A DNA stretch of 64,000 nucleotides from an uncultured Actinomycetes bacterium (GTDB lineage Bacteria > Actinomycetota > Thermoleophilia > Gaiellales > Gaiellaceae). Below the pieces are notes generated by a model. It was not told where the DNA came from and ran no database searches. It saw only the letters and a program-made list of their open reading frames with translations. Where the stretch lies: contig OY969889.1 of assembly GCA_963704335.1 (NCBI GenBank), positions 1,481,745 through 1,545,744 on the forward strand, read 5' to 3'. The position numbers and the translations under genes were made by a program. How positions within the stretch are numbered: the first letter of the stretch is position 1; each line of letters starts with the position of its first letter. This document shows positions 1 through 64,000 of this stretch, piece by piece.

Positions 1-803
1 CGACGAAACCGGCTGCGCGCCAGTCCGATGTGTCCTTCCGGCTCCTGCACCGCGAGTGTCAGACACCGATCAAGCAGAAGCGCTGGTGCCCCACGCACGA
101 CCGAGAAGTCGGCCCGGACGAGATCGTTCGTGGCTGGGAGGTCTCGAAGGGCGAGTTCATCATCGTGGAGGACGCGGATCTCGAGGCGATCGACCGGGAC
201 ACCACCTCCCGCGCCATCGATATCAGGAGCTTCGTGCCGGCGGACGACGTCGACCCGATCTACTACGACCGCACGTACTACCTCGTTCCGGCCAGCGCCG
301 GGGCGCAGCGGCGCCCGTACGTGCTGCTCCTCGAGGCCATGCGGGATACGAAGACGGCCGCGCTCGGGAGCTTCGTGCTTGCCGGCAAGGAGAAGCTGGC
401 GCTCATTCGCGTGCAGGACAACGCGCTCGTGCTCGAGACGCTCTTCGTCGGCGAGGACGTCTACTCCGATGCGGAGATCGTGGAAGCGGTCAGCGACGTG
501 AAGACGAAGAAGCAGGAAGTTGCCCTGGCGCTACAGGTGATCGACAGCCTGGCCGGCGAGTTCGACCCCGATGAGCTCGTCAGCGACTATCGACGCGACC
601 TGGAGAAGCTGCTCGAGGAGAAGCTCAAGGGGGCGCCGACCTCGAAGCCCGAGGCCGAAGAGGAAGTCGAGCCTCAGGTGATCGACCTAATGGAGGCGTT
701 GCGGAAGAGCGTGGCGGACGCGAAGAAGCGCAAGGCGCCTGCGGAGAAGCCTGCGGCCAAGCGGGCACCCGCCCGCAAGAAGGTCGCCGCGAAGAAGCGC
801 TAG
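1..803 (+). CDS. ku: Ku protein (non-homologous end joining), N-terminus cut by window edge
   Basis: Frame 3 is open from the window edge: ...DVSFRLLHRECQTPIKQKRWCPTHDREVGPDEIVRGWEVSKGEFIIVEDADLEAIDRD...YYLVP. This is a typical bacterial Ku core followed by a Lys/Ala-rich basic tail (KKRKAPAEKPAAKRAPARKKVAAKKR). Stop TAG 801-803. Confidence 0.9.
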   Translation, partial: TKPAARQSDVSFRLLHRECQTPIKQKRWCPTHDREVGPDEIVRGWEVSKGEFIIVEDADLEAIDRDTTSRAIDIRSFVPADDVDPIYYDRTYYLVPASAGAQRRPYVLLLEAMRDTKTAALGSFVLAGKEKLALIRVQDNALVLETLFVGEDVYSDAEIVEAVSDVKTKKQEVALALQVIDSLAGEFDPDELVSDYRRDLEKLLEEKLKGAPTSKPEAEEEVEPQVIDLMEALRKSVADAKKRKAPAEKPAAKRAPARKKVAAKKR

Positions 804-964
804 CCGGCTTTCGGCGCGGTCGCCTCGAGCTGCGCCTGGAACAGTGTCTTGTCGATCTTGCCCTGGTAGATCGGTACGCCCTCTTCCACGCAGAAGCGGA
901 TGACGTCCTCCCGCTCCATGCCGACCTCCTTGGACAGCTCTTCCGGCGTCAGATGATTGGGCAT
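800..964 (-). CDS. small 54-aa helix-turn-helix protein (excisionase/MerR-like HTH pattern); absent from ORF track because of length
   Basis: Own translation: MPNHLTPEELSKEVGMEREDVIRFCVEEGVPIYQGKIDKTLFQAQLEATAPKAG*. ATG (964-962) is preceded by AAGGAGG 4 nt upstream. The pattern LTxEELxxxxGxxxxxVxxxxxxGxxP resembles HTH_17-type binders. Its stop overlaps the Ku stop in a CTAG. Confidence 0.5.
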   Translation of the reverse strand: MPNHLTPEELSKEVGMEREDVIRFCVEEGVPIYQGKIDKTLFQAQLEATAPKAG

Positions 965-992
965 CGTTCCTCCTTCAGGCGATCACGGCATG

Positions 993-1029
993 AAAAAAGC
1001 CCGGCGGCCGTCGAGGCTCGCGCGGGCTT
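993..1029 (-). terminator. intrinsic terminator-like hairpin plus U6 downstream of the Nif3-like gene
   Basis: Minus-strand RNA reads AAGCCCGCGCGAGCCUCGACGGCCGCCGGGC followed by UUUUUU. The closing pairs GCCCG/CGGGC are seen directly. It lies 113 nt after the stop at 1143. Confidence 0.6.
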
Positions 1030-1142
1030 ACGCCGATGCACGTGGGTTCGTGTCGCGGGGCTCACCGGGCCCGCGCCGCAGAAACAGTCATCGCTCTGAG
1101 CATACTCCGGGACCTGCCCGCAGCGCAACGGCGCGAGACGTC

Positions 1143-1886
1143 TCAGACCGGGTTCGTCAGCTCGATGAAGTGCCAGTCGAGAGAGAACTGCTCGGCGAGT
1201 CGGCGAGACAGTGCCTGGACCCCCAGCCGCTCCGTCGCATAGTGCCCGCCGGCGATGAAATGGATGCCGAGCTCTCGTGCCGCCATCATCGCCGGCTCGG
1301 CCGGCTCGCCGGTGAGGAAGGCGTCATAGCCGGCTGCCGCGGCGTCGGCGAGTAACCCAGCAGCGCCACCGGACACGATCGCCACGCGCCGGATCTCGTC
1401 CGGCCCGTACTGGAAGGCCAGCGGCTCACGTCCTCCCAGTACGTCCCGTACCCGTGCAGTGAAGGCGTCCGGGCTCAGAGGCTGGACGAGCGAGCCGCCG
1501 TGCCCGACGTCGAACACCGAGTCCAGCTCGACCCCCAGCTCGCGGGCGAGCAGGGCGTTGTTACCCAGATCCGGGTGAGCATCGAGTGCGAGGTGGTACG
1601 CCGCAAGCGTGATGTCGGCGTCGATGAGCGCCTTGAGCCGGCCTTTCATCTTCGCGTCGACGACGCGGGGATCCCGTTCCCAGAAGAGACCGTGATGAAC
1701 GATCACCATCTGGGCTCCGAGCGCGGCCGTGTGCTCGAACAGCGCTCGCGACGACGACACGCCGCAGGCAATCGTGGTCACCTCGTCGGCACCGACTACC
1801 TGCAGGCCTATCGGCCCGTAGTCCGGATACGAGGCTACGTCGAGCAGCTCGTCTGCGAACGCGAGAATCTCGTCCCGGTGCGCCAC
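1143..1886 (-). CDS. Nif3-like dinuclear metal centre protein (GTP cyclohydrolase 1 type 2 / YbgI family)
   Basis: C-terminal 247 aa of the 1143..2207 ORF: VAHRDEILAFADELLDVASYPDYGPIGLQVVG...MVIVHHGLFW...IAGGHYATERLGVQAL. GTG at 1886 was chosen because the upstream part is Ser/Arg/Pro-rich junk that overlaps ssb. Confidence 0.8.
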   Translation of the reverse strand: MAHRDEILAFADELLDVASYPDYGPIGLQVVGADEVTTIACGVSSSRALFEHTAALGAQMVIVHHGLFWERDPRVVDAKMKGRLKALIDADITLAAYHLALDAHPDLGNNALLARELGVELDSVFDVGHGGSLVQPLSPDAFTARVRDVLGGREPLAFQYGPDEIRRVAIVSGGAAGLLADAAAAGYDAFLTGEPAEPAMMAARELGIHFIAGGHYATERLGVQALSRRLAEQFSLDWHFIELTNPV

Positions 1887-1911
1887 GCGGGGCAGTGTAT
1901 GTCCGCGAGGG

Positions 1912-2268
1912 CTAGGTAGCCGCAGCTGCAAAGGGGATGTCCGCGTCCGTGGCCGCACCTCCTTCCGGTGGCGAGAGGAACTCGACACGGCCGGCGATGA
2001 CCTCGATCGCGCTGCGCCGGCTGCCGTCCTCGGCGTCCCAGGAGCGGCTGCGAAGCCGGCCCTCGATGCCAACGCGCTTGCCCTTGCCGAGATACTCGTT
2101 GCAGAGCTCGGCCTGACGGTCCCAGACGCTGACGTGGACGAAGTCCGCGCCTGCGTCCTTCGAAGGCCTGTCGATCGCGAGCAGGAAGCCGGCCACCTGC
2201 TTTCCATCGCCGACAGCCTTCAGCTCGACATCCGTGGCGAGGTTGCCGATGAGGCTGACGACGTTCAT
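1912..2268 (-). CDS. ssb: single-stranded DNA-binding protein, short paralogue (118 aa)
   Basis: MNVVSLIGNLATDVELKAVGDGKQVAGFLLAIDRP...VHVSVWDRQAELCNEYLGKGKRVGIEGRLRSRSW is an OB-fold SSB signature. ATG at 2268. The tail ends ...TDADIPFAAAAT. Confidence 0.85.
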   Translation of the reverse strand: MNVVSLIGNLATDVELKAVGDGKQVAGFLLAIDRPSKDAGADFVHVSVWDRQAELCNEYLGKGKRVGIEGRLRSRSWDAEDGSRRSAIEVIAGRVEFLSPPEGGAATDADIPFAAAAT

Positions 2269-2314
2269 GCCTCGACGGTAGCCGGGAGTGCGTGACGTGT
2301 CTGTGCCAGGTCCG

Positions 2315-2334
2315 CGCCGGAAGTGTTTCCGGCG
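2315..2334. repeat. perfect hairpin CGCCGGAA-GTGT-TTCCGGCG between tRNA-Pro and ssb
   Basis: 8-bp inverted repeat with a 4-nt loop, read directly from the sequence. Confidence 0.6.
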
Positions 2335-2345
2335 ACACGCCTTCA

Positions 2346-2372
2346 CGCGGGGGAACCCATGGTTCCCCCGCG
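2346..2372. repeat. GGGGGAAC...GTTCCCCC hairpin, copy 1 of 3 in window
   Basis: CGCGGGGGAACC-CAT-GGTTCCCCCGCG forms a 12-bp stem. It shares the core with the hairpins at 31752-31778 and 31804-31829. It lies 25 nt downstream of the tRNA-Pro 3' end. Confidence 0.7.
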
Positions 2373-2396
2373 AGCCCTCTCCTTCACGAAAGGCAA

Positions 2397-2470
2397 TCGG
2401 GGTGCCCAGATTTGAACTGGGGGCCTCTCCGACCCGAACGGAGCGCGCTACCAGGCTGCGCCACACCCCG
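2397..2470 (-). tRNA. tRNA-Pro, anticodon CGG
   Basis: The reverse complement reads CGGGGTGTGGCGCAGCCTGGTAGCGCGCTCCGTTCGGGTCGGAGAGGCCCCCAGTTCAAATCTGGGCACCCCGA. Acceptor CGGGGTG/CACCCCG, anticodon stem CTCCG/CGGAG with loop TT-CGG-GT, T-arm CCCAG-TTCAAAT-CTGGG. CCA is not encoded. Confidence 0.93.
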
Positions 2471-2579
2471 AGGCTCACAGCTTATCGGCCGTTCTCGGCT
2501 CGTCAGGCGGGAACGCAGACGAACCAGCGGCCGCCGTCCCCGTCGAGCCAGCGATCGAGCAGGCGCCGTGCTCGTGCCC

Positions 2580-3812
2580 TCAAGCCGCTGTCCGCACGCT
2601 GCGCAGGAGCAGGGGGACCGCCCAGAGGAAGCTGGCGAGCGCGAAGCCCACGGTGAGGATCGTCGCCGCATCTGCGGTCTGCGAGACGAGAGCCGTGAGC
2701 GCGTACCCGACCGGCAGGAGACCGATGGCGCCGAAGAAGTCGAGGCTCGTCACGCGAGCGAGCTTTCCCTCCGGCACCCACTCCATCATCAGCGTCGCCC
2801 AGACGCCGATCGCGTAGCCGATCAGCACCCCACGGACGACCATCAGCGCCGCCGCCACCTCGTACGACTCCTGGAGCGTCATAGCCACGGCGAACACGTC
2901 GTTCAGAGCGAGAAAGCCGAAGATCTGCCAGATCCGATGCGTCTGTGGGTTGATCTGGCCGAATGCGATCATGCCGATCGTCATCCCCGCCGCCTCGAAG
3001 GCGAAGAGGAGACCGTAGGCGCCGACGCCCTTGCCGAACTGCTCGGAGACGAAGCTCGGCGCGAGCGCCTGGAACGGCGCCATCGCCACCATCAGCACGA
3101 CGGACGTGACGGCGATCCCCACCCACAGCCAGGGCACGCCCGCGACGTAGCGCATGCCTTCGACGATCGACTTCCACGTGCCCTCGCTCGGCTCGCGCTC
3201 GAACGAACGCGGTCGCGCCGGCACGAGTAACGCGGCGGAAACGAGGAACGTGATCGAGTTGAGGCCGAAGACCGCCGCCGAGCCGGCGACGCCGTAGATC
3301 GTGCCGGCGAGCGCCGGGCCGACTACGAACGACGCCTGGCGCGAGATGCCGATCAGGGTGTTGGCCGACGCGAGCTCGTGCGACTCCACGACGAGCGGCA
3401 CGATCCCGCCCGCGGCGGGATAGAAGAATCCGTCCGCCAGCCCGAACGCGACGGCGAGCGCGAGCAACAGACCGAATGACAGGTGCCCCGAGACATCGAG
3501 CAAGGCCAGCGCACCCATGATCAGGACGCGCGCGAGATCCGAGGTGATCATCAGCATCCGTCGCGAGTAGCGGTCGGCGAGCGCGCCGCCGATCAGCACG
3601 GTCGTCAGCAGGGCGGCGCTGTGCGCCATGAGCACGATCGCGAGCGACGTGGCCGAGCCCGTAAGCGTCGTCGTCCGCCAGCCGAGCGCGATGAGAAACG
3701 CGCCGTCCCCGACGAGGGACACCGTCCGCGCCGACCAGAGCAGGCGGAAGTCACGGCTGCGGAAGGCGTGCAGCGCCCGTGCGCCACGCATTCGGCCGGA
3801 CTCTGCTTCCAC
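2580..3812 (-). CDS. MFS transporter (EntS/DUF894-like)
   Basis: 410-aa ORF with about 12 hydrophobic segments and an N-terminus ...FRSRDFRLLWSARTVSLVGDGAFLIALGW typical of this MFS subgroup. Start (GTG 3812 or ATG 3791) is uncertain. Confidence 0.8.
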   Translation of the reverse strand: MEAESGRMRGARALHAFRSRDFRLLWSARTVSLVGDGAFLIALGWRTTTLTGSATSLAIVLMAHSAALLTTVLIGGALADRYSRRMLMITSDLARVLIMGALALLDVSGHLSFGLLLALAVAFGLADGFFYPAAGGIVPLVVESHELASANTLIGISRQASFVVGPALAGTIYGVAGSAAVFGLNSITFLVSAALLVPARPRSFEREPSEGTWKSIVEGMRYVAGVPWLWVGIAVTSVVLMVAMAPFQALAPSFVSEQFGKGVGAYGLLFAFEAAGMTIGMIAFGQINPQTHRIWQIFGFLALNDVFAVAMTLQESYEVAAALMVVRGVLIGYAIGVWATLMMEWVPEGKLARVTSLDFFGAIGLLPVGYALTALVSQTADAATILTVGFALASFLWAVPLLLRSVRTAA

Positions 3813-3837
3813 GTGCCGAGGCTATCCTCGGCGGCGC

Positions 3838-4515
3838 GTGGCCCGTCCGCTGGCAGTTCTCCTCGATGTCGACTTCACGCTCGTCCAGCCGGGGCCTGAG
3901 CTCGGTCCGGAGGCCTACCGGGCGCTAGGCGAGGCGCACGACCTGCGGCTGGACACCGACCGCTACGCGGACGCGCGGGCCGCCGCCGTCGACGATCTCG
4001 AGCGGCATCCCGAGCTCGACCACGACGAGGAGATCTGGATCCGCTTCACGGAGGACATTGTCCGGGGCATGGGCGGCGAGGGACCCGAGGTGGGGATCGT
4101 CGCCCGCGAGATCGTTAGCCGCTGGGAGCACGCGAGACACTTCGAGCTCTACGACGACGTCGTGCCCGTGCTCGCCGAGCTGAAGGAGCAGGGCTTGAAG
4201 GTCGGCCTCGTCTCGAACACGAGCCGCGACCTCGATGCGTTCGTCCGCCACTTCGGCATCGAGGTCGATGCCTGGATCTCGTCCGGGAGTCACGGGAAGG
4301 TCAAGCCCAGCCCGCTGATCTTCACGGCCGCGCTCGAGCTGCTCGAGGTCGAGGCCGCCGACGCCGTGATGGTCGGCGACTCGCTCGAGGACGACGTCGA
4401 AGGTGCGCGGGCGTGCGGGATGCGGGCGATCCTCATCGATCGCGCCGGTCGCTTTCCGGAACAGGCGGACCGGATCGAGTCGCTGCGCGAGCTGCCTGCT
4501 GCGCTCGCCGTCTAG
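3838..4515 (+). CDS. HAD-superfamily hydrolase
   Basis: GTG at 3838 gives VARPLAVLLDVDFTLV (DxDxT motif I). Later LVSNTS (motif II), K...GDS.EDD (motifs III/IV). The upstream part of the 3628 ORF is antisense to the MFS gene. Confidence 0.8.
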   Translation: MARPLAVLLDVDFTLVQPGPELGPEAYRALGEAHDLRLDTDRYADARAAAVDDLERHPELDHDEEIWIRFTEDIVRGMGGEGPEVGIVAREIVSRWEHARHFELYDDVVPVLAELKEQGLKVGLVSNTSRDLDAFVRHFGIEVDAWISSGSHGKVKPSPLIFTAALELLEVEAADAVMVGDSLEDDVEGARACGMRAILIDRAGRFPEQADRIESLRELPAALAV

Positions 4516-4727
4516 CTCAGCAACGCCAGTACCTCGCCGTCCTCGGGGAAGCGGCCCAGCTCGTGCTTTGAGAACACGGGCCGACCGTCCACGATGACGT
4601 CGTACTGGCCCCTGCCGCCTGGAATCGCCTCGGCGTCGTAGCCTTCGGCGATGAGCTCGGCCGCGAGACTCGCGGCCTGTTCGTCGTAGCCCGATCAGGT
4701 CGGGCAGTAGTGGATCTCGACGTGCAT
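4512..4727 (-). CDS. SelW/SelT/SelH (Rdx)-family thioredoxin-like mini-protein with in-frame TGA at the CxxU position (candidate selenoprotein; alternatively a pseudogene)
   Basis: Own translation: MHVEIHYCPT-[TGA at 4697-4695]-SGYDEQAASLAAELIAEGYDAEAIPGGRGQYDVIVDGRPVFSKHELGRFPEDGEVLALLS*. It parallels SelW (VxVxYCxxUGY...G.F.V.V.G..V.SK). GC3-rich coding continues for 60 codons after the TGA. Confidence 0.6.
4659..4677 (-). promoter_or_regulatory. SECIS-like hairpin 18 nt downstream of the in-frame UGA
   Basis: Minus-strand RNA GGCCGCGA-GUC-UCGCGGCC: perfect 8-bp stem, G in the apical loop, loop about 26 nt after the UGA. Confidence 0.45.
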
Positions 4728-4752
4728 CGCCGAGAGCCTACTCTTCGCCTCG

Positions 4753-5232
4753 ATGCAGACAGCGCCCGCGATCGAGCACGCGAGCCCTGACGATGTTGAG
4801 GCCGTCCGCCGTCTGTTCGTCGAGTACCAGGAGTCGCTCGGCGTCGACCTCTGCTTCCAGGGATTCGACCGCGAGTTGGCGGAGTTGCCCGGTGACTACG
4901 TTCCGCCCGCCGGCGGTCTGCTGGTTGTCCGAGCTGAGGACGGCATCGCCGCCTGCGTGGCGCTGCGCAAGCTCGATCCCGAGACGTGTGAGATGAAGCG
5001 GCTCTATGTCCGGCCGGCGCAGCGCGGTCTCGGGTGGGGAAGAGCGCTCGCCGAGGCCGTCATCGCGGAGGCGCGAGAGATCGGATACCGGCGGATGCGG
5101 CTCGACACGCTGCCCTCCATGAACGAGGCCCAAGCGCTCTACGAGCGGCTGGGCTTCCGCGAGATCGATCCGTACACCGAGAACCCGGTGCCCGGTGCGC
5201 GCTTCCTTCAGCTGGAGCTTAGGAGCTCCTAA
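4753..5232 (+). CDS. GNAT family N-acetyltransferase
   Basis: 159 aa. The acetyl-CoA binding motif RLYVRPAQRGLGWGRALAEAVIAEAREIGY...LGF is characteristic of GNAT. Confidence 0.88.
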   Translation: MQTAPAIEHASPDDVEAVRRLFVEYQESLGVDLCFQGFDRELAELPGDYVPPAGGLLVVRAEDGIAACVALRKLDPETCEMKRLYVRPAQRGLGWGRALAEAVIAEAREIGYRRMRLDTLPSMNEAQALYERLGFREIDPYTENPVPGARFLQLELRSS

Positions 5233-5383
5233 CGCGACGAAGCACGGGCCGTCTGGCCGCGCTGAGCGGCGCCCTGCGGCGTCCTCGGTCGCGCCAATAG
5301 CGCTGCCATTGCCGCTCCCTGCGTCCTTGCATCGCACTCGCCCATCGCGCCCAGCCAGCGCGTGATCGATGCGTTAGGAGCTC
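5223..5383 (-). ncRNA. about 161-nt structured repeat element, copy A (sense on minus strand); function unknown
   Basis: 13-bp closing inverted repeat GAGCTCCTAACGC (5223-5235)/GCGTTAGGAGCTC (5371-5383). Core 5274-5333 is the reverse complement of GATGCAAGGACGCAGGGAGC-N21-GCGACCGAGGACGCCGCAG. Same layout as copy B. Confidence 0.5.
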
Positions 5384-5643
5384 TGAGCGTCCGCCGCCTT
5401 CGCGGCGGTGTCGGCGCCGAGCGCCTTCACGACCTCGGGCCGTTCCATCACGCGGGCGATCTCGGCCGGGCTGCAGCGGTTGACCACGTAGGGGTCGTCG
5501 AGGATGTCGTCGAGGGTTCGGCCGCGGTCGTGCTCGCGGACGATGTAGGCGGCGATGCGCTCGTTCGAGCTCTTCGTGCTCGCAAAGAGATTACGAATGA
5601 AATCGCCGAGCCGGGCCACGGAGCGATTGTATCCTTGCCCCAT
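5374..5643 (-). CDS. hypothetical protein (89 aa)
   Basis: MGQGYNRSVARLGDFIRNLFASTKSSNERIAAYIVREHDRGRTLDDILDDPYVVNRCSPAEIARVMERPEVVKALG... has protein-like composition. The upstream part of the 149-aa ORF is Ser/Thr/Pro/Arg junk. Confidence 0.55.
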   Translation of the reverse strand: MGQGYNRSVARLGDFIRNLFASTKSSNERIAAYIVREHDRGRTLDDILDDPYVVNRCSPAEIARVMERPEVVKALGADTAAKAADAQSS

Positions 5644-5986
5644 GCGCGGGGCCTCGTCGTCCAGGCGCTTTGCCGAGCGTGTCGTGGCGGGCCTTGACGA
5701 CGGCGGCGTGCCGGAGCCGGTCGTCCTCTGGATCGAATGGTGCGAGGACGGGTCGTGGTCGGTCGGGCGCGCGATCGACCCGCAGCACCGGCCGACGGAC
5801 GAGCCGAAGGCCGACGACGTCATCTTCGCGGGCTACGAGCTCGACGACGCCCTCGAGCACGCAAACGAGGCGCTGGAGGACGAGGTGCGGGTCCTGGAGG
5901 AGGAGGGCATCGACGTCAAGGTGACGCCGTTCACGCGCCAGGAGATCCTCCCCAAGCTCGAGCAGCGCTTCCTGCACGAGATGTAG
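5642..5986 (+). CDS. hypothetical acidic protein (about 100-114 aa; start uncertain: ATG 5642, GTG 5684 or GTG 5708)
   Basis: ...VPEPVVLWIEWCEDGSWSVGRAIDPQHRPTDEPKADDVIFAGYELDDALEHANEALEDEVRVLEEEGIDVKVTPFTRQEILPKLEQRFLHEM. Protein-like composition, no family recognised. Confidence 0.5.
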   Translation: MRGASSSRRFAERVVAGLDDGGVPEPVVLWIEWCEDGSWSVGRAIDPQHRPTDEPKADDVIFAGYELDDALEHANEALEDEVRVLEEEGIDVKVTPFTRQEILPKLEQRFLHEM

Positions 5987-5991
5987 ATCCG

Positions 5992-6154
5992 GGAGGGTCT
6001 GGCGCGACGGTGCTCGTCGCCGGGGCGCGCTGGAGGTTGTGATGCAAGGACGCAGGGAGCCCGCGTACTAACCAGTACGTGGGCGACCGAGGACGCCGCA
6101 GCGCGGCCTCCAGCGTGATTCCGGCGGCACAGTCACTGTTTCGCCAGACCCTCC
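5992..6154 (+). ncRNA. about 163-nt structured repeat element, copy B (sense on plus strand); function unknown
   Basis: 13-bp closing stem GGAGGGTCTGGCG (5992-6004)/CGCCAGACCCTCC (6142-6154). Inner 9-bp stem CGCTGGAGG (6028-6036)/CCTCCAGCG (6107-6115). Core GATGCAAGGACGCAGGGAGC (6041-6060)-N22 hairpin-GCGACCGAGGACGCCGCAG (6083-6101). Confidence 0.5.
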
Positions 6155-6198
6155 TAAGTGCACCGGGCTCGCGTGGGGGCTGCTAGGGTCGACCGCCG

Positions 6199-7026
6199 AT
6201 GCAGATCCGCCTTGGCCATAGCCCGGACGCCGACGACGCCTTCATGTTCTGGGCGCTCGCCTCGGGCCGCGTCGATCGACGCGGCTTCGAGTTCGAGCAC
6301 GTTCTGCGCGACATCCAGACGCTGAACGAGTGGGCTCTCGAGGGCCGGCTGGAGACGACCGCCATCTCGCTGCACGCATACCCGTTCGTCCAGGACCGGT
6401 ACGTCCTGCTGCCGCACGGTGCGAGCATGGGCGCCGGCTACGGCCCGATCGTCGTTGCGCGCGAGCCGCTGGCGCTGGAGGATCTCGCGGACCTCGAGAT
6501 CGCCGTACCCGGTCGCATGACGACTGCGTTCCTCGTCCTCCGCATGGCGATCGGCGACTTCCGCTACCGCGAGGTGCCGTTCGATCAGATCCTCGACGAG
6601 GTGAAGGCGGGCGATGCAGACGTGGGGCTCATCATCCACGAGGGTCAGCTGACCTACGCGGACGAGGGCCTCGAGAAGGTGCTCGACCTCGGGGAGTGGT
6701 GGTTGTTGGAGACGGGGCTGCCGCTGCCGCTCGGCGCCAACGTCGCCCGGCGCGATCTCGGTGACGAGGTGCTCGCGGAGCTGTCGACGGTGCTCCAGGA
6801 TTCGATCCGCACCGGCCTCGACAATCGGAACGAGGCGATGGCCTACGCGATGGAGTTCAGCCGCGGTCTGGAGCCCCACCTCGCCGACCGCTTCGTCGGC
6901 ATGTACGTCAACGACCTGACGTGCGACTACGGCGAAGAGGGCCGGGCGGCGGTCGAGGAGCTGTTACGGCGCGCCGAGGCACTCGGTGCGTACGAACGCC
7001 CCGTCCGCGTCGAGTTCGTCTCCTAG
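6199..7026 (+). CDS. mqnD: MqnA/MqnD-family protein, most like 1,4-dihydroxy-6-naphthoate synthase (futalosine menaquinone pathway)
   Basis: MQIRLGHSPDADDAFMFWALASGRVD..FEFEHVLRDIQTLNEWALEGRLETTAISLHAYPFVQDRYVLL parallels the MqnD N-terminus (LGYSPCPNDTFIF.AL..G....LE.VLEDVETLN..ALEG.L..TK.S..AY). Confidence 0.65.
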   Translation: MQIRLGHSPDADDAFMFWALASGRVDRRGFEFEHVLRDIQTLNEWALEGRLETTAISLHAYPFVQDRYVLLPHGASMGAGYGPIVVAREPLALEDLADLEIAVPGRMTTAFLVLRMAIGDFRYREVPFDQILDEVKAGDADVGLIIHEGQLTYADEGLEKVLDLGEWWLLETGLPLPLGANVARRDLGDEVLAELSTVLQDSIRTGLDNRNEAMAYAMEFSRGLEPHLADRFVGMYVNDLTCDYGEEGRAAVEELLRRAEALGAYERPVRVEFVS

Positions 7027-7071
7027 TCAGTTGCTCTGAAGATTCGGCCGCTCGCGGCCGATAGCAACGGG

Positions 7072-8430
7072 GTGAACCCACTGTCCCCGTCAACGCCGCG
7101 GTTCACGTGGCTGGCAGGCGCGTTCGTCGTCTCGTTCTGTGCCCTCGTGGCGTCGGTCGGCGCAGACGCGCACTGGCTGGCCGCCCTCGGCCGCGAGATC
7201 GCCGAGCTCGGCCGCATCCCTGCAGGTGTTCCGTACGCGGCTGCACCGTCGGTCGGCTGGGAGAACGCACCGGTGCTCGGAGAGCTCGCCTTCCACGGGC
7301 TCGAGGCGGCTCTCGGCGATCGCGGTCTCGTGCTCGCGCTTGTCGGCGCCGTCGCGCTCGTCATCGCGACGCTGGCGCTGGACATGCGTCGAGCGGACGC
7401 GGCCGATGCTCCCTCCGCGCTCGTGCTGCTGCTCGTGGGAGTGGCCGCCGCGCAGTCGCTCCTGATCGTCCGCGGCCAGCTCTTCTCGCTGGCGCTCTTC
7501 CCCGTCCTGCTGCTCATTCTCCGCAACCAGGCGCGACTGCCGTCGGAGGCCATCTGGCTTCTTCCCCCGCTCTTCGCTCTCTGGTCGAACCTCCACGGGG
7601 GCGTGCTCGTGGGTGTCGCCGTGGCCGGCTCGTATCTGCTCCTGCACAGGGTGCGGCGGACGCCCGTGACGGCCGTCGCCGTGCTCGTCGCGTCGCTCGG
7701 CGCGGTGTTGCTCACGCCGTCGCTCCTCGATACGAGGCGGTACTACCAGGGCGTGCTCGGCAGCGAGGCGGCCGTCGGGCACGAAGGGCTTTGGGCGCCG
7801 TTGTCGCTCGACATGCCGCTGGACCTCGCGTTCCTCGTCGCCGGGGTCCCGCTCGTGATCGCGGCGCTGGCCTCCAGGCCTAGATTCTGGGAGCTCGTGG
7901 CGCTCACCTGTCTTGCGGCAATGACCATCCAGGCTGGAAGGAACGCCGTGTGGCTCGTGCTGTTCGCAGCCACCCCGGCCGCCGCCTGGCTCACGGGCTC
8001 GCGCGAGTGGCGCCTTCATCCGCCGCGCTTCTTGACGGCCGTGCTGGCCGCGTGTCTTGCGGGGGTACTGGCCATCGGCCTCGGCCGGGCACCGGTTCCG
8101 CCCGGTGCGGGCGAGAAGCTACGCGCACGCGCAGCCCTCGAGTCGGGCAGCGCGCCGATTCTCGCGGACGACATCAACGCCGAGGCACTCGCACTCGACG
8201 GGCGGATGGTGTGGATTGCCAACCCGCTCGATGCCTTCGATCTCGGCGACCAGCGGCTCTATCTCGACTGGATCGCTGGGCGCACCTCGGGAGACGCATT
8301 GCCGAAGGCCTTCCCGGCCGCCCTGGTCACGATTGACAGCCCGCCGGCAGTTCGCCTGGCCCGTGACGACGGTTGGCGCGTGGCCGCGAAAGACGAGCGA
8401 GCGGTGCTGTTCGTGCGCGCCCGGCGCTAG
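7072..8430 (+). CDS. polytopic integral membrane protein, unknown function
   Basis: 452-aa ORF (GTG start) with at least 10 hydrophobic stretches (e.g. LVLALVGAVALVIATLAL, LFSLALFPVLLLIL) and a soluble C-terminal about 100 aa. No family recognised. Confidence 0.6.
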   Translation: MNPLSPSTPRFTWLAGAFVVSFCALVASVGADAHWLAALGREIAELGRIPAGVPYAAAPSVGWENAPVLGELAFHGLEAALGDRGLVLALVGAVALVIATLALDMRRADAADAPSALVLLLVGVAAAQSLLIVRGQLFSLALFPVLLLILRNQARLPSEAIWLLPPLFALWSNLHGGVLVGVAVAGSYLLLHRVRRTPVTAVAVLVASLGAVLLTPSLLDTRRYYQGVLGSEAAVGHEGLWAPLSLDMPLDLAFLVAGVPLVIAALASRPRFWELVALTCLAAMTIQAGRNAVWLVLFAATPAAAWLTGSREWRLHPPRFLTAVLAACLAGVLAIGLGRAPVPPGAGEKLRARAALESGSAPILADDINAEALALDGRMVWIANPLDAFDLGDQRLYLDWIAGRTSGDALPKAFPAALVTIDSPPAVRLARDDGWRVAAKDERAVLFVRARR

Positions 8431-8456
8431 CTCGGGAGCGGGTATCGTCCGCCGCG

Positions 8457-9929
8457 ATGGCGGTGGCGACCGGCAGGGAGTACGGCCTGTTCATCGACGG
8501 CGGCATGGCCGAACCGGCCTCCGGCGAGGTCGTCGAGCTCCTCGAGCCGGCCACGGGTGAGCCGCTCGCGCGGGCCGCCATGGCGGGTGAGGCCGACGTC
8601 GACCGGGCGGTCGAGTCGGCGCGCGGTGCGCTCGAGGGCGCGTGGGGGAAGACGCCCGCCACGGAACGCTCGCGTCTCTTGCACGCGCTGGCCGACGCGA
8701 TGGTCGCCAACCGCGCCGAGCTGTGCGAGCTCGAGTCGAGAAACGTCGGCAAGGCGATCTCGTCGGTGAAGGCCGAGCTCTTCGGAGCCGCCGAGCACTT
8801 TCGCTACTTCGCCTCTGCCGTCGGCACGATCGCCGGCCGCTCGAACCCGATCGGCGGCTCGCTGCTCTTCTACTCGCTGAAGGAGCCCGTCGGCGTCGCG
8901 GGGCAGATCGTGCCGTGGAACTACCCGCTGCTGATGACGGCCTGGAAGCTCTCGCCCGCGCTCGCGGCCGGGTGCACGGTCGTCCTCAAGCCCGACGCGA
9001 AGACGCCGCTGAGCGCGCTGCGCCTGGCGGAGCTGGCTGCGGAGGTGGGCTTCCCGGCGGGCGTGATCAACATCGTCCCCGGCGACGGCCCGGGCACGGG
9101 CGGCTACCTCGTCGGCCATCCCGGTGTGGACAAGGTGGCGTTCACCGGCTCGACGGCGACGGGGAGCGAGATCATGCGACTCGCTGCGCCGACGCTGAAG
9201 CGGATCACGCTGGAGCTGGGCGGCAAGAGCCCGAACATCGTCTTTGCGGACGCGGACCTCGCGGACGCCGTTCCCAGCTCGGTCTGGGCGATCTACTACG
9301 CGGCGGGGCAGAGCTGCGAGGCCCGGTCGCGCGTGCTCGTCGAGAAGCCGATCTACGACACGGTGGTCGCGGAGTTCGCCGAGAAGGCCGCGGCGGTGAA
9401 GGTCGGCGACCCGCTCGACGCCGAGACCCAGATGGGCTCCCTCATCTCACCCGAGCACCGCGACCGCGTGCACGGTTTCGTGGAGCAGGGACGCGAGCAG
9501 GGCGCAGAGGTCGTGCTGGGTGGCTCGCCCGGCGACGGCGCGGGCGCGTTCTATCCGCCGACGCTGCTGGCTTCCTGCGACAACTCGATGTCCGTCGCTC
9601 AGGAGGAGATCTTCGGCCCGGTGGCGACGGTGATCCCGTTCGAGGACGAAGCGGACGCCGTGCGCATCGCCAACGATGTCCGATACGGCCTGATGGCGAC
9701 GGTCTGGACGGGCGATCCGGCGCGCGGCCACAGGCTCGCGCGGCAGATCAAGTCGGGCACGGTGGGGATCAACATGCCGTACACGGCGTTCCCCGGCATC
9801 CCGTTCGGCGGCTACAAGCAGTCCGGCTTCGGCCGCGAGCTCGGGGTCGAGGCGCTTGACCTCTACCTGGAGACGAAGAGCGTCGTCGTCAGCACGGGTA
9901 CGAGGCAGGCCAACCCGTTCGGGCTCTAG
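8457..9929 (+). CDS. NAD(P)-dependent aldehyde dehydrogenase
   Basis: ATG 8457 gives MAVATGREYGLFIDGG.... Motifs VVLKPD, ELGGKSPNIVF, catalytic-Cys region GQSCEA, and PFGGYKQSGFGRE are ALDH-family hallmarks. Confidence 0.9.
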   Translation: MAVATGREYGLFIDGGMAEPASGEVVELLEPATGEPLARAAMAGEADVDRAVESARGALEGAWGKTPATERSRLLHALADAMVANRAELCELESRNVGKAISSVKAELFGAAEHFRYFASAVGTIAGRSNPIGGSLLFYSLKEPVGVAGQIVPWNYPLLMTAWKLSPALAAGCTVVLKPDAKTPLSALRLAELAAEVGFPAGVINIVPGDGPGTGGYLVGHPGVDKVAFTGSTATGSEIMRLAAPTLKRITLELGGKSPNIVFADADLADAVPSSVWAIYYAAGQSCEARSRVLVEKPIYDTVVAEFAEKAAAVKVGDPLDAETQMGSLISPEHRDRVHGFVEQGREQGAEVVLGGSPGDGAGAFYPPTLLASCDNSMSVAQEEIFGPVATVIPFEDEADAVRIANDVRYGLMATVWTGDPARGHRLARQIKSGTVGINMPYTAFPGIPFGGYKQSGFGRELGVEALDLYLETKSVVVSTGTRQANPFGL

Positions 9930-9930
9930 G

Positions 9931-10953
9931 GTGAGCGCGCGCGTGGAGCGCGTGTTCGGGCGCCTCGAGGAGCTGTACGCGATCGGCGGCGGGTTAGGCG
10001 CGAACCGACCGCATCCGAGCGCGGAAGAAGACGCTGCACATGAACTGGCCGCTGGCTGGCTGCGTGAGGCCGGGCTGGCTGTCGAGGTCGACGCACACGG
10101 CAATCTGCTGGGCCGCTCCGAGAGCCGCGCCGACGTCTGGGTGGGCTCCCACCTCGACTCCGTGCCGCAGGGAGGGATGTTCGACGGTGCGCTTGGCGTC
10201 GTCGCCGCGATCGAGGCCGTCGAGCTCGCGGGCTGCGGCTCGGTGGTGGCGTTCCGCGGCGAGGAGGTTGGCTGCATCGGTAGCCGCGCGCTCTGCCGCT
10301 ACGAGGAGGTGCCGACGGCGTTCCTCGAGCTCCACATCGAGCAAGGGCCGACGCTCGAGCGGGCCGGGGTGCCGCTCGGCGTCGTCACCAGCATCGTCGG
10401 CTACGCGCGCGGCGAGCTCTGGTTCGAGGGTCGCGCCGGTCATGCCGGGACGACGCCGATGCAGGACCGCGAGGACGCATTGGTCGAAGCGGCCGCCGCG
10501 ATCCTCGAGATCCGCGAAGCTGCGCTGCAGGTCGAGGGAGCCGTCGCTACCGTCGGCGAGCTGGACGTCGAGCCCGGGGCGGGAAACGTGATCCCGGGGC
10601 GGGTTCGCCTCTCCGTCGACGTGCGGGCGCCCGACAGCGAACGGTTGGACGACGTGCTCTCGCGAGTCGGACTAGAGCCGGGGCACCGCGCCGAACCGGT
10701 GGCGATGAGCGAGCTCTGCCGCGCCGCCCTCGGCGAGGAAATCGCCGCCCGCGGTCTGCAGGCCATCGAGCTGCCGTCGGGCGCCGGTCACGACGCGGGC
10801 ATCCTCGCCGCCGCCGGCGTCGATGCGGGGATGCTGTTCGTCCGCAGCCTCAACGGCGGAGTCAGCCACTCCCCTGACGAGCTCTCGTCCGAGGAAGACA
10901 TCGCGCTCGCGATCGACGTGCTTGCGGGCGCGCTGCGCCGGCTCGCCAGCTAG
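9931..10953 (+). CDS. M20-family Zn-dependent amidohydrolase (allantoate amidohydrolase / N-carbamoyl-amino-acid hydrolase type)
   Basis: GTG 9931 immediately follows the ALDH stop. ...AHGNLLGR....VWVGSHLDSVPQGGMFDGALGVVAAIEAV..., ...GRAGHAGTTPM..R.DAL, GAGHDA. The AllC assignment rests on the purine-catabolic context. Confidence 0.75.
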   Translation: MSARVERVFGRLEELYAIGGGLGANRPHPSAEEDAAHELAAGWLREAGLAVEVDAHGNLLGRSESRADVWVGSHLDSVPQGGMFDGALGVVAAIEAVELAGCGSVVAFRGEEVGCIGSRALCRYEEVPTAFLELHIEQGPTLERAGVPLGVVTSIVGYARGELWFEGRAGHAGTTPMQDREDALVEAAAAILEIREAALQVEGAVATVGELDVEPGAGNVIPGRVRLSVDVRAPDSERLDDVLSRVGLEPGHRAEPVAMSELCRAALGEEIAARGLQAIELPSGAGHDAGILAAAGVDAGMLFVRSLNGGVSHSPDELSSEEDIALAIDVLAGALRRLAS

Positions 10954-11900
10954 ACGCCTCGTTCCGGCTCGCCGTCGTAGTAGTCGAGGCTCTCGAGCCG
11001 GGCGATGATGCCCACGCCGCGGAAGTTGATCTTGTTCGAGCGCGGATAGTAGGCGATGTCGTTGTTCCTGCGAGTGCCGTAGGCCAGGAACGTGAATGTC
11101 TCGTCCTCCGCGCGGAAGTAGTGCGCGATTCGCGTCGCGGCAGGGCGCGAGACAACATGGCCGGCGCGCAGCCGGTGCACCTCTTTCTCCACGTTCGGGT
11201 TTAGGCGGTAAGCGCCTGGCGTCGGCCACAGCTCGAGCACGCCCGAGCCGTCGAGCACGATGAAGATCTCCTCCTCGAGCGAGTGGCAATGCGGGGGAGG
11301 ACCCTCCTGGCCGGGCGGCAGTGCTACCCAGTTCAGGCCGGTCCGCTCCGAGCCTGCGGCGCTGGCGAGATCCTTGACGGCACCGCCGGACTCGCCCTCG
11401 AGCTCGTCCCCGTTCACGATGGTTGAGGGGCGAGGGCTCGGCGCGGGCAGCTCCAGCTCGCCGGCATCGGCCTCGAGGTCCCACGGGTGACGTTCTTCCG
11501 CGACCTTGACGGTCACGTCCATGCGTACAACGCCGGCCCGGGGAAGGTACGTGGCCGTCACGTTCGTGCGCTCGCCGAAGGCGAGGACGTCAAGACCGTC
11601 CGGCCCCGCTATCAGCGTGTGATCCTCCCACGCAGCGCGGTGCACGATGCAGTCGCCGGCGCCCACTTCGTGCGTCTTCCCGTTCTGCCAGGAGAGGCCG
11701 GAGCCTGCGAGCACGTAAAAGATCTCCTCCTCGTCGAGCTCGACGTGTACGGGAGACGAGCGGCCGCCCGGATCGAGCTTCAGGCGGGCGACGCCGACCT
11801 CCTTCGACCCCGCGGCGTGGCCGAGGTCGATACGGTCGAGCTGCATCGGGCCGCGGCGAAGGTCGCGCGGTTCGACGTCGTCCCAGTGCGCGATGCCCAT
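10950..11900 (-). CDS. bicupin protein (possible ureidoglycine-aminohydrolase-like role, by context only)
   Basis: ATG 11900 is preceded by GAGGAGG. There are two cupin modules (...SPVHVELDEEEIFYVLAGSG... and ...PPHCHSLEEEIFIVLDGSG...). It is translationally coupled (TGATG) to the upstream DUF3830 gene. Confidence 0.7.
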   Translation of the reverse strand: MGIAHWDDVEPRDLRRGPMQLDRIDLGHAAGSKEVGVARLKLDPGGRSSPVHVELDEEEIFYVLAGSGLSWQNGKTHEVGAGDCIVHRAAWEDHTLIAGPDGLDVLAFGERTNVTATYLPRAGVVRMDVTVKVAEERHPWDLEADAGELELPAPSPRPSTIVNGDELEGESGGAVKDLASAAGSERTGLNWVALPPGQEGPPPHCHSLEEEIFIVLDGSGVLELWPTPGAYRLNPNVEKEVHRLRAGHVVSRPAATRIAHYFRAEDETFTFLAYGTRRNNDIAYYPRSNKINFRGVGIIARLESLDYYDGEPERGV

Positions 11901-12307
11901 CACGCCTCCTCGAAGTGGATGTCCTGAGCCCCGTCCCATAGCACGAGCCGGCCGATCTCCTCCAGGTGCTCTCGTCCGTCGACGACGGTGGCGAAGTGGT
12001 TCCCCGCCAGCTGGCCGGCCTTGCTCGCAAAGCACGTCTGGCCGTACGGGAACAGGATCTCCGTCTCGCTGACGCCGCCGGGATAGATGAGCAGCTCCCC
12101 GGCTCCGGGGTAGCTCGTCGGATCCTCGAAGCCGATGCCGAGGTCGAGCTCGCCGAACGGAATCCAGGCGGCCTGACCCGACCAGCGGGCCTGAATCAGC
12201 TGCGAGTCGAGTGGGAGCAGGCGGCGGAAGGCGGCGACGGTGTTCGGGGCACGCTCTTCCTCCAGCCGCGCGGTGAGCTCGAAGGAGCCGACGGTGATCT
12301 TCAGCAC
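11900..12307 (-). CDS. DUF3830-family (cyclophilin-like fold) protein
   Basis: MLKITVGSFELTARLEEERAPNTVAAFRRLLPL...IQARWSGQAAWIPFG matches my recollection of the DUF3830 N-terminal pattern. 135 aa. Confidence 0.6.
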   Translation of the reverse strand: MLKITVGSFELTARLEEERAPNTVAAFRRLLPLDSQLIQARWSGQAAWIPFGELDLGIGFEDPTSYPGAGELLIYPGGVSETEILFPYGQTCFASKAGQLAGNHFATVVDGREHLEEIGRLVLWDGAQDIHFEEA

Positions 12308-12325
12308 TGGCAGGACGCTAGCGGC

Positions 12326-13093
12326 TCACGAGGCGAGTTGTCGCTCCAGCGTGCCGTCGGTCAGAGCGCGGACGAGGTCGGGTAGGGGATCGACGTCCGG
12401 CTTGTGCACCCGCAGGAACGCGAGGAGCTCTCGCGCGAGTCGCAGCGCCGCTTCGCCGAGCCTGGCGTCGTCGGCCTGGACAAGCCCGAGGCACAACGAG
12501 AGATCCTCTGCATAGTGTTCGGGTGCGATGGTAAGTGCGAGCGCAGCCTCAGCTGCCTCGCGTCGACTGCTTGCCAAGACGGGCTCGTTGAGGGGCAAGA
12601 GCAACCGGGGGGCGAGCTCGGCAGCGCTCATCGCATAGACGCGCAGCGCCAGTGAATCGTCGGTCTCCAACGCCCGTCGTACTTTCATCGAGAACTCGAA
12701 GAAGTCCTCGAGCTCGGGCGGACCTGCGGGTCTCCGGAGCGATGGGTCCTCACCCAAGCGCGTGCGGGCATCGTCGGTGGCCCATGCGTAGCGTGCAGGC
12801 TCGAGTTGCGGGAGGCCGAGCCACCAACTCGCGGGCTCAGTTTCCTTCGCCAACCGTTCGTCGATCGCCTGTACGCCAGCCGAAACATGGAGAGGGCTTG
12901 CACCCAGCCGTTCCTGGAACCACGTGCGGTAGCGACCCGCATCGCTTTCCAGGATCGCCGTCAGGTCGAGATCCGAAAGCTCGTCGGACGTTCCCTTCGC
13001 GTAGCTCCCGCCGACGAGCACGGCGATCGCTCCCGGCTCGAGCTCCCTCAGCCGAGTGACCGCCGGCTCGACTACGGCCGGGAGTTGATCCAT
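12326..13093 (-). CDS. nucleotidyltransferase-domain protein (Pol-beta superfamily)
   Basis: ATG 13093 gives MDQLPAVV.... The motif VLVGGSYAKGTSDELSDLDLTAI fits the GSxxxG...DxD NTase signature. The 5' end overlaps the puuD 3' end by 22 nt. Confidence 0.65.
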   Translation of the reverse strand: MDQLPAVVEPAVTRLRELEPGAIAVLVGGSYAKGTSDELSDLDLTAILESDAGRYRTWFQERLGASPLHVSAGVQAIDERLAKETEPASWWLGLPQLEPARYAWATDDARTRLGEDPSLRRPAGPPELEDFFEFSMKVRRALETDDSLALRVYAMSAAELAPRLLLPLNEPVLASSRREAAEAALALTIAPEHYAEDLSLCLGLVQADDARLGEAALRLARELLAFLRVHKPDVDPLPDLVRALTDGTLERQLAS

Positions 13094-14235
13094 CGCCCGA
13101 GGAGCTCGCGTTCTGCATCGGTCATGCCCGTTGAGTTGCCGAGCGGCATCACCCGCGTCAGAACGGCCACGCGTTCGATGGCCTCGGCTTGCGCCTCGAT
13201 CTGTCCGCGGTTCTCGAGCCGGACACCCTTGGGAGCTGCCGCCCCCGAGTGGCACGACGCGCAGCGCTGCTCGACGATCGGCGCAACCTCAGCGAAGGGG
13301 ACGGGAGGTCCACTCGTCGAGCTGTCGGCGTCCGGCGGCCTCATCCAGACGGCGATCGCGGCCAGCGCCGCCGCCGCTGTGACCGGTATCCACCACACGG
13401 TGTGGCCGGCATGGCGAAGGTTGAAGAAATGGCGGATCCAGGCGCCGACGAGCATCAGGCACACGAGCACGAGCCAGCCGTCGGCATGCCCGTACGCGAA
13501 GGCGAAGTGGTCGCCGAGCATGGCCAGCAGCACGGGCAGCGTGAGGTAGTTGTTGTGGACCGACCGATTCTTCGCACGGAGAAGCGGCGCCGGGTCCGGC
13601 TCTCGCCCTGCCTGCTTGGCTCTGACGAGATCCCAGTGGGCGGGGATGATGACGAAGAAGACGTTCGCCACCATGATCGTTCCCAGCATGGCCCCCAGCT
13701 GGAGCCACACCGCGCGGTCCGTGTAGAGGAGGCTCAGGCCGTAGGCGCTCGCCGCGACGAGCGCGACGAGCACCGCCGCCAGCACGAGCTCGTTGCGGAT
13801 CACGCGGCAGAGGACGTCGTAGACGACCCAGGCGGCGGCGAGCAACACCAGCGAGCTGACGATCGCTGCCCACTCGGACATGTCCGCGCCAACGAGATTG
13901 AGGTCGGCGTCGACGTAGTAGAGGACACAGAAGAGAGCGAAGCCCGAGAGCCAGGTCGTGTACGCCTCCCACTTGAACCAGTGCAGCGAGTCGGGCAGCG
14001 TACGCGGCGCGACGCGGAACTTCTGAACGAGGTAGAAGCCGCCGCTGTGGATCTCCCACGACTCGCCCGCGACGCCTTCGTCTGCATCCTGCTCCCGCCT
14101 GGGCGGCGCCAGGTGGTTGTCGAGAGCGACGAAGTAGAACGAGGTGCCGATCCAGACGACGCCGGCGATGACGTGCAGCCAGCGGAAGACGAGGTCGAGC
14201 CAGTCGATCAGGTACGGGTCGACGGCGACGGTCAT
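13072..14235 (-). CDS. puuD: membrane-bound urate hydroxylase PuuD (cytochrome c-containing)
   Basis: MTVAVDPYLIDWLDLVFRWLHVIAGVVWIGTSFYFVALDNHL...WEIHSGGFYLVQKF.., multiple TM helices, and a C-terminal haem-c site CASCH. Confidence 0.85.
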   Translation of the reverse strand: MTVAVDPYLIDWLDLVFRWLHVIAGVVWIGTSFYFVALDNHLAPPRREQDADEGVAGESWEIHSGGFYLVQKFRVAPRTLPDSLHWFKWEAYTTWLSGFALFCVLYYVDADLNLVGADMSEWAAIVSSLVLLAAAWVVYDVLCRVIRNELVLAAVLVALVAASAYGLSLLYTDRAVWLQLGAMLGTIMVANVFFVIIPAHWDLVRAKQAGREPDPAPLLRAKNRSVHNNYLTLPVLLAMLGDHFAFAYGHADGWLVLVCLMLVGAWIRHFFNLRHAGHTVWWIPVTAAAALAAIAVWMRPPDADSSTSGPPVPFAEVAPIVEQRCASCHSGAAAPKGVRLENRGQIEAQAEAIERVAVLTRVMPLGNSTGMTDAERELLGRWINSRP

Positions 14236-14672
14236 GCGCGCTGCCAGCGGTCGCGGGCGATGGCCACGAGCTCGGACAGTGCGGTGTCCAGCTCCTCGTC
14301 GCGGGTCTTCTCCAGCCGCTCACGGAGGACGGGAACGATCTCGGTCTTCGGCCGGCGGTTGACGAAGACGACGAAGCGGAAGCCGAAGCGCTCCTCGTAG
14401 CGGTGGTTGAGCTCTGCAAGCTCGACCAGCACGGCCGGATCGTCGTCGAAGCCCTGCTCGACTGCGGATTGCGCCGACAGTCCCTCGCGCTGCCCGATCG
14501 CCGGATGCGCTGCGAGCGCCTCGAGCTTCTCGTCTTCCGTCAGCGTGTGGAGGACATCGTCCGCGTTGCCGAGCGGGTTCTCGATCTCGGCCAGTCGCTC
14601 GACGAGGGCGGTCCGTCCTTCGAAGAGGCCGGCGAGCTCGTCGGCGGTCAGCTGCCGCGGTAGCTCGCGCAC
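14232..14672 (-). CDS. uraD: 2-oxo-4-hydroxy-4-carboxy-5-ureidoimidazoline (OHCU) decarboxylase
   Basis: ...LEALAAHPAIGQ...LNHRYEERFGFRFVVFVNRRPKTEIVPVLRERL matches the OHCU decarboxylase signature. GTG start overlaps the uraH 3' end by 25 nt. Confidence 0.85.
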   Translation of the reverse strand: MRELPRQLTADELAGLFEGRTALVERLAEIENPLGNADDVLHTLTEDEKLEALAAHPAIGQREGLSAQSAVEQGFDDDPAVLVELAELNHRYEERFGFRFVVFVNRRPKTEIVPVLRERLEKTRDEELDTALSELVAIARDRWQRA

Positions 14673-14941
14673 GCGTAGGGCGAGACGAGCAGCGGCACGT
14701 GATAGTGGCGCTGCGGATCCTCGATGGCGATCTCCAGCTCGACGCGGCGGAAGAACGCCGACGGAGGGTGGAAGACGATCCGGTACGTCCCGGTCTCCAG
14801 CGAGTTCGGTGACAGCTCGGCGATGCGCCCGTCGGCGTCGGTCTGCGCCGCCGTTAGCAGCGACTCGCCGCGGTAGAGCTCGACGATCACGCCTTCCGCG
14901 GGCTCGCCGCGCTCGGTGTCGAGCACGTGCGTGGAGATCAC
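14648..14941 (-). CDS. uraH: 5-hydroxyisourate hydrolase (transthyretin-like)
   Basis: MISTHVLDTERGEPAEGVIVEL...GTYRIVF...HYHVPLLVSPYACASYRGS. The C-terminal YRGS tetrapeptide is diagnostic of HIUases. Confidence 0.92.
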   Translation of the reverse strand: MISTHVLDTERGEPAEGVIVELYRGESLLTAAQTDADGRIAELSPNSLETGTYRIVFHPPSAFFRRVELEIAIEDPQRHYHVPLLVSPYACASYRGS

Positions 14942-14959
14942 GCTCGTGAGGATCGCACG

Positions 14960-15703
14960 TCAGCCCCAGCGGCGGAAGCCGCCTTCAGAATCGATGACCT
15001 GCCCGGTGACCCACTGCGCGTCGTCGGAGCAGAGCCAGGCGATCAGCCGCGCGGCATCGTCGGGCTGGCCCCAGCGGCCGAGCGGGAAGCGACTCGGCTC
15101 GACATCCGCAGCCCAGCCGGTGTCCGTAGGGCCAGGGTTGACGGCGTTGACGGTGATGCCACGGTCGATGAGCGTGTCGGAAAGCGTCGCCGTTACCTGT
15201 TGCAGTGCCCCCTTGGATGCCGCGTACGCGATTTCGGTGTTGAGCGGAGCCAGATGCTGCCCGGAGATGAGGAGCACGACCCGGCCGCCTACTCGGCCGT
15301 CGTGCTGGGCTGCGAACTCCTTCACGAGCAACAGCGAGGCGCGGACGTTGACGTGAAGGTGGTCGTCGAGGTCGTCAGCGGTCAGCTCGTCCAGGGTCCC
15401 GAGCCGACTCAACGTGTGATTGACGACAAGGATGTCGACGTGCCCCAGGGCGTCTTGAGCGGCATGGATGACCGCCGCGGGAGACCTGGGATCGGCGAAG
15501 TTTGCGTCGACATGTGCGACCGGACCACCGGCCTGCTTCAGCTCCGCGAGCACAGCGTCGAGGCCGCCGGCGTCCGGGTGCTCGTCCTCGGCCGCCCATG
15601 AGTGAACGAGTACCCCGGTGCCGCCGGCCAGCAGCCGCCGCGCGACGGCGAAGCCGATCCCGTTCCGCCGGCTGACGCCGGTTACCACGGCGGCTCTAGA
15701 CAC
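14960..15703 (-). CDS. SDR-family oxidoreductase
   Basis: MSRAAVVTGVSRRNGIGFAVARRL... (glycine-rich NAD(P) motif), YAASKGAL catalytic YxxxK. 247 aa. Confidence 0.85.
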   Translation of the reverse strand: MSRAAVVTGVSRRNGIGFAVARRLLAGGTGVLVHSWAAEDEHPDAGGLDAVLAELKQAGGPVAHVDANFADPRSPAAVIHAAQDALGHVDILVVNHTLSRLGTLDELTADDLDDHLHVNVRASLLLVKEFAAQHDGRVGGRVVLLISGQHLAPLNTEIAYAASKGALQQVTATLSDTLIDRGITVNAVNPGPTDTGWAADVEPSRFPLGRWGQPDDAARLIAWLCSDDAQWVTGQVIDSEGGFRRWG

Positions 15704-15779
15704 GGCGCGAATCTACTGCTCCTGTGGATGAGTTGTCACTGAATTGGCGCAACTCAGTGCCAGGCACTCGGCCGTGTCC

Positions 15780-17114
15780 CTAAGGGACAAAGCGGCTTGC
15801 CTGGGCGCGGTGCTCGCGGGCGATGTCGTCCTCTTCGGCCTTGACCAAGCGGCCGTCGCGGACGACGTCTTCACCGCCGACGAGCAGCCGGTCGACGCGG
15901 TGAGGGCCAGAGAGGACGAGCCCGGCGAGACGATCCTCGGCGCCGCCCAGCTCGAGACCATCCGTGCGCCACACGGCGAGATCCGCGCACTTTCCAGCTT
16001 CGATGGAGCCGATGTCGTCTCGTCCGAGCACGGCCGCGGCGCCTCGCGTCGCCAGTCGTAGCGCCTCCCGGCACGTCATCGCCCCAGGTCCGCCGCGGCC
16101 GCGCGCGACGAGCAGCGCCTGCTTGACCTCGAAGAAGAGGTCGGAGCGCTCGTTCGACGCCGAGCCGTCGACGCCCAGCCCCACCCGTACGCCCGCGTCG
16201 AGCAGTTCCCGGACGGGCGCTACGCCCGCTCCCAGCCGCAGGTTGGAGGTGGGGCAGTGCGCGACACCGACTCCTGCATCCGCAAACGTCTTGACGTCGG
16301 CCGGCGAGAGATGGACGCAGTGCGCGCACCACACGTCGTCGGCCGTCCATCCGAGCTCGGCGAGGTACTCGACCGGCGTGCAGCCGTAGAGCTCTCGGCA
16401 GTACGCGTCCTCCTCCACCGTCTCGGCCAGATGCGTGTGGAGCTGCAAGCCGAGCCGCCGCGCCAGCGCCGCCGAGTCGGCCATCAGCTGCCGGGTGACG
16501 GAGAACGGCGAGCAGGGCGCCACCGCGATCTGCACCATCGCGCCGCGGCCCGGCTCGTGGAGGCGCGCAGCAAGCTCCTCGGTCGCCGCCAGTACCGCAT
16601 CCGCCTCCTCCACGACCGAGTCCGGCGGTAGCCCGCCCGCCGACTCGCCGAGATCCATCGACCCGCGCGAGGCGACGATGCGCACGCCGAGCTCGCGGGC
16701 GGCCTGCACCTCGGCCTCGACGAGCCCGCTCGTCCCACGCGGAAAGAGGTAGTGGTGATCGAAGACAGTCGTGCACCCGGACAACGCAAGCTCCGCCAGC
16801 CCCGTCCGTGCGGCCGCGTACTCCGCCTCGTCGTCGAGGCGCGCCCAGACGGGATAGAGCTCACGCAGCCATGTGAAGAGGTCGGCCTCCTGCGCCCTCG
16901 CCCGCGTCAGCGTCTGGAAGAGATGGTGGTGCGTGTTGACGAGCCCCGGGGTGACGACCGCGCCGCCGAGATCGACCACCTGGTCCGCCTCCGGCGGCGC
17001 CCCCGCGCCGACCCCAGCGACCGCGTCGCCGTCGACCAGCACCCACCCCGACTCGTGCTCCGTGCCCGCGTCGTCCATCGTCACGATCCACCCGTTAGCG
17101 AGCAGCCGGCGCAT
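15780..17114 (-). CDS. amidohydrolase-superfamily deaminase, 8-oxoguanine/guanine-deaminase-like
   Basis: MRRLLANGWIVTMDD...VVTPGLVNTHHHLFQTLTR...HLAET..E...VHCVHL...PTSNLRLG: metal-binding HxH plus the downstream H/H/D pattern of cytosine/guanine-deaminase-type amidohydrolases. Confidence 0.8.
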   Translation of the reverse strand: MRRLLANGWIVTMDDAGTEHESGWVLVDGDAVAGVGAGAPPEADQVVDLGGAVVTPGLVNTHHHLFQTLTRARAQEADLFTWLRELYPVWARLDDEAEYAAARTGLAELALSGCTTVFDHHYLFPRGTSGLVEAEVQAARELGVRIVASRGSMDLGESAGGLPPDSVVEEADAVLAATEELAARLHEPGRGAMVQIAVAPCSPFSVTRQLMADSAALARRLGLQLHTHLAETVEEDAYCRELYGCTPVEYLAELGWTADDVWCAHCVHLSPADVKTFADAGVGVAHCPTSNLRLGAGVAPVRELLDAGVRVGLGVDGSASNERSDLFFEVKQALLVARGRGGPGAMTCREALRLATRGAAAVLGRDDIGSIEAGKCADLAVWRTDGLELGGAEDRLAGLVLSGPHRVDRLLVGGEDVVRDGRLVKAEEDDIAREHRAQASRFVP

Positions 17115-17181
17115 GTCGCGCGCACCCTACTAAGGTCGTATAGTCGAGCCTCGGTTTCGGTGGACGATCGGGAGGGTGACG

Positions 17182-18303
17182 ATGGAGAGGAAGCGCTTTG
17201 CGGTGGGTACGGCCGTGCTCGCCGCAATAGGGGCGGCGTTGGTGTTCGCCGCCGCGGGCTCGGGCGCGAAGTCGGCGCCGTACAAGGTTGCCTGGATCTA
17301 TCCGGGCCCGCACAACGACGGTGGCTGGTCGCAGTCGCACGACGAGGGCCGCCTGTACGCGCAGAAGAAGCTGGGCAGCGCGAAGGTCGAGACGACGTAC
17401 AAGGAGAACGTTTTCTCGAACGCCAACGTGCCGCAGGTCGTGGCCGGGCTCGCTCGCGAGGGCTACCAGATGATCTACGGCGCCTCGTTCGGCATGTTCG
17501 AGAACGGGGTCAACGGCCAGCTCTACCGCAAGTACCCGGACATCAAGTTCGAGCAGGCGACGGGGCTGCAGATCAAGCAGAACCAATCCGAGTACTTCGG
17601 CGCAGGTGAGGACACGATCTACCTCTCCGGCATCGCTGCCGGAGCCGCGTCCAAGAAGGGCCTGATCGGCTACGTCGTGCCGTTCGGCATCCCCGAGGTA
17701 GTGCGCCACATCAACGCCTTCGCCCTCGGCGCGCAGGTCGCGAACCCCAAGGCCAAGGTGAGGCTGATCTGGACGAACTCGTGGTACTCGCCGCCCAAGG
17801 AGACGGCTGCGGCACAGAGCCTGATCTCCGCGGGCGTCGATGTGCTCGGCCAGAACGTGGACAGCCCCGCGGCCGGCGTCGTGGCCGAGAAGTCGGGCAT
17901 CCCGTGGGTCGGCTACGACTCGGACGCCCGCAAGGTGGCACCGAAGCAGTGGCTCACGGCTGCGGTCTACAACTGGGGGCCGTACTACCTCCGCCGGATC
18001 CAGGCGGCTATCAACGGGAAGTGGAAGGCCGGCTTCTACTACGGGACGATCAAGGATGGCTTCACGGGGCTGGCACCGTACGGGCCCAAGGTGAGCGCGA
18101 AGACGAAGGCGCTGATCGCAGCGAAGCGGAAGGCGATCGTCTCGGGCAAGTTCAGCGTCTTCCAGGGGCCCCTTTACGACCAGAAGGGCAAGCTGGTGGT
18201 GCGAAAGGGGAAGACCCTGAAGGTGCTGCCCGACCTCTACGCGATGCAATGGCTCGTCAAGGGCGTGGTCGGGAAGGTCTCGAGCGTCCTGCCGCCAGGC
18301 TAG
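17182..18303 (+). CDS. BMP-family (PnrA-like) ABC transporter substrate-binding lipoprotein, nucleoside/purine type
   Basis: GGGAGG lies 6 nt before ATG 17182. Signal-like N-terminus, then KVAWIYPGPHNDGGWSQSHDEG...; family pattern GY..P.GIPEV. Confidence 0.85.
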   Translation: MERKRFAVGTAVLAAIGAALVFAAAGSGAKSAPYKVAWIYPGPHNDGGWSQSHDEGRLYAQKKLGSAKVETTYKENVFSNANVPQVVAGLAREGYQMIYGASFGMFENGVNGQLYRKYPDIKFEQATGLQIKQNQSEYFGAGEDTIYLSGIAAGAASKKGLIGYVVPFGIPEVVRHINAFALGAQVANPKAKVRLIWTNSWYSPPKETAAAQSLISAGVDVLGQNVDSPAAGVVAEKSGIPWVGYDSDARKVAPKQWLTAAVYNWGPYYLRRIQAAINGKWKAGFYYGTIKDGFTGLAPYGPKVSAKTKALIAAKRKAIVSGKFSVFQGPLYDQKGKLVVRKGKTLKVLPDLYAMQWLVKGVVGKVSSVLPPG

Positions 18304-18334
18304 GTCGTTGGGGGAGTCAGTCCCCGTTCGCCCA

Positions 18335-19888
18335 GTGAGTGAGAGAGGCGCCGGCGAATCCGGCGTCTCTCCGCCTCTTGCCGTACGGATGCGGGGCATC
18401 ACGAAGCGGTTTCCCGGCGTCGTCGCCAACGAGGATGCCCACTTCGAGGCTCGCGTTGGCGAGGTGCACGCCCTGCTCGGAGAGAACGGCGCGGGCAAGA
18501 CGACGCTCTCCAACATCCTGACCGGGCTCTACCGGCCGGACGACGGTGACATCGACCTGTACGGCGAGCCCGTGCACTTCCACTCGCCTCGGGACGCGAT
18601 CGACGCGGGCATCGGCATGGTGCACCAGCACTTCCGGCTCGTCGATCCCTTCACGGTCGCCGAGAACGTCGTGCTCGGCGACCACCGCGGTGAGGGCCGC
18701 CGCTTCTTCGTCCATCCTCCCGCGATCGAGCGGCGCATCACCGAGCTGGGCGAGACCTACGGCCTCGCGGTCGATCCCTCGGCGCGCATCTGGCAGCTCT
18801 CGATCGGCGAGCAGCAGCGGGTCGAGATCCTGAAGGCGCTCTACCGGGATGCCCGAGTGCTGATCATGGACGAGCCGACCGCGGTGCTCACGCCCCAGGA
18901 GGCGACTGCCCTGTTCGAGACGCTGCGCTCGATGGCCGCCGAGGGGAAGACCGTCATCTTCATCTCGCACAAGCTCCACGAGGTGATGGCCGTCGCCGAC
19001 CGCGTGACCGTGCTGCGCGGCGGACGTACCGTGGCGACGGTCGACATCGCCGACGCCTCCCCTCGCTCGCTGGCGGCGCTGATGGTGGGGCGCGAGGTCG
19101 AGGGCTCGAGCAGGCAGGTGCCCGAGCACACGCCCGGAGCCGTCGCGCTCGAGCTCGAAGGCGTGAGCGCTCACGGCGATCGCGGCGGAGATGCCCTGCG
19201 AGACGTCACGCTCCGCGTGCGCGCCGGGGAGATCGTGGGCGTCGCCGGAGTGGCGGGCAACGGCCAGCGGGAGCTGGCCGAGACCGTATCCGGCATGCGT
19301 GCGCCTTCGGCGGGCACCGTGCAGGTGGCCGGCCGGCGGCTGCGAGGAGGCGATCCGCGCTCCGCGATTGCCGCCGGCGTCGCGCACGTCCCCGAGGACC
19401 GGCTGGGAACCGGGCTCGCGCCGAGCCTGACCATCACGCGCAACGCGGTGCTGAAGACGTACCGCTCGCCGCCCGTGTCGAGCGGGCCGCTCCTGCGGCT
19501 GCGGCGGATGGCGGAGATCGCGCGCACGCTGATCACGCGCTACGACGTCAAGGCGCCGGGACCCGATACGCCCGTCCGCAACCTGTCGGGAGGAAACCTC
19601 CAGAAGCTCGTGCTCGGGCGCGAGTTCCAGGGCGAGCCGGCCGTGCTCATCGCGGCGCAGCCCACGCGCGGCCTCGACGTCGGCGCGATCGAGACCGTCC
19701 ATGCCTATCTCCGCGAGGCAGCCGCCGAAGGCGTAGCCGTGCTAGTGATCAGCGAGGACCTCGACGAGATCCTCGCCCTCGCCGACCGCGTCGCGGTGAT
19801 GTACGAAGGCGCGGTCGTCGCCGAGCTCGACGCCTCGGCGGCCACGCCCGAGGAGATTGGGTTCCTCATGGCCGGCGGAAAGCGCTGA
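18335..19888 (+). CDS. ABC transporter ATP-binding protein with duplicated ATPase domains
   Basis: Walker A GENGAGKTT, signature LSIGEQQRVEI, Walker B LIMDEPT. Second domain LSGGNLQKLVL / ISEDLDE. Start uncertain (GTG 18335 or TTG 18308). Confidence 0.9.
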   Translation: MSERGAGESGVSPPLAVRMRGITKRFPGVVANEDAHFEARVGEVHALLGENGAGKTTLSNILTGLYRPDDGDIDLYGEPVHFHSPRDAIDAGIGMVHQHFRLVDPFTVAENVVLGDHRGEGRRFFVHPPAIERRITELGETYGLAVDPSARIWQLSIGEQQRVEILKALYRDARVLIMDEPTAVLTPQEATALFETLRSMAAEGKTVIFISHKLHEVMAVADRVTVLRGGRTVATVDIADASPRSLAALMVGREVEGSSRQVPEHTPGAVALELEGVSAHGDRGGDALRDVTLRVRAGEIVGVAGVAGNGQRELAETVSGMRAPSAGTVQVAGRRLRGGDPRSAIAAGVAHVPEDRLGTGLAPSLTITRNAVLKTYRSPPVSSGPLLRLRRMAEIARTLITRYDVKAPGPDTPVRNLSGGNLQKLVLGREFQGEPAVLIAAQPTRGLDVGAIETVHAYLREAAAEGVAVLVISEDLDEILALADRVAVMYEGAVVAELDASAATPEEIGFLMAGGKR

Positions 19889-20057
19889 TGCGCTCCCTCA
19901 CGTTCCTGGGGCGTCGCTGGCAAAGGAGGCAAGCGAGTGGCGCGCAGGACAGTACTCAGTACGGTCAAGCGCCGCGAGCGCAGCATCCTGCCGCCAGCGA
20001 CGTCACCCTTCGGCGGAGCGTGGCTCCGCCACGCGGGAGCCGAAGGGGGCCAGGGAC

Positions 20058-21185
20058 GTGAGGATAGAGAGACGGCTCGATCAGCCGTGGTGGCTGTCGG
20101 TCGTCGTGCCCGTCGGGTCGCTCGTCGTGGCCTTCGGCGTGATGGCGGTGGTGCTGGCAGCGACCGGCCACGACCCGTGGGACACGTATCACCGGATGAT
20201 CGAAGCCGGCTTCACGGGCAACGGCGCGTTTTCCGCGACGCTCATCTCCGCGACGCCGATCCTGTTCACCGGGCTCGCCGCTGCAGTCGCCTTCCGGATG
20301 CAGCTGTTCAACATCGGCGCCGAGGGCCAGCTCTATCTCGGCGCGGTCGGCGCGTCCTGGATCGCGCTGCAGCTCGGCGACCGCGACGCCACGTCGACGC
20401 CGCTCTTCGTCCTGCTCATGTGCGTGGCGGGGGGAGTGGGTGGCGCGCTCTGGGCGCTCATCCCGGGCGTCCTGCGGGCGTTCGCCCGGACGAACGAGAT
20501 CATCACCTCGCTCATGCTCAATTACGTCGCGGGACTGCTGCTGACGTACCTCATCTTCGACAGCGCCTCGTACTGGCGTGACACATCGACCCTTCAGGCG
20601 CGGGCGTTCCCGCAGGGCAAGCCGATGCCCATCGAGTCCGACTGGCCGACCTTCGGGTCGAGCCTCGTCGTCCCGCTCGGCTTCCTGATCGGCATCGGAG
20701 CAGCAGTCGTCCTCTGGGGCCTGTACTCGCGGACGCGCTTCGGTTTCGAGGTCGGCGTGATCGCCGATTCGCCGCGCGCGGCGCGCTATGCAGGCATGCG
20801 CACGCGTCGCAAGATCCTGGCCGTCATGGGCATCTCCGGCGCCGTAGCCGGCATCGGTGGCGCGAGCCAGATCGGTGACTTCACGCACACGCTCGACGGC
20901 AGCCCCAGTGGGATGCAGGCGGCTGCCTTCGGCTACACGGGGATCGTCGTCGCGGCTCTGGCGCGCTACAACCCGTTCGCGGTGTGTCTCGTCGCCGTCC
21001 TGATCGGCGGGCTCCAGAACGCCGGCTTCACCCTCCAGGGGGTCGACTTCCCGTCCGGGCTCGTCGGCGTCATGCAGGGGATCATCCTGTTCTGCGCGCT
21101 CGGCGGTGAGCTGCTCGTTCGCTACCGGGTCCGGCTCGCCCGGACGCGCCGGTCGTCCGGGCCGGCTACGGAGCCTGCGGCATGA
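20058..21185 (+). CDS. ABC transporter permease (BMP/nucleoside system, subunit 1)
   Basis: GTG 20058 gives VRIERRLDQPWWLSVVVPVGSLVVAFGVMAV.... Motif FNIGAEGQLYLGA. The in-frame sequence upstream is not protein-like. Confidence 0.85.
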   Translation: MRIERRLDQPWWLSVVVPVGSLVVAFGVMAVVLAATGHDPWDTYHRMIEAGFTGNGAFSATLISATPILFTGLAAAVAFRMQLFNIGAEGQLYLGAVGASWIALQLGDRDATSTPLFVLLMCVAGGVGGALWALIPGVLRAFARTNEIITSLMLNYVAGLLLTYLIFDSASYWRDTSTLQARAFPQGKPMPIESDWPTFGSSLVVPLGFLIGIGAAVVLWGLYSRTRFGFEVGVIADSPRAARYAGMRTRRKILAVMGISGAVAGIGGASQIGDFTHTLDGSPSGMQAAAFGYTGIVVAALARYNPFAVCLVAVLIGGLQNAGFTLQGVDFPSGLVGVMQGIILFCALGGELLVRYRVRLARTRRSSGPATEPAA

Positions 21186-22153
21186 GCATCAACGACAGCC
21201 TGTTGGTGTTCGTGCTGGCGCAGGCCGTGCTCTACGGCACACCACTCCTGTACGCGGCGCTCGGCGAGCTGTTGGCGGAACGATCCGGGGTGCTCAACCT
21301 CGGGGTGGAAGGGATGATGCTGTTCGGCGCGGCAGTCGGCTTCTGGGCCACCCAGCGGGTTGACGGCGCGAACGCCGTCGTGCTCTGCGCGGCCGTCGTC
21401 GCCGCGGGAGCGGCCGGCGCAGCGATGGCGGCGATCCACGCCTTTCTCACCGTCACGCTGCGCGCGAGCCAGATCGTCTCGGGCCTCGCGCTCACGATCT
21501 TCGCCGGCGGACTCGGGTTGTCGGCGTACTTCGGCACCGAGCTCCACCTCGCCGACCTGCCGCCCACGCACCAGTTCGGCTCGCTCGACGTCTTCGGCCT
21601 CGGCGACCTCTGGGTGTTTGGCCCGATCCTCTTCGACCAGTCGGCACTCGTCTACGGGTCGTGGGCGCTGACTGCGGCCGTCGCCCTGTACCTCACGCGG
21701 ACTCGCTGGGGCTTGAACGTGCGCGCGGTGGGCGAGTCGCCGGCTACGGCGGACGCGATGGGAATCAACGTGACGCTCTATCGCTACGTTCACGTCATCG
21801 TGGGAGGAGCCCTCGCCGGCGTCGGCGGTGCGTGCTACAGCCTGTCGATCACGGCCGGCTGGTCGGCCGGCGACACACTCGTTGGCGGCGCGGGGTGGAT
21901 CGCCATTGCGCTCGTCATCTTCGCGTTCTGGCGTGCCGAGCTCTGCCTCGTCGGCGCGTATCTCTTCGGCGGCCTGTCGGCCTTGCCTTTCGCACTGCAG
22001 GCCCACGGCGTGCAGGTGACCCCCGAGCTGCTCCAGGCGCTGCCGTACGTGATGACGATCGTCGTGCTCGTCCTCGTCTCGACGGGCTTCGCGAAGCGTC
22101 GCGTGGGCGCGCCGGCGGCGCTCGGCGTACCGTACGTGCGCGAGGAGCGCTAG
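21182..22153 (+). CDS. ABC transporter permease (subunit 2)
   Basis: ATGA overlap with the preceding gene. ...LGELLAERSGVLNLGVEGMMLFGA... is typical of this permease family. Confidence 0.88.
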   Translation: MSINDSLLVFVLAQAVLYGTPLLYAALGELLAERSGVLNLGVEGMMLFGAAVGFWATQRVDGANAVVLCAAVVAAGAAGAAMAAIHAFLTVTLRASQIVSGLALTIFAGGLGLSAYFGTELHLADLPPTHQFGSLDVFGLGDLWVFGPILFDQSALVYGSWALTAAVALYLTRTRWGLNVRAVGESPATADAMGINVTLYRYVHVIVGGALAGVGGACYSLSITAGWSAGDTLVGGAGWIAIALVIFAFWRAELCLVGAYLFGGLSALPFALQAHGVQVTPELLQALPYVMTIVVLVLVSTGFAKRRVGAPAALGVPYVREER

Positions 22154-22162
22154 AACTTCGGG

Positions 22163-22960
22163 ATGGAGGTGCTGAAGCCGCGCACGCTGGCTGAGGCGCT
22201 CGTGCTGCGCGCCGCGCACCCGGGCGCGCTCGCGATCCGCGGCGGCACCGACGTCATGGTCGAGCTCAACTTCGACCGTGCGAGGCCCGAGGCGATCCTG
22301 GACCTCGGCGAGGTGGCGGAGCTCGGAGGCTGGTCGCGCGAGGACGGAATGCTGCGTCTGGGTGCCGGCCTTACGTATGCGGAGATCGAGCACGGCGAGC
22401 TGGCACCGGAGCTGCCTGCGCTGGCGGAGGCGTCGCGAACGGTCGGCTCTCCCCAGATCCGCAACCGCGGCACTCTCGGCGGCAACCTCGGTACGGCGTC
22501 TCCCGCCGGCGATGCACTGCCGCCTCTGCTCGTCGACGAGGCTCAGGTGGAGCTCGCCAGCGCGGCGCGCGGCCCGCGGCAGATGGCGATTCGCGAATTC
22601 CTGCTCGGCCCGAAGCGCAACGCCCTCGAGGAAGACGAGCTGATCGTGGCGGTGCTGGTGCGACCCTCCGGCACCGCGCAGACGTTCATGAAGGTAGGCC
22701 CGCGGAACGCGATGGTGATCGCCGTCTGCTCGCTCGCAGTCGCGGCCGATCGGGAGCGTGGCGAGATCCGGGCGTCGTTCGGGTCGGCCGGTCCCGTACC
22801 CGGCTTCGTGCGCGTGCCGCTGGACGAGGCGCGCACCCTCCCCGAGGCTGTGGCAGCCGCCTGCTCGCCGATCGACGACGTGCGCGGAACGGCCGCCTAT
22901 CGGCGCCATGCGCTCGGTGTTCTCGCCGGCCGCGCCGTCGCGAGGTGCCTGGCGGCATGA
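22163..22960 (+). CDS. xanthine dehydrogenase family, FAD-binding subunit
   Basis: MEVLKPRTLAEALVLRAAHPGALAIRGGTDVMVELNF...VGSPQIRNRGTLGGNLGTASPAGD is the FAD-binding molybdopterin dehydrogenase pattern. Confidence 0.88.
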   Translation: MEVLKPRTLAEALVLRAAHPGALAIRGGTDVMVELNFDRARPEAILDLGEVAELGGWSREDGMLRLGAGLTYAEIEHGELAPELPALAEASRTVGSPQIRNRGTLGGNLGTASPAGDALPPLLVDEAQVELASAARGPRQMAIREFLLGPKRNALEEDELIVAVLVRPSGTAQTFMKVGPRNAMVIAVCSLAVAADRERGEIRASFGSAGPVPGFVRVPLDEARTLPEAVAAACSPIDDVRGTAAYRRHALGVLAGRAVARCLAA

Positions 22961-23415
22961 GGATCGAGGTCATCGTCAACGGCGCACGGTTGGAGGCCGA
23001 CGTCTGGCCGGGCGAGAGCCTGCTCTTCACGCTCCGCGAGCACATGGGGCTGCCCGGCTCGAAGAACGCGTGCGAGCAAGGTGAGTGCGGATCGTGCTCG
23101 GTGCTGCTCGACGGAAAGCTCGTGTGCTCGTGCCTCGTGCTGTCTGCGCAGGCCGACGGGCACGAGGTCGTCACGGTGGAGGGGCTGGGGGACGCCGACG
23201 CGCTGCATCCCGTGCAGGCCGCCTTCGTCGAGGCGGGGGCGGTGCAGTGCGGGTTCTGCACGCCGGGGCTCGTTGTGGCGGCGGCCGACCTCATCGCCCG
23301 CACGCCCGGCCCGTCGGAGGACGACATCCGCGAGGCTCTCTCCGGCAACATCTGCCGCTGCACCGGCTATCAGAAGATCGTGGACGCGGTGAAGCTGGCC
23401 GCGGAGCGCACATGA
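22957..23415 (+). CDS. xanthine dehydrogenase family, [2Fe-2S] subunit
   Basis: ATGA overlap. MRIEVIVNG...GSKNACEQGECGSCSVLLDG..V.SCL...VQCGFCTPG...CRCTGYQKI: both 2Fe-2S cysteine clusters are present. Confidence 0.92.
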   Translation: MRIEVIVNGARLEADVWPGESLLFTLREHMGLPGSKNACEQGECGSCSVLLDGKLVCSCLVLSAQADGHEVVTVEGLGDADALHPVQAAFVEAGAVQCGFCTPGLVVAAADLIARTPGPSEDDIREALSGNICRCTGYQKIVDAVKLAAERT

Positions 23416-25745
23416 GCCACGACTGCCTTGCTCCCCGGGGCCACCCCGCGCCTCCTCCCGGTTTCAGCGTATGGGGGAAATCTGCGCGGGTGGGTGACGA
23501 AAGTGCACCAACATTGGAACAAGCCGTTGCCGCTCCCAGAAGGCTCGAGCATGGTCGCGTCGGCGAGAGCACCGTCCGCTCCGACGCAGTGCCCAAGACC
23601 AAAGGCGAATTCGCCTTCTCTAGCGATCTCGAGGCGCCAGGCATGCTCTGGGGTCACACCGTCCGCAGCCCGCACGCCCACGCACGCGTTCTCGGGATCG
23701 ACGCCGCCGCAGCCCTCGCCCTCCCCGGCGTGCACGCCGTTCTGACGCACGCCGACGTGCCGGGCGCGAAGACGTACGGCCTCGAGATCCCCGATCAGCC
23801 CGTGTTCGCGATCGACCGCGTCCGCTATCACGGAGAGGCCGTGGCGGTAGTCGCCGCCGATACCCCCGAGCAGGCACGCCGCGCCGCCGCCTCCATCGAA
23901 GTCGCATACGAGGAGCTGCCACCGGTCTCCGATCCCGAGCGAGCGACGGAGCAGGAGCCGCTGCATCCGGATCGACCGGCCGCCGGCCACGGCTTCCGCG
24001 ACGACCCGCGCCCGAACGTCGTCCGCTCGATGGTCATCAGGCACGGCGACCCAGACGTCGAGGGCGACGTCACGGTCAGCGGCGTCTACGAGGTCGGCAC
24101 CCAGGACCAGGCATTCCTCGGCCCCGAATCCGGCCTCGCCGTCCCGGACGGAGAAGGAGGCGTCGACATCTACGTCGCTACCCAGTGGATCCACGTGGAC
24201 CGCGACCAGATTGCGCCCTGCCTCGCGCTCGCTCCCGAGCAGGTGCGCGTCCACCTCGCCGGCGTCGGCGGCGCGTTCGGCGGCCGCGAGGACCTATCGA
24301 TCCAGATCCACGCCGCGCTGCTGGCCCTCCACACGGGACGGCCGGTGAAGATGGTCTACAACCGAGAAGAGTCCTTCACGGGGCACGTCCACCGCCATCC
24401 CGCGAAGATCTGGGCGGAGCACCGCGCGACGCGCGACGGACGGCTCGTCGCCGTTCGCGCGCGCATCCTCCTCGACGGCGGCGCGTACGCATCGAGCTCG
24501 ACCGCAGTCCTTGCGAACGCCTGCTGCTTCGTCGCCGGCCCGTACAACGTCGAGAACGTCCTGGTCGAAGGCACGTGCGTCTACACGAACAACCCACCCT
24601 GCGGAGCCATGCGCGGCTTCGGCGCCGTTCAGGGCTGTTTCGCGCACGAAGCGCAGATGGACAAGCTCGCGGCTGCGCTCGACATCGATCCCGTCGAGCT
24701 GCGGCTGCTCAACGCCCTCAAGCCCGGCGACACGCTGCCCACGGGCCAGCTGATCACCGGCTCGCTGCCCGTCGCCGAGGTCATCCGCCGCTGCGCCGAC
24801 CTCGCGCCGCCCGAGCCCGAGGAGCTGCCGCGGGAGCCCGTACGCCTCCCCGGCGGCACCGGTAACACGACCCGCGGCGAAGGCGTCCGCCGGGGCACCG
24901 GCTTCGCCGTCGGCCTCAAGAACATCTGCTTCTCGGAGGGGTTCGACGATTACGCAGCCGCGCGCGTGCGGCTGTTCACGAACACCGGCGGCACGCTCTC
25001 GGCCGAAGTGCTGTGTGCGGCCGCCGAGGTCGGCCAGGGCGTAACCGACGTGATTGCACAGGTCGCTCGCCAGGAGCTGGGAATCGAGGATCTGATCGTC
25101 ACCACGCCGTCGACCAGCGGAGTCGGCTCGGCGGGCTCGTCGTCCGCTTCGCGGATGACATGGATGGCGGCAGGCGCCGTACGGCTCGCGTGCCAGGAGG
25201 CACTCGCCGAGCGCGAGCGGACAGGGGGCGATGTCGACGTCGAGCGCGTCTATCGCCACCTGCCCACGTACCCGCTCGACCCCGAGACCGGCCAGGTGCT
25301 CGGCGAGCGCGCGCACGTTGCCTTCGCCTGCGCGGCCATGAAGGTCGTGGCCGAAGTGGACGTCGACCTCGGGCTGACCCGGATCGTCTGGATCGGGACG
25401 GCGCAGGACGTGGGCAAGGCGCTGAATCCGCTCGCGGTGCACGGCCAGATCGAAGGCGGCACCGCCCAGGGCATCGGCCTCGCGCTGATGGAGGAGATCC
25501 AGACGACCAACGGCCTGATAACGAACGCGAGCTTCACCGACTACCTGATCCCGACCGCCCTCGACGTGCCCCCGATCGAGGCGGTGCTCGTCGAAGATCC
25601 CGAGCCGGATGGTCCCTACGGGCTGAAGGGCGTGGGCGAGCCGCCGACCGTGGTCTCCACGGCTGCAGTCGTCTCTGCCCTGCGCGACGCGACAGGGCGA
25701 GAGCTGACGCGGGTGCCGGTGCGGCCCGACGACATCGCGCTGTGA
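23412..25745 (+). CDS. xanthine dehydrogenase family, molybdopterin-binding large subunit
   Basis: ...RVGESTVRSDAVPKTKGEFAFSSDL...MLWGHTVRSPHAHARV...GGAFGGRE...GAMRGFG...GVGEPP. Start ambiguous: ATG 23412 (ATGA coupling), GTG 23490 or TTG 23514. The first about 30 codons are atypical and lower in GC. Confidence 0.88.
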   Translation: MSHDCLAPRGHPAPPPGFSVWGKSARVGDESAPTLEQAVAAPRRLEHGRVGESTVRSDAVPKTKGEFAFSSDLEAPGMLWGHTVRSPHAHARVLGIDAAAALALPGVHAVLTHADVPGAKTYGLEIPDQPVFAIDRVRYHGEAVAVVAADTPEQARRAAASIEVAYEELPPVSDPERATEQEPLHPDRPAAGHGFRDDPRPNVVRSMVIRHGDPDVEGDVTVSGVYEVGTQDQAFLGPESGLAVPDGEGGVDIYVATQWIHVDRDQIAPCLALAPEQVRVHLAGVGGAFGGREDLSIQIHAALLALHTGRPVKMVYNREESFTGHVHRHPAKIWAEHRATRDGRLVAVRARILLDGGAYASSSTAVLANACCFVAGPYNVENVLVEGTCVYTNNPPCGAMRGFGAVQGCFAHEAQMDKLAAALDIDPVELRLLNALKPGDTLPTGQLITGSLPVAEVIRRCADLAPPEPEELPREPVRLPGGTGNTTRGEGVRRGTGFAVGLKNICFSEGFDDYAAARVRLFTNTGGTLSAEVLCAAAEVGQGVTDVIAQVARQELGIEDLIVTTPSTSGVGSAGSSSASRMTWMAAGAVRLACQEALAERERTGGDVDVERVYRHLPTYPLDPETGQVLGERAHVAFACAAMKVVAEVDVDLGLTRIVWIGTAQDVGKALNPLAVHGQIEGGTAQGIGLALMEEIQTTNGLITNASFTDYLIPTALDVPPIEAVLVEDPEPDGPYGLKGVGEPPTVVSTAAVVSALRDATGRELTRVPVRPDDIAL

Positions 25746-25755
25746 CCTCCGCCGG

Positions 25756-26538
25756 CTACGGGAAGTCGATCAGTTGCGGGCCGTATCGGTGCTCGGGCAG
25801 CGATGCACCGGCGCGATCGAACAGCTCGAGCCAGAAGGCCCTCATCGCCCGAATTTGCTCCGGCGTATGCGCTTCGTCGCTTATGCCTGCTCCGGCAACG
25901 TAAGCCTCCACGCCACGAAGATCCGGAATTCGGCCTTCCGCGTCGAGGCGATCCAGTTCACGCCTTCTTCCGCCAGGCGTCAGAACGTCGACCGGGCGAA
26001 ATGACGACGACACCTCGAACATGTCGGAGAGCAGCACGAGGTGCTTCTGCTCGACGTCTCCCTTGTTCGCAAAGTAGCGCTCCGCGTTCTCCAGCGAATC
26101 GACGATGGCAGTTCCGGGAGCTTCCGGCGGGGTGGATGCGACGTTGTCGAATCCCCTCTGCACCTCTTCGATCGCCTCATCCAGCCTGTTCTTATGGTCG
26201 AGCGGGTTCGTGTTGAAGTTCTTGCCCGGCAGCTCGGCCTCCCTGATGTTCGACTCGGTGAGAGAGTTCGCGGATATCCGGTCGACGCCCATCCACATGT
26301 GCTCGCCGCTGAGGGAGCCGCCGTCGCCGAAAGCCGAGAGGACGGTTTCCAGCGCTTCGCCATATCTGTCCCGCGCTTCTTGTGACTGCGTGCTCTGCGA
26401 GGTGTCGGCGAGCACGAGCACCGCACCTTCGGGCTCGCCGGAGCCTCCGAGTAGGCCGCATCCACTGGCCATGACGGCGAGGCTCAAGAACCCGAACGCG
26501 GTTGCTACAGCCGCCGCGCGGCGCGGACCTCGGCTCAC
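25756..26538 (-). CDS. predicted lipoprotein with vWA-like fold and MIDAS motif; function unknown
   Basis: GTG start in a GTGA overlap with the upstream gene. Signal peptide plus lipobox-like ...LAVMASGC. VLVLADTSQS (DxSxS), GTAIVDSL, HLVLLSDM follow the vWA strand/MIDAS pattern. Visibly lower GC than the neighbours. Confidence 0.6.
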   Translation of the reverse strand: MSRGPRRAAAVATAFGFLSLAVMASGCGLLGGSGEPEGAVLVLADTSQSTQSQEARDRYGEALETVLSAFGDGGSLSGEHMWMGVDRISANSLTESNIREAELPGKNFNTNPLDHKNRLDEAIEEVQRGFDNVASTPPEAPGTAIVDSLENAERYFANKGDVEQKHLVLLSDMFEVSSSFRPVDVLTPGGRRRELDRLDAEGRIPDLRGVEAYVAGAGISDEAHTPEQIRAMRAFWLELFDRAGASLPEHRYGPQLIDFP

Positions 26539-27875
26539 GCGGTGATGCGCTTCTTGAGCTCGTCTTCGACAGAGCCGCCGTCGCCCGGGGCGACCTCGTT
26601 TCCGACGGAGGCGCTCGCGAGGTCTCGTTCCGTGCTCAACTCGTCGGGGATCTGCACTTCCACAGGGATCAACTCGAACGGCGCCCGCGCCTGCGGCTCA
26701 GGCCCGGCTGCATCGTCGCCGTGCTGCCTTCGCCGGCGATCCCAGTTCGAGCGTCGCTTCTGTGCCCTGCGCTCGCAGACCGTGCGGTTCGCCGACCAGT
26801 ACGCGTGGATGAGCGCCTCGTAGGTGTCCTTGTGCCGGTATGCCTCGAACCTCGCTTCGGCCAACGACCCGTCTCTTGCCGCTTCCCACCGCAGCTTGAG
26901 GTTGTCGAAGTGCTCGGTGAGCCAGTCGGCACGATCGACCGAGCGCTGTGCGCGCTTCCTGCGTCTTTCGGCACGTCGAACGTCCTTCGCCACCCGGTCC
27001 ACGCCGTGGGTCTCCGGGTCGTGATGGAGGTATGAGATCGCGAACGCGGCGACGAAGATCAGCGCGTTCATGACCACGAACACGGCGAACCCGCCGATGG
27101 AACCGAGCCTGGCTGCGGTCTCGTCGCCGAACTCCGTGACGTAGACCTGCCGGACGAGCCCGATACCGAGGATGACGAGGAACGGGGTCACGAGCAGCCC
27201 CTTGGCAATCAGCTCGTCGCGGGGCGTCGGGCGCTGCTTGCGCCAGAGGACACCGAGCGCATGGGCGCACACGATCAGTGATAGGGCAAGGGCTGCCGTC
27301 ATCACCCAGGTGAACACCCGGTCTTCGCCGAAGAGGTTGAAGGCGACGGCGTTCAGGGGGAACTCTCCTATGAAGATGAGGATCAGAGCGCCGACGTAGA
27401 CCGGTGTCGAGATACGCCAGCGATCGTCGGCATGGCGGAGCTCGTCGTCTCGCACCTTCCGGTCCAGCTCCTGCTGCCGCTCGCGGTAACGCTTGTCCTC
27501 CTCGCTGAGCTCCGCTTCCAGCGCCTGCTGCTTGCGCGCGTACTTCCGCCGCTCCACCTCGTGACCCTGCGTCTCGCCTTTGAGGCGCAGGTCGTATGCC
27601 ACCCATTTGGCACCGATGCGCCGTCCCACGCCGTCTCCCTGCCGCTTGAGCTTCCAGACCTCGGGCGGCGCTTCCGTCTCGTCAGCCCTCGGTATCCCCA
27701 GCCGTCCGTCACGCCAGCCGCGGTACCGCGCCTCGATCCCGAGCAGCCACCGGTGCACGATGAACATCCGGCGAATCCGCAGGAAACGGGGGCGGTCGAG
27801 TGCGATGATGCCGAGCGTGATGACGCGGAGCGCCACGATGAGGTACACGACGAACTTGGCGAAGAGCAAACTCAT
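26535..27875 (-). CDS. membrane protein with 1+4 predicted TM helices and two Arg/Glu-rich coiled-coil-like regions; function unknown
   Basis: ATG 27875 (MSLLFAKFVVYLIVALRVITLGIIAL...) is preceded by GGAG 8 nt upstream. Charged segments include KYARKQQALEAELSEEDKRYRERQQELDRKVRDDELR. No family recognised. Confidence 0.6.
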   Translation of the reverse strand: MSLLFAKFVVYLIVALRVITLGIIALDRPRFLRIRRMFIVHRWLLGIEARYRGWRDGRLGIPRADETEAPPEVWKLKRQGDGVGRRIGAKWVAYDLRLKGETQGHEVERRKYARKQQALEAELSEEDKRYRERQQELDRKVRDDELRHADDRWRISTPVYVGALILIFIGEFPLNAVAFNLFGEDRVFTWVMTAALALSLIVCAHALGVLWRKQRPTPRDELIAKGLLVTPFLVILGIGLVRQVYVTEFGDETAARLGSIGGFAVFVVMNALIFVAAFAISYLHHDPETHGVDRVAKDVRRAERRRKRAQRSVDRADWLTEHFDNLKLRWEAARDGSLAEARFEAYRHKDTYEALIHAYWSANRTVCERRAQKRRSNWDRRRRQHGDDAAGPEPQARAPFELIPVEVQIPDELSTERDLASASVGNEVAPGDGGSVEDELKKRITA

Positions 27876-27996
27876 GCGATCCGCTCCTGCGGCTTGAGTG
27901 AGGGCTTCCAATTGACCCGGAGCCCATCGGGACTAGGCCGAACATGGTCGCACTTTGCGGGAATCTGTCAACTATGTAACGACGTGCGACGCGCTC

Positions 27997-29691
27997 ATGA
28001 GTGATCTCGCCCGCCGCATAGCGGTCGCACGCGGGGACGAGCCTGCCGACCTCGTCGTCAAGGGCGGCCGCGTGCTCTCGGTCTTCACGCGCGAGTGGCT
28101 CGAGGCCAACGTCGCCGTCAGCGACGGCTACGTGGCGGGACTGGGCGACTACGAAGGGGTGGAGACGCTCGACGTCGGCGGCGCCTACGTCGTCCCCGGC
28201 TTCATCGACTCGCACATGCACCTCGAGTCGACGAAGCTGCTCGTGGACGAGTTCGCGCGCCTGGTGCTGCCCATGGGGACGACGGCTGTCGTCGCCGATC
28301 CGCACGAGATCGCGAACGTCCTCGGCTCAGACGGCATCCACTGGCTGCTCGACGTGTGCTCAGGCCTGCCGCTCGACGTCTACTTCACCGCCTCCTCGTG
28401 CGTCCCGGCTTCGTCCTTCGAGTCCCCTCGACGCCCGCTGACGGCGGGAGATCTCCAGGGCCTCTTGCGCCGTCGGCGCGTGATCGGCCTGGCGGAGATG
28501 ATGAACTTCCCCGGTGTCATCGCCGGCGATCCTGCCGAGCTGGAGAAGCTCGCGCTCGACGGCGCGCACCACGTGGACGGTCATGCCCCCGGCGTGCTGG
28601 GGAAGGCTCTCAATGCGTATGCGGCCTCCGGCATCCGCTCTGATCACGAGGCGCTCACGGTGGAGGAGGGCCGGCAGCGCCTCCGCGCCGGCATGTGGCT
28701 GCTGATCCGCGAGGCGTCGATGGCCCGGAACCTCGAGGACCTGCTGCCGCTCGTGCAGGAGCTCGGCCCGTCGCGGATGGCGTTCTGCACCGACGATCGC
28801 GATCCGGAGGACATCGCCGACTCGGGACACCTCAACCAGATGGTGCGGAAGGCTGTCGCGGCCGGTGTCGCACCCGAGGACGCACTCGTGCTGGCCTCGC
28901 TGAACCCGGCCATCTGGCACGGGCTCGACCACCTCGGCGCGATCGCTCCGGGCTACCAGGCCGACCTCGTGGTGCTCGACGACCTCGAGTCGTTCGAGCC
29001 GCGGATGGTCCTCAAGGCGGGACGTCCCGTCGACGAGATCCCGGAGGCGCACGTTCCCGAGTGGGTGAAGCACACGGTTCGTGTGCAGCCGGTCTCGGCC
29101 GGCGACTTCAGCATCCCGTGGAGCGGAGGCCGGGCGCGGGTGATCGGTCTCGTCGAAGACCAGGTCGTCACGGAGGAGATCGTCGAGGAGCTGACGGTCG
29201 TCGACGACCACGCGGTGTCGGATCCCGGTCGCGACCTCGCGAAGATCGCCGTCATCGAGCGCCACCACGGCACGGGGCGCATGGGGCTCGGCTTCGTGCG
29301 CGGCTTCGGTCTGCAGTCCGGCGCACTGGCTTCGACCGTGGCCCACGACGCCCACAACATCGTCGTGGTCGGCGTCGACGACAACGACATGGCCAGGGCC
29401 GTCCAGCGTCTCGTGGAGCTGGGCGGCGGCATCGTCGCCGTCGAGTCGCGTGGCGTGAAGGCCGAGCTGCCGCTGCCCGTCGCGGGCCTGCTTTCCGATG
29501 CCCCACTCGCCGAGGTCGTCGATCAGAGCCGCGCCTGCAACGATGCGGCCGCGGCGCTCGGCTGCAAGGTCGCCACGCCGTTCCTGACGCTGTCCTTCCT
29601 TGCCCTGTCCGTGATTCCGAAGCTCAAGATCACCGATCACGGCCTCGTCGACGTCGACCGGTTCGAGATCGTCCCGCTCGCCGCCGACTGA
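27997..29691 (+). CDS. ade: adenine deaminase
   Basis: MSDLARRIAVARGDEPADLVVKGGRVLSVFT...VVPGFIDSHMHLEST...ADPHEIANV...HEA... is the canonical adenine deaminase (amidohydrolase) pattern. 564 aa. Confidence 0.9.
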   Translation: MSDLARRIAVARGDEPADLVVKGGRVLSVFTREWLEANVAVSDGYVAGLGDYEGVETLDVGGAYVVPGFIDSHMHLESTKLLVDEFARLVLPMGTTAVVADPHEIANVLGSDGIHWLLDVCSGLPLDVYFTASSCVPASSFESPRRPLTAGDLQGLLRRRRVIGLAEMMNFPGVIAGDPAELEKLALDGAHHVDGHAPGVLGKALNAYAASGIRSDHEALTVEEGRQRLRAGMWLLIREASMARNLEDLLPLVQELGPSRMAFCTDDRDPEDIADSGHLNQMVRKAVAAGVAPEDALVLASLNPAIWHGLDHLGAIAPGYQADLVVLDDLESFEPRMVLKAGRPVDEIPEAHVPEWVKHTVRVQPVSAGDFSIPWSGGRARVIGLVEDQVVTEEIVEELTVVDDHAVSDPGRDLAKIAVIERHHGTGRMGLGFVRGFGLQSGALASTVAHDAHNIVVVGVDDNDMARAVQRLVELGGGIVAVESRGVKAELPLPVAGLLSDAPLAEVVDQSRACNDAAAALGCKVATPFLTLSFLALSVIPKLKITDHGLVDVDRFEIVPLAAD

Positions 29692-29709
29692 GCGTTTAGG
29701 GTCCGGCGC

Positions 29710-30525
29710 GTGACGGAACCCTCGTCGCCGAAGCCACAGGCGCCAGACGATCTCGGTTTCGAGCGGATCGTCTACGAGAAGGCGCCGCCGCGGGCGACGA
29801 TCACCCTCAACCGGCCGGAGCGGCTCAACGCCTTCGACTTTCAGATGCTGCGCGAGCTCGCGCGCGCCTGCGAGGACGCTTCCTGGGACGACGAGATCCG
29901 CGTCGTCGTGCTCACCGGCGCCGGGCGCGCGTTCTGCGTCGGCGCGGATCTCAAGGAGTGGTCTGCGGAGTACCTCGGGAATCCGCAGGGCTACTGGAAG
30001 TGGTTCGGAGCCTTCCAGGACGCCCACGACCGGCTGCGCGGGATCGGCAAGCCGACCCTCGCCCGCATCAACGGCGTCTGCGTCGGCGGTGGCAACGAGT
30101 TCCAGATGGCCTGCGACCTCGCGGTGATGGTCGACGACGCCTACATCCGCCACGTCGGCCTCGAGCACGGTTCGGTGCCCGCCGGCGGAGCCACGCAGTG
30201 GCTGCCGGTGATGGTGGGGGAGCGGCGCGCCCGCGAGATCGTCCTCCTCTGCGAGGAGATCAGTCCGCAGCAGGCGTACGAGTGGGGTCTCGTCAACCGT
30301 GTCGTCGCGGCTGCGGACCTAGACGCGACGGTCGACGAGCTCGTCGAGAAGCTGGCGGCCAAGCTCCCGCAGACCACGCGCTACGCGAAGCACCAGCTGA
30401 ACTTCTGGCGCGACCTCTCGTGGAACCAGACCGTCGGCCATGCGCGCGACTGGCTGGCGCTCAGCATGCTGGGAGAGGAGGCGCAGGGCGCCGTCAAGCG
30501 GTTCGTGGAGAAGGACAATGGCTGA
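29710..30525 (+). CDS. enoyl-CoA hydratase/isomerase (crotonase) family protein
   Basis: ...ITLNRPERLNAFD...VVLTGAGRAFCVGADL...INGVCVGGGNEF is the crotonase fold signature. Confidence 0.85.
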   Translation: MTEPSSPKPQAPDDLGFERIVYEKAPPRATITLNRPERLNAFDFQMLRELARACEDASWDDEIRVVVLTGAGRAFCVGADLKEWSAEYLGNPQGYWKWFGAFQDAHDRLRGIGKPTLARINGVCVGGGNEFQMACDLAVMVDDAYIRHVGLEHGSVPAGGATQWLPVMVGERRAREIVLLCEEISPQQAYEWGLVNRVVAAADLDATVDELVEKLAAKLPQTTRYAKHQLNFWRDLSWNQTVGHARDWLALSMLGEEAQGAVKRFVEKDNG

Positions 30526-31288
30526 ATTCACGCGCGTCGAGCGCGAGCCGCCGATCGCGGCCGTCTTCCTCGACCGGCCGAAGCAGCTGAACGCGCTCTC
30601 CTCCGAGCTGATGGCCGAGCTCGTCGCCTCGCTCGAGGAGCTCGATGCCGACCCGGAGATCCGCTGCATCGTCGTCGGCGGCTCCGAGCGGGTCTTCGCC
30701 GCCGGCGCCGACATCGGCGAGATGGCCACCGCCACGGCAGTGGAGATGTACGTCAACCGGCGAGTCGACGCGTGGGACGCGATTCGCGCTCTGCGGACGC
30801 CGCTGGTCGCTGCCGTCTCCGGCTTCTGCCTCGGTGGAGGCTGCGAGCTGGCGATGGCCTGCGACGTCGTCGTCGCCTCGGAGACCGCCGTCTTCGGTCA
30901 GCCGGAGACGGGGCTCGGCCTCATCCCCGGCGCCGGCGGCACGCAGCGCCTCACCCGCGCCGTCGGAAAGGCGCTGGCGATGGACGTGATCCTCTCCGGC
31001 CGCCGTCTCTCCGCCCGCGAGGCGCTCGACACCGGCCTCGTGGCGCGCGTCGTCGCCCGCGAGGCCTGGCTGGACGAGGCAAAGCGCGTCGCCCGCGACA
31101 TCGCGGCCAAGGGCCCCGTCGCCAGTCAGCTGGCGAAGGAAGCGGTCGTGCGGGCGGACGAGGGCCCGCTGTCACTCGGCATCGACTACGAGCGGCGGTT
31201 GCTCTACCTCGCCTTCTCGTCAGAGGACGCGCGCGAGGGCATGACGGCGTTCGTGGAGAAGCGGTCGCCGCAGTTCGAAGGTCGGTAG
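30518..31288 (+). CDS. enoyl-CoA hydratase
   Basis: ATG 30518 (8-nt overlap, ATGGCTGA). MAEFTRVEREPPIAAVFLDRPKQLNAL...FAAGADI...VSGFCLGGGCELAMACD...FGQPE. Confidence 0.88.
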   Translation: MAEFTRVEREPPIAAVFLDRPKQLNALSSELMAELVASLEELDADPEIRCIVVGGSERVFAAGADIGEMATATAVEMYVNRRVDAWDAIRALRTPLVAAVSGFCLGGGCELAMACDVVVASETAVFGQPETGLGLIPGAGGTQRLTRAVGKALAMDVILSGRRLSAREALDTGLVARVVAREAWLDEAKRVARDIAAKGPVASQLAKEAVVRADEGPLSLGIDYERRLLYLAFSSEDAREGMTAFVEKRSPQFEGR

Positions 31289-31300
31289 GCTCCGCCCCCC

Positions 31301-31726
31301 ATGCGCCGGATCCTCGTCGCGACCGACAGATCCGAGACGGCCGAGCATGCCGTCCGCTTCGCCGCGGACATGGCGGTGCGCTTCGACGCGGAGCTCCTGC
31401 TCTGCCAGGTCGTGATTCCCCCGGCCCAGGCGCCGCCGAACGCGAAGGAGGAGCTCATCGAGTACGGCCGCCGCTTCGCCGGCGACCTCGCGCGCGCCGT
31501 CATTTCCACGGGCGAGGACCCTGCCCAGGTGATCGTGGATACCGCGGAGGCGGAAGACGCCGACGTGGTCGTCGTGGGCAACGTGGGGATGAGCGGGCGC
31601 AAGGAATTCCTGCTCGGAAACGTGCCCAACCGCGTGTCGCACAACTCCGACCGCACCGTCATCATCGTGAATACCCGCCAGCGCATCGAGCAGCAGCAGA
31701 AGAAGAAAGGCTTCTTCCGCAGGTGA
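31301..31726 (+). CDS. universal stress protein (UspA family)
   Basis: MRRILVATDRSETAEHAVRFA...DADVVVVGNVGMSGRKEFLLGNVPNRVSHNSDRTVIIV. Confidence 0.88.
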   Translation: MRRILVATDRSETAEHAVRFAADMAVRFDAELLLCQVVIPPAQAPPNAKEELIEYGRRFAGDLARAVISTGEDPAQVIVDTAEAEDADVVVVGNVGMSGRKEFLLGNVPNRVSHNSDRTVIIVNTRQRIEQQQKKKGFFRR

Positions 31727-31751
31727 GCGTCGCTCGCGTCCGGCTCGCTCC

Positions 31752-31829
31752 CGTGGGGGAAACCATTTTTCCCCCACGCCAAGCCCCCTTCTTCCTGTTG
31801 GTAGTGGGGGAACCTCCCGGTTCCCCCAC
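31752..31829. repeat. two adjacent GGGGGAAC...GTTCCCCC hairpins (copies 2 and 3)
   Basis: CGTGGGGGAAA-CCATT-TTTCCCCCACG (31752-31778) and GTGGGGGAACC-TCCC-GGTTCCCCCAC (31804-31829). Each has an 11-bp stem and shares its core with 2346-2372. Confidence 0.7.
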
Positions 31830-31845
31830 ACCCCCTCCACACGCT

Positions 31846-31868
31846 CATAGACCGAAGGACGGTCTATG
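31846..31868 (+). promoter_or_regulatory. perfect hairpin that places the SD-like AAGGA in the loop and the ubiB-like ATG in the stem
   Basis: CATAGACCG-AAGGA-CGGTCTATG: 9-bp stem. The last three nucleotides are the ATG at 31866-31868. Confidence 0.5.
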
Positions 31869-33467
31869 AGCGGCACCCAGGAAGCCGATCTCCGCCTACT
31901 CGGTCGCGCGGCCTACATCGGCAAGGTGCTCACCAAGTACGGGCTCGGTGAGCGTGCGGCGGCCGACGTTCCGCTCGAGGAGCGCGCGAAGAGCCTCCGC
32001 AAGGCGCTCGAGGAGCTGGGGCCGACGTTCGCGAAGCTCGGCCAGATCCTCTCCACGCGGCCGGATCTCTTGCCGCCCGAGTTCATCGCCGAGCTCTCGA
32101 CGCTTCAGGATCAGGTGCCGCCGATGACCGAGGAAGAGGTCGTCGCCGTCATGGAGGAAGAGCTCCGCGTGCCGTGGGAGGACGTGTTCGAGAGCATCGA
32201 CCCCGAGCCGCTGGCCGCCGGCACCATCGGTCAGGTGCACGCGGCAACGCTCGAAGGCGGCGACCGCGTCGTCGTCAAGGTGCAGCGACACGGGGCGGAG
32301 GACGAGATCATGCGCGACCTCGGCCTGCTCGAGCTCTTCGCGGAGAAGGCGGAGCACCGCCGCGGCCTGCGACGGCTCGTCGACTTCCCCTCCGTCATTC
32401 GCCACCTCTCCGAGTCGCTGAAGCGCGAGCTCGACTTCCGCATGGAGGCGGCGAACGTCGACCGGCTCGGCGAGGTGCTCGAGCGCTACTCGCGCCTCGC
32501 GGTGCCGTCGGTCTACCACGAGCTCTCGAGCAAGCGACTGTTGGTGTTGAGCTTCGTAGACGGCGTGCCGGTAGCCCACGCGCCTGACGTCCCCGAGCGC
32601 AAGGATGCCGCCCGCCAGCTGATCGAGTCGTACTACCGGCAGGTGCTCATCGACGGCTTCTTCCACGCCGATCCGCACCCGGGCAACCTGCTCTGGTCGG
32701 ACGGCACTGTCTACTTCCTCGACTGCGGCATGGTCGGCGAGGTCGACCCGCGCATGCGGGAGCTGGTGCTGCTGCTCGTGATGGCCTTCTGGCAGGAGGA
32801 CGACGCGTTCCTCGCAGAGGTCGTGCTCCAGCTCGCCGAGCAGGAGCTGCCGGACGACTTCGACCTCAACGCCTTCGAGTCCGAGATCGGCGCGCTCGTC
32901 CAGAGCGTGCGCGGGCAGTCGTTGCAGGAGATCCAGCTGGGGCCGATCCTCCAGGGCATCACCGAGATCGCGGCTCGCCGCGATGTGCGCCTGCCGGCCG
33001 AGATGGCGCTGACGGCGAAGGCACTCGCACAGATGCAGCTGGCGGCCTCCGTGCTCGATCCCGAGCTAGACCCGTTCTCCGTCGTCGGACGCTTCCTCGC
33101 GCGCCGCCTCTTCGAGCGCGGGCGCGAGGCGGTCGACCCGAAGCGGGCGTTCTACGAGGTGCAGAAGCTGAAGGTGCGGCTCTCGGGGCTCGTGGAGGCG
33201 GTCGAACGCCTTGTGGGTGCTCGGCCGGGGCCGCGCTTTCAGGTCGACATGAAAGGGATGGGCAGCCTCGAGAACACCATCCGGCGGTCGACAAGGCGCA
33301 TCTCGCTCGCCATCACCGCCGCGGCCGCGATCATCTCCAGCGGTTTCACGCTGGGCCAGGACGGCGTCGACAAGTGGGTGCCCGCGCTGTTCGGCAGCAT
33401 CGGCCTGGTACTGCTCTTCCTGATGCTCGTAGACCTCTTCTGGAAGAGAGGCTCTAGCTCTTCTTGA
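31866..33467 (+). CDS. ABC1/UbiB-family atypical kinase
   Basis: ...LGPTFAKLGQILSTRPDLLPPEFIAELS.LQD.VPP...LAAGTIGQVH.A.L..G..VVVKVQR...FHADPHPGNL. C-terminal TM segments. Confidence 0.88.
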   Translation: MSGTQEADLRLLGRAAYIGKVLTKYGLGERAAADVPLEERAKSLRKALEELGPTFAKLGQILSTRPDLLPPEFIAELSTLQDQVPPMTEEEVVAVMEEELRVPWEDVFESIDPEPLAAGTIGQVHAATLEGGDRVVVKVQRHGAEDEIMRDLGLLELFAEKAEHRRGLRRLVDFPSVIRHLSESLKRELDFRMEAANVDRLGEVLERYSRLAVPSVYHELSSKRLLVLSFVDGVPVAHAPDVPERKDAARQLIESYYRQVLIDGFFHADPHPGNLLWSDGTVYFLDCGMVGEVDPRMRELVLLLVMAFWQEDDAFLAEVVLQLAEQELPDDFDLNAFESEIGALVQSVRGQSLQEIQLGPILQGITEIAARRDVRLPAEMALTAKALAQMQLAASVLDPELDPFSVVGRFLARRLFERGREAVDPKRAFYEVQKLKVRLSGLVEAVERLVGARPGPRFQVDMKGMGSLENTIRRSTRRISLAITAAAAIISSGFTLGQDGVDKWVPALFGSIGLVLLFLMLVDLFWKRGSSSS

Positions 33468-33563
33468 GCAGCTTCGCGAGGCGGCGTTCGAGCATGAATG
33501 CGATCGCTGTCATGGCGATGCCGAGCAGCAAGCGCTCGGCCCGGTGGACGATCCGTGGGGCCT

Positions 33564-34526
33564 TCACCCGTCGAGCTCTTCGGGCGTGACTTCGACGTCG
33601 ATCGGGACGCCCTGGCGAACGACTGTCACCGTCAGCGTCTGACCGATCAGCTCCTCCGTCATCACGCGCTGCAGGTCGCCCGCGCTCGACACGGGCGTGC
33701 CGTCGAGGGCGACGATCAAGTCCTCCGGCCTGAGCCCTGCCTTCGCGGCTGGGCTGCCGTCGACCACCTCGACGACTTCCACGGCGTTACGCCGTCCGAG
33801 CTCGCCGGCGAGCCGGGGAGGCACGGGGCGCGGGCCGCCCGCGATGCCGAGATAGGCACGGCGGAAGCGGCCATCGCGCATCAGCGCGCCCACGATCCGC
33901 CGGGTCGTGTCGTTGATCGGCACCGCCAGGCCGAGCCCGACGCCGGCGACGGCAGTGTTGATGCCCACGACGCGCGCCGATGCGTCCGCGAGCGCGCCGC
34001 CCGAGTTGCCGGGATTGAGAGCGGCATCGGTCTGCACGACGTTCTCCACGATCCGGCCGGCAGCCGTCGGCAGCGATCGGCCTAGAGCCGAAACGACACC
34101 GGCAGTCACGGAGCCGGCGAAGCCGTGCGGGTTGCCGATCGCGACGACGAGCTGGCCGACCTGGAGGCGATCGGCGTCGCCGAGCGTCGCGGGGGTCACG
34201 TCGTGGGCCGTGACCCGGAGCACCGCCAGGTCGGAGAGGCGATCGGTCCCGACGACGTCGAAGTCGAGCTCCCGCCCGTCCACGAACGCGGCCGTCCCGC
34301 CGTCCGCTCCGTCGACGACGTGTGCGGAAGTGAGCACGTAGCCGTCGGGCGTCACCGCGACGCCGCTGCCGCCGCTGCCCACCCGCCGCCCGTTGAGCCG
34401 GCGCCGGACCTGGAGATTGGCGACGGACGGAGACAGCATTCGGGCAACGTCCGTCACGACGCGCGAGTACGCGTCGAGCGGCTCCTCGACCTCGCGAACG
34501 TCGCTGATCAGCTCTAACCGCGCCAT
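33564..34526 (-). CDS. HtrA/DegP-type trypsin-like serine protease with C-terminal PDZ domain
   Basis: Catalytic triad contexts TSAHVV, DLAVLRV, GNSGGAL. PDZ-like ...VVEVVDGSPAAKAGLRPEDLIVALDG. No obvious signal peptide. Confidence 0.85.
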   Translation of the reverse strand: MARLELISDVREVEEPLDAYSRVVTDVARMLSPSVANLQVRRRLNGRRVGSGGSGVAVTPDGYVLTSAHVVDGADGGTAAFVDGRELDFDVVGTDRLSDLAVLRVTAHDVTPATLGDADRLQVGQLVVAIGNPHGFAGSVTAGVVSALGRSLPTAAGRIVENVVQTDAALNPGNSGGALADASARVVGINTAVAGVGLGLAVPINDTTRRIVGALMRDGRFRRAYLGIAGGPRPVPPRLAGELGRRNAVEVVEVVDGSPAAKAGLRPEDLIVALDGTPVSSAGDLQRVMTEELIGQTLTVTVVRQGVPIDVEVTPEELDG

Positions 34527-34592
34527 CCAGCCACGCTAGCAATCGCCAATCGGGTGGCCGAAAGGTGAACGCTGATTTGTAAGAGTCTCTTC

Positions 34593-35996
34593 GTGGCGGA
34601 CCTCCTCGCGATAACGACGGTCGACCTCGCGCGCCTCCAATTCGCGACGACCTCGCTGTACCACTTCCTGTTCGTCCCGTTGACGCTCGGCCTGGCGCCG
34701 CTCGTCGCGATCATGCAGACGCTCTGGTACCGAAGCGGCAACGAAGCCTGGCTGCGGCTCGCCCGCTTCTTCGGGACGCTCATGCTGATCAACTTCGTGA
34801 TCGGCGTCGCGACGGGGCTCGTCCAGGAGTTCCAGTTCGGGATGAACTGGTCGATCTACTCGGAGTTCGTGGGCGATGTCTTCGGCGCCCCGCTCGCGAT
34901 CGAGGGGCTTGCGGCATTCATGCTCGAGTCGACGTTCCTCGGCCTCTGGATCTTCGGCTGGGACCGGCTGTCGCGGCGCGTCCACCTCGCCACGATCTGG
35001 ATCTTCGCGCTGGCGAGCTGGGCGTCGGCCTTCTTCATCATCAGCGCCAACTCCTGGATGCAGCGGCCCGTCGGCTCGACCGTCACCGACGGCCGTGCTG
35101 AGCTGACGGACGTCTGGGAGCTCTTCTCGAACCGCTTCGGCATCTGGGCGTACATCCACGTGCTGCTCGTGGGTCTCACCACGGCGGCCGTCGTCGTCTT
35201 CGGCGTTGCCTGCTGGCACCTCGTCCGGGGGCGGAATCAGGAGCTCTTCCGGCATGCGGCGAAGCTCGCCCTCATCGTGGGTCTCCCGATCTCGGCGGTA
35301 AACCTCGGAGTCGGCAGCCAGATGGGCGTCATAGTCACCGACTACCAGCCGATGAAGATCGCTTCGACCGAGGCGCAGTGGGACACGTGCCAGCCGTGCG
35401 CGTTCTCGCTCATCCAGATCGGCGGTTTCACCGAGGACGACCAGACACCGTCCTTCTCGATTCAGGTCCCGCATCTCCTGTCGATACTCGCGACCCTTTC
35501 GTGGAACGGCGAGGTGCAGGGGATGAACTCGCTCCAGGCGTCCGACGAAGCGAAATACGGCGCTGGCGACTACGTCCCGCCCGTGCGGACGACCTACTGG
35601 AGCATGCGGATCATGGCGTACGCCGGCACGCTCGTCTTCCTCGTCATGGCGCTCGGCGCCTTCCTCTACCGGCGCGGCAAGCTCGAGGCCAAGCGCTGGT
35701 TCCTGTGGGCAGGCGTCCTCTCGATTCCGCTCCCCTATGCCGCAGCGCTCGCCGGCTGGGTGCTCTCGGAGGTCGGCCGCCAGCCGTGGATCGTGTGGGG
35801 GCTGCTGAAGACTGTCGATGCCAACTCTCCCAGCGTGTCGACGGCCACCATCGCCACCAGCCTGGGCACGTTCGTCGTCCTCTACATCGCGCTCCTGGTC
35901 GTCGACTTCATCCTCATGCGCCGCTACGCGCGTGTCGACCCCCCCGAGGTCGGCGGTGAAGGCGACGAGTTCGCGCTGCCGACGGTGACCTACTGA
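34593..35996 (+). CDS. cydA: cytochrome bd ubiquinol oxidase subunit I
   Basis: ...LARLQFATTSLYHFLFVPLTLGL...GPLAIEGLAAFMLESTF...EVGRQPW match CydA signatures. GTG start. Confidence 0.93.
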   Translation: MADLLAITTVDLARLQFATTSLYHFLFVPLTLGLAPLVAIMQTLWYRSGNEAWLRLARFFGTLMLINFVIGVATGLVQEFQFGMNWSIYSEFVGDVFGAPLAIEGLAAFMLESTFLGLWIFGWDRLSRRVHLATIWIFALASWASAFFIISANSWMQRPVGSTVTDGRAELTDVWELFSNRFGIWAYIHVLLVGLTTAAVVVFGVACWHLVRGRNQELFRHAAKLALIVGLPISAVNLGVGSQMGVIVTDYQPMKIASTEAQWDTCQPCAFSLIQIGGFTEDDQTPSFSIQVPHLLSILATLSWNGEVQGMNSLQASDEAKYGAGDYVPPVRTTYWSMRIMAYAGTLVFLVMALGAFLYRRGKLEAKRWFLWAGVLSIPLPYAAALAGWVLSEVGRQPWIVWGLLKTVDANSPSVSTATIATSLGTFVVLYIALLVVDFILMRRYARVDPPEVGGEGDEFALPTVTY

Positions 35997-37054
35997 TGGA
36001 TCTCGAGACCTTCTGGTTCGTCGTCATCGTCGTCGTCTGGTCGATGTACTTCCTGCTCGAGGGGTTCGACTTCGGGGTGGGCATGCTGCTCCCGTTCGTT
36101 CCGCGAGACGACGAAGAGAAGGGCACGGCGCTGGGGACGATCGGACCGTTCTGGGACGGGAACGAGGTCTGGCTCGTCATCGCAGGAGGCGCCACATTCG
36201 CCGCGTTCCCGGCCTGGTACGCGACGATGTTCTCGGGGTTCTACCTCGCGCTCCTGCTCATCCTCTTCTTCCTGATCATCCGCGTCGTCTCCTTCGAGTG
36301 GCGATCGAAGAGCGAGAGCCCGGGCTGGCGCTCGACGTGGACGTGGGCGAACACGATCGGCAGCTTCGGCGTGCCGCTGCTCTGGGGAATCGGGCTGTCG
36401 TGCCTCGTGTACGGCGTCCCGATCGACGCGGACGGCGACTTCACCGGCAACGTGCTCGATCTCTTCAGCCCATACAGCGTGTTCGCTGGAATCGCGTTCG
36501 TGGCGCTCTTCGCGTTCCACGGCGCGACGTTCCTCACGCTTCGCACGACGGGCGAGATGCGCAGCCGCGCCGAGGCGGCCGCCCGGAGGCTTGCGATCCC
36601 GGCCGCTGTGCTGGGCGCGACGTACGTCGTCTGGACCGTCGCGGTCGCAATGGACCGCAACGAGAAGGATCTCTTCCCGCCGGTGTTACCCGCAGCGGTC
36701 GCGATCGCGGCGCTTGCGCTCGCCGTCGCCTTCCTGCTCGCGGGGTGGGGCGGCCGCGCGTTCGCGATGACGGCGCTGGCCACGATCGGCGTCGTCGCGA
36801 CATTGTTTACTAGCCTGTATCCGCGAGTGATGGTGTCGAGCACGGACTTCGCGAACAGCCTCACCGTCGACAGCGCGGCGTCGTCTCACTACGCGCTACA
36901 GGTGATGACCGTGGTCGCCGTGATCTTCGTGCCCATCATCCTCCTCTACCAGGGCTGGGCCTACTACGTCTTCAGAGGCCGCCTGGAGGGCCGGCAGCTC
37001 ACCATGCCGCAGGACGGCGGACCCGCCGGTAGCGAAGGCGCGCCCGCGCCGTGA
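35996..37054 (+). CDS. cydB: cytochrome bd ubiquinol oxidase subunit II
   Basis: MDLETFWFVVIVVVWSMYFLLEGFDFGVGMLLPF...WDGNEVWL is the CydB N-terminal signature. TGATG overlap with cydA. Confidence 0.93.
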   Translation: MDLETFWFVVIVVVWSMYFLLEGFDFGVGMLLPFVPRDDEEKGTALGTIGPFWDGNEVWLVIAGGATFAAFPAWYATMFSGFYLALLLILFFLIIRVVSFEWRSKSESPGWRSTWTWANTIGSFGVPLLWGIGLSCLVYGVPIDADGDFTGNVLDLFSPYSVFAGIAFVALFAFHGATFLTLRTTGEMRSRAEAAARRLAIPAAVLGATYVVWTVAVAMDRNEKDLFPPVLPAAVAIAALALAVAFLLAGWGGRAFAMTALATIGVVATLFTSLYPRVMVSSTDFANSLTVDSAASSHYALQVMTVVAVIFVPIILLYQGWAYYVFRGRLEGRQLTMPQDGGPAGSEGAPAP

Positions 37055-38331
37055 GCGACGTCACAGAGGCTCGTACCCAGCGACCGCGCGTCGTCATCCT
37101 CGGCGGCGGCTTCGCCGGTGTCGGCGCCGTGCAGAAGCTGAAGGACGCCGAGGCGGACGTCGTGCTCGTCGACAAGCACGACTACCACACGTTCCAGCCG
37201 CTGATCTACCAGCTCGCGACGGGCCTGGTCGAGGCCACCGTCGTCGGGCACTCGCTGCGCGACCTCGTCCACGGGCACGACAACGCGACCATTCACAAGG
37301 CCCACGTCACCGGTATCGATCTCGAGGAGCGGACGGTGCAGTTCGAGGAGCTCGAGCCTCTGACGTACGACTATCTCGTGCTCGCTTTGGGGGCGGAAGT
37401 CAACTTCTTCGGAACAGAAGGCGCGGCCGAGCACGCCCACCCGATGTACACGCTGGCGGACGCGCTGCGACTCAGGGATCACCTGCTCAAGCGATGGGAT
37501 GCCGTGGACAAGGACCCGAGCCTCGTGCAGGACGGCGCGTTGAACGTCGTCGTCGTGGGCGGCGGGCCGACCGGCGTCGAGACCGCTGGCGCGCTGGCGG
37601 AGCTCTACCGCGCGGAGCTGGCCGAGGACTATCCCAACGTGTCGCCGGAAGACGCTCGCATCGTTCTTGTCGAGGCCGGCCCGGAGCTCTTCTCGATGTT
37701 CAAGCCGGACCTTCGCACCTACGCGACGGAAGCCCTCACGAAGCGAACGGTCGAGGTGATGACGGGGGAGAGGGTCGCGTCGATCGCACCGACCCGCGTC
37801 ACCCTCCAGTCGGGGAAGGTGCTCGAGGCGCACACGCTCGTGTGGGGCGCCGGCCTGTCCGGTAACCAGCTCGTGCAGTCGCTCGGCTTCGAGTTGCAGC
37901 GGGGCAACCGCATCGGTGTCGGTCCCGAGCTCGACCTTCCGGATCATCCCGAGGTCTACGTCGTCGGGGACGTCGCCGCGATCACCGACGCGAAGACGGA
38001 GCAGGTGCTCCCTCAGCTCGGGTCCGTTGCCCTGCAGTCGGGAGAGCATGTGGGCGAACTGATCTCCCGCCGCATCGCCGGCAAGAAGACCAAGCCGTTC
38101 GAATACAAGGACAAGGGGACGATGGCCGCGATCGGGCGTGGTGCGGCAGTCGTCCAGATGCTGGGCGGGAAGACCATGAAGGGCAGGAAGGCGAAGCTGG
38201 CGTGGTTGACCGTGCATGCAGCGCTTCTGCCGACCAACGAGGACCGCGCGAAGGCGTTGGTCGATTGGGCGGGCTCCAGTCTCACGCACACTCGCGCCGG
38301 CCGGTTCACCGTGGACCTCAACGAGGACTAG
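37051..38331 (+). CDS. ndh: type II NADH dehydrogenase (NDH-2)
   Basis: GTGA overlap. ...RVVILGGGFAGV...VLVDKHDYHTFQPLIYQ...VVVGGGPTGVE..GAL...GD. are the two Rossmann motifs of NDH-2. Confidence 0.88.
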   Translation: MSDVTEARTQRPRVVILGGGFAGVGAVQKLKDAEADVVLVDKHDYHTFQPLIYQLATGLVEATVVGHSLRDLVHGHDNATIHKAHVTGIDLEERTVQFEELEPLTYDYLVLALGAEVNFFGTEGAAEHAHPMYTLADALRLRDHLLKRWDAVDKDPSLVQDGALNVVVVGGGPTGVETAGALAELYRAELAEDYPNVSPEDARIVLVEAGPELFSMFKPDLRTYATEALTKRTVEVMTGERVASIAPTRVTLQSGKVLEAHTLVWGAGLSGNQLVQSLGFELQRGNRIGVGPELDLPDHPEVYVVGDVAAITDAKTEQVLPQLGSVALQSGEHVGELISRRIAGKKTKPFEYKDKGTMAAIGRGAAVVQMLGGKTMKGRKAKLAWLTVHAALLPTNEDRAKALVDWAGSSLTHTRAGRFTVDLNED

Positions 38332-38340
38332 GAGAGAGAG

Positions 38341-38718
38341 ATGGCAGACGTAGTCGCCGTAGTCCTCGACAGCCTGGCTGCGCGTGGCCACGAGCCGCGG
38401 CTCAAGGGCATGACTGCCGCGGTGCGCTTCGACGTGTTGGACGGGCGACGGACACAGCACTGGCTCCTCACCGTGGAGAACGGAGACATCCAGCTCTCTC
38501 AAAAGAACGCGGCAGCCGACCTCGTCATCCGCTGCGAGCGGGCGCTGGCCGACCGGCTCTTCACCGGAAAGGCGAACGCGATGTCGGCAGTGCTGCGCGG
38601 CGAGCTGAGCATAGAAGGCAGCGCGGACCTGCTCGTGCTGATACAGCGGCTTCTGCCTAGACCGCGCGCAGCCCGTCAGAAAGAGGTCGCCGCCGGCTAC
38701 GCGAGGGGGTCGCGATGA
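38341..38718 (+). CDS. SCP2 sterol-carrier-like domain protein
   Basis: 125 aa. ...VRFDVLDGRRTQHWLLTVENGDIQLS...ADLVIRCERALADRLFTGKANAMSAVLRGELSIEGSADLLVLIQRL fits the SCP2 pattern. Confidence 0.7.
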   Translation: MADVVAVVLDSLAARGHEPRLKGMTAAVRFDVLDGRRTQHWLLTVENGDIQLSQKNAAADLVIRCERALADRLFTGKANAMSAVLRGELSIEGSADLLVLIQRLLPRPRAARQKEVAAGYARGSR

Positions 38719-40805
38719 GCGAGGTCAAGATTCTCGACGGCAACACGTTCGTCGTCAGTGACGACCGCGGGGACATCGAGGCATCGCCCATCGATGCCAC
38801 CGGACTCTTCTCGTTCGACACTCGCTTCCTCTCGACCTGGGTGTTGTCGGTGAACGGCGAGAGGCTCAACGCGCTCTCGGTCGACGACCTCCAGTACTTC
38901 GAGACCCGCTTCTTTCTCGTGCCCGGGACGGGGACCGTCTACGTCGACGCGAAGCTGTCCGTGATTCGCCGGCGCACCGTCGGCGGCGGCTTCCACGAAG
39001 AGCTGACCATCCTCAATCACAGCGACAAGCCGGTACGGCTCGAGGTTCGCCTCGATGCGGGTTGCGACTTCGCGGATCTGTTCGAGGTCAAAGACGCGCT
39101 GAAGAAGAAAGGCAAGTACTACGCCCGCGTCACCGGCGGACGCCTCGTGCTCGGCTACGAGCGGAAGACGTTCAGGCGAGAGACCTCCATCTCGGCATCG
39201 ACCCCTGCCAAGGTGGACAAGAACGGCTTGACCTTCACGGTGCGGTTGAAACCCCAGGCCTCCTGGCAGACCGAGCTGGACGTCGTCCCCGTACTCGGCT
39301 CCTACTCGAGAGCCGGGGTGATGACCGCGGCCCAGCGCCGATCGAAGCTGACCATGGAGCAGGATCTTCGGCGGTGGCTCGACGACGCGCCGCGGGTCGA
39401 GTGCGACTGGGAGCCGCTGAAGGCGACGTACCGGCGCAGCCTCATCGATATGGCCGCCCTACGTTTCTCGCCGCCCGTCGCAGGTGGCGCCAGCCTGCCT
39501 GCCGCCGGCCTGCCCTGGTTCATGACGATGTTCGGCCGGGACAGCATCTTCACGAGCCTCCAGGCGGTCCCGTTCGTCCCCGAGCTTGCAGCGACGACCC
39601 TGCGCGCGCTCGGCGCCTGGCAGGGCAGCGGGCTGGACGACTTCCGTGACGAGGACCCCGGTCGCATCCTGCACGAGATGCGCTACGGAGAGATGACGGC
39701 CTTCGAGGAACGGCCGCACTCGCCCTACTACGGCTCCGCAGACGCCACTCCGCTCTATGTGGTGTTGCTCGACGAGTACGAGCGCTGGACCGGCGACCGC
39801 AGGACCGTCCGAGAGCTCGAGCACGAGGCGAGGGCTGCCCTCAACTGGATCGACGAGTATGCCGATCTGCTCGGCACCGGCTACGTCTGGTACCAGCGCC
39901 GCAACGAGAAGACGGGCCTCGAGAACCAGTGCTGGAAGGACTCCTGGGACTCCATCTCCTACCGAGACGGCCGGCTCCCGGGCTTTCCGCGGGCGACGTG
40001 CGAGCTGCAAGGCTACGCGTACGACGCGAAGCTGCGCGGTGCCCGCCTGGCGCGCCTCGTCTGGAAGGACCCGGACTTCGCGGACCGCCTAGAGCGGGAG
40101 GCCGCCGACCTCAAGCGGCGCTTCAACCGCGATTTCTGGGTGGAAGACGGCGAGTACTTCGCTCTGGCTCTCGACACGGACGGGAAGCAGGTGGACGCCC
40201 TCGCCTCGAACAACGGCCATCTGCTCTGGAGCGGCATCGTGGATCAGACCAAGGCAAAGGCGGTCGCGGAGCACCTGCTGGGGCCGAAGCTCTTCTGCGG
40301 CTGGGGCGTGCGTACGCTGGCCGAGGGCGAAGCGCGATACAACCCCATCGGGTACCACGTCGGCACGGTCTGGCCCTTCGACAACTCCTTCATCGCGTGG
40401 GGCCTGCGCCGATACGGGTTCAAGGAGGAGGCAGCCCGTATCGCCGCCGGCATCCTCGACGCTGCCGACTTCTTCGCCGGGCGCCTGCCCGAGGCGTTCG
40501 GGGGCTACCCGCGGCAGCAGACGAAGTACCCGGTGCAGTACCCGACGGCGTGCAGCCCGCAGGCATGGTCGACCGGCACGCCGTTACTGCTGCTGCGGAC
40601 GATGCTGGGTCTCGAGCCCAAGGACGAGCATCTCGTGATGGACCCGGCGCTGCCGAGCCACATCGGCCACCTCGAGCTGCTCGACATCCCCGGGCGGTGG
40701 GGTCGGATCGACGCGTTCGGCCGCGGGCGAGTCGACGTCAGCGCGCAACCGACGCCTCGCCCGCGGGCGAAGCGGCGCCCGAAATCGAGAGGAGTGAGCA
40801 CATGA
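38715..40805 (+). CDS. amylo-alpha-1,6-glucosidase / glycogen-debranching-type protein (GDE_N_bis + GDE_C)
   Basis: [22 protein letters not shown]...[16 protein letters not shown]...; C-terminal (alpha/alpha)6 part ...[10 protein letters not shown]...[12 protein letters not shown]...[12 protein letters not shown]. Confidence 0.82.
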
Positions 40806-42235
40806 GCGCAACAGCAGCTCCACAATCGACCGCCGCTGCGAGAGACGTCGATCCGCAGCCGGCCGATGTCCTCGTGATCTTCGGAATCACGGGCGACCTC
40901 GCGCGCGTCATGACGTTCCAGGCGCTCTACCGGCTCGAGAAGCGGGGGCTCCTCGACTGCCCCATCGTCGGCGTAGCCTTCGACGACTGGACGCTCGAGC
41001 AGCTCGTGCAACGCGCGCGCGACTCCATCGTCGCCACGGGCGAGCAGCTCGACGAGGAGGTCTTCACGCGGTTCGCGAAGCGGCTGTCGTACCGGCACGG
41101 AGACTTCACGGACGACGCCACGTATGCCCAGGTGGCGGACGCCATCGAGGGCGCGAAGACCCCGGTCTTCTACCTCGAGGTGCCACCATCGCTCTTCGGC
41201 ACGGTCGTCGGCGGCCTCGCGAAGGCCGGCGTGACGGCGAACGCAAGGGTCGTCGTCGAGAAGCCGTTCGGGCACGACCAGGCTTCGGCTCGCGCGCTCG
41301 CCGAGGAGCTGCACCAGTACATCGACGAGTCGCAGCTCCTCCGCATCGACCATTACCTCGGGAAGATGGGCCTCGAGGAGATCCTCTTCATCCGGTTCGC
41401 GAACACGATGCTCGAGCCGGTCTGGAACCGGAACTACGTCGCCTCCGTCCAGATCACCATGGCCGAGGACTTCGGCGTCGATGACCGGGGCCACTTCTAC
41501 GACCCGGTCGGTGCGCTGCGGGACGTCGTGGTCAACCACCTGATGCAGGTCGTCGGTGCGACCGCGATGGAGCCGCCGGCTGGCGGCGATACGAAGACGC
41601 TCCAGGACTCGAAGCTCTCGCTCTATCGCGCGATCAAGCCGGCCGATCCCGCGCACTACGTGCGAGGGCAGTACGACGGCTACCTGGCCATCGACGGCGT
41701 GGCGCCGGACTCGAGCACCGAGACCTACGCCGCGCTTCGCCTGGAGATCGAGAACTGGCGCTGGGCCGGTGTTCCCTTTTTCATCCGCGCCGGCAAACGA
41801 TTGCCGGTAACCCAGACGGAGGTCCGACTGGTGTTCAAGCACCCGCCGCGCCTCGGCTTCGCAGCGCTCCACGAGCGACCGGAGCCCAACCAGCTCGTGA
41901 TCAAGCTCGATCCTTCGACGGGCGTCAGGATCGTCCTCGACGCGCATCGCGCAGACGTGGGGAAGCCTGCGCCGATTCTGTTCGACGTCGAGTTCTCGGA
42001 GATGGGCGGGGAGGGCGCACCTCCGTACGAGGTCCTGCTTCACGCGGCGCTGGTCGGACAGACCACGCGCTTCACGAGGCAGGACGGCGTCGAGGAGACA
42101 TGGCGGATCATGCAGCCGTTACTCGACTCGCCGCCTCCCGTGCATGTGTACGAGCCGGGCTCCTGGGGCCCCGAGGCTGCGAACGAGCTCGTGGCCGGGC
42201 ACGGTCGCTGGCGCGACCCCTGGATCGTGTCGTGA
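40802..42235 (+). CDS. zwf: glucose-6-phosphate dehydrogenase
   Basis: ATGA overlap. ...[23 protein letters not shown]...[20 protein letters not shown]...[16 protein letters not shown] are Zwf signatures. Confidence 0.9.
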
Positions 42236-44130
42236 CGTCGGTCAAGGCCGGAGAGGCGCGGCAGGTGCAGAGCGCGGCCGCGCCGTCGCCGTTCACGCCG
42301 ATCGCGGACTACGGGTTCCTCTCCAACTGCCACACGGGCGCTCTCGTGGCGCCGGACGGCGCCGTCGACTGGCTCTGCATACCGCGCTTCGACTCGCCGA
42401 GCGTGTTCGGCAGCCTCCTCGACCGTGGGGCCGGCATGTTCAGTGTGTCCCCGTTCGGCATCAACCACCCGACCACGCGCGAGTACGAGCCGGGGACGAA
42501 CGTCCTCGTAACGACCTGGAAGACGCCGAGCGGCTGGATCGTCGTGCGCACCGCGCTGACGATGGGGCCCTCAGATCACGAGGACGAGATCACTCCGCAC
42601 ACGCGGCCGCCGGCCGACGACGACGCCGACCACATGCTCGTGCGTACGGTCGAGTGCCTCGAGGGTCGCGCCGAGGTCGAGCTCATCTGTGAGCCGATGT
42701 TCGGCTACGGCCGTGAGCCCGCGACATGGACCATCGTCGACGACAGTCGCCACACGGCCGACGCGACGGGCGCGGGACAGACGATTCGCCTCCAGACAGA
42801 CCTCGCGCTCGGCATCGAAGGCGGGCACGTGCGAGCGCGCCATGTGCTTGAGGCCGGCGAGCGGATCTACTGCGCTCTCTCGTGGGCCGAGCAGCTCGCG
42901 GTGCCGGCCGACGTCGACGAAGCCGACGAGCGGCTTGCGACGACAGCCCGCTACTGGCGCCACTGGCTGGACCGAGCGCGGATTCCCGACCACCGCTGGC
43001 GTGACCCGATCCAGCGCTCGGCTCTCGCGATCAAGGGGCTCACGTACATGCCGACCGGCGCGACGGTGGCCGCGCTCACCACGTCACTCCCGGAGACGCC
43101 GGGCGGCGAACGCAACTGGGACTACCGCTACACGTGGATCCGTGACTCGACGTTCACGCTGCAGGCGCTCCACTACCTGAACCTCGACTGGGAGGCCGAC
43201 GAGTTCATGCAATTCGTCGCCGACGTGGAGGCGAACGAGGACGGCGGGCTGCAGATCATGTACGGGATCGACGGGCGGCGCGACCTGACGGAGTCGACGC
43301 TGGATCATCTCTCCGGATATGCAGGGGCACGCCCGGTGCGCATAGGCAACGGCGCCTTCGACCAGCGGCAGAACGACGTCTTCGGAGCTGCGCTCGACTC
43401 CATCCTCCTGCATACGCGCCGGAGCAAGCGCCTACCGGCTCGGCTGTGGCCGATCATCCAGGCGCAGGCCGAGTGCGCTGTGGGCGTGTGGCGAGAGCCG
43501 GACCAGGGCATTTGGGAGGCAAGGGGTGCCCCGCAGCAGTACGTCTCCTCGAAGCTCATGTGCTGGGTGGCGCTCGACCGAGCGGCGAAGCTCGCCGAGC
43601 TTCGGGGAGATAACGAGCTCCAGGAGACCTGGCAGGGAGTCGCCGAGGAGATCCGCTCGGACATCCTCGAGCACGGTGTCAGCGAACGAGGCGTCCTGCG
43701 ACAGCACTACGAGACCGACGCGCTCGATGCGTCCTTGCTACTGGCGGCGCTGTTCGGGTTCCTGCCCGGCGAGGACGAGCGAATGCGGAAGACCGTGCTA
43801 GCGGTCGCGGACGAGCTGACGGACAACGGCTTTGCCCTCCGCTATCGAACCGAGGAGACCGACGACGGCCTCTCCGGTGAGGAGGGGACGTTTCTCATCT
43901 GCTCCTTCTGGCTTGTGTCCGCCCTCGCCATCGTCGGTGAGCAGCAGCGCGCGCACGACCTCATGGAGCGCTTGCTGCGAATCGCTTCGCCCCTTGGTCT
44001 GTACGCCGAAGAGTTCGACGTCGCGACCGGGCGCCATCTCGGCAACTTCCCGCAGGCGTTCTCCCATCTGGCGCTGATCGAGGCGGCGGGACGGATCATC
44101 CTGGCAGAGCGAATCGACGAGATCTCGTAA
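42232..44130 (+). CDS. GH15-family glycoside hydrolase (glucoamylase/trehalase type)
   Basis: GTGA overlap. ...[41 protein letters not shown]...[12 protein letters not shown]...[12 protein letters not shown]... Confidence 0.85.
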
Positions 44131-44140
44131 GGGAGGTCGC

Positions 44141-45691
44141 ATGGATACCTACGACGTGATCATCATCGGCACGGGCGCGGGCGGCGGAACGCTTGCGCGC
44201 CACCTCGCACCCTCGGGGAAACGCATCCTCTTGCTCGAGCGTGGCGGCTGGCTGCCGCGCGAGCCGCAGAACTGGTCGGACCAGGACGTGTTCGTGGACA
44301 ACCGGTACGTCTCGCCGGACACCTGGTACGACGAGAAGGGCAAGCCGTTCCAGCCGGGGATCCACTACTACGTCGGCGGAGCGACGAAGCTCTACGGCGC
44401 TGCGCTCTACCGGCTGCGGAAAGAGGACTTCGGAGAGCTACAGCACCACGACGGGCTGTCGCCGGCCTGGCCGATCGCCTACGAGGACCTGGAGCCGTAT
44501 TACACGCTCGCCGAGCAGCTCTACCACGTGCACGGCGCCCGGGGCGAAGACCCGACGGAGCCGCCGGCGAGCGCGCCTTACCCGCACCCGGCCGTCTCCC
44601 ACGAGCCGCGCATCCAGCAGCTCGCGGACGATCTCGCGGCGGCGGGCCATCACCCCTTCCACGCGCCGTGCGGGATCATGCTGGACGAGTCGAACCCGCC
44701 GTTCTCGACCTGCATCCGCTGTGCGACGTGCGACGGCTTCCCCTGCCTCGTCCATGCGAAGTCGGACGCCGAGGTGCTCGGTGTTCGCCCGGCTCTCGAG
44801 CACCCAAATGTCACGCTGCTGACGGACGCGCGGGTGGACAAGCTCGAGACGAACGACGCAGGCACGGCCGTCACGAGTGTCGTCGTCGATCGGGATGGGG
44901 CAGAGGAGCGGTTCTCCGCCGACATCGTCGTGGTCGCCTGCGGTGCGGCCAATACGGCCAAACTGCTCCTCGAGTCGGCGAACGACCGGCACCCGAACGG
45001 CCTCGCGAACGGCTCTGACCAGGTCGGTCGCCACTACATGTTCCACGACTCGATCGCCGTCCTTGCGCTCTCGCGCGAGGAGAATCACACCGCGTACCAG
45101 AAGACCCTCGGGCTCAACGACTTCTATTTCGGGAGCGACGACTTCGAGTACCCGCTGGGGAATGTCCAGATGGTCGGCAAGTCGACGGCGCCGATGTTCC
45201 GCGGCGAGCGACCGCGAGACACGAAGCTCGCGCCCGAGTGGACGCTGGCGAGGATGGCGCGTCATGCCATCGACTTCTGGCTCTCGACCGAGGACTTGCC
45301 GCGCCCTGACAACCGGGTCACCGTCGAAGGTGACGGCAAGCTCACGCTCACCTACAAGGAGACGAACGCCGAGGCCAAGAAGCATTTGTACGGGAAGGTC
45401 AAGTCGCTGTTGGGAGAGCTCGACATGAATCCCGGCCACCTCATTCACAGGTTCGCGTACATGAAGAACGACATCCCGATCGCCGGCTGCGCGCACCAGG
45501 CGGGCACGTGCCGCTTCGGGACGGATCCGTCGACGTCGGCGCTGAACGTGGACTGCCGGGCGCACGACATCGACAACCTGTACGTCGTCGACACGAGCGT
45601 GTTCCCGAGCATCGGTGCCGTGAACCCGGCGCTGACGGCGATGGCGAACTCGCTCCGCGTCGGTGACCATCTGCTCGAGCGGATGAAGTAG
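44141..45691 (+). CDS. GMC-family FAD-dependent oxidoreductase
   Basis: MDTYDVIIIGTGAGGGTLA..L...GKRILLLERG...; C-terminal ...HQAGTCRFG.D...S.L....RAHD..NLYVVD.SVFPS. Confidence 0.85.
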   Translation: MDTYDVIIIGTGAGGGTLARHLAPSGKRILLLERGGWLPREPQNWSDQDVFVDNRYVSPDTWYDEKGKPFQPGIHYYVGGATKLYGAALYRLRKEDFGELQHHDGLSPAWPIAYEDLEPYYTLAEQLYHVHGARGEDPTEPPASAPYPHPAVSHEPRIQQLADDLAAAGHHPFHAPCGIMLDESNPPFSTCIRCATCDGFPCLVHAKSDAEVLGVRPALEHPNVTLLTDARVDKLETNDAGTAVTSVVVDRDGAEERFSADIVVVACGAANTAKLLLESANDRHPNGLANGSDQVGRHYMFHDSIAVLALSREENHTAYQKTLGLNDFYFGSDDFEYPLGNVQMVGKSTAPMFRGERPRDTKLAPEWTLARMARHAIDFWLSTEDLPRPDNRVTVEGDGKLTLTYKETNAEAKKHLYGKVKSLLGELDMNPGHLIHRFAYMKNDIPIAGCAHQAGTCRFGTDPSTSALNVDCRAHDIDNLYVVDTSVFPSIGAVNPALTAMANSLRVGDHLLERMK

Positions 45692-45713
45692 CGCACGAGC
45701 GCGGGCGAGATCG

Positions 45714-46916
45714 ATGGCGACCCAGGCGGAGCGGACGGTCGTCTACGCCGCGGGCGTGGTGCAGGGCATCGCCCTCGTCACCTTCCCCGCAGCGAGCACG
45801 ATCCTCACAAACCCGGACGAGTACGACCTCTCCAGCACACAGTACGGCGCGCTCTTCCTGCCGCAGGTGATCACGGCGATCACTGCGGCATTGCTCGGTG
45901 CCGGTCTTAGCGGTCGCTTCGGTACCAAGCGCATTTACCTCGTGGGTCTCACCGCGAGCCTCGTCTCGATGGTTCTCCTTCTCGTGAGCTCGTTCCTGAC
46001 AGACGAACAGTCGCTCGCGTACGGCTTGCTGCTCTTGGCCACCGCAAGCCTCGGAGCAGGCTTCGGCTTCGCCGTGCCTGCCCTCAACACGTTAACCGCG
46101 GCGTTCAACCCGAACGCGGTCAGCCGGTCGATCCTCGCGCTCAACGCGCTACTTGGGTTGGGAACAGTGCTAGCTCCGGTCTTCGTCGCCATCTTCGACG
46201 GCCTCGGTTTCTGGTGGGGTCTTCCGCTTCTGTCCGCCGTGCTGCTCGTCGTGCTCATCGCCGTCAGCCTGGGTCTGCCGCTGCAGGTCGCGGTGACCCG
46301 TGCCGCGACGGCGTCTGCGCGGCACCAGATCCCGAGACGGTTCTGGGCGTACGCGGGTATAGCTGTCCTCTACGGCATCTGCGAGACCGTCAACGGCAAC
46401 TGGTCGCAGCTCGACATGACGAGCGAGGTCGGTGCGTCCACTACGCAGGCCGCTCTTGCGCTGACGGCGTTCTGGGGGATGGTGACCTTAGGGCGAGTCG
46501 TCTTCGCTGCAGTCCAGCGCCTCGTCCCCGCCAAGCTGACGTACCACGTGCTGCCGTTCGTGCTCGCGGGGGCGTTCGTGCTTATCTGGTTGCTCCCGGA
46601 TGACGAGCCCGCGCTCGGCATTCTCGCCTTCGGTCTCGCGGGGCTCGGGTGCTCGGCGCTTCTGCCGCTCACGATCAGCTTCGGCCAGGAGGAGCTGACC
46701 GCCTTTACGGCCGCCGCGGCCGGCGGCGTGATCGCCTTCTACCAGCTCGGCTACGGGATCGCGGCCTTTGGCGTGGGCCCGCTCCTCTCCGGCGGCGTCG
46801 AGCTCTCGACGATCTACGCCTTCGCGGCAGTGATCGCTGCAGGGATGGGGCTGTGGTCCTTCGTCGTCGCCGGCAGACGGCCGAGCCCGGCGTCCCTCCA
46901 TCCACGACCGGGATGA
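45714..46916 (+). CDS. MFS transporter
   Basis: 400 aa, about 12 hydrophobic segments, small loops, typical MFS composition. Confidence 0.75.
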   Translation: MATQAERTVVYAAGVVQGIALVTFPAASTILTNPDEYDLSSTQYGALFLPQVITAITAALLGAGLSGRFGTKRIYLVGLTASLVSMVLLLVSSFLTDEQSLAYGLLLLATASLGAGFGFAVPALNTLTAAFNPNAVSRSILALNALLGLGTVLAPVFVAIFDGLGFWWGLPLLSAVLLVVLIAVSLGLPLQVAVTRAATASARHQIPRRFWAYAGIAVLYGICETVNGNWSQLDMTSEVGASTTQAALALTAFWGMVTLGRVVFAAVQRLVPAKLTYHVLPFVLAGAFVLIWLLPDDEPALGILAFGLAGLGCSALLPLTISFGQEELTAFTAAAAGGVIAFYQLGYGIAAFGVGPLLSGGVELSTIYAFAAVIAAGMGLWSFVVAGRRPSPASLHPRPG

Positions 46917-47830
46917 GCGTGAGCGCGCCTTCGGGCGAGCAGATAGGGATCGCGCACGCGGATCAGCGGGCTGTGGTCACCGGCGTCGGTGCGGGCCTCC
47001 GGGCATATTCCGTGGCAGGTCGCGACGTCGTGAACGGCTACGGGGTCGAGGAGATGGCGACTGCCGGCCGCGGGCAGATGCTGATCCCCTGGCCGAACCG
47101 GCTACAGGACGGACAGTACGACTTCGAGGGTCGCCGGCACCAGCTCCCGCTCACCGAGCCCGAGCACGCAAACGCGATTCACGGCCTCGTCCGCTGGTCG
47201 GTTTGGAACGCGGCTGTCCGCGAGTCCGACCGCGTTGTGATGGCGCACCGGCTTCATCCCCAGCCCGGCTATCCGTTCACCCTTGATCTGAGCATCGAAT
47301 ACTCGCTCTCCGCACACGGTCTCTCCGTGCAGACGACGGCGACGAACGTAGGGCCTGATCGCTGTCCGTACGGTTGCGGAGCGCACCCGTACCTCAGCGT
47401 CGGCACCGATACCGTGGATACGTCGGTTCTGCAGGCGGCCGGCCGAACCGTGCTCCAGGCAGACGAACGCGGCATTCCGACAGGCGCGACAGCCGTCGCC
47501 GGCACCGAATACGACTTTCGTGAGCCTCGCGCAATCGCAGACACGAAGCTCGACCACGGGTTCACCGATCTCGAGCGCGACCAGGACGGCCTCGCCAGGG
47601 TCGAGCTCACGAATCCCGACAGCGGTGTCGCTCTTACGTTGTGGGTCGACGAGACGTACGCGTACCTGATGCTGTTCACGGGCGATCGGCCGGATGTCGA
47701 GCGTCGTGCCCTCGCCGTGGAGCCCATGACCTGCCCGCCGAATGCGTTCCGAAGCGGCGAGAGCCTCGTCCTGCTCGAGCCCGGTGGCTCCGTCACGTGC
47801 ACGTGGGGCATCAGCCCGACAATGCGCTAA
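46913..47830 (+). CDS. aldose 1-epimerase (galactose mutarotase-like) family protein
   Basis: ATGA overlap. ...GRGQMLIPWPNRL.DG.Y.F.G....LP..EP...NAIHGL.R...W...HP.PGYPF.L......Y.L...GL. Confidence 0.8.
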   Translation: MSVSAPSGEQIGIAHADQRAVVTGVGAGLRAYSVAGRDVVNGYGVEEMATAGRGQMLIPWPNRLQDGQYDFEGRRHQLPLTEPEHANAIHGLVRWSVWNAAVRESDRVVMAHRLHPQPGYPFTLDLSIEYSLSAHGLSVQTTATNVGPDRCPYGCGAHPYLSVGTDTVDTSVLQAAGRTVLQADERGIPTGATAVAGTEYDFREPRAIADTKLDHGFTDLERDQDGLARVELTNPDSGVALTLWVDETYAYLMLFTGDRPDVERRALAVEPMTCPPNAFRSGESLVLLEPGGSVTCTWGISPTMR

Positions 47831-47833
47831 CGC

Positions 47834-49513
47834 GTGCGTCCGCTCGATCCGCGACTTCTCCGCCGAGCCCGCGCAGCACGCCGGCTGCTGGGGGCCGACG
47901 TCGCGTTCGGCATCGGGACGGCGATCCTCGTGCTCTTCCAGGCGACCCTCCTGGCCAGGGTGATCGCCCGCTCGTTCGACGGCGCCTCGCTGGACGCTCT
48001 CTCGACCGAGCTCGTGCTCCTGGCGCTTCTCTTCGCCGGGCGGGCGGCGTTCGCCTGGGCTTTCGAGCTCGCCGGGCGGAGAGCCGCGACCGGCGTGTTG
48101 TCTCAGCTTCGTCTCGAGCTCGTCGAGAGACGGCTCCGGCACGAGCCCGTGGCTCTGGACGGCGTCGAGAGCGCTGAGATCGCAACCCTCGCCACGCACG
48201 GCATCGGGCCCCTCGAGGCGTACTTCGGGCGATTTCTCCCACAGGTCGTCCTCGCTCTCGTCGTGCCCGTGGCGGTGCTTGCCTGGGTGATCGCCATCGA
48301 CGTCACGTCAGCGCTCGTAATGCTCGTGACGCTGCCGCTGGTGCCGGTCTTCATGGTGGTGATCGGGCGCTACACGGAACGGAAGGCAAGAGCGCGAGCA
48401 CAAGCGCTCGCGCTGCTCGCGACGAGGTTTCTCGACGTCGTGCGCGGCTTGCCGACGCTTCGCGCGTACAACCGCAGCCGCGCGCAGGCCGACTCGCTCG
48501 CCCAGACCGGCGACGACTATCGGCGGACGACCATGCAGACGCTCAGGGTCGCGTTCGTCTCGGGCGCGGTCCTCGAGCTGGCTGCCACGCTCGGCATCGC
48601 ACTCGTCGCCGTGACCATCGGCGTTCGGCTCGTCGACGGAGACATCGGGTTCGAGGCGGGCCTGACGGTCCTGCTACTCGCTCCGGAGCTCTATCTGCCG
48701 CTCCGCGCCGTCGCCGCCCAGTACCACGCGAGTGCGGACGGCATCGCGGTGGGCGAACGCCTGCTCGAGCTGACGGAGCCAATTGACATTGCCCCTCCGA
48801 AGAGTGACGGCGTGCCGGCAATGTCAGCGAACGGCTCGATCGTCGAGCTCCAGGGAGTCTCGTACGGGTATCCGGCTCGGCCGGGTCGAGTGCTTCACGA
48901 GATCGATCTCGAGCTCCTGCCGGGAAAGACGGTGGTCCTCGTTGGCTCGAGCGGCAGTGGCAAGAGCACGCTCGCGTCCATCGTCCTCGGCCTGCTCGAG
49001 CCGAGCGCGGGCCGAGTCCTCCGCGACGGTGTCGAAAGCAGAGCCGAGGGGCTAGCCGCCTGGCGGCACCACGTCGCGTGGGTGCCCCAGCGTCCCACGC
49101 TTTTCACGGGCTCCGTCGCGGACAACATCCGGCTCGGCCATCCCGCTGCCGACGACGAGCACGTACGAGACGCCGCCAGGAGGGCGGAGGCAGCCGCCTT
49201 CATCGGCGATCTCCCGGACGGCTACGAGACCGTAGTCGGAGACGGCGGCAGATCTCTCTCTGCCGGCGAAGCTCAGCGCATCGCGCTGGCCCGCGCCTTT
49301 CTGCGCGATGCGCGGCTCGTCATCCTCGACGAGCCCACTGCCAACCTCGATGCCGTGAACGCCGAGGCGGTCACTGACGCGATGAGCCGCCTCTCGGAGG
49401 GAAGGGCGCTGCTCGTGATCGCACACCGGCCGGAGCTCGCCCGGAACGCCGATCGCATCATCCGGCTCGAGGCGGGGCGTCTCGTCGACGACCGAGGGGT
49501 CGTGGACGCCTGA
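47834..49513 (+). CDS. cydD: thiol reductant ABC exporter subunit CydD
   Basis: TM domain plus Walker A GSSGSGKST, signature LSAGEAQRIALARA, Walker B LVILDEPTA. It precedes cydC with a 1-nt overlap. Confidence 0.85.
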   Translation: MRPLDPRLLRRARAARRLLGADVAFGIGTAILVLFQATLLARVIARSFDGASLDALSTELVLLALLFAGRAAFAWAFELAGRRAATGVLSQLRLELVERRLRHEPVALDGVESAEIATLATHGIGPLEAYFGRFLPQVVLALVVPVAVLAWVIAIDVTSALVMLVTLPLVPVFMVVIGRYTERKARARAQALALLATRFLDVVRGLPTLRAYNRSRAQADSLAQTGDDYRRTTMQTLRVAFVSGAVLELAATLGIALVAVTIGVRLVDGDIGFEAGLTVLLLAPELYLPLRAVAAQYHASADGIAVGERLLELTEPIDIAPPKSDGVPAMSANGSIVELQGVSYGYPARPGRVLHEIDLELLPGKTVVLVGSSGSGKSTLASIVLGLLEPSAGRVLRDGVESRAEGLAAWRHHVAWVPQRPTLFTGSVADNIRLGHPAADDEHVRDAARRAEAAAFIGDLPDGYETVVGDGGRSLSAGEAQRIALARAFLRDARLVILDEPTANLDAVNAEAVTDAMSRLSEGRALLVIAHRPELARNADRIIRLEAGRLVDDRGVVDA

Positions 49514-51150
49514 TGTGGCAAACGCTGGCAGGGATCGTGAGGCTTGCGCGTCCACCGGCAGGTTGGCTCGCAGCCTCGGTCCTGTTCGGCACGCTCGCCG
49601 TTGCTTTCGGCATCGGGCTGATGACGTCGGCCGGGTATCTGATCGCGCGCGCGGCCGAGCGCCCGGCGATCCTCTCGCTGACGACCGTGATCGTCGCCGT
49701 GCGGTTCTTCGGCCTCGCGCGACCGGTCGCGCGCTACGTCGAGCGGGTTGTGTCCCACGATCTGGCGTTCCGCGTCCTGGCCCGTCTGCGTCTGAGCTTC
49801 TACGAGCGCATCGAGCCGCTGGCGCCGGCAGAGCTCGAGGCGTATCGGCGCGGCGATCTCGTGAGCCGCATGGTGGGGGATGTCGACACCCTGCAAGCCC
49901 TCTACCTCAGAGGCCTGGGACCGCCGCTTGTGGCCGGCCTGGCGGGCGCTGCTGCCGTCGGCGTTGCCGCCGCGATCCTGCCTGTCGCGGCAATCGTGCT
50001 CGCAGCGGGCCTGCTGATGAGTGGTGTCGCCGTCGTGGTCGTATCCGCCTTTCTCGGCCGCGCGTCAGGAGCCAGGGCATTGGCGCAAGGGAGACTGTCC
50101 GCCGAGCTCGTGGAGCTCCTTCGCGGCGCGCCGGAGCTCGTCGTGTACGGGCGCGAGGAGGAGACAGTTCGCCGCTTCCGGGACGGAGATGACACTCTGG
50201 CCCGGCTAGCCAACCGTGACGCGCTCGCCGCGGGCTCCGCCGACGCACTGGCGATCGTCGCCACCGGCCTGACAACGGTCGCCGTGCTCGCTGTCGCGGT
50301 CTCCGCCCATGCCTCCGGGGAGCTGGATCGCACCTTCGTGGCGGCTCTCGCGCTCCTGTCGCTCGCGTCGTTCGAGGCGGTGGCGCTGCTGCCGCCCGCG
50401 GTACGGGAGCTTTCCGCGGTGCTCGGTTCCGGAAGACGCGTTCTCGAGCTCACCGACCGCGAGCCGGCGGTCCAGGATCCGCGCGACCCGCTGCCGACTC
50501 CACCGGGCACGCCGGCGATCGCTCTGGATGGCGTGAGTGCCCGCTACTCAGGCGCGGAGCCGCCGGCACTCGAGCACGTCGATCTCACACTCGAGCCAGG
50601 GCGGAAGCTGGCTCTGGTGGGCCCGAGCGGGGTGGGGAAGACGACCGTCGTGCGCCTGCTCCTGCGCTTCCTCGACCCGTACGAAGGTCGTGTCACGCTC
50701 GCCGGTCAGGACATACGGCGGCTTCGCCAGGAGGACGTGCGGCGCGCGATCGCGGTCGCGGGACAGGATGCGTATCTCTTCTCGACGAGCATTCGTGAGA
50801 ACGTCCGCCTCGGACGTCCGCAGGCGAGCGATGCCGAGGTGGACGCCGCGCTCCGGCGCGCGAAGGTGGGCGACTGGGTCGCTTCGCTGCCCGACGGCGC
50901 GGAGACCCTGGTCGGCGAGGAGGGGACGCAGCTCTCAGGTGGCCAGCAGCAGCGCATCGCGCTAGCCCGAGCCCTCCTGTCCGACGCCCCCGTGCTCGTG
51001 CTGGACGAGCCGACCGCACATCTCGACCACGAGACGGCTGAGGAACTAGTCCGCGACATGCTCGAGTCGGCCGAGGGGCGGTCGGTCCTGCTCATCACCC
51101 ATAGGCCCGAAGGCCTCGATCTCGTCGACGAGGTCGTCGTGATGGGCTAG
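49513..51150 (+). CDS. cydC: thiol reductant ABC exporter subunit CydC
   Basis: TM domain plus GPSGVGKTT, LSGGQQQRIALARA, VLVLDEPTAHLD. Confidence 0.85.
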   Translation: MWQTLAGIVRLARPPAGWLAASVLFGTLAVAFGIGLMTSAGYLIARAAERPAILSLTTVIVAVRFFGLARPVARYVERVVSHDLAFRVLARLRLSFYERIEPLAPAELEAYRRGDLVSRMVGDVDTLQALYLRGLGPPLVAGLAGAAAVGVAAAILPVAAIVLAAGLLMSGVAVVVVSAFLGRASGARALAQGRLSAELVELLRGAPELVVYGREEETVRRFRDGDDTLARLANRDALAAGSADALAIVATGLTTVAVLAVAVSAHASGELDRTFVAALALLSLASFEAVALLPPAVRELSAVLGSGRRVLELTDREPAVQDPRDPLPTPPGTPAIALDGVSARYSGAEPPALEHVDLTLEPGRKLALVGPSGVGKTTVVRLLLRFLDPYEGRVTLAGQDIRRLRQEDVRRAIAVAGQDAYLFSTSIRENVRLGRPQASDAEVDAALRRAKVGDWVASLPDGAETLVGEEGTQLSGGQQQRIALARALLSDAPVLVLDEPTAHLDHETAEELVRDMLESAEGRSVLLITHRPEGLDLVDEVVVMG

Positions 51151-51161
51151 GCTCGGACGTC

Positions 51162-51932
51162 ATGTCCGAGGTCGAGGTCACTCGCGACGGCGGTGTGCTC
51201 ACGCTCACGCTGAACCGCCCTGACGTGCTGAACGCGTTCAACGCCGGCATGCACAAGGCGTTCCAGGCAGGGCTCAAGGAGGCGGCGGATCCTTCCGTGC
51301 GCGCGGTCGTCATCACGGGCAAGGGCCGCGGCTTCTGTGTCGGCCAGGACCTGACCGAGTTCCAGGAGGGGGCGGGGGACATCGGCGACCGCCTGCGCGC
51401 TGGCTATCACAAGAACGTCGTCGCCATCCGTGCTCTCGAGAAGCCGGTGATCGCCGCCGTCAACGGCCCTGCCGCGGGCGCCGGCCTCTCGCTCGCGTGC
51501 GCGTGCGACATCCGCATCGCCGGAGAGTCGGCGAGCTTCGTACCCGCCTTCATCGGCATCGGCCTCGTCCCCGACTCGGGCGGCTCGTACTTCATCGCGC
51601 GGCTGCTCGGTGCGCCGCGCGCGTTCGCGTGGATGACGTCGAACCGCAAGCTCTCGGCCGCGGATGCTCTGGAATGGGGACTCGTCAGCGAAGTCGCGGC
51701 AGACGAGACGTTGCTGGCGCGTGTCGCCGAGCTGGCGGGCCTGTACGCCGCGGCGCCGACGCGTGGAGTCGGCATGACGAAGCGGCTGTTCGACAACGTG
51801 CAGTCGGCGACGCTCGACGAGCAGCTCGAGCTGGAAGCTCAGCTGCAGGCGGTCGCCACGCAGACGGACGACTTCCGCGAGGGCGTGACCGCGTTCCTCG
51901 AGAAGCGCCCGCCGCAGTTCACCGGCTCGTAG
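51162..51932 (+). CDS. enoyl-CoA hydratase/isomerase family protein (PaaG-like)
   Basis: MSEVEVTRDGGVLTLTLNRPDVLNAFN...VVITGKGRGFCVGQDL...AVNGPAAGAGLSLACACD. Confidence 0.85.
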   Translation: MSEVEVTRDGGVLTLTLNRPDVLNAFNAGMHKAFQAGLKEAADPSVRAVVITGKGRGFCVGQDLTEFQEGAGDIGDRLRAGYHKNVVAIRALEKPVIAAVNGPAAGAGLSLACACDIRIAGESASFVPAFIGIGLVPDSGGSYFIARLLGAPRAFAWMTSNRKLSAADALEWGLVSEVAADETLLARVAELAGLYAAAPTRGVGMTKRLFDNVQSATLDEQLELEAQLQAVATQTDDFREGVTAFLEKRPPQFTGS

Positions 51933-52880
51933 TGCAGGTCACCACGGTCGACTACCACACGGCCGGCGAGCCGTTCCGGATCGTCACCGCCGGCGTCGAC
52001 CCGCTCCGGGGCCGGACGATCCTCGACAAGCGGCGCCACGCCCTCGAGCACGTCGACGAGGTTCGCCGCCTGCTCGTCAACGAGCCGCGCGGCCATGCCG
52101 ACATGTACGGCTGCTTCGTCACGGAGCCCGAGGACGAGGGCGCCGACCTCGGCGTCGTCTTCTTCCACAACGCCGGCTACTCGACGGCGTGCGGCCACGG
52201 CACGATCGCGCTCGTCACGTGGGCGATCGAGAGCGGCGTCGTGGTCGCGGTCGAGCCGCAGACGCGCGTCGTCGTCGACTGCCCCTCGGGTCGGCTGGAG
52301 ACGGTGGCGCGCGTAGAGAGTGGTGACGTGAAGGCCGTTCGCTTCCGCAACGTGCCCGCCTACGTGCACGCCCGCGGGCTGGAAGCTGCAGGACGCACGG
52401 TCGACGTCGCCTACGGCGGCGCCTTCTACGCCTTCCTCGAGGAACGTGTTGCTCCTGAGGAAGTCACGCGCCTGATCCAGCTCGGGCGGCAGATCAAGGC
52501 GGACCTCGAGCGGGACCAGGAGATCGTCCACCCGCTGGAATCGGAGCTCAGCGGCGTCTACGGCGTCGTCTTCTGGCAGCACGAGGAGGACGGGCCGCCT
52601 CCGGTGCAGCGCAACGTCACGGTCTTCGCGGACGGCGAAGTCGATCGCTCCCCCTGCGGCAGCGCGACGTCTGCGCGCATGGCGCTGCTCGACGTGCCCG
52701 AGCTCCGCCACCTGAGCGTCATCGGCACGGAGTTCCGTGCATGGATCGTCGACCGGACCGAGGTGGACGGGCGCCCGGCGGTGGTCACCGAGGTCGAGGG
52801 CTCGGCGCATCGCACAGGCGCTCACGAGTTCGTGCTCGAGCCCGAGCGACGACCTCGGCACGGGCTTCCTCCTCCGCTAA
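51932..52880 (+). CDS. proline racemase / 4-hydroxyproline epimerase family protein with apparent 1-nt frameshift near 52847
   Basis: GTG 51932. ...DYHTAGEPFRIV...NEPRGH.DMYG...GYSTACGHGTIA... and ...DRSPCGS (Cys/Cys catalytic pair). As read, the frame runs on to 53071 through the convergent gene. A +1 shift after ...FVLEPE gives DDLGTGFLLR* ending at TAA 52878-52880. Confidence 0.75.
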
Positions 52881-55800
52881 GCGGACGCGGCGAGCAGGGC
52901 TTCCGCCTCGCGGATGTGGCGCGCCGCTCCTACCGATCGGAAGAACTCCAGCGCGCGCTCGACCTGCTGCGGCTCGCCGGACTGCAGGCGTGCGTGCGCC
53001 TCGTCCACCACGTCGCCGATCGCTGCGAGCCGATCCGCGGCATCGGCGTACCGTCCGTCGAGCAGCGCTAGGCCTGCAGCCGCCCACGGGTTCGTCGCCA
53101 CGGGAACGAGGACGCCGCGCAGGTGGTCGGGGAGATCCTGCTGAGCCGTCAAGAACACATCCATGAGCACGTCGAGCAAGGGGGCGAAGTCGGACACGGC
53201 GCGCTCCAGCTCCGAAGTTGCGCTATCCACCTCGTCCTGCAGGTTCAGCTCGGTGGCAACCCGTAATGACGTGGCCAACGCAGGCAGGTACACCTGCACA
53301 TCCCTGCCGCGCCGGGCGATGTCCAGGGCCAGCTCTGCATCCTCACGCGCGCCGGACTCGTCCCCGCGCGCGAGCCGGATCAACGCCCGTCGGGTTCGAA
53401 CGTAGCTCTCGGCGTAGTCAGGCTTCAGCTCGCTTTCGGCAACAAGCTCGTCCGCTAGCTCCATCGCCTCGTCCCACCGCCCAAGCGAGTAGACATGCCA
53501 GCAAACGACGCTTCGGGCATACCGGTACAGCGGTCGATCACCGAACTGCTCGGCGAGGCCTACGCTCTCCTGCCGGAAGTGAAGAGCCCGACGTATGTCT
53601 CCCATCCGGGACGTCATCGCGGCAAGGTTGTTGTAGCCGCGAGCGGCCTCGGGCGAGTTGACGGCGAGGGCGATCTCGATGCTGCGCTCGATGTCCGCCA
53701 TCCCCGCTGAGAAGTCGCCGGCATTTCCCTTGGCGAGTGCGATGTTGTTCAGCGCGTTCGCCCGGAGCTCGTCGAGCCCCAGCTGCTCCGCGATGGCGAG
53801 GGCTTCCTCGCCGGCGTCGATCGCACCCTCTTTGTCGGCCGCGAGTGCGCGGTAGCGCGAGACCTGGCTTAACACTCTCGCCTTGGCCCGGCTTGGGGCT
53901 TCATCCCGGATGAGCCTCTCGGCACGGGTGAGATGCTCGAAGCACCGATCGCGCTCGGCGACGTACCACCAAGCTTCCGCAAGTAGGGCATCCGCCTCCG
54001 CTGCCCGCTCACTCGCCCCGGATGCAGCGAGCGCATCCCGTGCTTCTTCGAGCGCGACTATCGCCTTCTCGTCCCCGGAGCGATGGAGCGCCTGGGCATG
54101 GCGAAACTGGAGCTCCGGCTCCGGCGCCTCGGCCGTCGCGAGCGCCTCGCCGTAGTAACGGGCCGCGCCGCCGTAGGCGTACAGCCCGTACGCCCGGTCG
54201 CCCGCCTCGCGCAGCGCACGGTGTGCGGGAGCCTTCAGTGACGACGTGACCACGCCGGCCGCCCGGCTCAGCTCGAGCGCGGCGAGGTAGTGGTACGCGA
54301 GCATCTCGGCGTTGTCTTCTGGGCGTCCCAGGGATTCGATCCAGCTCGCAGCGAGGCGATGCTTCTCGGCGCGTTCAGCACGTGGCATCTGCCCGTAGGC
54401 GACGTCGCGGACCAGCAAGTGCCTGAACGCGTACTCCGTCTCTCCTGAGACGGTGGGCCGTCGTTCCCGCCGCACGAACTCCTTGCGCTCGAGCCCGTGC
54501 AACCTCTCCTCGAGGGCCCACGGCTCGCTGCCGGAGAGATGCGCTACCGCACCGAGCCAGAACACCTTCCCCAGCACCGCCGCGTCCTGGAGCGCTTGCT
54601 TCTCCTCGGTCGCGAGCGCGTCGAGGCGCGCCGCGACGATGCCCTGCACCGTCTCGGGGAGCTCGTCGGGCTGCCTGCCCTCGGCCACGAGGCGCGCGAA
54701 TTCCTCGGCGTAGAGCGGATTCCCCTCCGCCCTCTGGAGCAGCCGCTGCTGAAGCTCTGCCGGCAGGACCGCTTGGTCGAGGAGCGCATGCACGATCTGC
54801 GCCGTCTCCGTGTCCGTGAGCGACGAGAGGGAGAGCGTGAGAGCGTTCGCCTTGCCGCCGCCCCAACCTGGCCGCCGTGCGAGCAGCTCCGGCCGCGCTG
54901 TGCCGATCACAAGCAGGGGCGCGCCGGTTGCCCACTCGACGAGATAGTCGACGAAGTCGAGCAGGCCGTCGTCGGCGAAGTGGAGATCCTCGAAGACCAG
55001 CACCAGAGGCCGTGTCTCGGCCATCGCCTCGAAGAACCGCCGCCACGCGGAGAACGCCTCGCCGCGGCGGTCGGCGCCGAGCTCTGATTCTGCACCCAAC
55101 CCCACGAGCGGAAGCAGGTTGCGCTCGACCCACTCCGCTTCCCGCTGCTCGGCAAAGACGTCCGCGATCGCGCGACCCAACTTCGTGGAGACCTCGCCTT
55201 CGTCGTCGGTGTCGAGGATGCCGGCCTGTGCCTTGACGATCTCGGCGAGCGCCCAGTAGGAGACGCCTTCGCCGTAGGGGAGGGAGCGGCCCTGACGCCA
55301 GGTCGTAAGGTCCGGCTCGGCATGCAGGCCGCGGAAGAGCTCGAAGACGAGGCGGCTCTTGCCGATCCCCGGGACGCCGACGATTGTGACGAGCTGCGGC
55401 TCTCGCTCGGTGCGAGCGCGGGCGAGCGCTGCGGTCAGCGCGTCGAGCTCACGTTCGCGGCCCACGAGGGGCGTGCGACCGATCTGCCGGACGTCGACGC
55501 CGTAGCGGGCACGGGCTTGCAGGGCTTCGTAGACGGCGACGGGCCTCGCCTTTCCCTTCGCATCGACTGGCTCCGCCTCCCGGAACTCGATCGCTCGCTC
55601 GGTCGCCCGGAACGTCGTCTCGTCGACGAGGATGCCGTCCGTAGGAGCGGCGGACTGCAGGCGGGCCGCCGTGTTGACCACGTCGCCCGCGGCCATGCCC
55701 TCGCCCTCCTCGGGCCGTGCCCCAAGCTGCACGAGCGTCTCGCCGGTTGTGATGCCCACGCGCACGTGCAGCTCCCGCGAGTCGTCGGCGTCGCTGAGCT

Positions 55801-56161
55801 CCGCGATCGCGTCTCTGACGGCAAGAGCGGCGCGGACGGCGCGCTCCGGATCGTCCTCGCGCGCAATCGGCGCGCCGAAGATCGCCATCACGGCGTCGCC
55901 GATGAACTTCTCGACGGTGCCGCCGTAGCGCTCTAGCTCCCAGCGCACGCGCTCGTGGTACCCGGACAGGATCGTCCGGACGTCCTCAGGGTCGAGCTGC
56001 TCTACCTGTGCCGTGAAGCCGACGAGATCTGCGAAGAGGACGGAGACCACCTTGCGCTCCTGCCGCGCCTCGGGCAGATCCGCCGCCACTGACGCCCCGC
56101 ATGCGTTGCAGAACCTGGCGCCGGCGGGATTCTCCTGGCCGCAACTCGGACAGGCGATCAC
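52877..56161 (-). CDS. multidomain signalling protein: zinc-ribbon + class III adenylate/guanylate cyclase + STAND/AAA ATPase + TPR repeats
   Basis: CPSCGQENPAGARFCNACG; cyclase core VVSVLFADLVGFT...FIGDAVMAIFGAP...GDVVNTAARL; P-loop VGVPGIGKS; long TPR-like C-terminal region. GTG 56161 is preferred over ATG 56233, which would overlap the upstream gene with Arg/Ser/Pro-rich sequence. Confidence 0.82.
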   Translation of the reverse strand: MIACPSCGQENPAGARFCNACGASVAADLPEARQERKVVSVLFADLVGFTAQVEQLDPEDVRTILSGYHERVRWELERYGGTVEKFIGDAVMAIFGAPIAREDDPERAVRAALAVRDAIAELSDADDSRELHVRVGITTGETLVQLGARPEEGEGMAAGDVVNTAARLQSAAPTDGILVDETTFRATERAIEFREAEPVDAKGKARPVAVYEALQARARYGVDVRQIGRTPLVGRERELDALTAALARARTEREPQLVTIVGVPGIGKSRLVFELFRGLHAEPDLTTWRQGRSLPYGEGVSYWALAEIVKAQAGILDTDDEGEVSTKLGRAIADVFAEQREAEWVERNLLPLVGLGAESELGADRRGEAFSAWRRFFEAMAETRPLVLVFEDLHFADDGLLDFVDYLVEWATGAPLLVIGTARPELLARRPGWGGGKANALTLSLSSLTDTETAQIVHALLDQAVLPAELQQRLLQRAEGNPLYAEEFARLVAEGRQPDELPETVQGIVAARLDALATEEKQALQDAAVLGKVFWLGAVAHLSGSEPWALEERLHGLERKEFVRRERRPTVSGETEYAFRHLLVRDVAYGQMPRAERAEKHRLAASWIESLGRPEDNAEMLAYHYLAALELSRAAGVVTSSLKAPAHRALREAGDRAYGLYAYGGAARYYGEALATAEAPEPELQFRHAQALHRSGDEKAIVALEEARDALAASGASERAAEADALLAEAWWYVAERDRCFEHLTRAERLIRDEAPSRAKARVLSQVSRYRALAADKEGAIDAGEEALAIAEQLGLDELRANALNNIALAKGNAGDFSAGMADIERSIEIALAVNSPEAARGYNNLAAMTSRMGDIRRALHFRQESVGLAEQFGDRPLYRYARSVVCWHVYSLGRWDEAMELADELVAESELKPDYAESYVRTRRALIRLARGDESGAREDAELALDIARRGRDVQVYLPALATSLRVATELNLQDEVDSATSELERAVSDFAPLLDVLMDVFLTAQQDLPDHLRGVLVPVATNPWAAAGLALLDGRYADAADRLAAIGDVVDEAHARLQSGEPQQVERALEFFRSVGAARHIREAEALLAASA

Positions 56162-56171
56162 GCCCAGAAGC

Positions 56172-57059
56172 CTAGGCGCTGGAAGCGCCGAACTCGGCCG
56201 CGGCCTCCTCGAGCGTGTAGACCGGGCCGACACACACGTCCTCGTCGTCGAAGATCTCGAGCCATTCGGCGAGTGATCGTGTCTCGAAGATGGCGCTCAG
56301 ATCCTCGGCTGCCGATGGGTCGTAGTGGCGCTCGAGGAGGTCGGGCCGCTCGATGAGCTCACATAGGCGCAGCCAGAACTTCGGCTCGAGTGCGCCCACG
56401 GTGAGAAAGCGGCCGTCCGCCGTCCCGTAGATGCGAAAGCACGGCGGGCCGCCCGTGAGCACCTTCGGCACGGGGTCGCCGCCGAGCCGGTGGGCAGCCA
56501 GCTTGTGCGAGCCGTGTGTCATCGAGATGACTATGTGTCGCCCCATGCCGGTTCGACCGCGCTCGAGCAGCGCCGCGAGGATCTCGACGACAGCACCCAT
56601 GGCGCCGGCGGCGAGATCTGCAACCTGCGTCGGCGCCACGGCCGGCGCCGTGTCGGCCAGAAGGCCTGCCCAGCCGACGTAGTTGATGTCGTGCCCGGCC
56701 CTGTGCGCGTGCCTGCCCTCTGCGCCGAAGCCCGTAATCGCGCAGTAGACGCCACGCTCGGGTACGCGGAGCCCGAGCCGCTCGAAGACGCCCGGCCGGA
56801 ACCCGTCGAGGATGACGTCTGCCTCGTTGCACCACGCCTGCGCCTCGGCCAGGCCGACGCCCTTGAGGTCGAGCTCGACTATCTCCTTGCCGCGGTTGAT
56901 CGCCTCGTACCAGGCAGGGGCGTTCATGCGCATCGGCTCGCCCCCCGGCTCCTCGATCTTCACGACCCGCGCGCCCAGCCGCATGAGCTCGCGGCTCGCA
57001 TACGGGCCGGGCAGCTGGCGAGTGAAGTCGACGACGAGGTGGCCGGCGAGCGGTTGCAT
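56172..57059 (-). CDS. family III CoA-transferase (CaiB/BaiF type)
   Basis: MQPLAGHLVVDFTRQLPGPYASRELMRLGARVVKIE.PGG.... Confidence 0.82.
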   Translation of the reverse strand: MQPLAGHLVVDFTRQLPGPYASRELMRLGARVVKIEEPGGEPMRMNAPAWYEAINRGKEIVELDLKGVGLAEAQAWCNEADVILDGFRPGVFERLGLRVPERGVYCAITGFGAEGRHAHRAGHDINYVGWAGLLADTAPAVAPTQVADLAAGAMGAVVEILAALLERGRTGMGRHIVISMTHGSHKLAAHRLGGDPVPKVLTGGPPCFRIYGTADGRFLTVGALEPKFWLRLCELIERPDLLERHYDPSAAEDLSAIFETRSLAEWLEIFDDEDVCVGPVYTLEEAAAEFGASSA

Positions 57060-57090
57060 CCGCGGCGAACCTACCACTACGCTTCTCGCG

Positions 57091-57109
57091 TTGACTGACC
57101 GGTCAATCG
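57091..57109. promoter_or_regulatory. candidate TetR operator, site 1 (TTGACTGACCGGTCAATCG)
   Basis: Contains the perfect palindrome TGACCGGTCA. It lies in the 31-nt divergent spacer and overlaps the TetR start. 17/19 identical to site 2 at 61210-61228. Confidence 0.6.
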
Positions 57110-57702
57110 CCTCGCAGGAGAAGCGGCGGCAGATCCTGGACGCCGCCGTTCGCACGTTCGCGAGCAAGGGTTACCACGCCTCGCGCGTCGGAGACATCGC
57201 CGAGGAGGCAGGCGTCGCGTACGGGCTCGTCTATCACTACTTCCCGTCCAAGGCGGACGTGCTGGAGACGATCTTCCGCGAGACATGGACGGAGCTGCTG
57301 GCGGCCATCCGCGACGTCGAGGAAGCGGCGGTGCCGGCGGCGGAGCAACTGCGGCAGGTGACGGCGATCCTCCTGCGCGCGTGGAGGCGCCAGCCCGACC
57401 TCGTCCGCGTGCTCGTGCGTGAGGTCGCGCGCAGCCCCGGCGTGCAGCAGCGCGTGGACGAGATCGGCGAGGTGTTCGCCGCTCTGGAGCGCATCGTCGC
57501 GCGGGGCCAGGCGGCCGGCGAGTTTCGCCCGGACATCGAACCGCGCCTCGCGAGCTGGATCGTCTACGGCGCGATCGAGGAGATCCTCACCGGCTGGGTG
57601 CTGGGGCAGCTTCCCGACGGCGACGACGAGGTTGCACTGGCCGAGCGGACCGTCGTCTCGCTCGTCGTCTCCGGCCTCTCGCCTGCGGCGGGGGCGGCAT
57701 GA
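57091..57702 (+). CDS. TetR/AcrR-family transcriptional regulator
   Basis: TTG 57091 is the only in-frame start before the HTH: (M)TDRSIASQEKRRQILDAAVRTFASKGYHASRVGDIAEEAGVAYGLVYHYFPSKADVL. Confidence 0.85.
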   Translation: MTDRSIASQEKRRQILDAAVRTFASKGYHASRVGDIAEEAGVAYGLVYHYFPSKADVLETIFRETWTELLAAIRDVEEAAVPAAEQLRQVTAILLRAWRRQPDLVRVLVREVARSPGVQQRVDEIGEVFAALERIVARGQAAGEFRPDIEPRLASWIVYGAIEEILTGWVLGQLPDGDDEVALAERTVVSLVVSGLSPAAGAA

Positions 57703-58927
57703 ACTCCACCCGCAGCTCGCTCATCTGGTTGCTCGGGCTAGGCGCCTTCGGGCTCGCGTTCTCGATCACAACGACCGCCGCCTATCTGCCGCCGCTGCTC
57801 GCGGAGTTCACGGACTCGCAGACCGTGATCGCCGCCGTGCTCGCCGCAGAAGGGCTGTTCGCGCTCACGGTGCCGCTCGTGATCGGGCCCTGGAGCGACA
57901 CGTTCCTGACGCCGATGGGCCGCCGCCGGCCGTTCATGCTCGCCGCGCTCTGGCCCATGGGCTTCTGCCTGGCGTTGCTGGCATTCATGCCGAACCTCTT
58001 GACCACGGCATTCGTCGTGATGGCGTTCTTCTTCGCCTACTACGTCTACGAGCCGCCGTATCGAGGCCTCTACCCCGACCTCCTGCACGAGAGCGTCTTC
58101 GCTCGTTCCCAGGGCGTCCAGCACATCCTGCGCGGCGTCGCACTCGGCGCCGCCCTCGTCGGCGGCGGCTTCCTGCTCAGCGTGTGGGACCCGGCGCCGT
58201 TCATGCTCGCCGCTGTCGTCACGACGGTGGCCTGCGGCGCGGTCGTGCGCTGGGTCAGAGAGGACGGCGGCGAGAGCCGCGTCTACAAGGGCATTCGCGC
58301 GTACGTCGGGATGAGCCGCGACATCTTCCTGCACCTGCCCGACGTCCGGATGTTCCTGTTCGCCATGGCGTGCTGGGAGGGGACGTTCGCCGCCATGAGG
58401 ACCTTCGTCGTCCTATACGTGGTGGAGGGCCTCGACCAGTCGCTGGCGGTCTCCTCGACGATTCTCGCCACCGTGGCCGCCGGCTACACCTGCGCCGCGC
58501 TCCTTGCCGGGCCGATCGGCGACCGTGTCGGCGCCGCCCGCGTCGTCTTCTGGTCCTCGATCGTGTACGCCACCGGCCTGCTCATAGCGGGCTTCGCCCA
58601 GAGCTGGCAGAGCTGGTACTACGGGATCATCTTCCCGGTCGCCGTCGCCGGCGGCATGGTGATGACGCTGTCGTGGGCCATCCTCTTCCGCCTGATGCCG
58701 CCCGAGCAGCGTGGCGCAATCTCGGGCATCGCGACGACGACGAAGGGCTGGGCGCTCATCTTCGGACCACTGGTGGCAGGGTTGCTGATCGACCTCTTCG
58801 AGCCGTATCTCGACGCCACCGACGGGTACCAGATCCTCTGGCCGTTCTGTGCGCTGCTCGTGCTGGCGTCGATCCCGATCGTCGCGCGCGTCTGGAAACT
58901 GGTGGAGGCTTCGGAGCCGGAGCCGGT

Positions 58928-58931
<4 letters not shown>
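57699..58931 (+). CDS. MFS transporter
   Basis: ATGA overlap with the TetR gene. 410 aa, about 12 TM segments, ...GPWSDTFLTPMGRRRPF.... Confidence 0.8.
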
Positions 58932-60118
<1,187 letters not shown>

Positions 60119-60127
60119 GGATTGAGG

Positions 60128-61162
60128 TTAGTCGAGCAACGCGGACAGCGCGGCGTCGACGTCGTCCTCGGTGTTGTAGAGGTGGAACGAGGCCCGCAGC
60201 GAGCCGTTGCGCACGGCCGTGCGAATCCCCGCTTGCAGCAGCCGCTCCTCGGCCCCGGGGAGGTCGGCCGAGACGATGGCGGAATTGCCCTCGGCCAGCC
60301 CCAGGCCGACGCGGAAGCGGTTGGCGAGCGCGAGGTTGTGGTCGTGGACGGCTTCGACGCCGACATCGCGCAGCACGGCGAGCGCCGGCTCGGTCGCGAC
60401 CCAGGAGAACCAGGCAGGGGAGAGGTCGAGTCGGCTCGCGTCCTCCGCCAGCCGGAGCTCGGGGTCGTAGTAGTGCCCGTATCGGTCGCCGGCGGCAAAC
60501 CAGTTGGCGGCGAGCGGCGGCGTTTGCTCGAGGGCCCGCTCGCTCACCGCGAGGAAGGCGGTGCCGCGCAGCGACATCAGCCACTTGTACGCCGCGCAGG
60601 CGACCGCGTCGAACTGCGAGGCATCGAACGGCAGCCAGCCGACGGCATGGGTGGCGTCGACCATCGAGAACGCGCCGTGGGCCGCGGACGCGGCGGCCAG
60701 GCCGTCGAGGTCTGCGACCGTGCCGTCGGACGACTGCACTGCGCTGAAGGCGACGACGTCGGTCTCGCTGTCGATCGCGTCGGCCAGCTCGTCGAGCGGC
60801 GCCGTCGTGATGTCGAAGCGACCCTGCGCGAGGAAGGGCCATGTGAGCGAGCTGAAGTCGACTCTCGGCACGAGCACGCGCGAGCCGTCCGGGATGCCCG
60901 ACGCGACGAGAGCGACCAGGTAGGAGACGCTCGCTCCCGTGGCCACGCGCTCTGCCGGCAATCCGACGAGTGCGGCGAAGTGGTCGCGAGCACGGTCGGT
61001 CGCGTCGCACCACTCCTCCCAGCTCGTGCGGCCGTGGCGCCAGTCGGCGAGAGCTTGCTCCAGGGCGTCCCAGGCCGGCGCGGGCGGGAGGCCGAATGAC
61101 GCGGTGTTCAGATACGTCCCCACCGGCTGCCACAACGCGCGCGCTTCAGAGATCTCGAGCAC
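60128..61162 (-). CDS. class V-fold PLP-dependent aminotransferase family protein
   Basis: ...YLNTASFGLPP...VDATHAVGWLPFD......D.V.CAAYKWL (PLP-Lys context). 344 aa. 9 nt upstream of gcdH. Confidence 0.75.
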   Translation of the reverse strand: MLEISEARALWQPVGTYLNTASFGLPPAPAWDALEQALADWRHGRTSWEEWCDATDRARDHFAALVGLPAERVATGASVSYLVALVASGIPDGSRVLVPRVDFSSLTWPFLAQGRFDITTAPLDELADAIDSETDVVAFSAVQSSDGTVADLDGLAAASAAHGAFSMVDATHAVGWLPFDASQFDAVACAAYKWLMSLRGTAFLAVSERALEQTPPLAANWFAAGDRYGHYYDPELRLAEDASRLDLSPAWFSWVATEPALAVLRDVGVEAVHDHNLALANRFRVGLGLAEGNSAIVSADLPGAEERLLQAGIRTAVRNGSLRASFHLYNTEDDVDAALSALLD

Positions 61163-61209
61163 CGGGCAATCATCCCATCCTTGACCCGGAGCGGCGTCTC
61201 GTCATATTA

Positions 61210-61228
61210 TTGACTGACTAGTCAATCG
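61210..61228. promoter_or_regulatory. candidate TetR operator, site 2 (TTGACTGACTAGTCAATCG)
   Basis: Contains the perfect palindrome TGACTAGTCA. It sits in the 83-nt divergent spacer between the aminotransferase-gcdH operon and the acyl-CoA dehydrogenase gene. Confidence 0.6.
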
Positions 61229-61245
61229 ATCGCTGAGGAGCCGAC

Positions 61246-62426
<1,181 letters not shown>

Positions 62427-62430
<4 letters not shown>

Positions 62431-63602
62431 GAAGCCAGCGCGCGCTGGAAGGGCGGGAGGAAGCCGGGAGAGAAGCGGACGTCGCCGAGCCACGCCGCCA
62501 GGCGCTCGGCTTCGCGCTCGACCGCCTCCACCGCCTCAGCGCCGACATCCTCGAGGAGCTTGAACGCAATCTCGCCTTCGCGCCGTTGCGACCAGCCGCC
62601 GACGACGCGCCCGTCCCACCACACGGTTGGCCCGGCGTTGCCGTTCGAATCGAAGAGAACCGATGCGTGCTCGCCGAGGTACCAGTCGCGCTCCTTCCAG
62701 CCCATCGTGGTCGGGTCGAGCGTCGGCAGCAGGCCAGCCGCGGGCTCCAGCGGCTCGGTCGAGTCGAGGTCGTCCTCGAGCACGTAGGCCGTCGCGCCAT
62801 CGAGGTCGACCGTGGCGTGCGGCACGGCTGCGAGAGCCGCCCGCGCCTCACGCGCCGTCCAGCCGGTCCACCAGCGGATATCCGTTTCGGTTCCAGGCCC
62901 GAAGGTCGCCAACCAGCGCCTCAGGAGCTCGGCCTGTGCAGGGGCTGGATCGAGCCTCTCGATCTCGTGGCCGAGCCACATGACGGTGGGCACCCACCGG
63001 TACTGCCCGTTTACCCAGGTGCCTCGCGGGCGGCCGCGCGACACTCGTCCCTGCATCGCCAGCTGCAGCAGTACCCTGGCGCCCGCGCTCTGGGTCGTCT
63101 CCCAGCGCGTCCCGACAGCGAGCCGGAGACGCTTCGCCAGCAGCGGGACGGTCTTCGCCAGATCGACGGTGAACGCTTCGCCCCGCTGCTCGAGCGCTTG
63201 GAGCGCAGCGTTGGACGCCCGGTCGAGCCAGGCCGCGGGGCGACTCGAGATTCCGCTCTCCGCGATCCACTGCTCGAGCCGGCGCCGCTGGCGAGCCTCG
63301 ATCGTCGTGGAGCACGCCGCTTGGACGACTGGGACGAGGTCGCGCGACACGACAAACAGCGTGCCGCGCATCCCGAGCATGCGGACGAGCGTGCGCTCGT
63401 CATACAGCTCCCGCTCGATGTCCTCCGGCGCGACGCCGGTCGTGCGTGCCTGCACCGACAGAAAGACGGTTACGGCGTCGGTGGAATGGAGCGCCACCAG
63501 GCTTCGCGCAGTCTCGAGGGCGCTGCCGGCGCGCTCGCCTGGATGGATCCGGTGGCGCCGGACGAGTCGAGATCTCCGCTCATCGATGCCGATCCGGTGC
63601 AC
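62427..63602 (-). CDS. winged-helix DNA-binding domain protein (YcaQ/AlkZ-like, DUF1006-type)
   Basis: ...ALETARSLVALHSTDAVTVFLSVQAR......E..LYDERTLVRMLGMRGTLFVV... is as I recall for the AlkZ/YcaQ family. GTG start. Confidence 0.6.
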
Positions 63603-63620
63603 GCGCCGTAGGATCGCACG

Positions 63621-64000
63621 ATGGCGATCGAGATCGACCTGTCGGGACGTGTCGCCCTTGTCACGGGCGGCTCGCGGGGCCTCGGGCGCCAGGACGCGCT
63701 CGTGCTCGCACAGGCGGGCGCCGACGTGGTCATCGCCGACATCCAGATCGAGTCCGACGAGTCGGAGGACGTCGCCGAGTACGGCGCGTTAGCGCAGGTG
63801 GCGAAGGCTCAGGGTCTCGTCTACTCGGAGCAGACGGCGAAGGAGATCCAGGAGCTCGGCCGCCGCTCGGCCGCCATCAAGTGCGACGTGACCGACAACG
63901 GCCAGGTCGAGGCGACCGTGGCACGGGTGGTCAACGAGATGGGCTCGGTGGACATCCTCGTGAACAACGCCGCGACGCTCGACCACGTGGGGCAGCTGGG
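63621..64000 (+). CDS. SDR-family oxidoreductase, C-terminus beyond window
   Basis: MAIEIDLSGRVALVTGGSRGLGRQDALVLAQAGADVVIADI...ILVNNAAT. Open to the window end, so absent from the ORF track. Confidence 0.8.
   Translation, partial: MAIEIDLSGRVALVTGGSRGLGRQDALVLAQAGADVVIADIQIESDESEDVAEYGALAQVAKAQGLVYSEQTAKEIQELGRRSAAIKCDVTDNGQVEATVARVVNEMGSVDILVNNAATLDHVGQL

Follow-up and report, generated by a model that had tools for sequence, protein, structure and literature searches.

The minus strand of the window (the whole 64-kb stretch of DNA analysed here) carries between positions 4727 and 4512 what we take, with a probability of about 0.92, to be a functional gene for a 71-residue "SelW-like" protein of the Rdx family, with the UGA of codon 11 read as selenocysteine (Sec). 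It is a small selenoprotein gene of an ordinary bacterial kind, belonging to the known SelW/Rdx family, and its in-frame TGA most likely encodes Sec under the direction of a hairpin found downstream. The gene leaves our knowledge of selenoproteins and of Sec decoding unchanged. Its main value is one of annotation: the public relatives that we inspected are all recorded either as a 50-residue fragment or under a wrong genetic code. The features of the locus are collected in Table 1.

Table 1. Features of the SelW-like locus (positions in the window)
Feature	Position	Strand	Details	Basis
Spacer, 25 nt	4728..4752		From the Rdx ATG (4727, minus) to the ATG of a divergent GNAT gene (4753, plus)	
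SelW-like (Rdx family) coding sequence, 71 residues	4512..4727	minus	MHVEIHYCPT-U-SGYDEQAASLAAELIAEGYDAEAIPGGRGQYDVIVDGRPVFSKHELGRFPEDGEVLALLS	Translation, HMMs, 43 orthologues
C-P-T-U redox motif	4695..4706	minus	Codons 8-11, TGC CCG ACC TGA	MIEN1 alignment, P0001 model
In-frame TGA, predicted Sec codon	4695..4697	minus	Residue 11	Homologue column, stop usage
Predicted Sec peptide over the motif		minus	HYCPTU(Se)SGYDEQAASLAAELIAEGYDAEAIPGGR	
Putative bacterial SECIS hairpin within the coding sequence	4659..4677	minus	GGCCGCGA-GUC-UCGCGGCC	Fold energy, covariation, RNAalifold
Parts of the hairpin	5' arm 4677-4670; loop 4669-4667; 3' arm 4666-4659	minus	Loop GUC	

The frame opens with the ATG at 4727, reads MHVEIHYCPT up to the TGA at 4697-4695 and continues through 60 sense codons to a TAG at 4514-4512. 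The codons before the TGA have a GC3 of 1.00 and those after it one of 0.87, compared with 0.81 to 0.93 for the genes of the window. An earlier reading of this DNA, made from its letters only (hereafter the sequence-only reading), had described both the frame and a coding bias persisting past the TGA, and the translation and the GC3 values agree with it. It had also claimed that ORF calling misses the gene, and in public gene calls the orthologues do appear either as 50-residue truncations or as full-length proteins with W at the TGA. The latter, the "CPTW" translations of databases, imply a genetic code with a sense TGA (code 4 or 25), a notion that keeps hardly any likelihood. Among the 42 predicted, high-GC3 genes of the window, 21 end in TAG, 19 in TGA and 2 in TAA; since TGA is a normal stop for 19 of them, the code is standard and a sense TGA is refuted by stop-codon usage. 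The same 42 genes contain 294 ordinary TGG codons, and a scan for conserved in-frame TGA codons in the window and 42 related loci returned only the Rdx gene and a peroxiredoxin gene described below. Other TGA-interrupted frames in the window were discarded, being only adjacent genes in the same frame (e.g., SDR/HIUase at 14960) or antisense frames.

HMM scoring against PF10262 and TIGR02174 was done with Cys in place of the TGA. The protein scored 45.0 bits with the Pfam Rdx profile PF10262 (E=1.3e-11, cut-off 22.6), residues 2 to 69 aligning with profile positions 1 to 71 out of 74, and 42.6 bits with TIGR02174 (cut-off 34.2). Each score lies above its cut-off and each alignment spans the TGA, as the family assignment of the sequence-only reading had anticipated. 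The top-scoring NCBIfam model, NF041051 (SelTWH_Campy, a SelT/SelW/SelH (seleno)protein equivalog), aligned with the protein from end to end (62.6 bits, E=3e-17) but below its curated cut-off of 88 bits; hence, the gene belongs to the wider subfamily only and not to that equivalog.

The fold was taken from a homologue (P0001) that is 77% identical to the window protein. Its AlphaFold model (pLDDT 92.8, pTM 0.81) has the thioredoxin-like beta-alpha-beta-beta-beta-alpha arrangement, with beta1 at residues 2 to 7, alpha1 at residues 14 to 27 and the CxxU motif in the loop between them, and the top 23 matches of a Foldseek search against the PDB were all Rdx-fold proteins (TM up to 0.83). C8-P-T-U11 is thereby placed straight after the first beta strand, the location of CxxC/CxxU in the family. 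When aligned with MIEN1 (2LJK), a solved Rdx protein, the TGA column corresponds to the second Cys of its CxxC (CEPC); the earlier proposal that the TGA stands at the second CxxC/CxxU residue is upheld by MIEN1 and by two natural homologues, all of which have Cys there. As predicted from the modelled homologue, the product is a thioredoxin-fold protein of the Rdx (SelW/SelT/SelH) family. The closest folds are those of the bacterial Cys forms solved by structural genomics (2FA8, 2OBK, 2OKA, 2P0G, 2OJL, and 3DEX; TM 0.70-0.83), although they are only 22 to 35% identical to P0001 and match the window protein weakly (phmmer E 0.03-0.8). Mammalian selenoprotein W (2NPB) and MIEN1/C17orf37 share the Rdx thioredoxin-like fold as well (Foldseek TM 0.64-0.73), and their CxxU/CxxC aligns residue for residue with the motif in the window. 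However, both are longer proteins, MIEN1 has Cys where the window protein would have Sec, and eukaryotic SelW relies on a SECIS in the 3'-UTR, which is a different architecture (PMC1088965, Fig. 7 legend).

The homologues were drawn from MAGs of the Gaiellaceae group and from at least seven further phyla. Whether Cys or Sec occupies the CxxU column was one of the checks suggested beforehand, and the column is TGA in 77 of the 79 readable homologous loci and Cys in the other two (L071 and L072, TGT/TGC). L083 and L084 have TGA as well. The loci with TGA come from Gaiellaceae-group MAGs, Planctomycetota, Acidobacteriota, Desulfobulbia, Obscuribacterales, and others; all 43 Gaiellaceae-group orthologues have TGA and none has Cys. 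In these 43 orthologues, the third positions of codons that are invariant for their amino acid vary on both sides of the TGA, with an entropy of 0.9 to 1.8 bits past it. This pattern of substitution indicates that the frame downstream of the TGA is translated and under purifying selection at the protein level. The gene thus bears the mark of a selenoprotein, a UGA aligned with the Cys of homologues and flanks conserved on both sides.

A pseudogene, or a sequencing or assembly error in an ordinary CxxC Rdx gene, would need a single base change (TGC/TGT to TGA), and one frameshifted homologue (L078) indicates that errors or decay do occur in such assemblies. However, the TGA recurs in those 77 independent homologues from several phyla and assemblies and, therefore, is not a read error; the part past it is conserved and under purifying selection, and a co-evolving hairpin is lost only in the Cys forms. 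We regard this explanation, whose chance is minimal, as effectively refuted. The sequence-only reading had named a read error and homologues dissimilar past the TGA as outcomes that would tell against a selenoprotein, and neither was encountered. It is just as improbable that translation ends at the UGA after 10 residues and that the downstream part is made separately, as might be thought from the 50-residue ORFs that gene callers annotate in relatives from M/V-AEL. Past the TGA, the window sequence offers no in-frame start before a GTG at codon 47, from which only 25 codons remain to the stop; the first 10 codons, containing beta1 and the motif Cys, are conserved; a match to the family HMMs, like the fold, requires both parts; and a 50-residue fragment would be devoid of beta1 and of the redox motif.

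Returning to a UGA decoded as Sec, the putative SECIS has a perfect 8-bp stem, lies 17 nt (to the stem) and 25 nt (to the loop) downstream of the UGA, and encodes (Q)AASLAA, the start of helix alpha1. The bSECIS model (PMC13188914, Fig. 2) allows an apical loop of 3 to 9 nt with G in its first two positions, a stem of 4 to 16 bp, a UGA-to-loop distance of 16 to 37 nt, and a minimum free energy of -7.5 kcal/mol or lower. The hairpin falls within all four constraints of that source, with a 3-nt loop containing G, 8 bp, 25 nt, and a dG of -14.7 kcal/mol for the hairpin alone, and A-GUC-U fits the loop pattern N1-G-U-N-N2. The sequence-only reading had pointed to such a perfect hairpin with G in the apical loop and to its compatibility with bacterial SECIS geometry; the former was found in the sequence as described, and the latter is supported by the published constraints and by the covariation reported below.

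Considering the window sequence alone, the case for a hairpin beyond chance is moderate. A scan of the minus strand of the window (64 kb) for perfect stems of at least 8 bp with a loop of 3 to 9 nt and G in the first two loop positions gave 17 entries, or approximately 13 distinct hairpins, and the chance of finding one with its loop 16 to 37 nt downstream of an arbitrary site is about 0.6%. Resampling the synonymous codons of QAASLAAE produced all 8 pairs in 2.3% of the trials. The codons for AASLAA are by nature semi-palindromic (at least 4 of the 8 pairs form whatever codons are chosen), and hence some of the pairing simply follows from the protein sequence. The fold of the 71-nt region did not differ significantly from that of shuffled sequences (z = -0.82), so the case for the hairpin rests on comparative data. 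Rfam at its gathering thresholds found no match to a SECIS family in the window.

Once these comparative data are added, the case becomes decisive. Every Sec form has the hairpin in the same register, with 92.8% of the cells paired versus 24 to 51% in slid registers, and 76 of the 77 homologues have G at the first positions of the loop. Five of the eight pairs have undergone compensatory changes on both sides; two-sided changes were observed in 71 cells versus 23 expected, none of 500 shuffles reached the observed score, and RNAalifold recovered the same hairpin core. Some of the compensatory changes are synonymous and fall on third positions; others are paired A-to-S and A-to-E substitutions. 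Furthermore, in the 43 Gaiellaceae-group orthologues the third positions of the hairpin codons are nearly frozen (synonymous suppression), and in both Cys forms (n=2, one clade) the pairing is broken. With frozen synonymous sites, pair-preserving Ala-to-Ser and Ala-to-Glu changes, and decay of the hairpin once Sec gives way to Cys, the gene offers a clean natural example of an overlapping RNA signal that shapes a coding sequence.

SelW-like selenoproteins with CxxU have been on record for bacteria since 2005 (Zhang, Fomenko and Gladyshev 2005, PMC1088965; Zhang et al. 2006, PMC1794560), and the window gene resembles them in its length of about 70 residues, in the CxxU right after beta1, in a SECIS hairpin that follows within a few codons and has G in its small apical loop, and in a presumed redox function. 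In that family, Sec forms far outnumber Cys forms (PMC1794560), as they do among the homologues collected here. The difference lies in the host, which belongs to an uncultured Gaiellaceae group of the Actinomycetota; our literature search found no mention of Sec use in this group. Two details set the Gaiellaceae clade apart from other SelW-like forms: its UGA and hairpin are one codon farther apart (U-SGYDxRAASLAA versus U-NYxPRAAGLAA), and its loop-closing pair is A-U instead of G-U.

The textbook mechanism for bacteria is the SelB-dependent insertion of Sec in fdhF and fdnG of Escherichia coli. There, too, the hairpin lies inside the coding sequence just downstream of the UGA and the apical loop has G followed by U; the loop of the out-group homologues, GGUCU, resembles that of fdhF. 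However, the spacing is longer here (17 nt from the UGA to the stem versus some 11 nt in fdhF), the stem in the window is perfect and has no bulged U, and binding of SelB is only predicted. In the proposed mechanism, when the ribosome nears the UGA, the hairpin, with a loop of the form (A/G)GU(C/U)U, would serve as the SECIS; SelB-GTP-Sec-tRNA(Sec) would bind it and, competing with release factor 2, deliver Sec to the A site; and the ribosome would then melt the hairpin and read AASLAA as the first turns of alpha1. In the finished protein, Cys8-Pro-Thr-Sec11 at the beta1/alpha1 junction would cycle between selenolate/thiol and selenenylsulfide, the product being most likely, by inference, a small thiol-dependent oxidoreductase or antioxidant. 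Dependence on SelB, incorporation of selenium, the redox chemistry and the physiological substrate are all inferred parts of this scheme.

No selA, selB, or selD (tblastn with E. coli SelA, SelB, and SelD; best E = 1.8) and no tRNA-Sec (selC; ARAGORN) were found in the 64-kb window or in the flanks of the Rdx loci, a search that covered the window and 80 Rdx loci (1.29 Mb in total) and, over all, 82 related flanks; the only tRNA that ARAGORN and Rfam found in the window is a tRNA-Pro. The sel genes are therefore unlinked to the Rdx gene. As a control, the same methods did detect sel genes in 80 metagenome selD loci retrieved with the high-GC SelD motif DVTGFGL, 13 of them with tRNA-SeC and several with selA or selB. 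None of these 80 loci could be assigned to Gaiellaceae: tetranucleotide correlation gave no separation (0.94-0.99 for true Gaiellaceae, up to 0.97 for unrelated high-GC loci), and the best shared neighboring gene was only 54% identical. The lack of Sec machinery in sequence linked to the gene might favor a recoding of the UGA without canonical SelA, SelB, and tRNA-Sec, be it hairpin-stimulated near-cognate read-through with Trp or Cys or the insertion of Cys via the Sec pathway at low selenium. We find this very unlikely, if less so than the alternatives weighed above, since the loop motif and spacing match the published SelB-type bSECIS model, the site is the catalytic CxxC/CxxU of a family that uses Sec in bacteria (PMC1088965, PMC1794560), and a second gene of the relatives also has TGA at a catalytic Cys. 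With Sec insertion as the preferred reading, this genome would be expected to possess Sec-decoding capacity, for which the second selenoprotein gene of the relatives provides indirect support.

The second gene, found in relatives L006 and L008, codes for a Sec-peroxiredoxin (AhpC-TSA, E=8e-26 across the TGA) with the TGA at the catalytic Cys position and a G-loop hairpin of its own. It turned up in more distant relatives alone (Rdx proteins 76 to 79% identical) and is absent from the window. Among the soil Actinomycetota, the Gaiellaceae group is an abundant family. A broader proposal, about evenly balanced in our judgment between right and wrong, is that the group is an unrecognised Sec-using lineage with a small oxidative-stress selenoproteome (the SelW-like protein and the Sec-peroxiredoxin), in which the SelW-like gene has only its Sec form, as a fixed trait, and is mis-annotated across MAG catalogues, and that its SECIS, embedded in an AA(S/G)LAA motif with an (A/G)GUCU-type loop, keeps its position in at least eight phyla. 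If true, very different SelB proteins would recognise one minimal SECIS, portable and nearly universal. Truncated or wrong-code annotation makes any selenium dependence of the group invisible in MAG-based surveys.

The arrangement around the gene, with a divergent GNAT gene and a convergent HAD gene, is kept only in the closest relatives (L001 to L003, L083, and L084), other Gaiellaceae loci having different neighbors; therefore, the context offers no functional clue. A scan of positions 4300 to 5100 for sigma-70-like promoters and terminators found none, and the 5' expression signals would be expected within the short spacer upstream of the ATG or inside the neighboring gene. Elsewhere, the window holds genes for cytochrome bd and urate oxidase, which suggests an aerobic lifestyle.

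The sequence-only reading had proposed a SelW-like gene interrupted by an in-frame TGA, and its statements on the sequence were all correct: the minus-strand translation runs through MHVEIHYCPT, the TGA and 60 further codons, and the perfect 8-bp hairpin lies at 4659-4677. The coding bias that it described past the TGA was also confirmed, with a GC3 of 1.00 upstream and 0.87 downstream of this codon, in line with the genes of the window (68.8% GC). Together with the data on homologues, our results support the prediction that this gene (here, the Rdx gene) codes for a SelW-like CxxU selenoprotein and is a typical member of the family.

Coordinates of the predicted selenoprotein genes, the hairpin and other features (L006 and L008 are homologous loci from relatives; all other positions refer to the window)
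Feature	Position	Strand	Description
Rdx gene	4727-4512	minus	ATG 4727, MHVEIHYCPT, TGA 4697-4695, 60 sense codons, TAG 4514-4512
Predicted bSECIS hairpin	4677-4659	minus	GGCCGCGA-GUC-UCGCGGCC, perfect 8 bp
GNAT acetyltransferase gene	4753-5232		ATG at 4753
Purine-catabolism cluster	13072-29691		Urate oxidase N-terminal-type protein, HIUase/transthyretin, SDR, amidohydrolase
Purine-catabolism cluster, further genes			Bmp/PnrA-type ABC transporter, xanthine-dehydrogenase-type FAD and molybdopterin subunits, adenine deaminase
1118-residue protein	52877-56233	minus	N-terminal zinc ribbon, adenylate/guanylate cyclase domain, AAA_16 ATPase domain
AhpC/TSA peroxiredoxin, 152 residues	L006:851-1309	plus	TGA L006:983-985
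AhpC/TSA peroxiredoxin, 152 residues	L008:2200-2658	plus	TGA L008:2332-2334

With the TGA read as Cys, the window protein matched both Pfam Rdx (PF10262; 45 bits against a cut-off of 22.6) and TIGR02174 "CXXU_selWTH" (42.6 bits against 34.2) end to end, spanning the TGA. The best NCBIfam model, NF041051, gave 62.6 bits, under its 88-bit cut-off, and hence the gene was not placed in that equivalog. Among solved structures, the top sequence match was MIEN1 (2LJK; E=5e-5), whose CEPC motif aligned to C-P-T-[TGA] of the window protein. The AlphaFold model of P0001, a database homologue 77% identical to the window protein, has a pLDDT of 92.8 and the layout beta1 (2-7), motif (8-11), alpha1 (14-27), three strands, and a C-terminal helix. 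The top 23 Foldseek matches of this model in the PDB were all of the Rdx fold (TM-scores up to 0.83), among them MIEN1, the bacterial "SelW-related" proteins 2FA8, 2OBK, 2OKA, 2P0G, 2OJL, and 3DEX, and mouse SelW (2NPB).

Sixty-six relatives were recovered from 5.8 billion predicted proteins. The sequence CPTWSGYD in the "full-length" entries shows that the gene caller rendered TGA as Trp, and most of the others are 50-residue fragments that start right after the hairpin; both are artefacts of the in-frame TGA. The gene had been said to escape annotation through its stop codon, and public orthologues (P0001-P0066; L083:8474-8626; L084:10001-10153) are indeed systematically mis-annotated, either as a 50-residue ORF starting past the hairpin or as a full-length protein with Trp at the TGA (code 4), with some truncated entries still named "selT/selW/selH-like putative selenoprotein" at source. 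L083 and L084, two close relatives from ENA assemblies, have the TGA too; the annotation of each shows a 50-residue ORF that matches Rdx weakly.

Sampling a single genome for each species, a further scan gave 80 loci, of which L001-L040 belong to uncultured Gaiellaceae or "Actinomycetes" MAGs (58-83% identity to the window protein) and the remainder to Planctomycetota, Acidobacteriota, Desulfobulbia, Obscuribacterales, Myxococcales, and others. In the alignment of these homologues at the DNA level, TGA occupies the CxxU column in 77 of the 79 readable loci (L070, with its 5' end missing, was left out, and L078 was counted among the 77); only L071 and L072, from Obscuribacterales, carry a Cys codon (TGT/TGC). 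This conservation excludes a pseudogene or a read error, including the change of TGC/TGT to TGA that had been raised as an alternative. In the Gaiellaceae homologue L078 (10001-10211), TGA and hairpin are both retained, but the frame shifts by 1 nt after ...AAELTR; the shift is an indel of the long-read assembly, or else the gene has recently become a pseudogene. Nor can TGA have been reassigned throughout the genome, since it terminates 19 of the 42 high-GC3 genes in the window.

Had the frame past the TGA been without similarity among homologues, the proposal would have failed; instead, it is conserved under protein-level selection. Across 43 distinct Gaiellaceae-group orthologues, codons after the TGA that are invariant in amino acid (e.g., G41, G62, P40, A36, and G68) show no variation at first and second positions and third-position entropies of 1.2-1.8 bits, a contrast that reveals purifying selection on the protein in this frame. 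Over the six hairpin codons AASLAA, third-position entropy drops to 0.52, 0, 0, 0, 0.43, and 0.58 bits, which therefore indicates an added synonymous-site constraint exactly over the hairpin. The codon preceding the UGA (4698-4700) is ACC (Thr) in 43/43 of these orthologues, with a third-position entropy of 0, while the Pro codon before it varies freely (1.57 bits); the fixed ACC may reflect a codon-context constraint on Sec insertion. Separate translation of a C-terminal fragment is implausible, as the first in-frame start past the TGA in the window is GTG at codon 47, leaving 25 codons, and the product would be without the conserved strand beta1 and the redox motif.

Taken by itself, the hairpin is only moderately unusual. 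It folds alone at -14.7 kcal/mol, with 17 nt from UGA to stem and 25 nt from UGA to loop, and the fold of the 71-nt region has a z of -0.82 against dinucleotide shuffles. The window has few perfect hairpins that combine a stem of 8 bp or more with a 3-9 nt loop containing G (17 scan entries, about 13 distinct), and an arbitrary site has about a 0.6% chance of such a hairpin with its loop 16-37 nt downstream. At the codon level, the encoded QAASLAAE is a semi-palindrome: when synonymous codons were drawn at random, no trial had fewer than 4 of the 8 pairs, and 2.3% had them all. It is on the comparison with homologues, then, that the case for the hairpin rests.

In an alignment of 77 Sec-type sequences (-3 to +50), the eight pairs are formed in 92.8% of cells; with the 3' arm moved out of register by 1-3 columns, the share is 24-51%. 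Changes on both sides occur at five of the eight pairs (71 cells observed versus 23 expected), none of 500 shuffles reached the observed covariation score, and RNAalifold independently gave an identical six-pair core. Compensation takes place at paired synonymous third positions (GCC...GGC to GCU...AGC; CGG/GCC to CGC/GCG) and through paired residue changes, where an Ala-to-Ser change in one arm accompanies Ala-to-Glu in the opposite arm and G-C becomes U-A. The main loops are AGUCU (42 sequences), GGUCU (13), and AGUUU (7), with G in the first positions in 76/77. These patterns identify the hairpin as a conserved RNA structure at the level of sequence comparison. The published bSECIS model (PMC13188914) specifies a stem of 4-16 bp capped by a loop of 3-9 nt, G within the first two loop positions (typically N1-G-[G/U]-N-N2), 16-37 nt from UGA to loop, and an MFE no higher than -7.5 kcal/mol; the window hairpin agrees with all four, so the SECIS-like geometry first noted is sustained, with pairing that covaries across the 77 sequences. 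At least three pairs are broken in the Cys-type L071 and L072 (two sequences of one clade), and no hairpin folds there. Obscuribacterales hold both forms, the Sec-type L060, L062, and L065 with TGA and hairpin and these two with TGT/TGC and a decayed hairpin, so that the order offers a natural pair for a conversion from Sec to Cys (or from Cys to Sec), of use for dating SECIS loss.

The only tRNA in the window is for Pro, and Rfam gave no match there at gathering thresholds. Neither tBLASTn (with E. coli SelA, SelB, and SelD) nor ARAGORN detected Sec machinery in the 1.29 Mb made up of the window and the 80 Rdx loci, an absence that would also suit a non-canonical, SelB-independent recoding of UGA, although such a recoding is unlikely. 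As a positive control, 80 metagenome loci fished by a high-GC SelD motif yielded selD in 80/80, tRNA-SeC in 13, and selA, selB, or both in several; since the methods work on these loci and found none near the Rdx gene, any sel genes would be unlinked to it. Five of these high-GC metagenome contigs (L115, L120, L127, L133, and L149) have a compact selD/tRNA-Sec/selA/selB cluster. None of the 80 was assignable to Gaiellaceae.

A scan for conserved in-frame TGAs in the window and 42 related loci found only the Rdx gene, with the TGA in 42/42 other sequences, and one peroxiredoxin gene, which is absent from the window. Its TGA falls at the peroxidatic-Cys position (...FYLFDWSAT-U-TSEMELLRD...; Pfam E=8e-26 across the TGA) and is followed by a 7-bp hairpin (GCUCCUG-CGUGA-CAGGAGC) whose loop begins 21 nt past the UGA; L010 and L005 contain C-terminal pieces of the gene where these loci are cut. 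Peroxiredoxins are among the families already established as selenoproteins in bacteria (PMC1088965), and this would be a second predicted selenoprotein gene among relatives, lending indirect support to Sec decoding.

The SelW-like CxxU selenoproteins of bacteria have been on record since 2005, when they outnumbered every other selenoprotein family in Sargasso Sea data (48 Sec forms, 7 Cys forms; PMC1088965); in 2006, it was remarked that Cys homologues of this family are very scarce in organisms that use Sec (PMC1794560). The host lineage is new for them: our literature search found no paper linking Gaiella or Thermoleophilia to selenoproteins. New, too, is the finding that the gene is overlooked in public annotation, and so is the UGA-hairpin spacing of the Gaiellaceae-group clade, which is longer by one codon than in other SelW-like genes in the alignment.

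The Rdx gene is flanked by a convergent HAD hydrolase, whose TAG overlaps its own in the palindrome CTAG (4512-4515), and a divergent GNAT acetyltransferase, with 25 nt (4728-4752) between the two ATGs. This order is retained in the closest relatives only and is therefore uninformative on function. A Shine-Dalgarno-like sequence at normal spacing is absent from the Rdx start, and a promoter and terminator scan around the gene found none, which suggests that the mRNA is leaderless or has a very short leader, or that promoters lie within the adjoining genes.

The remaining window genes include the purine-catabolism cluster, a cytochrome bd oxidase, and other housekeeping functions, none of them selenium-related. 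The 1118-residue protein looks like a signal-transduction (LuxR/MalT-like STAND) architecture with no relation to the Rdx gene. The TGA of the SDR gene (14960-14962, minus strand) was rejected as a read-through candidate: a high-coding HIUase gene follows in the same frame, and the stop is conserved in relatives. At the purine-catabolism cluster, L083 and L084 have an OHCU decarboxylase.
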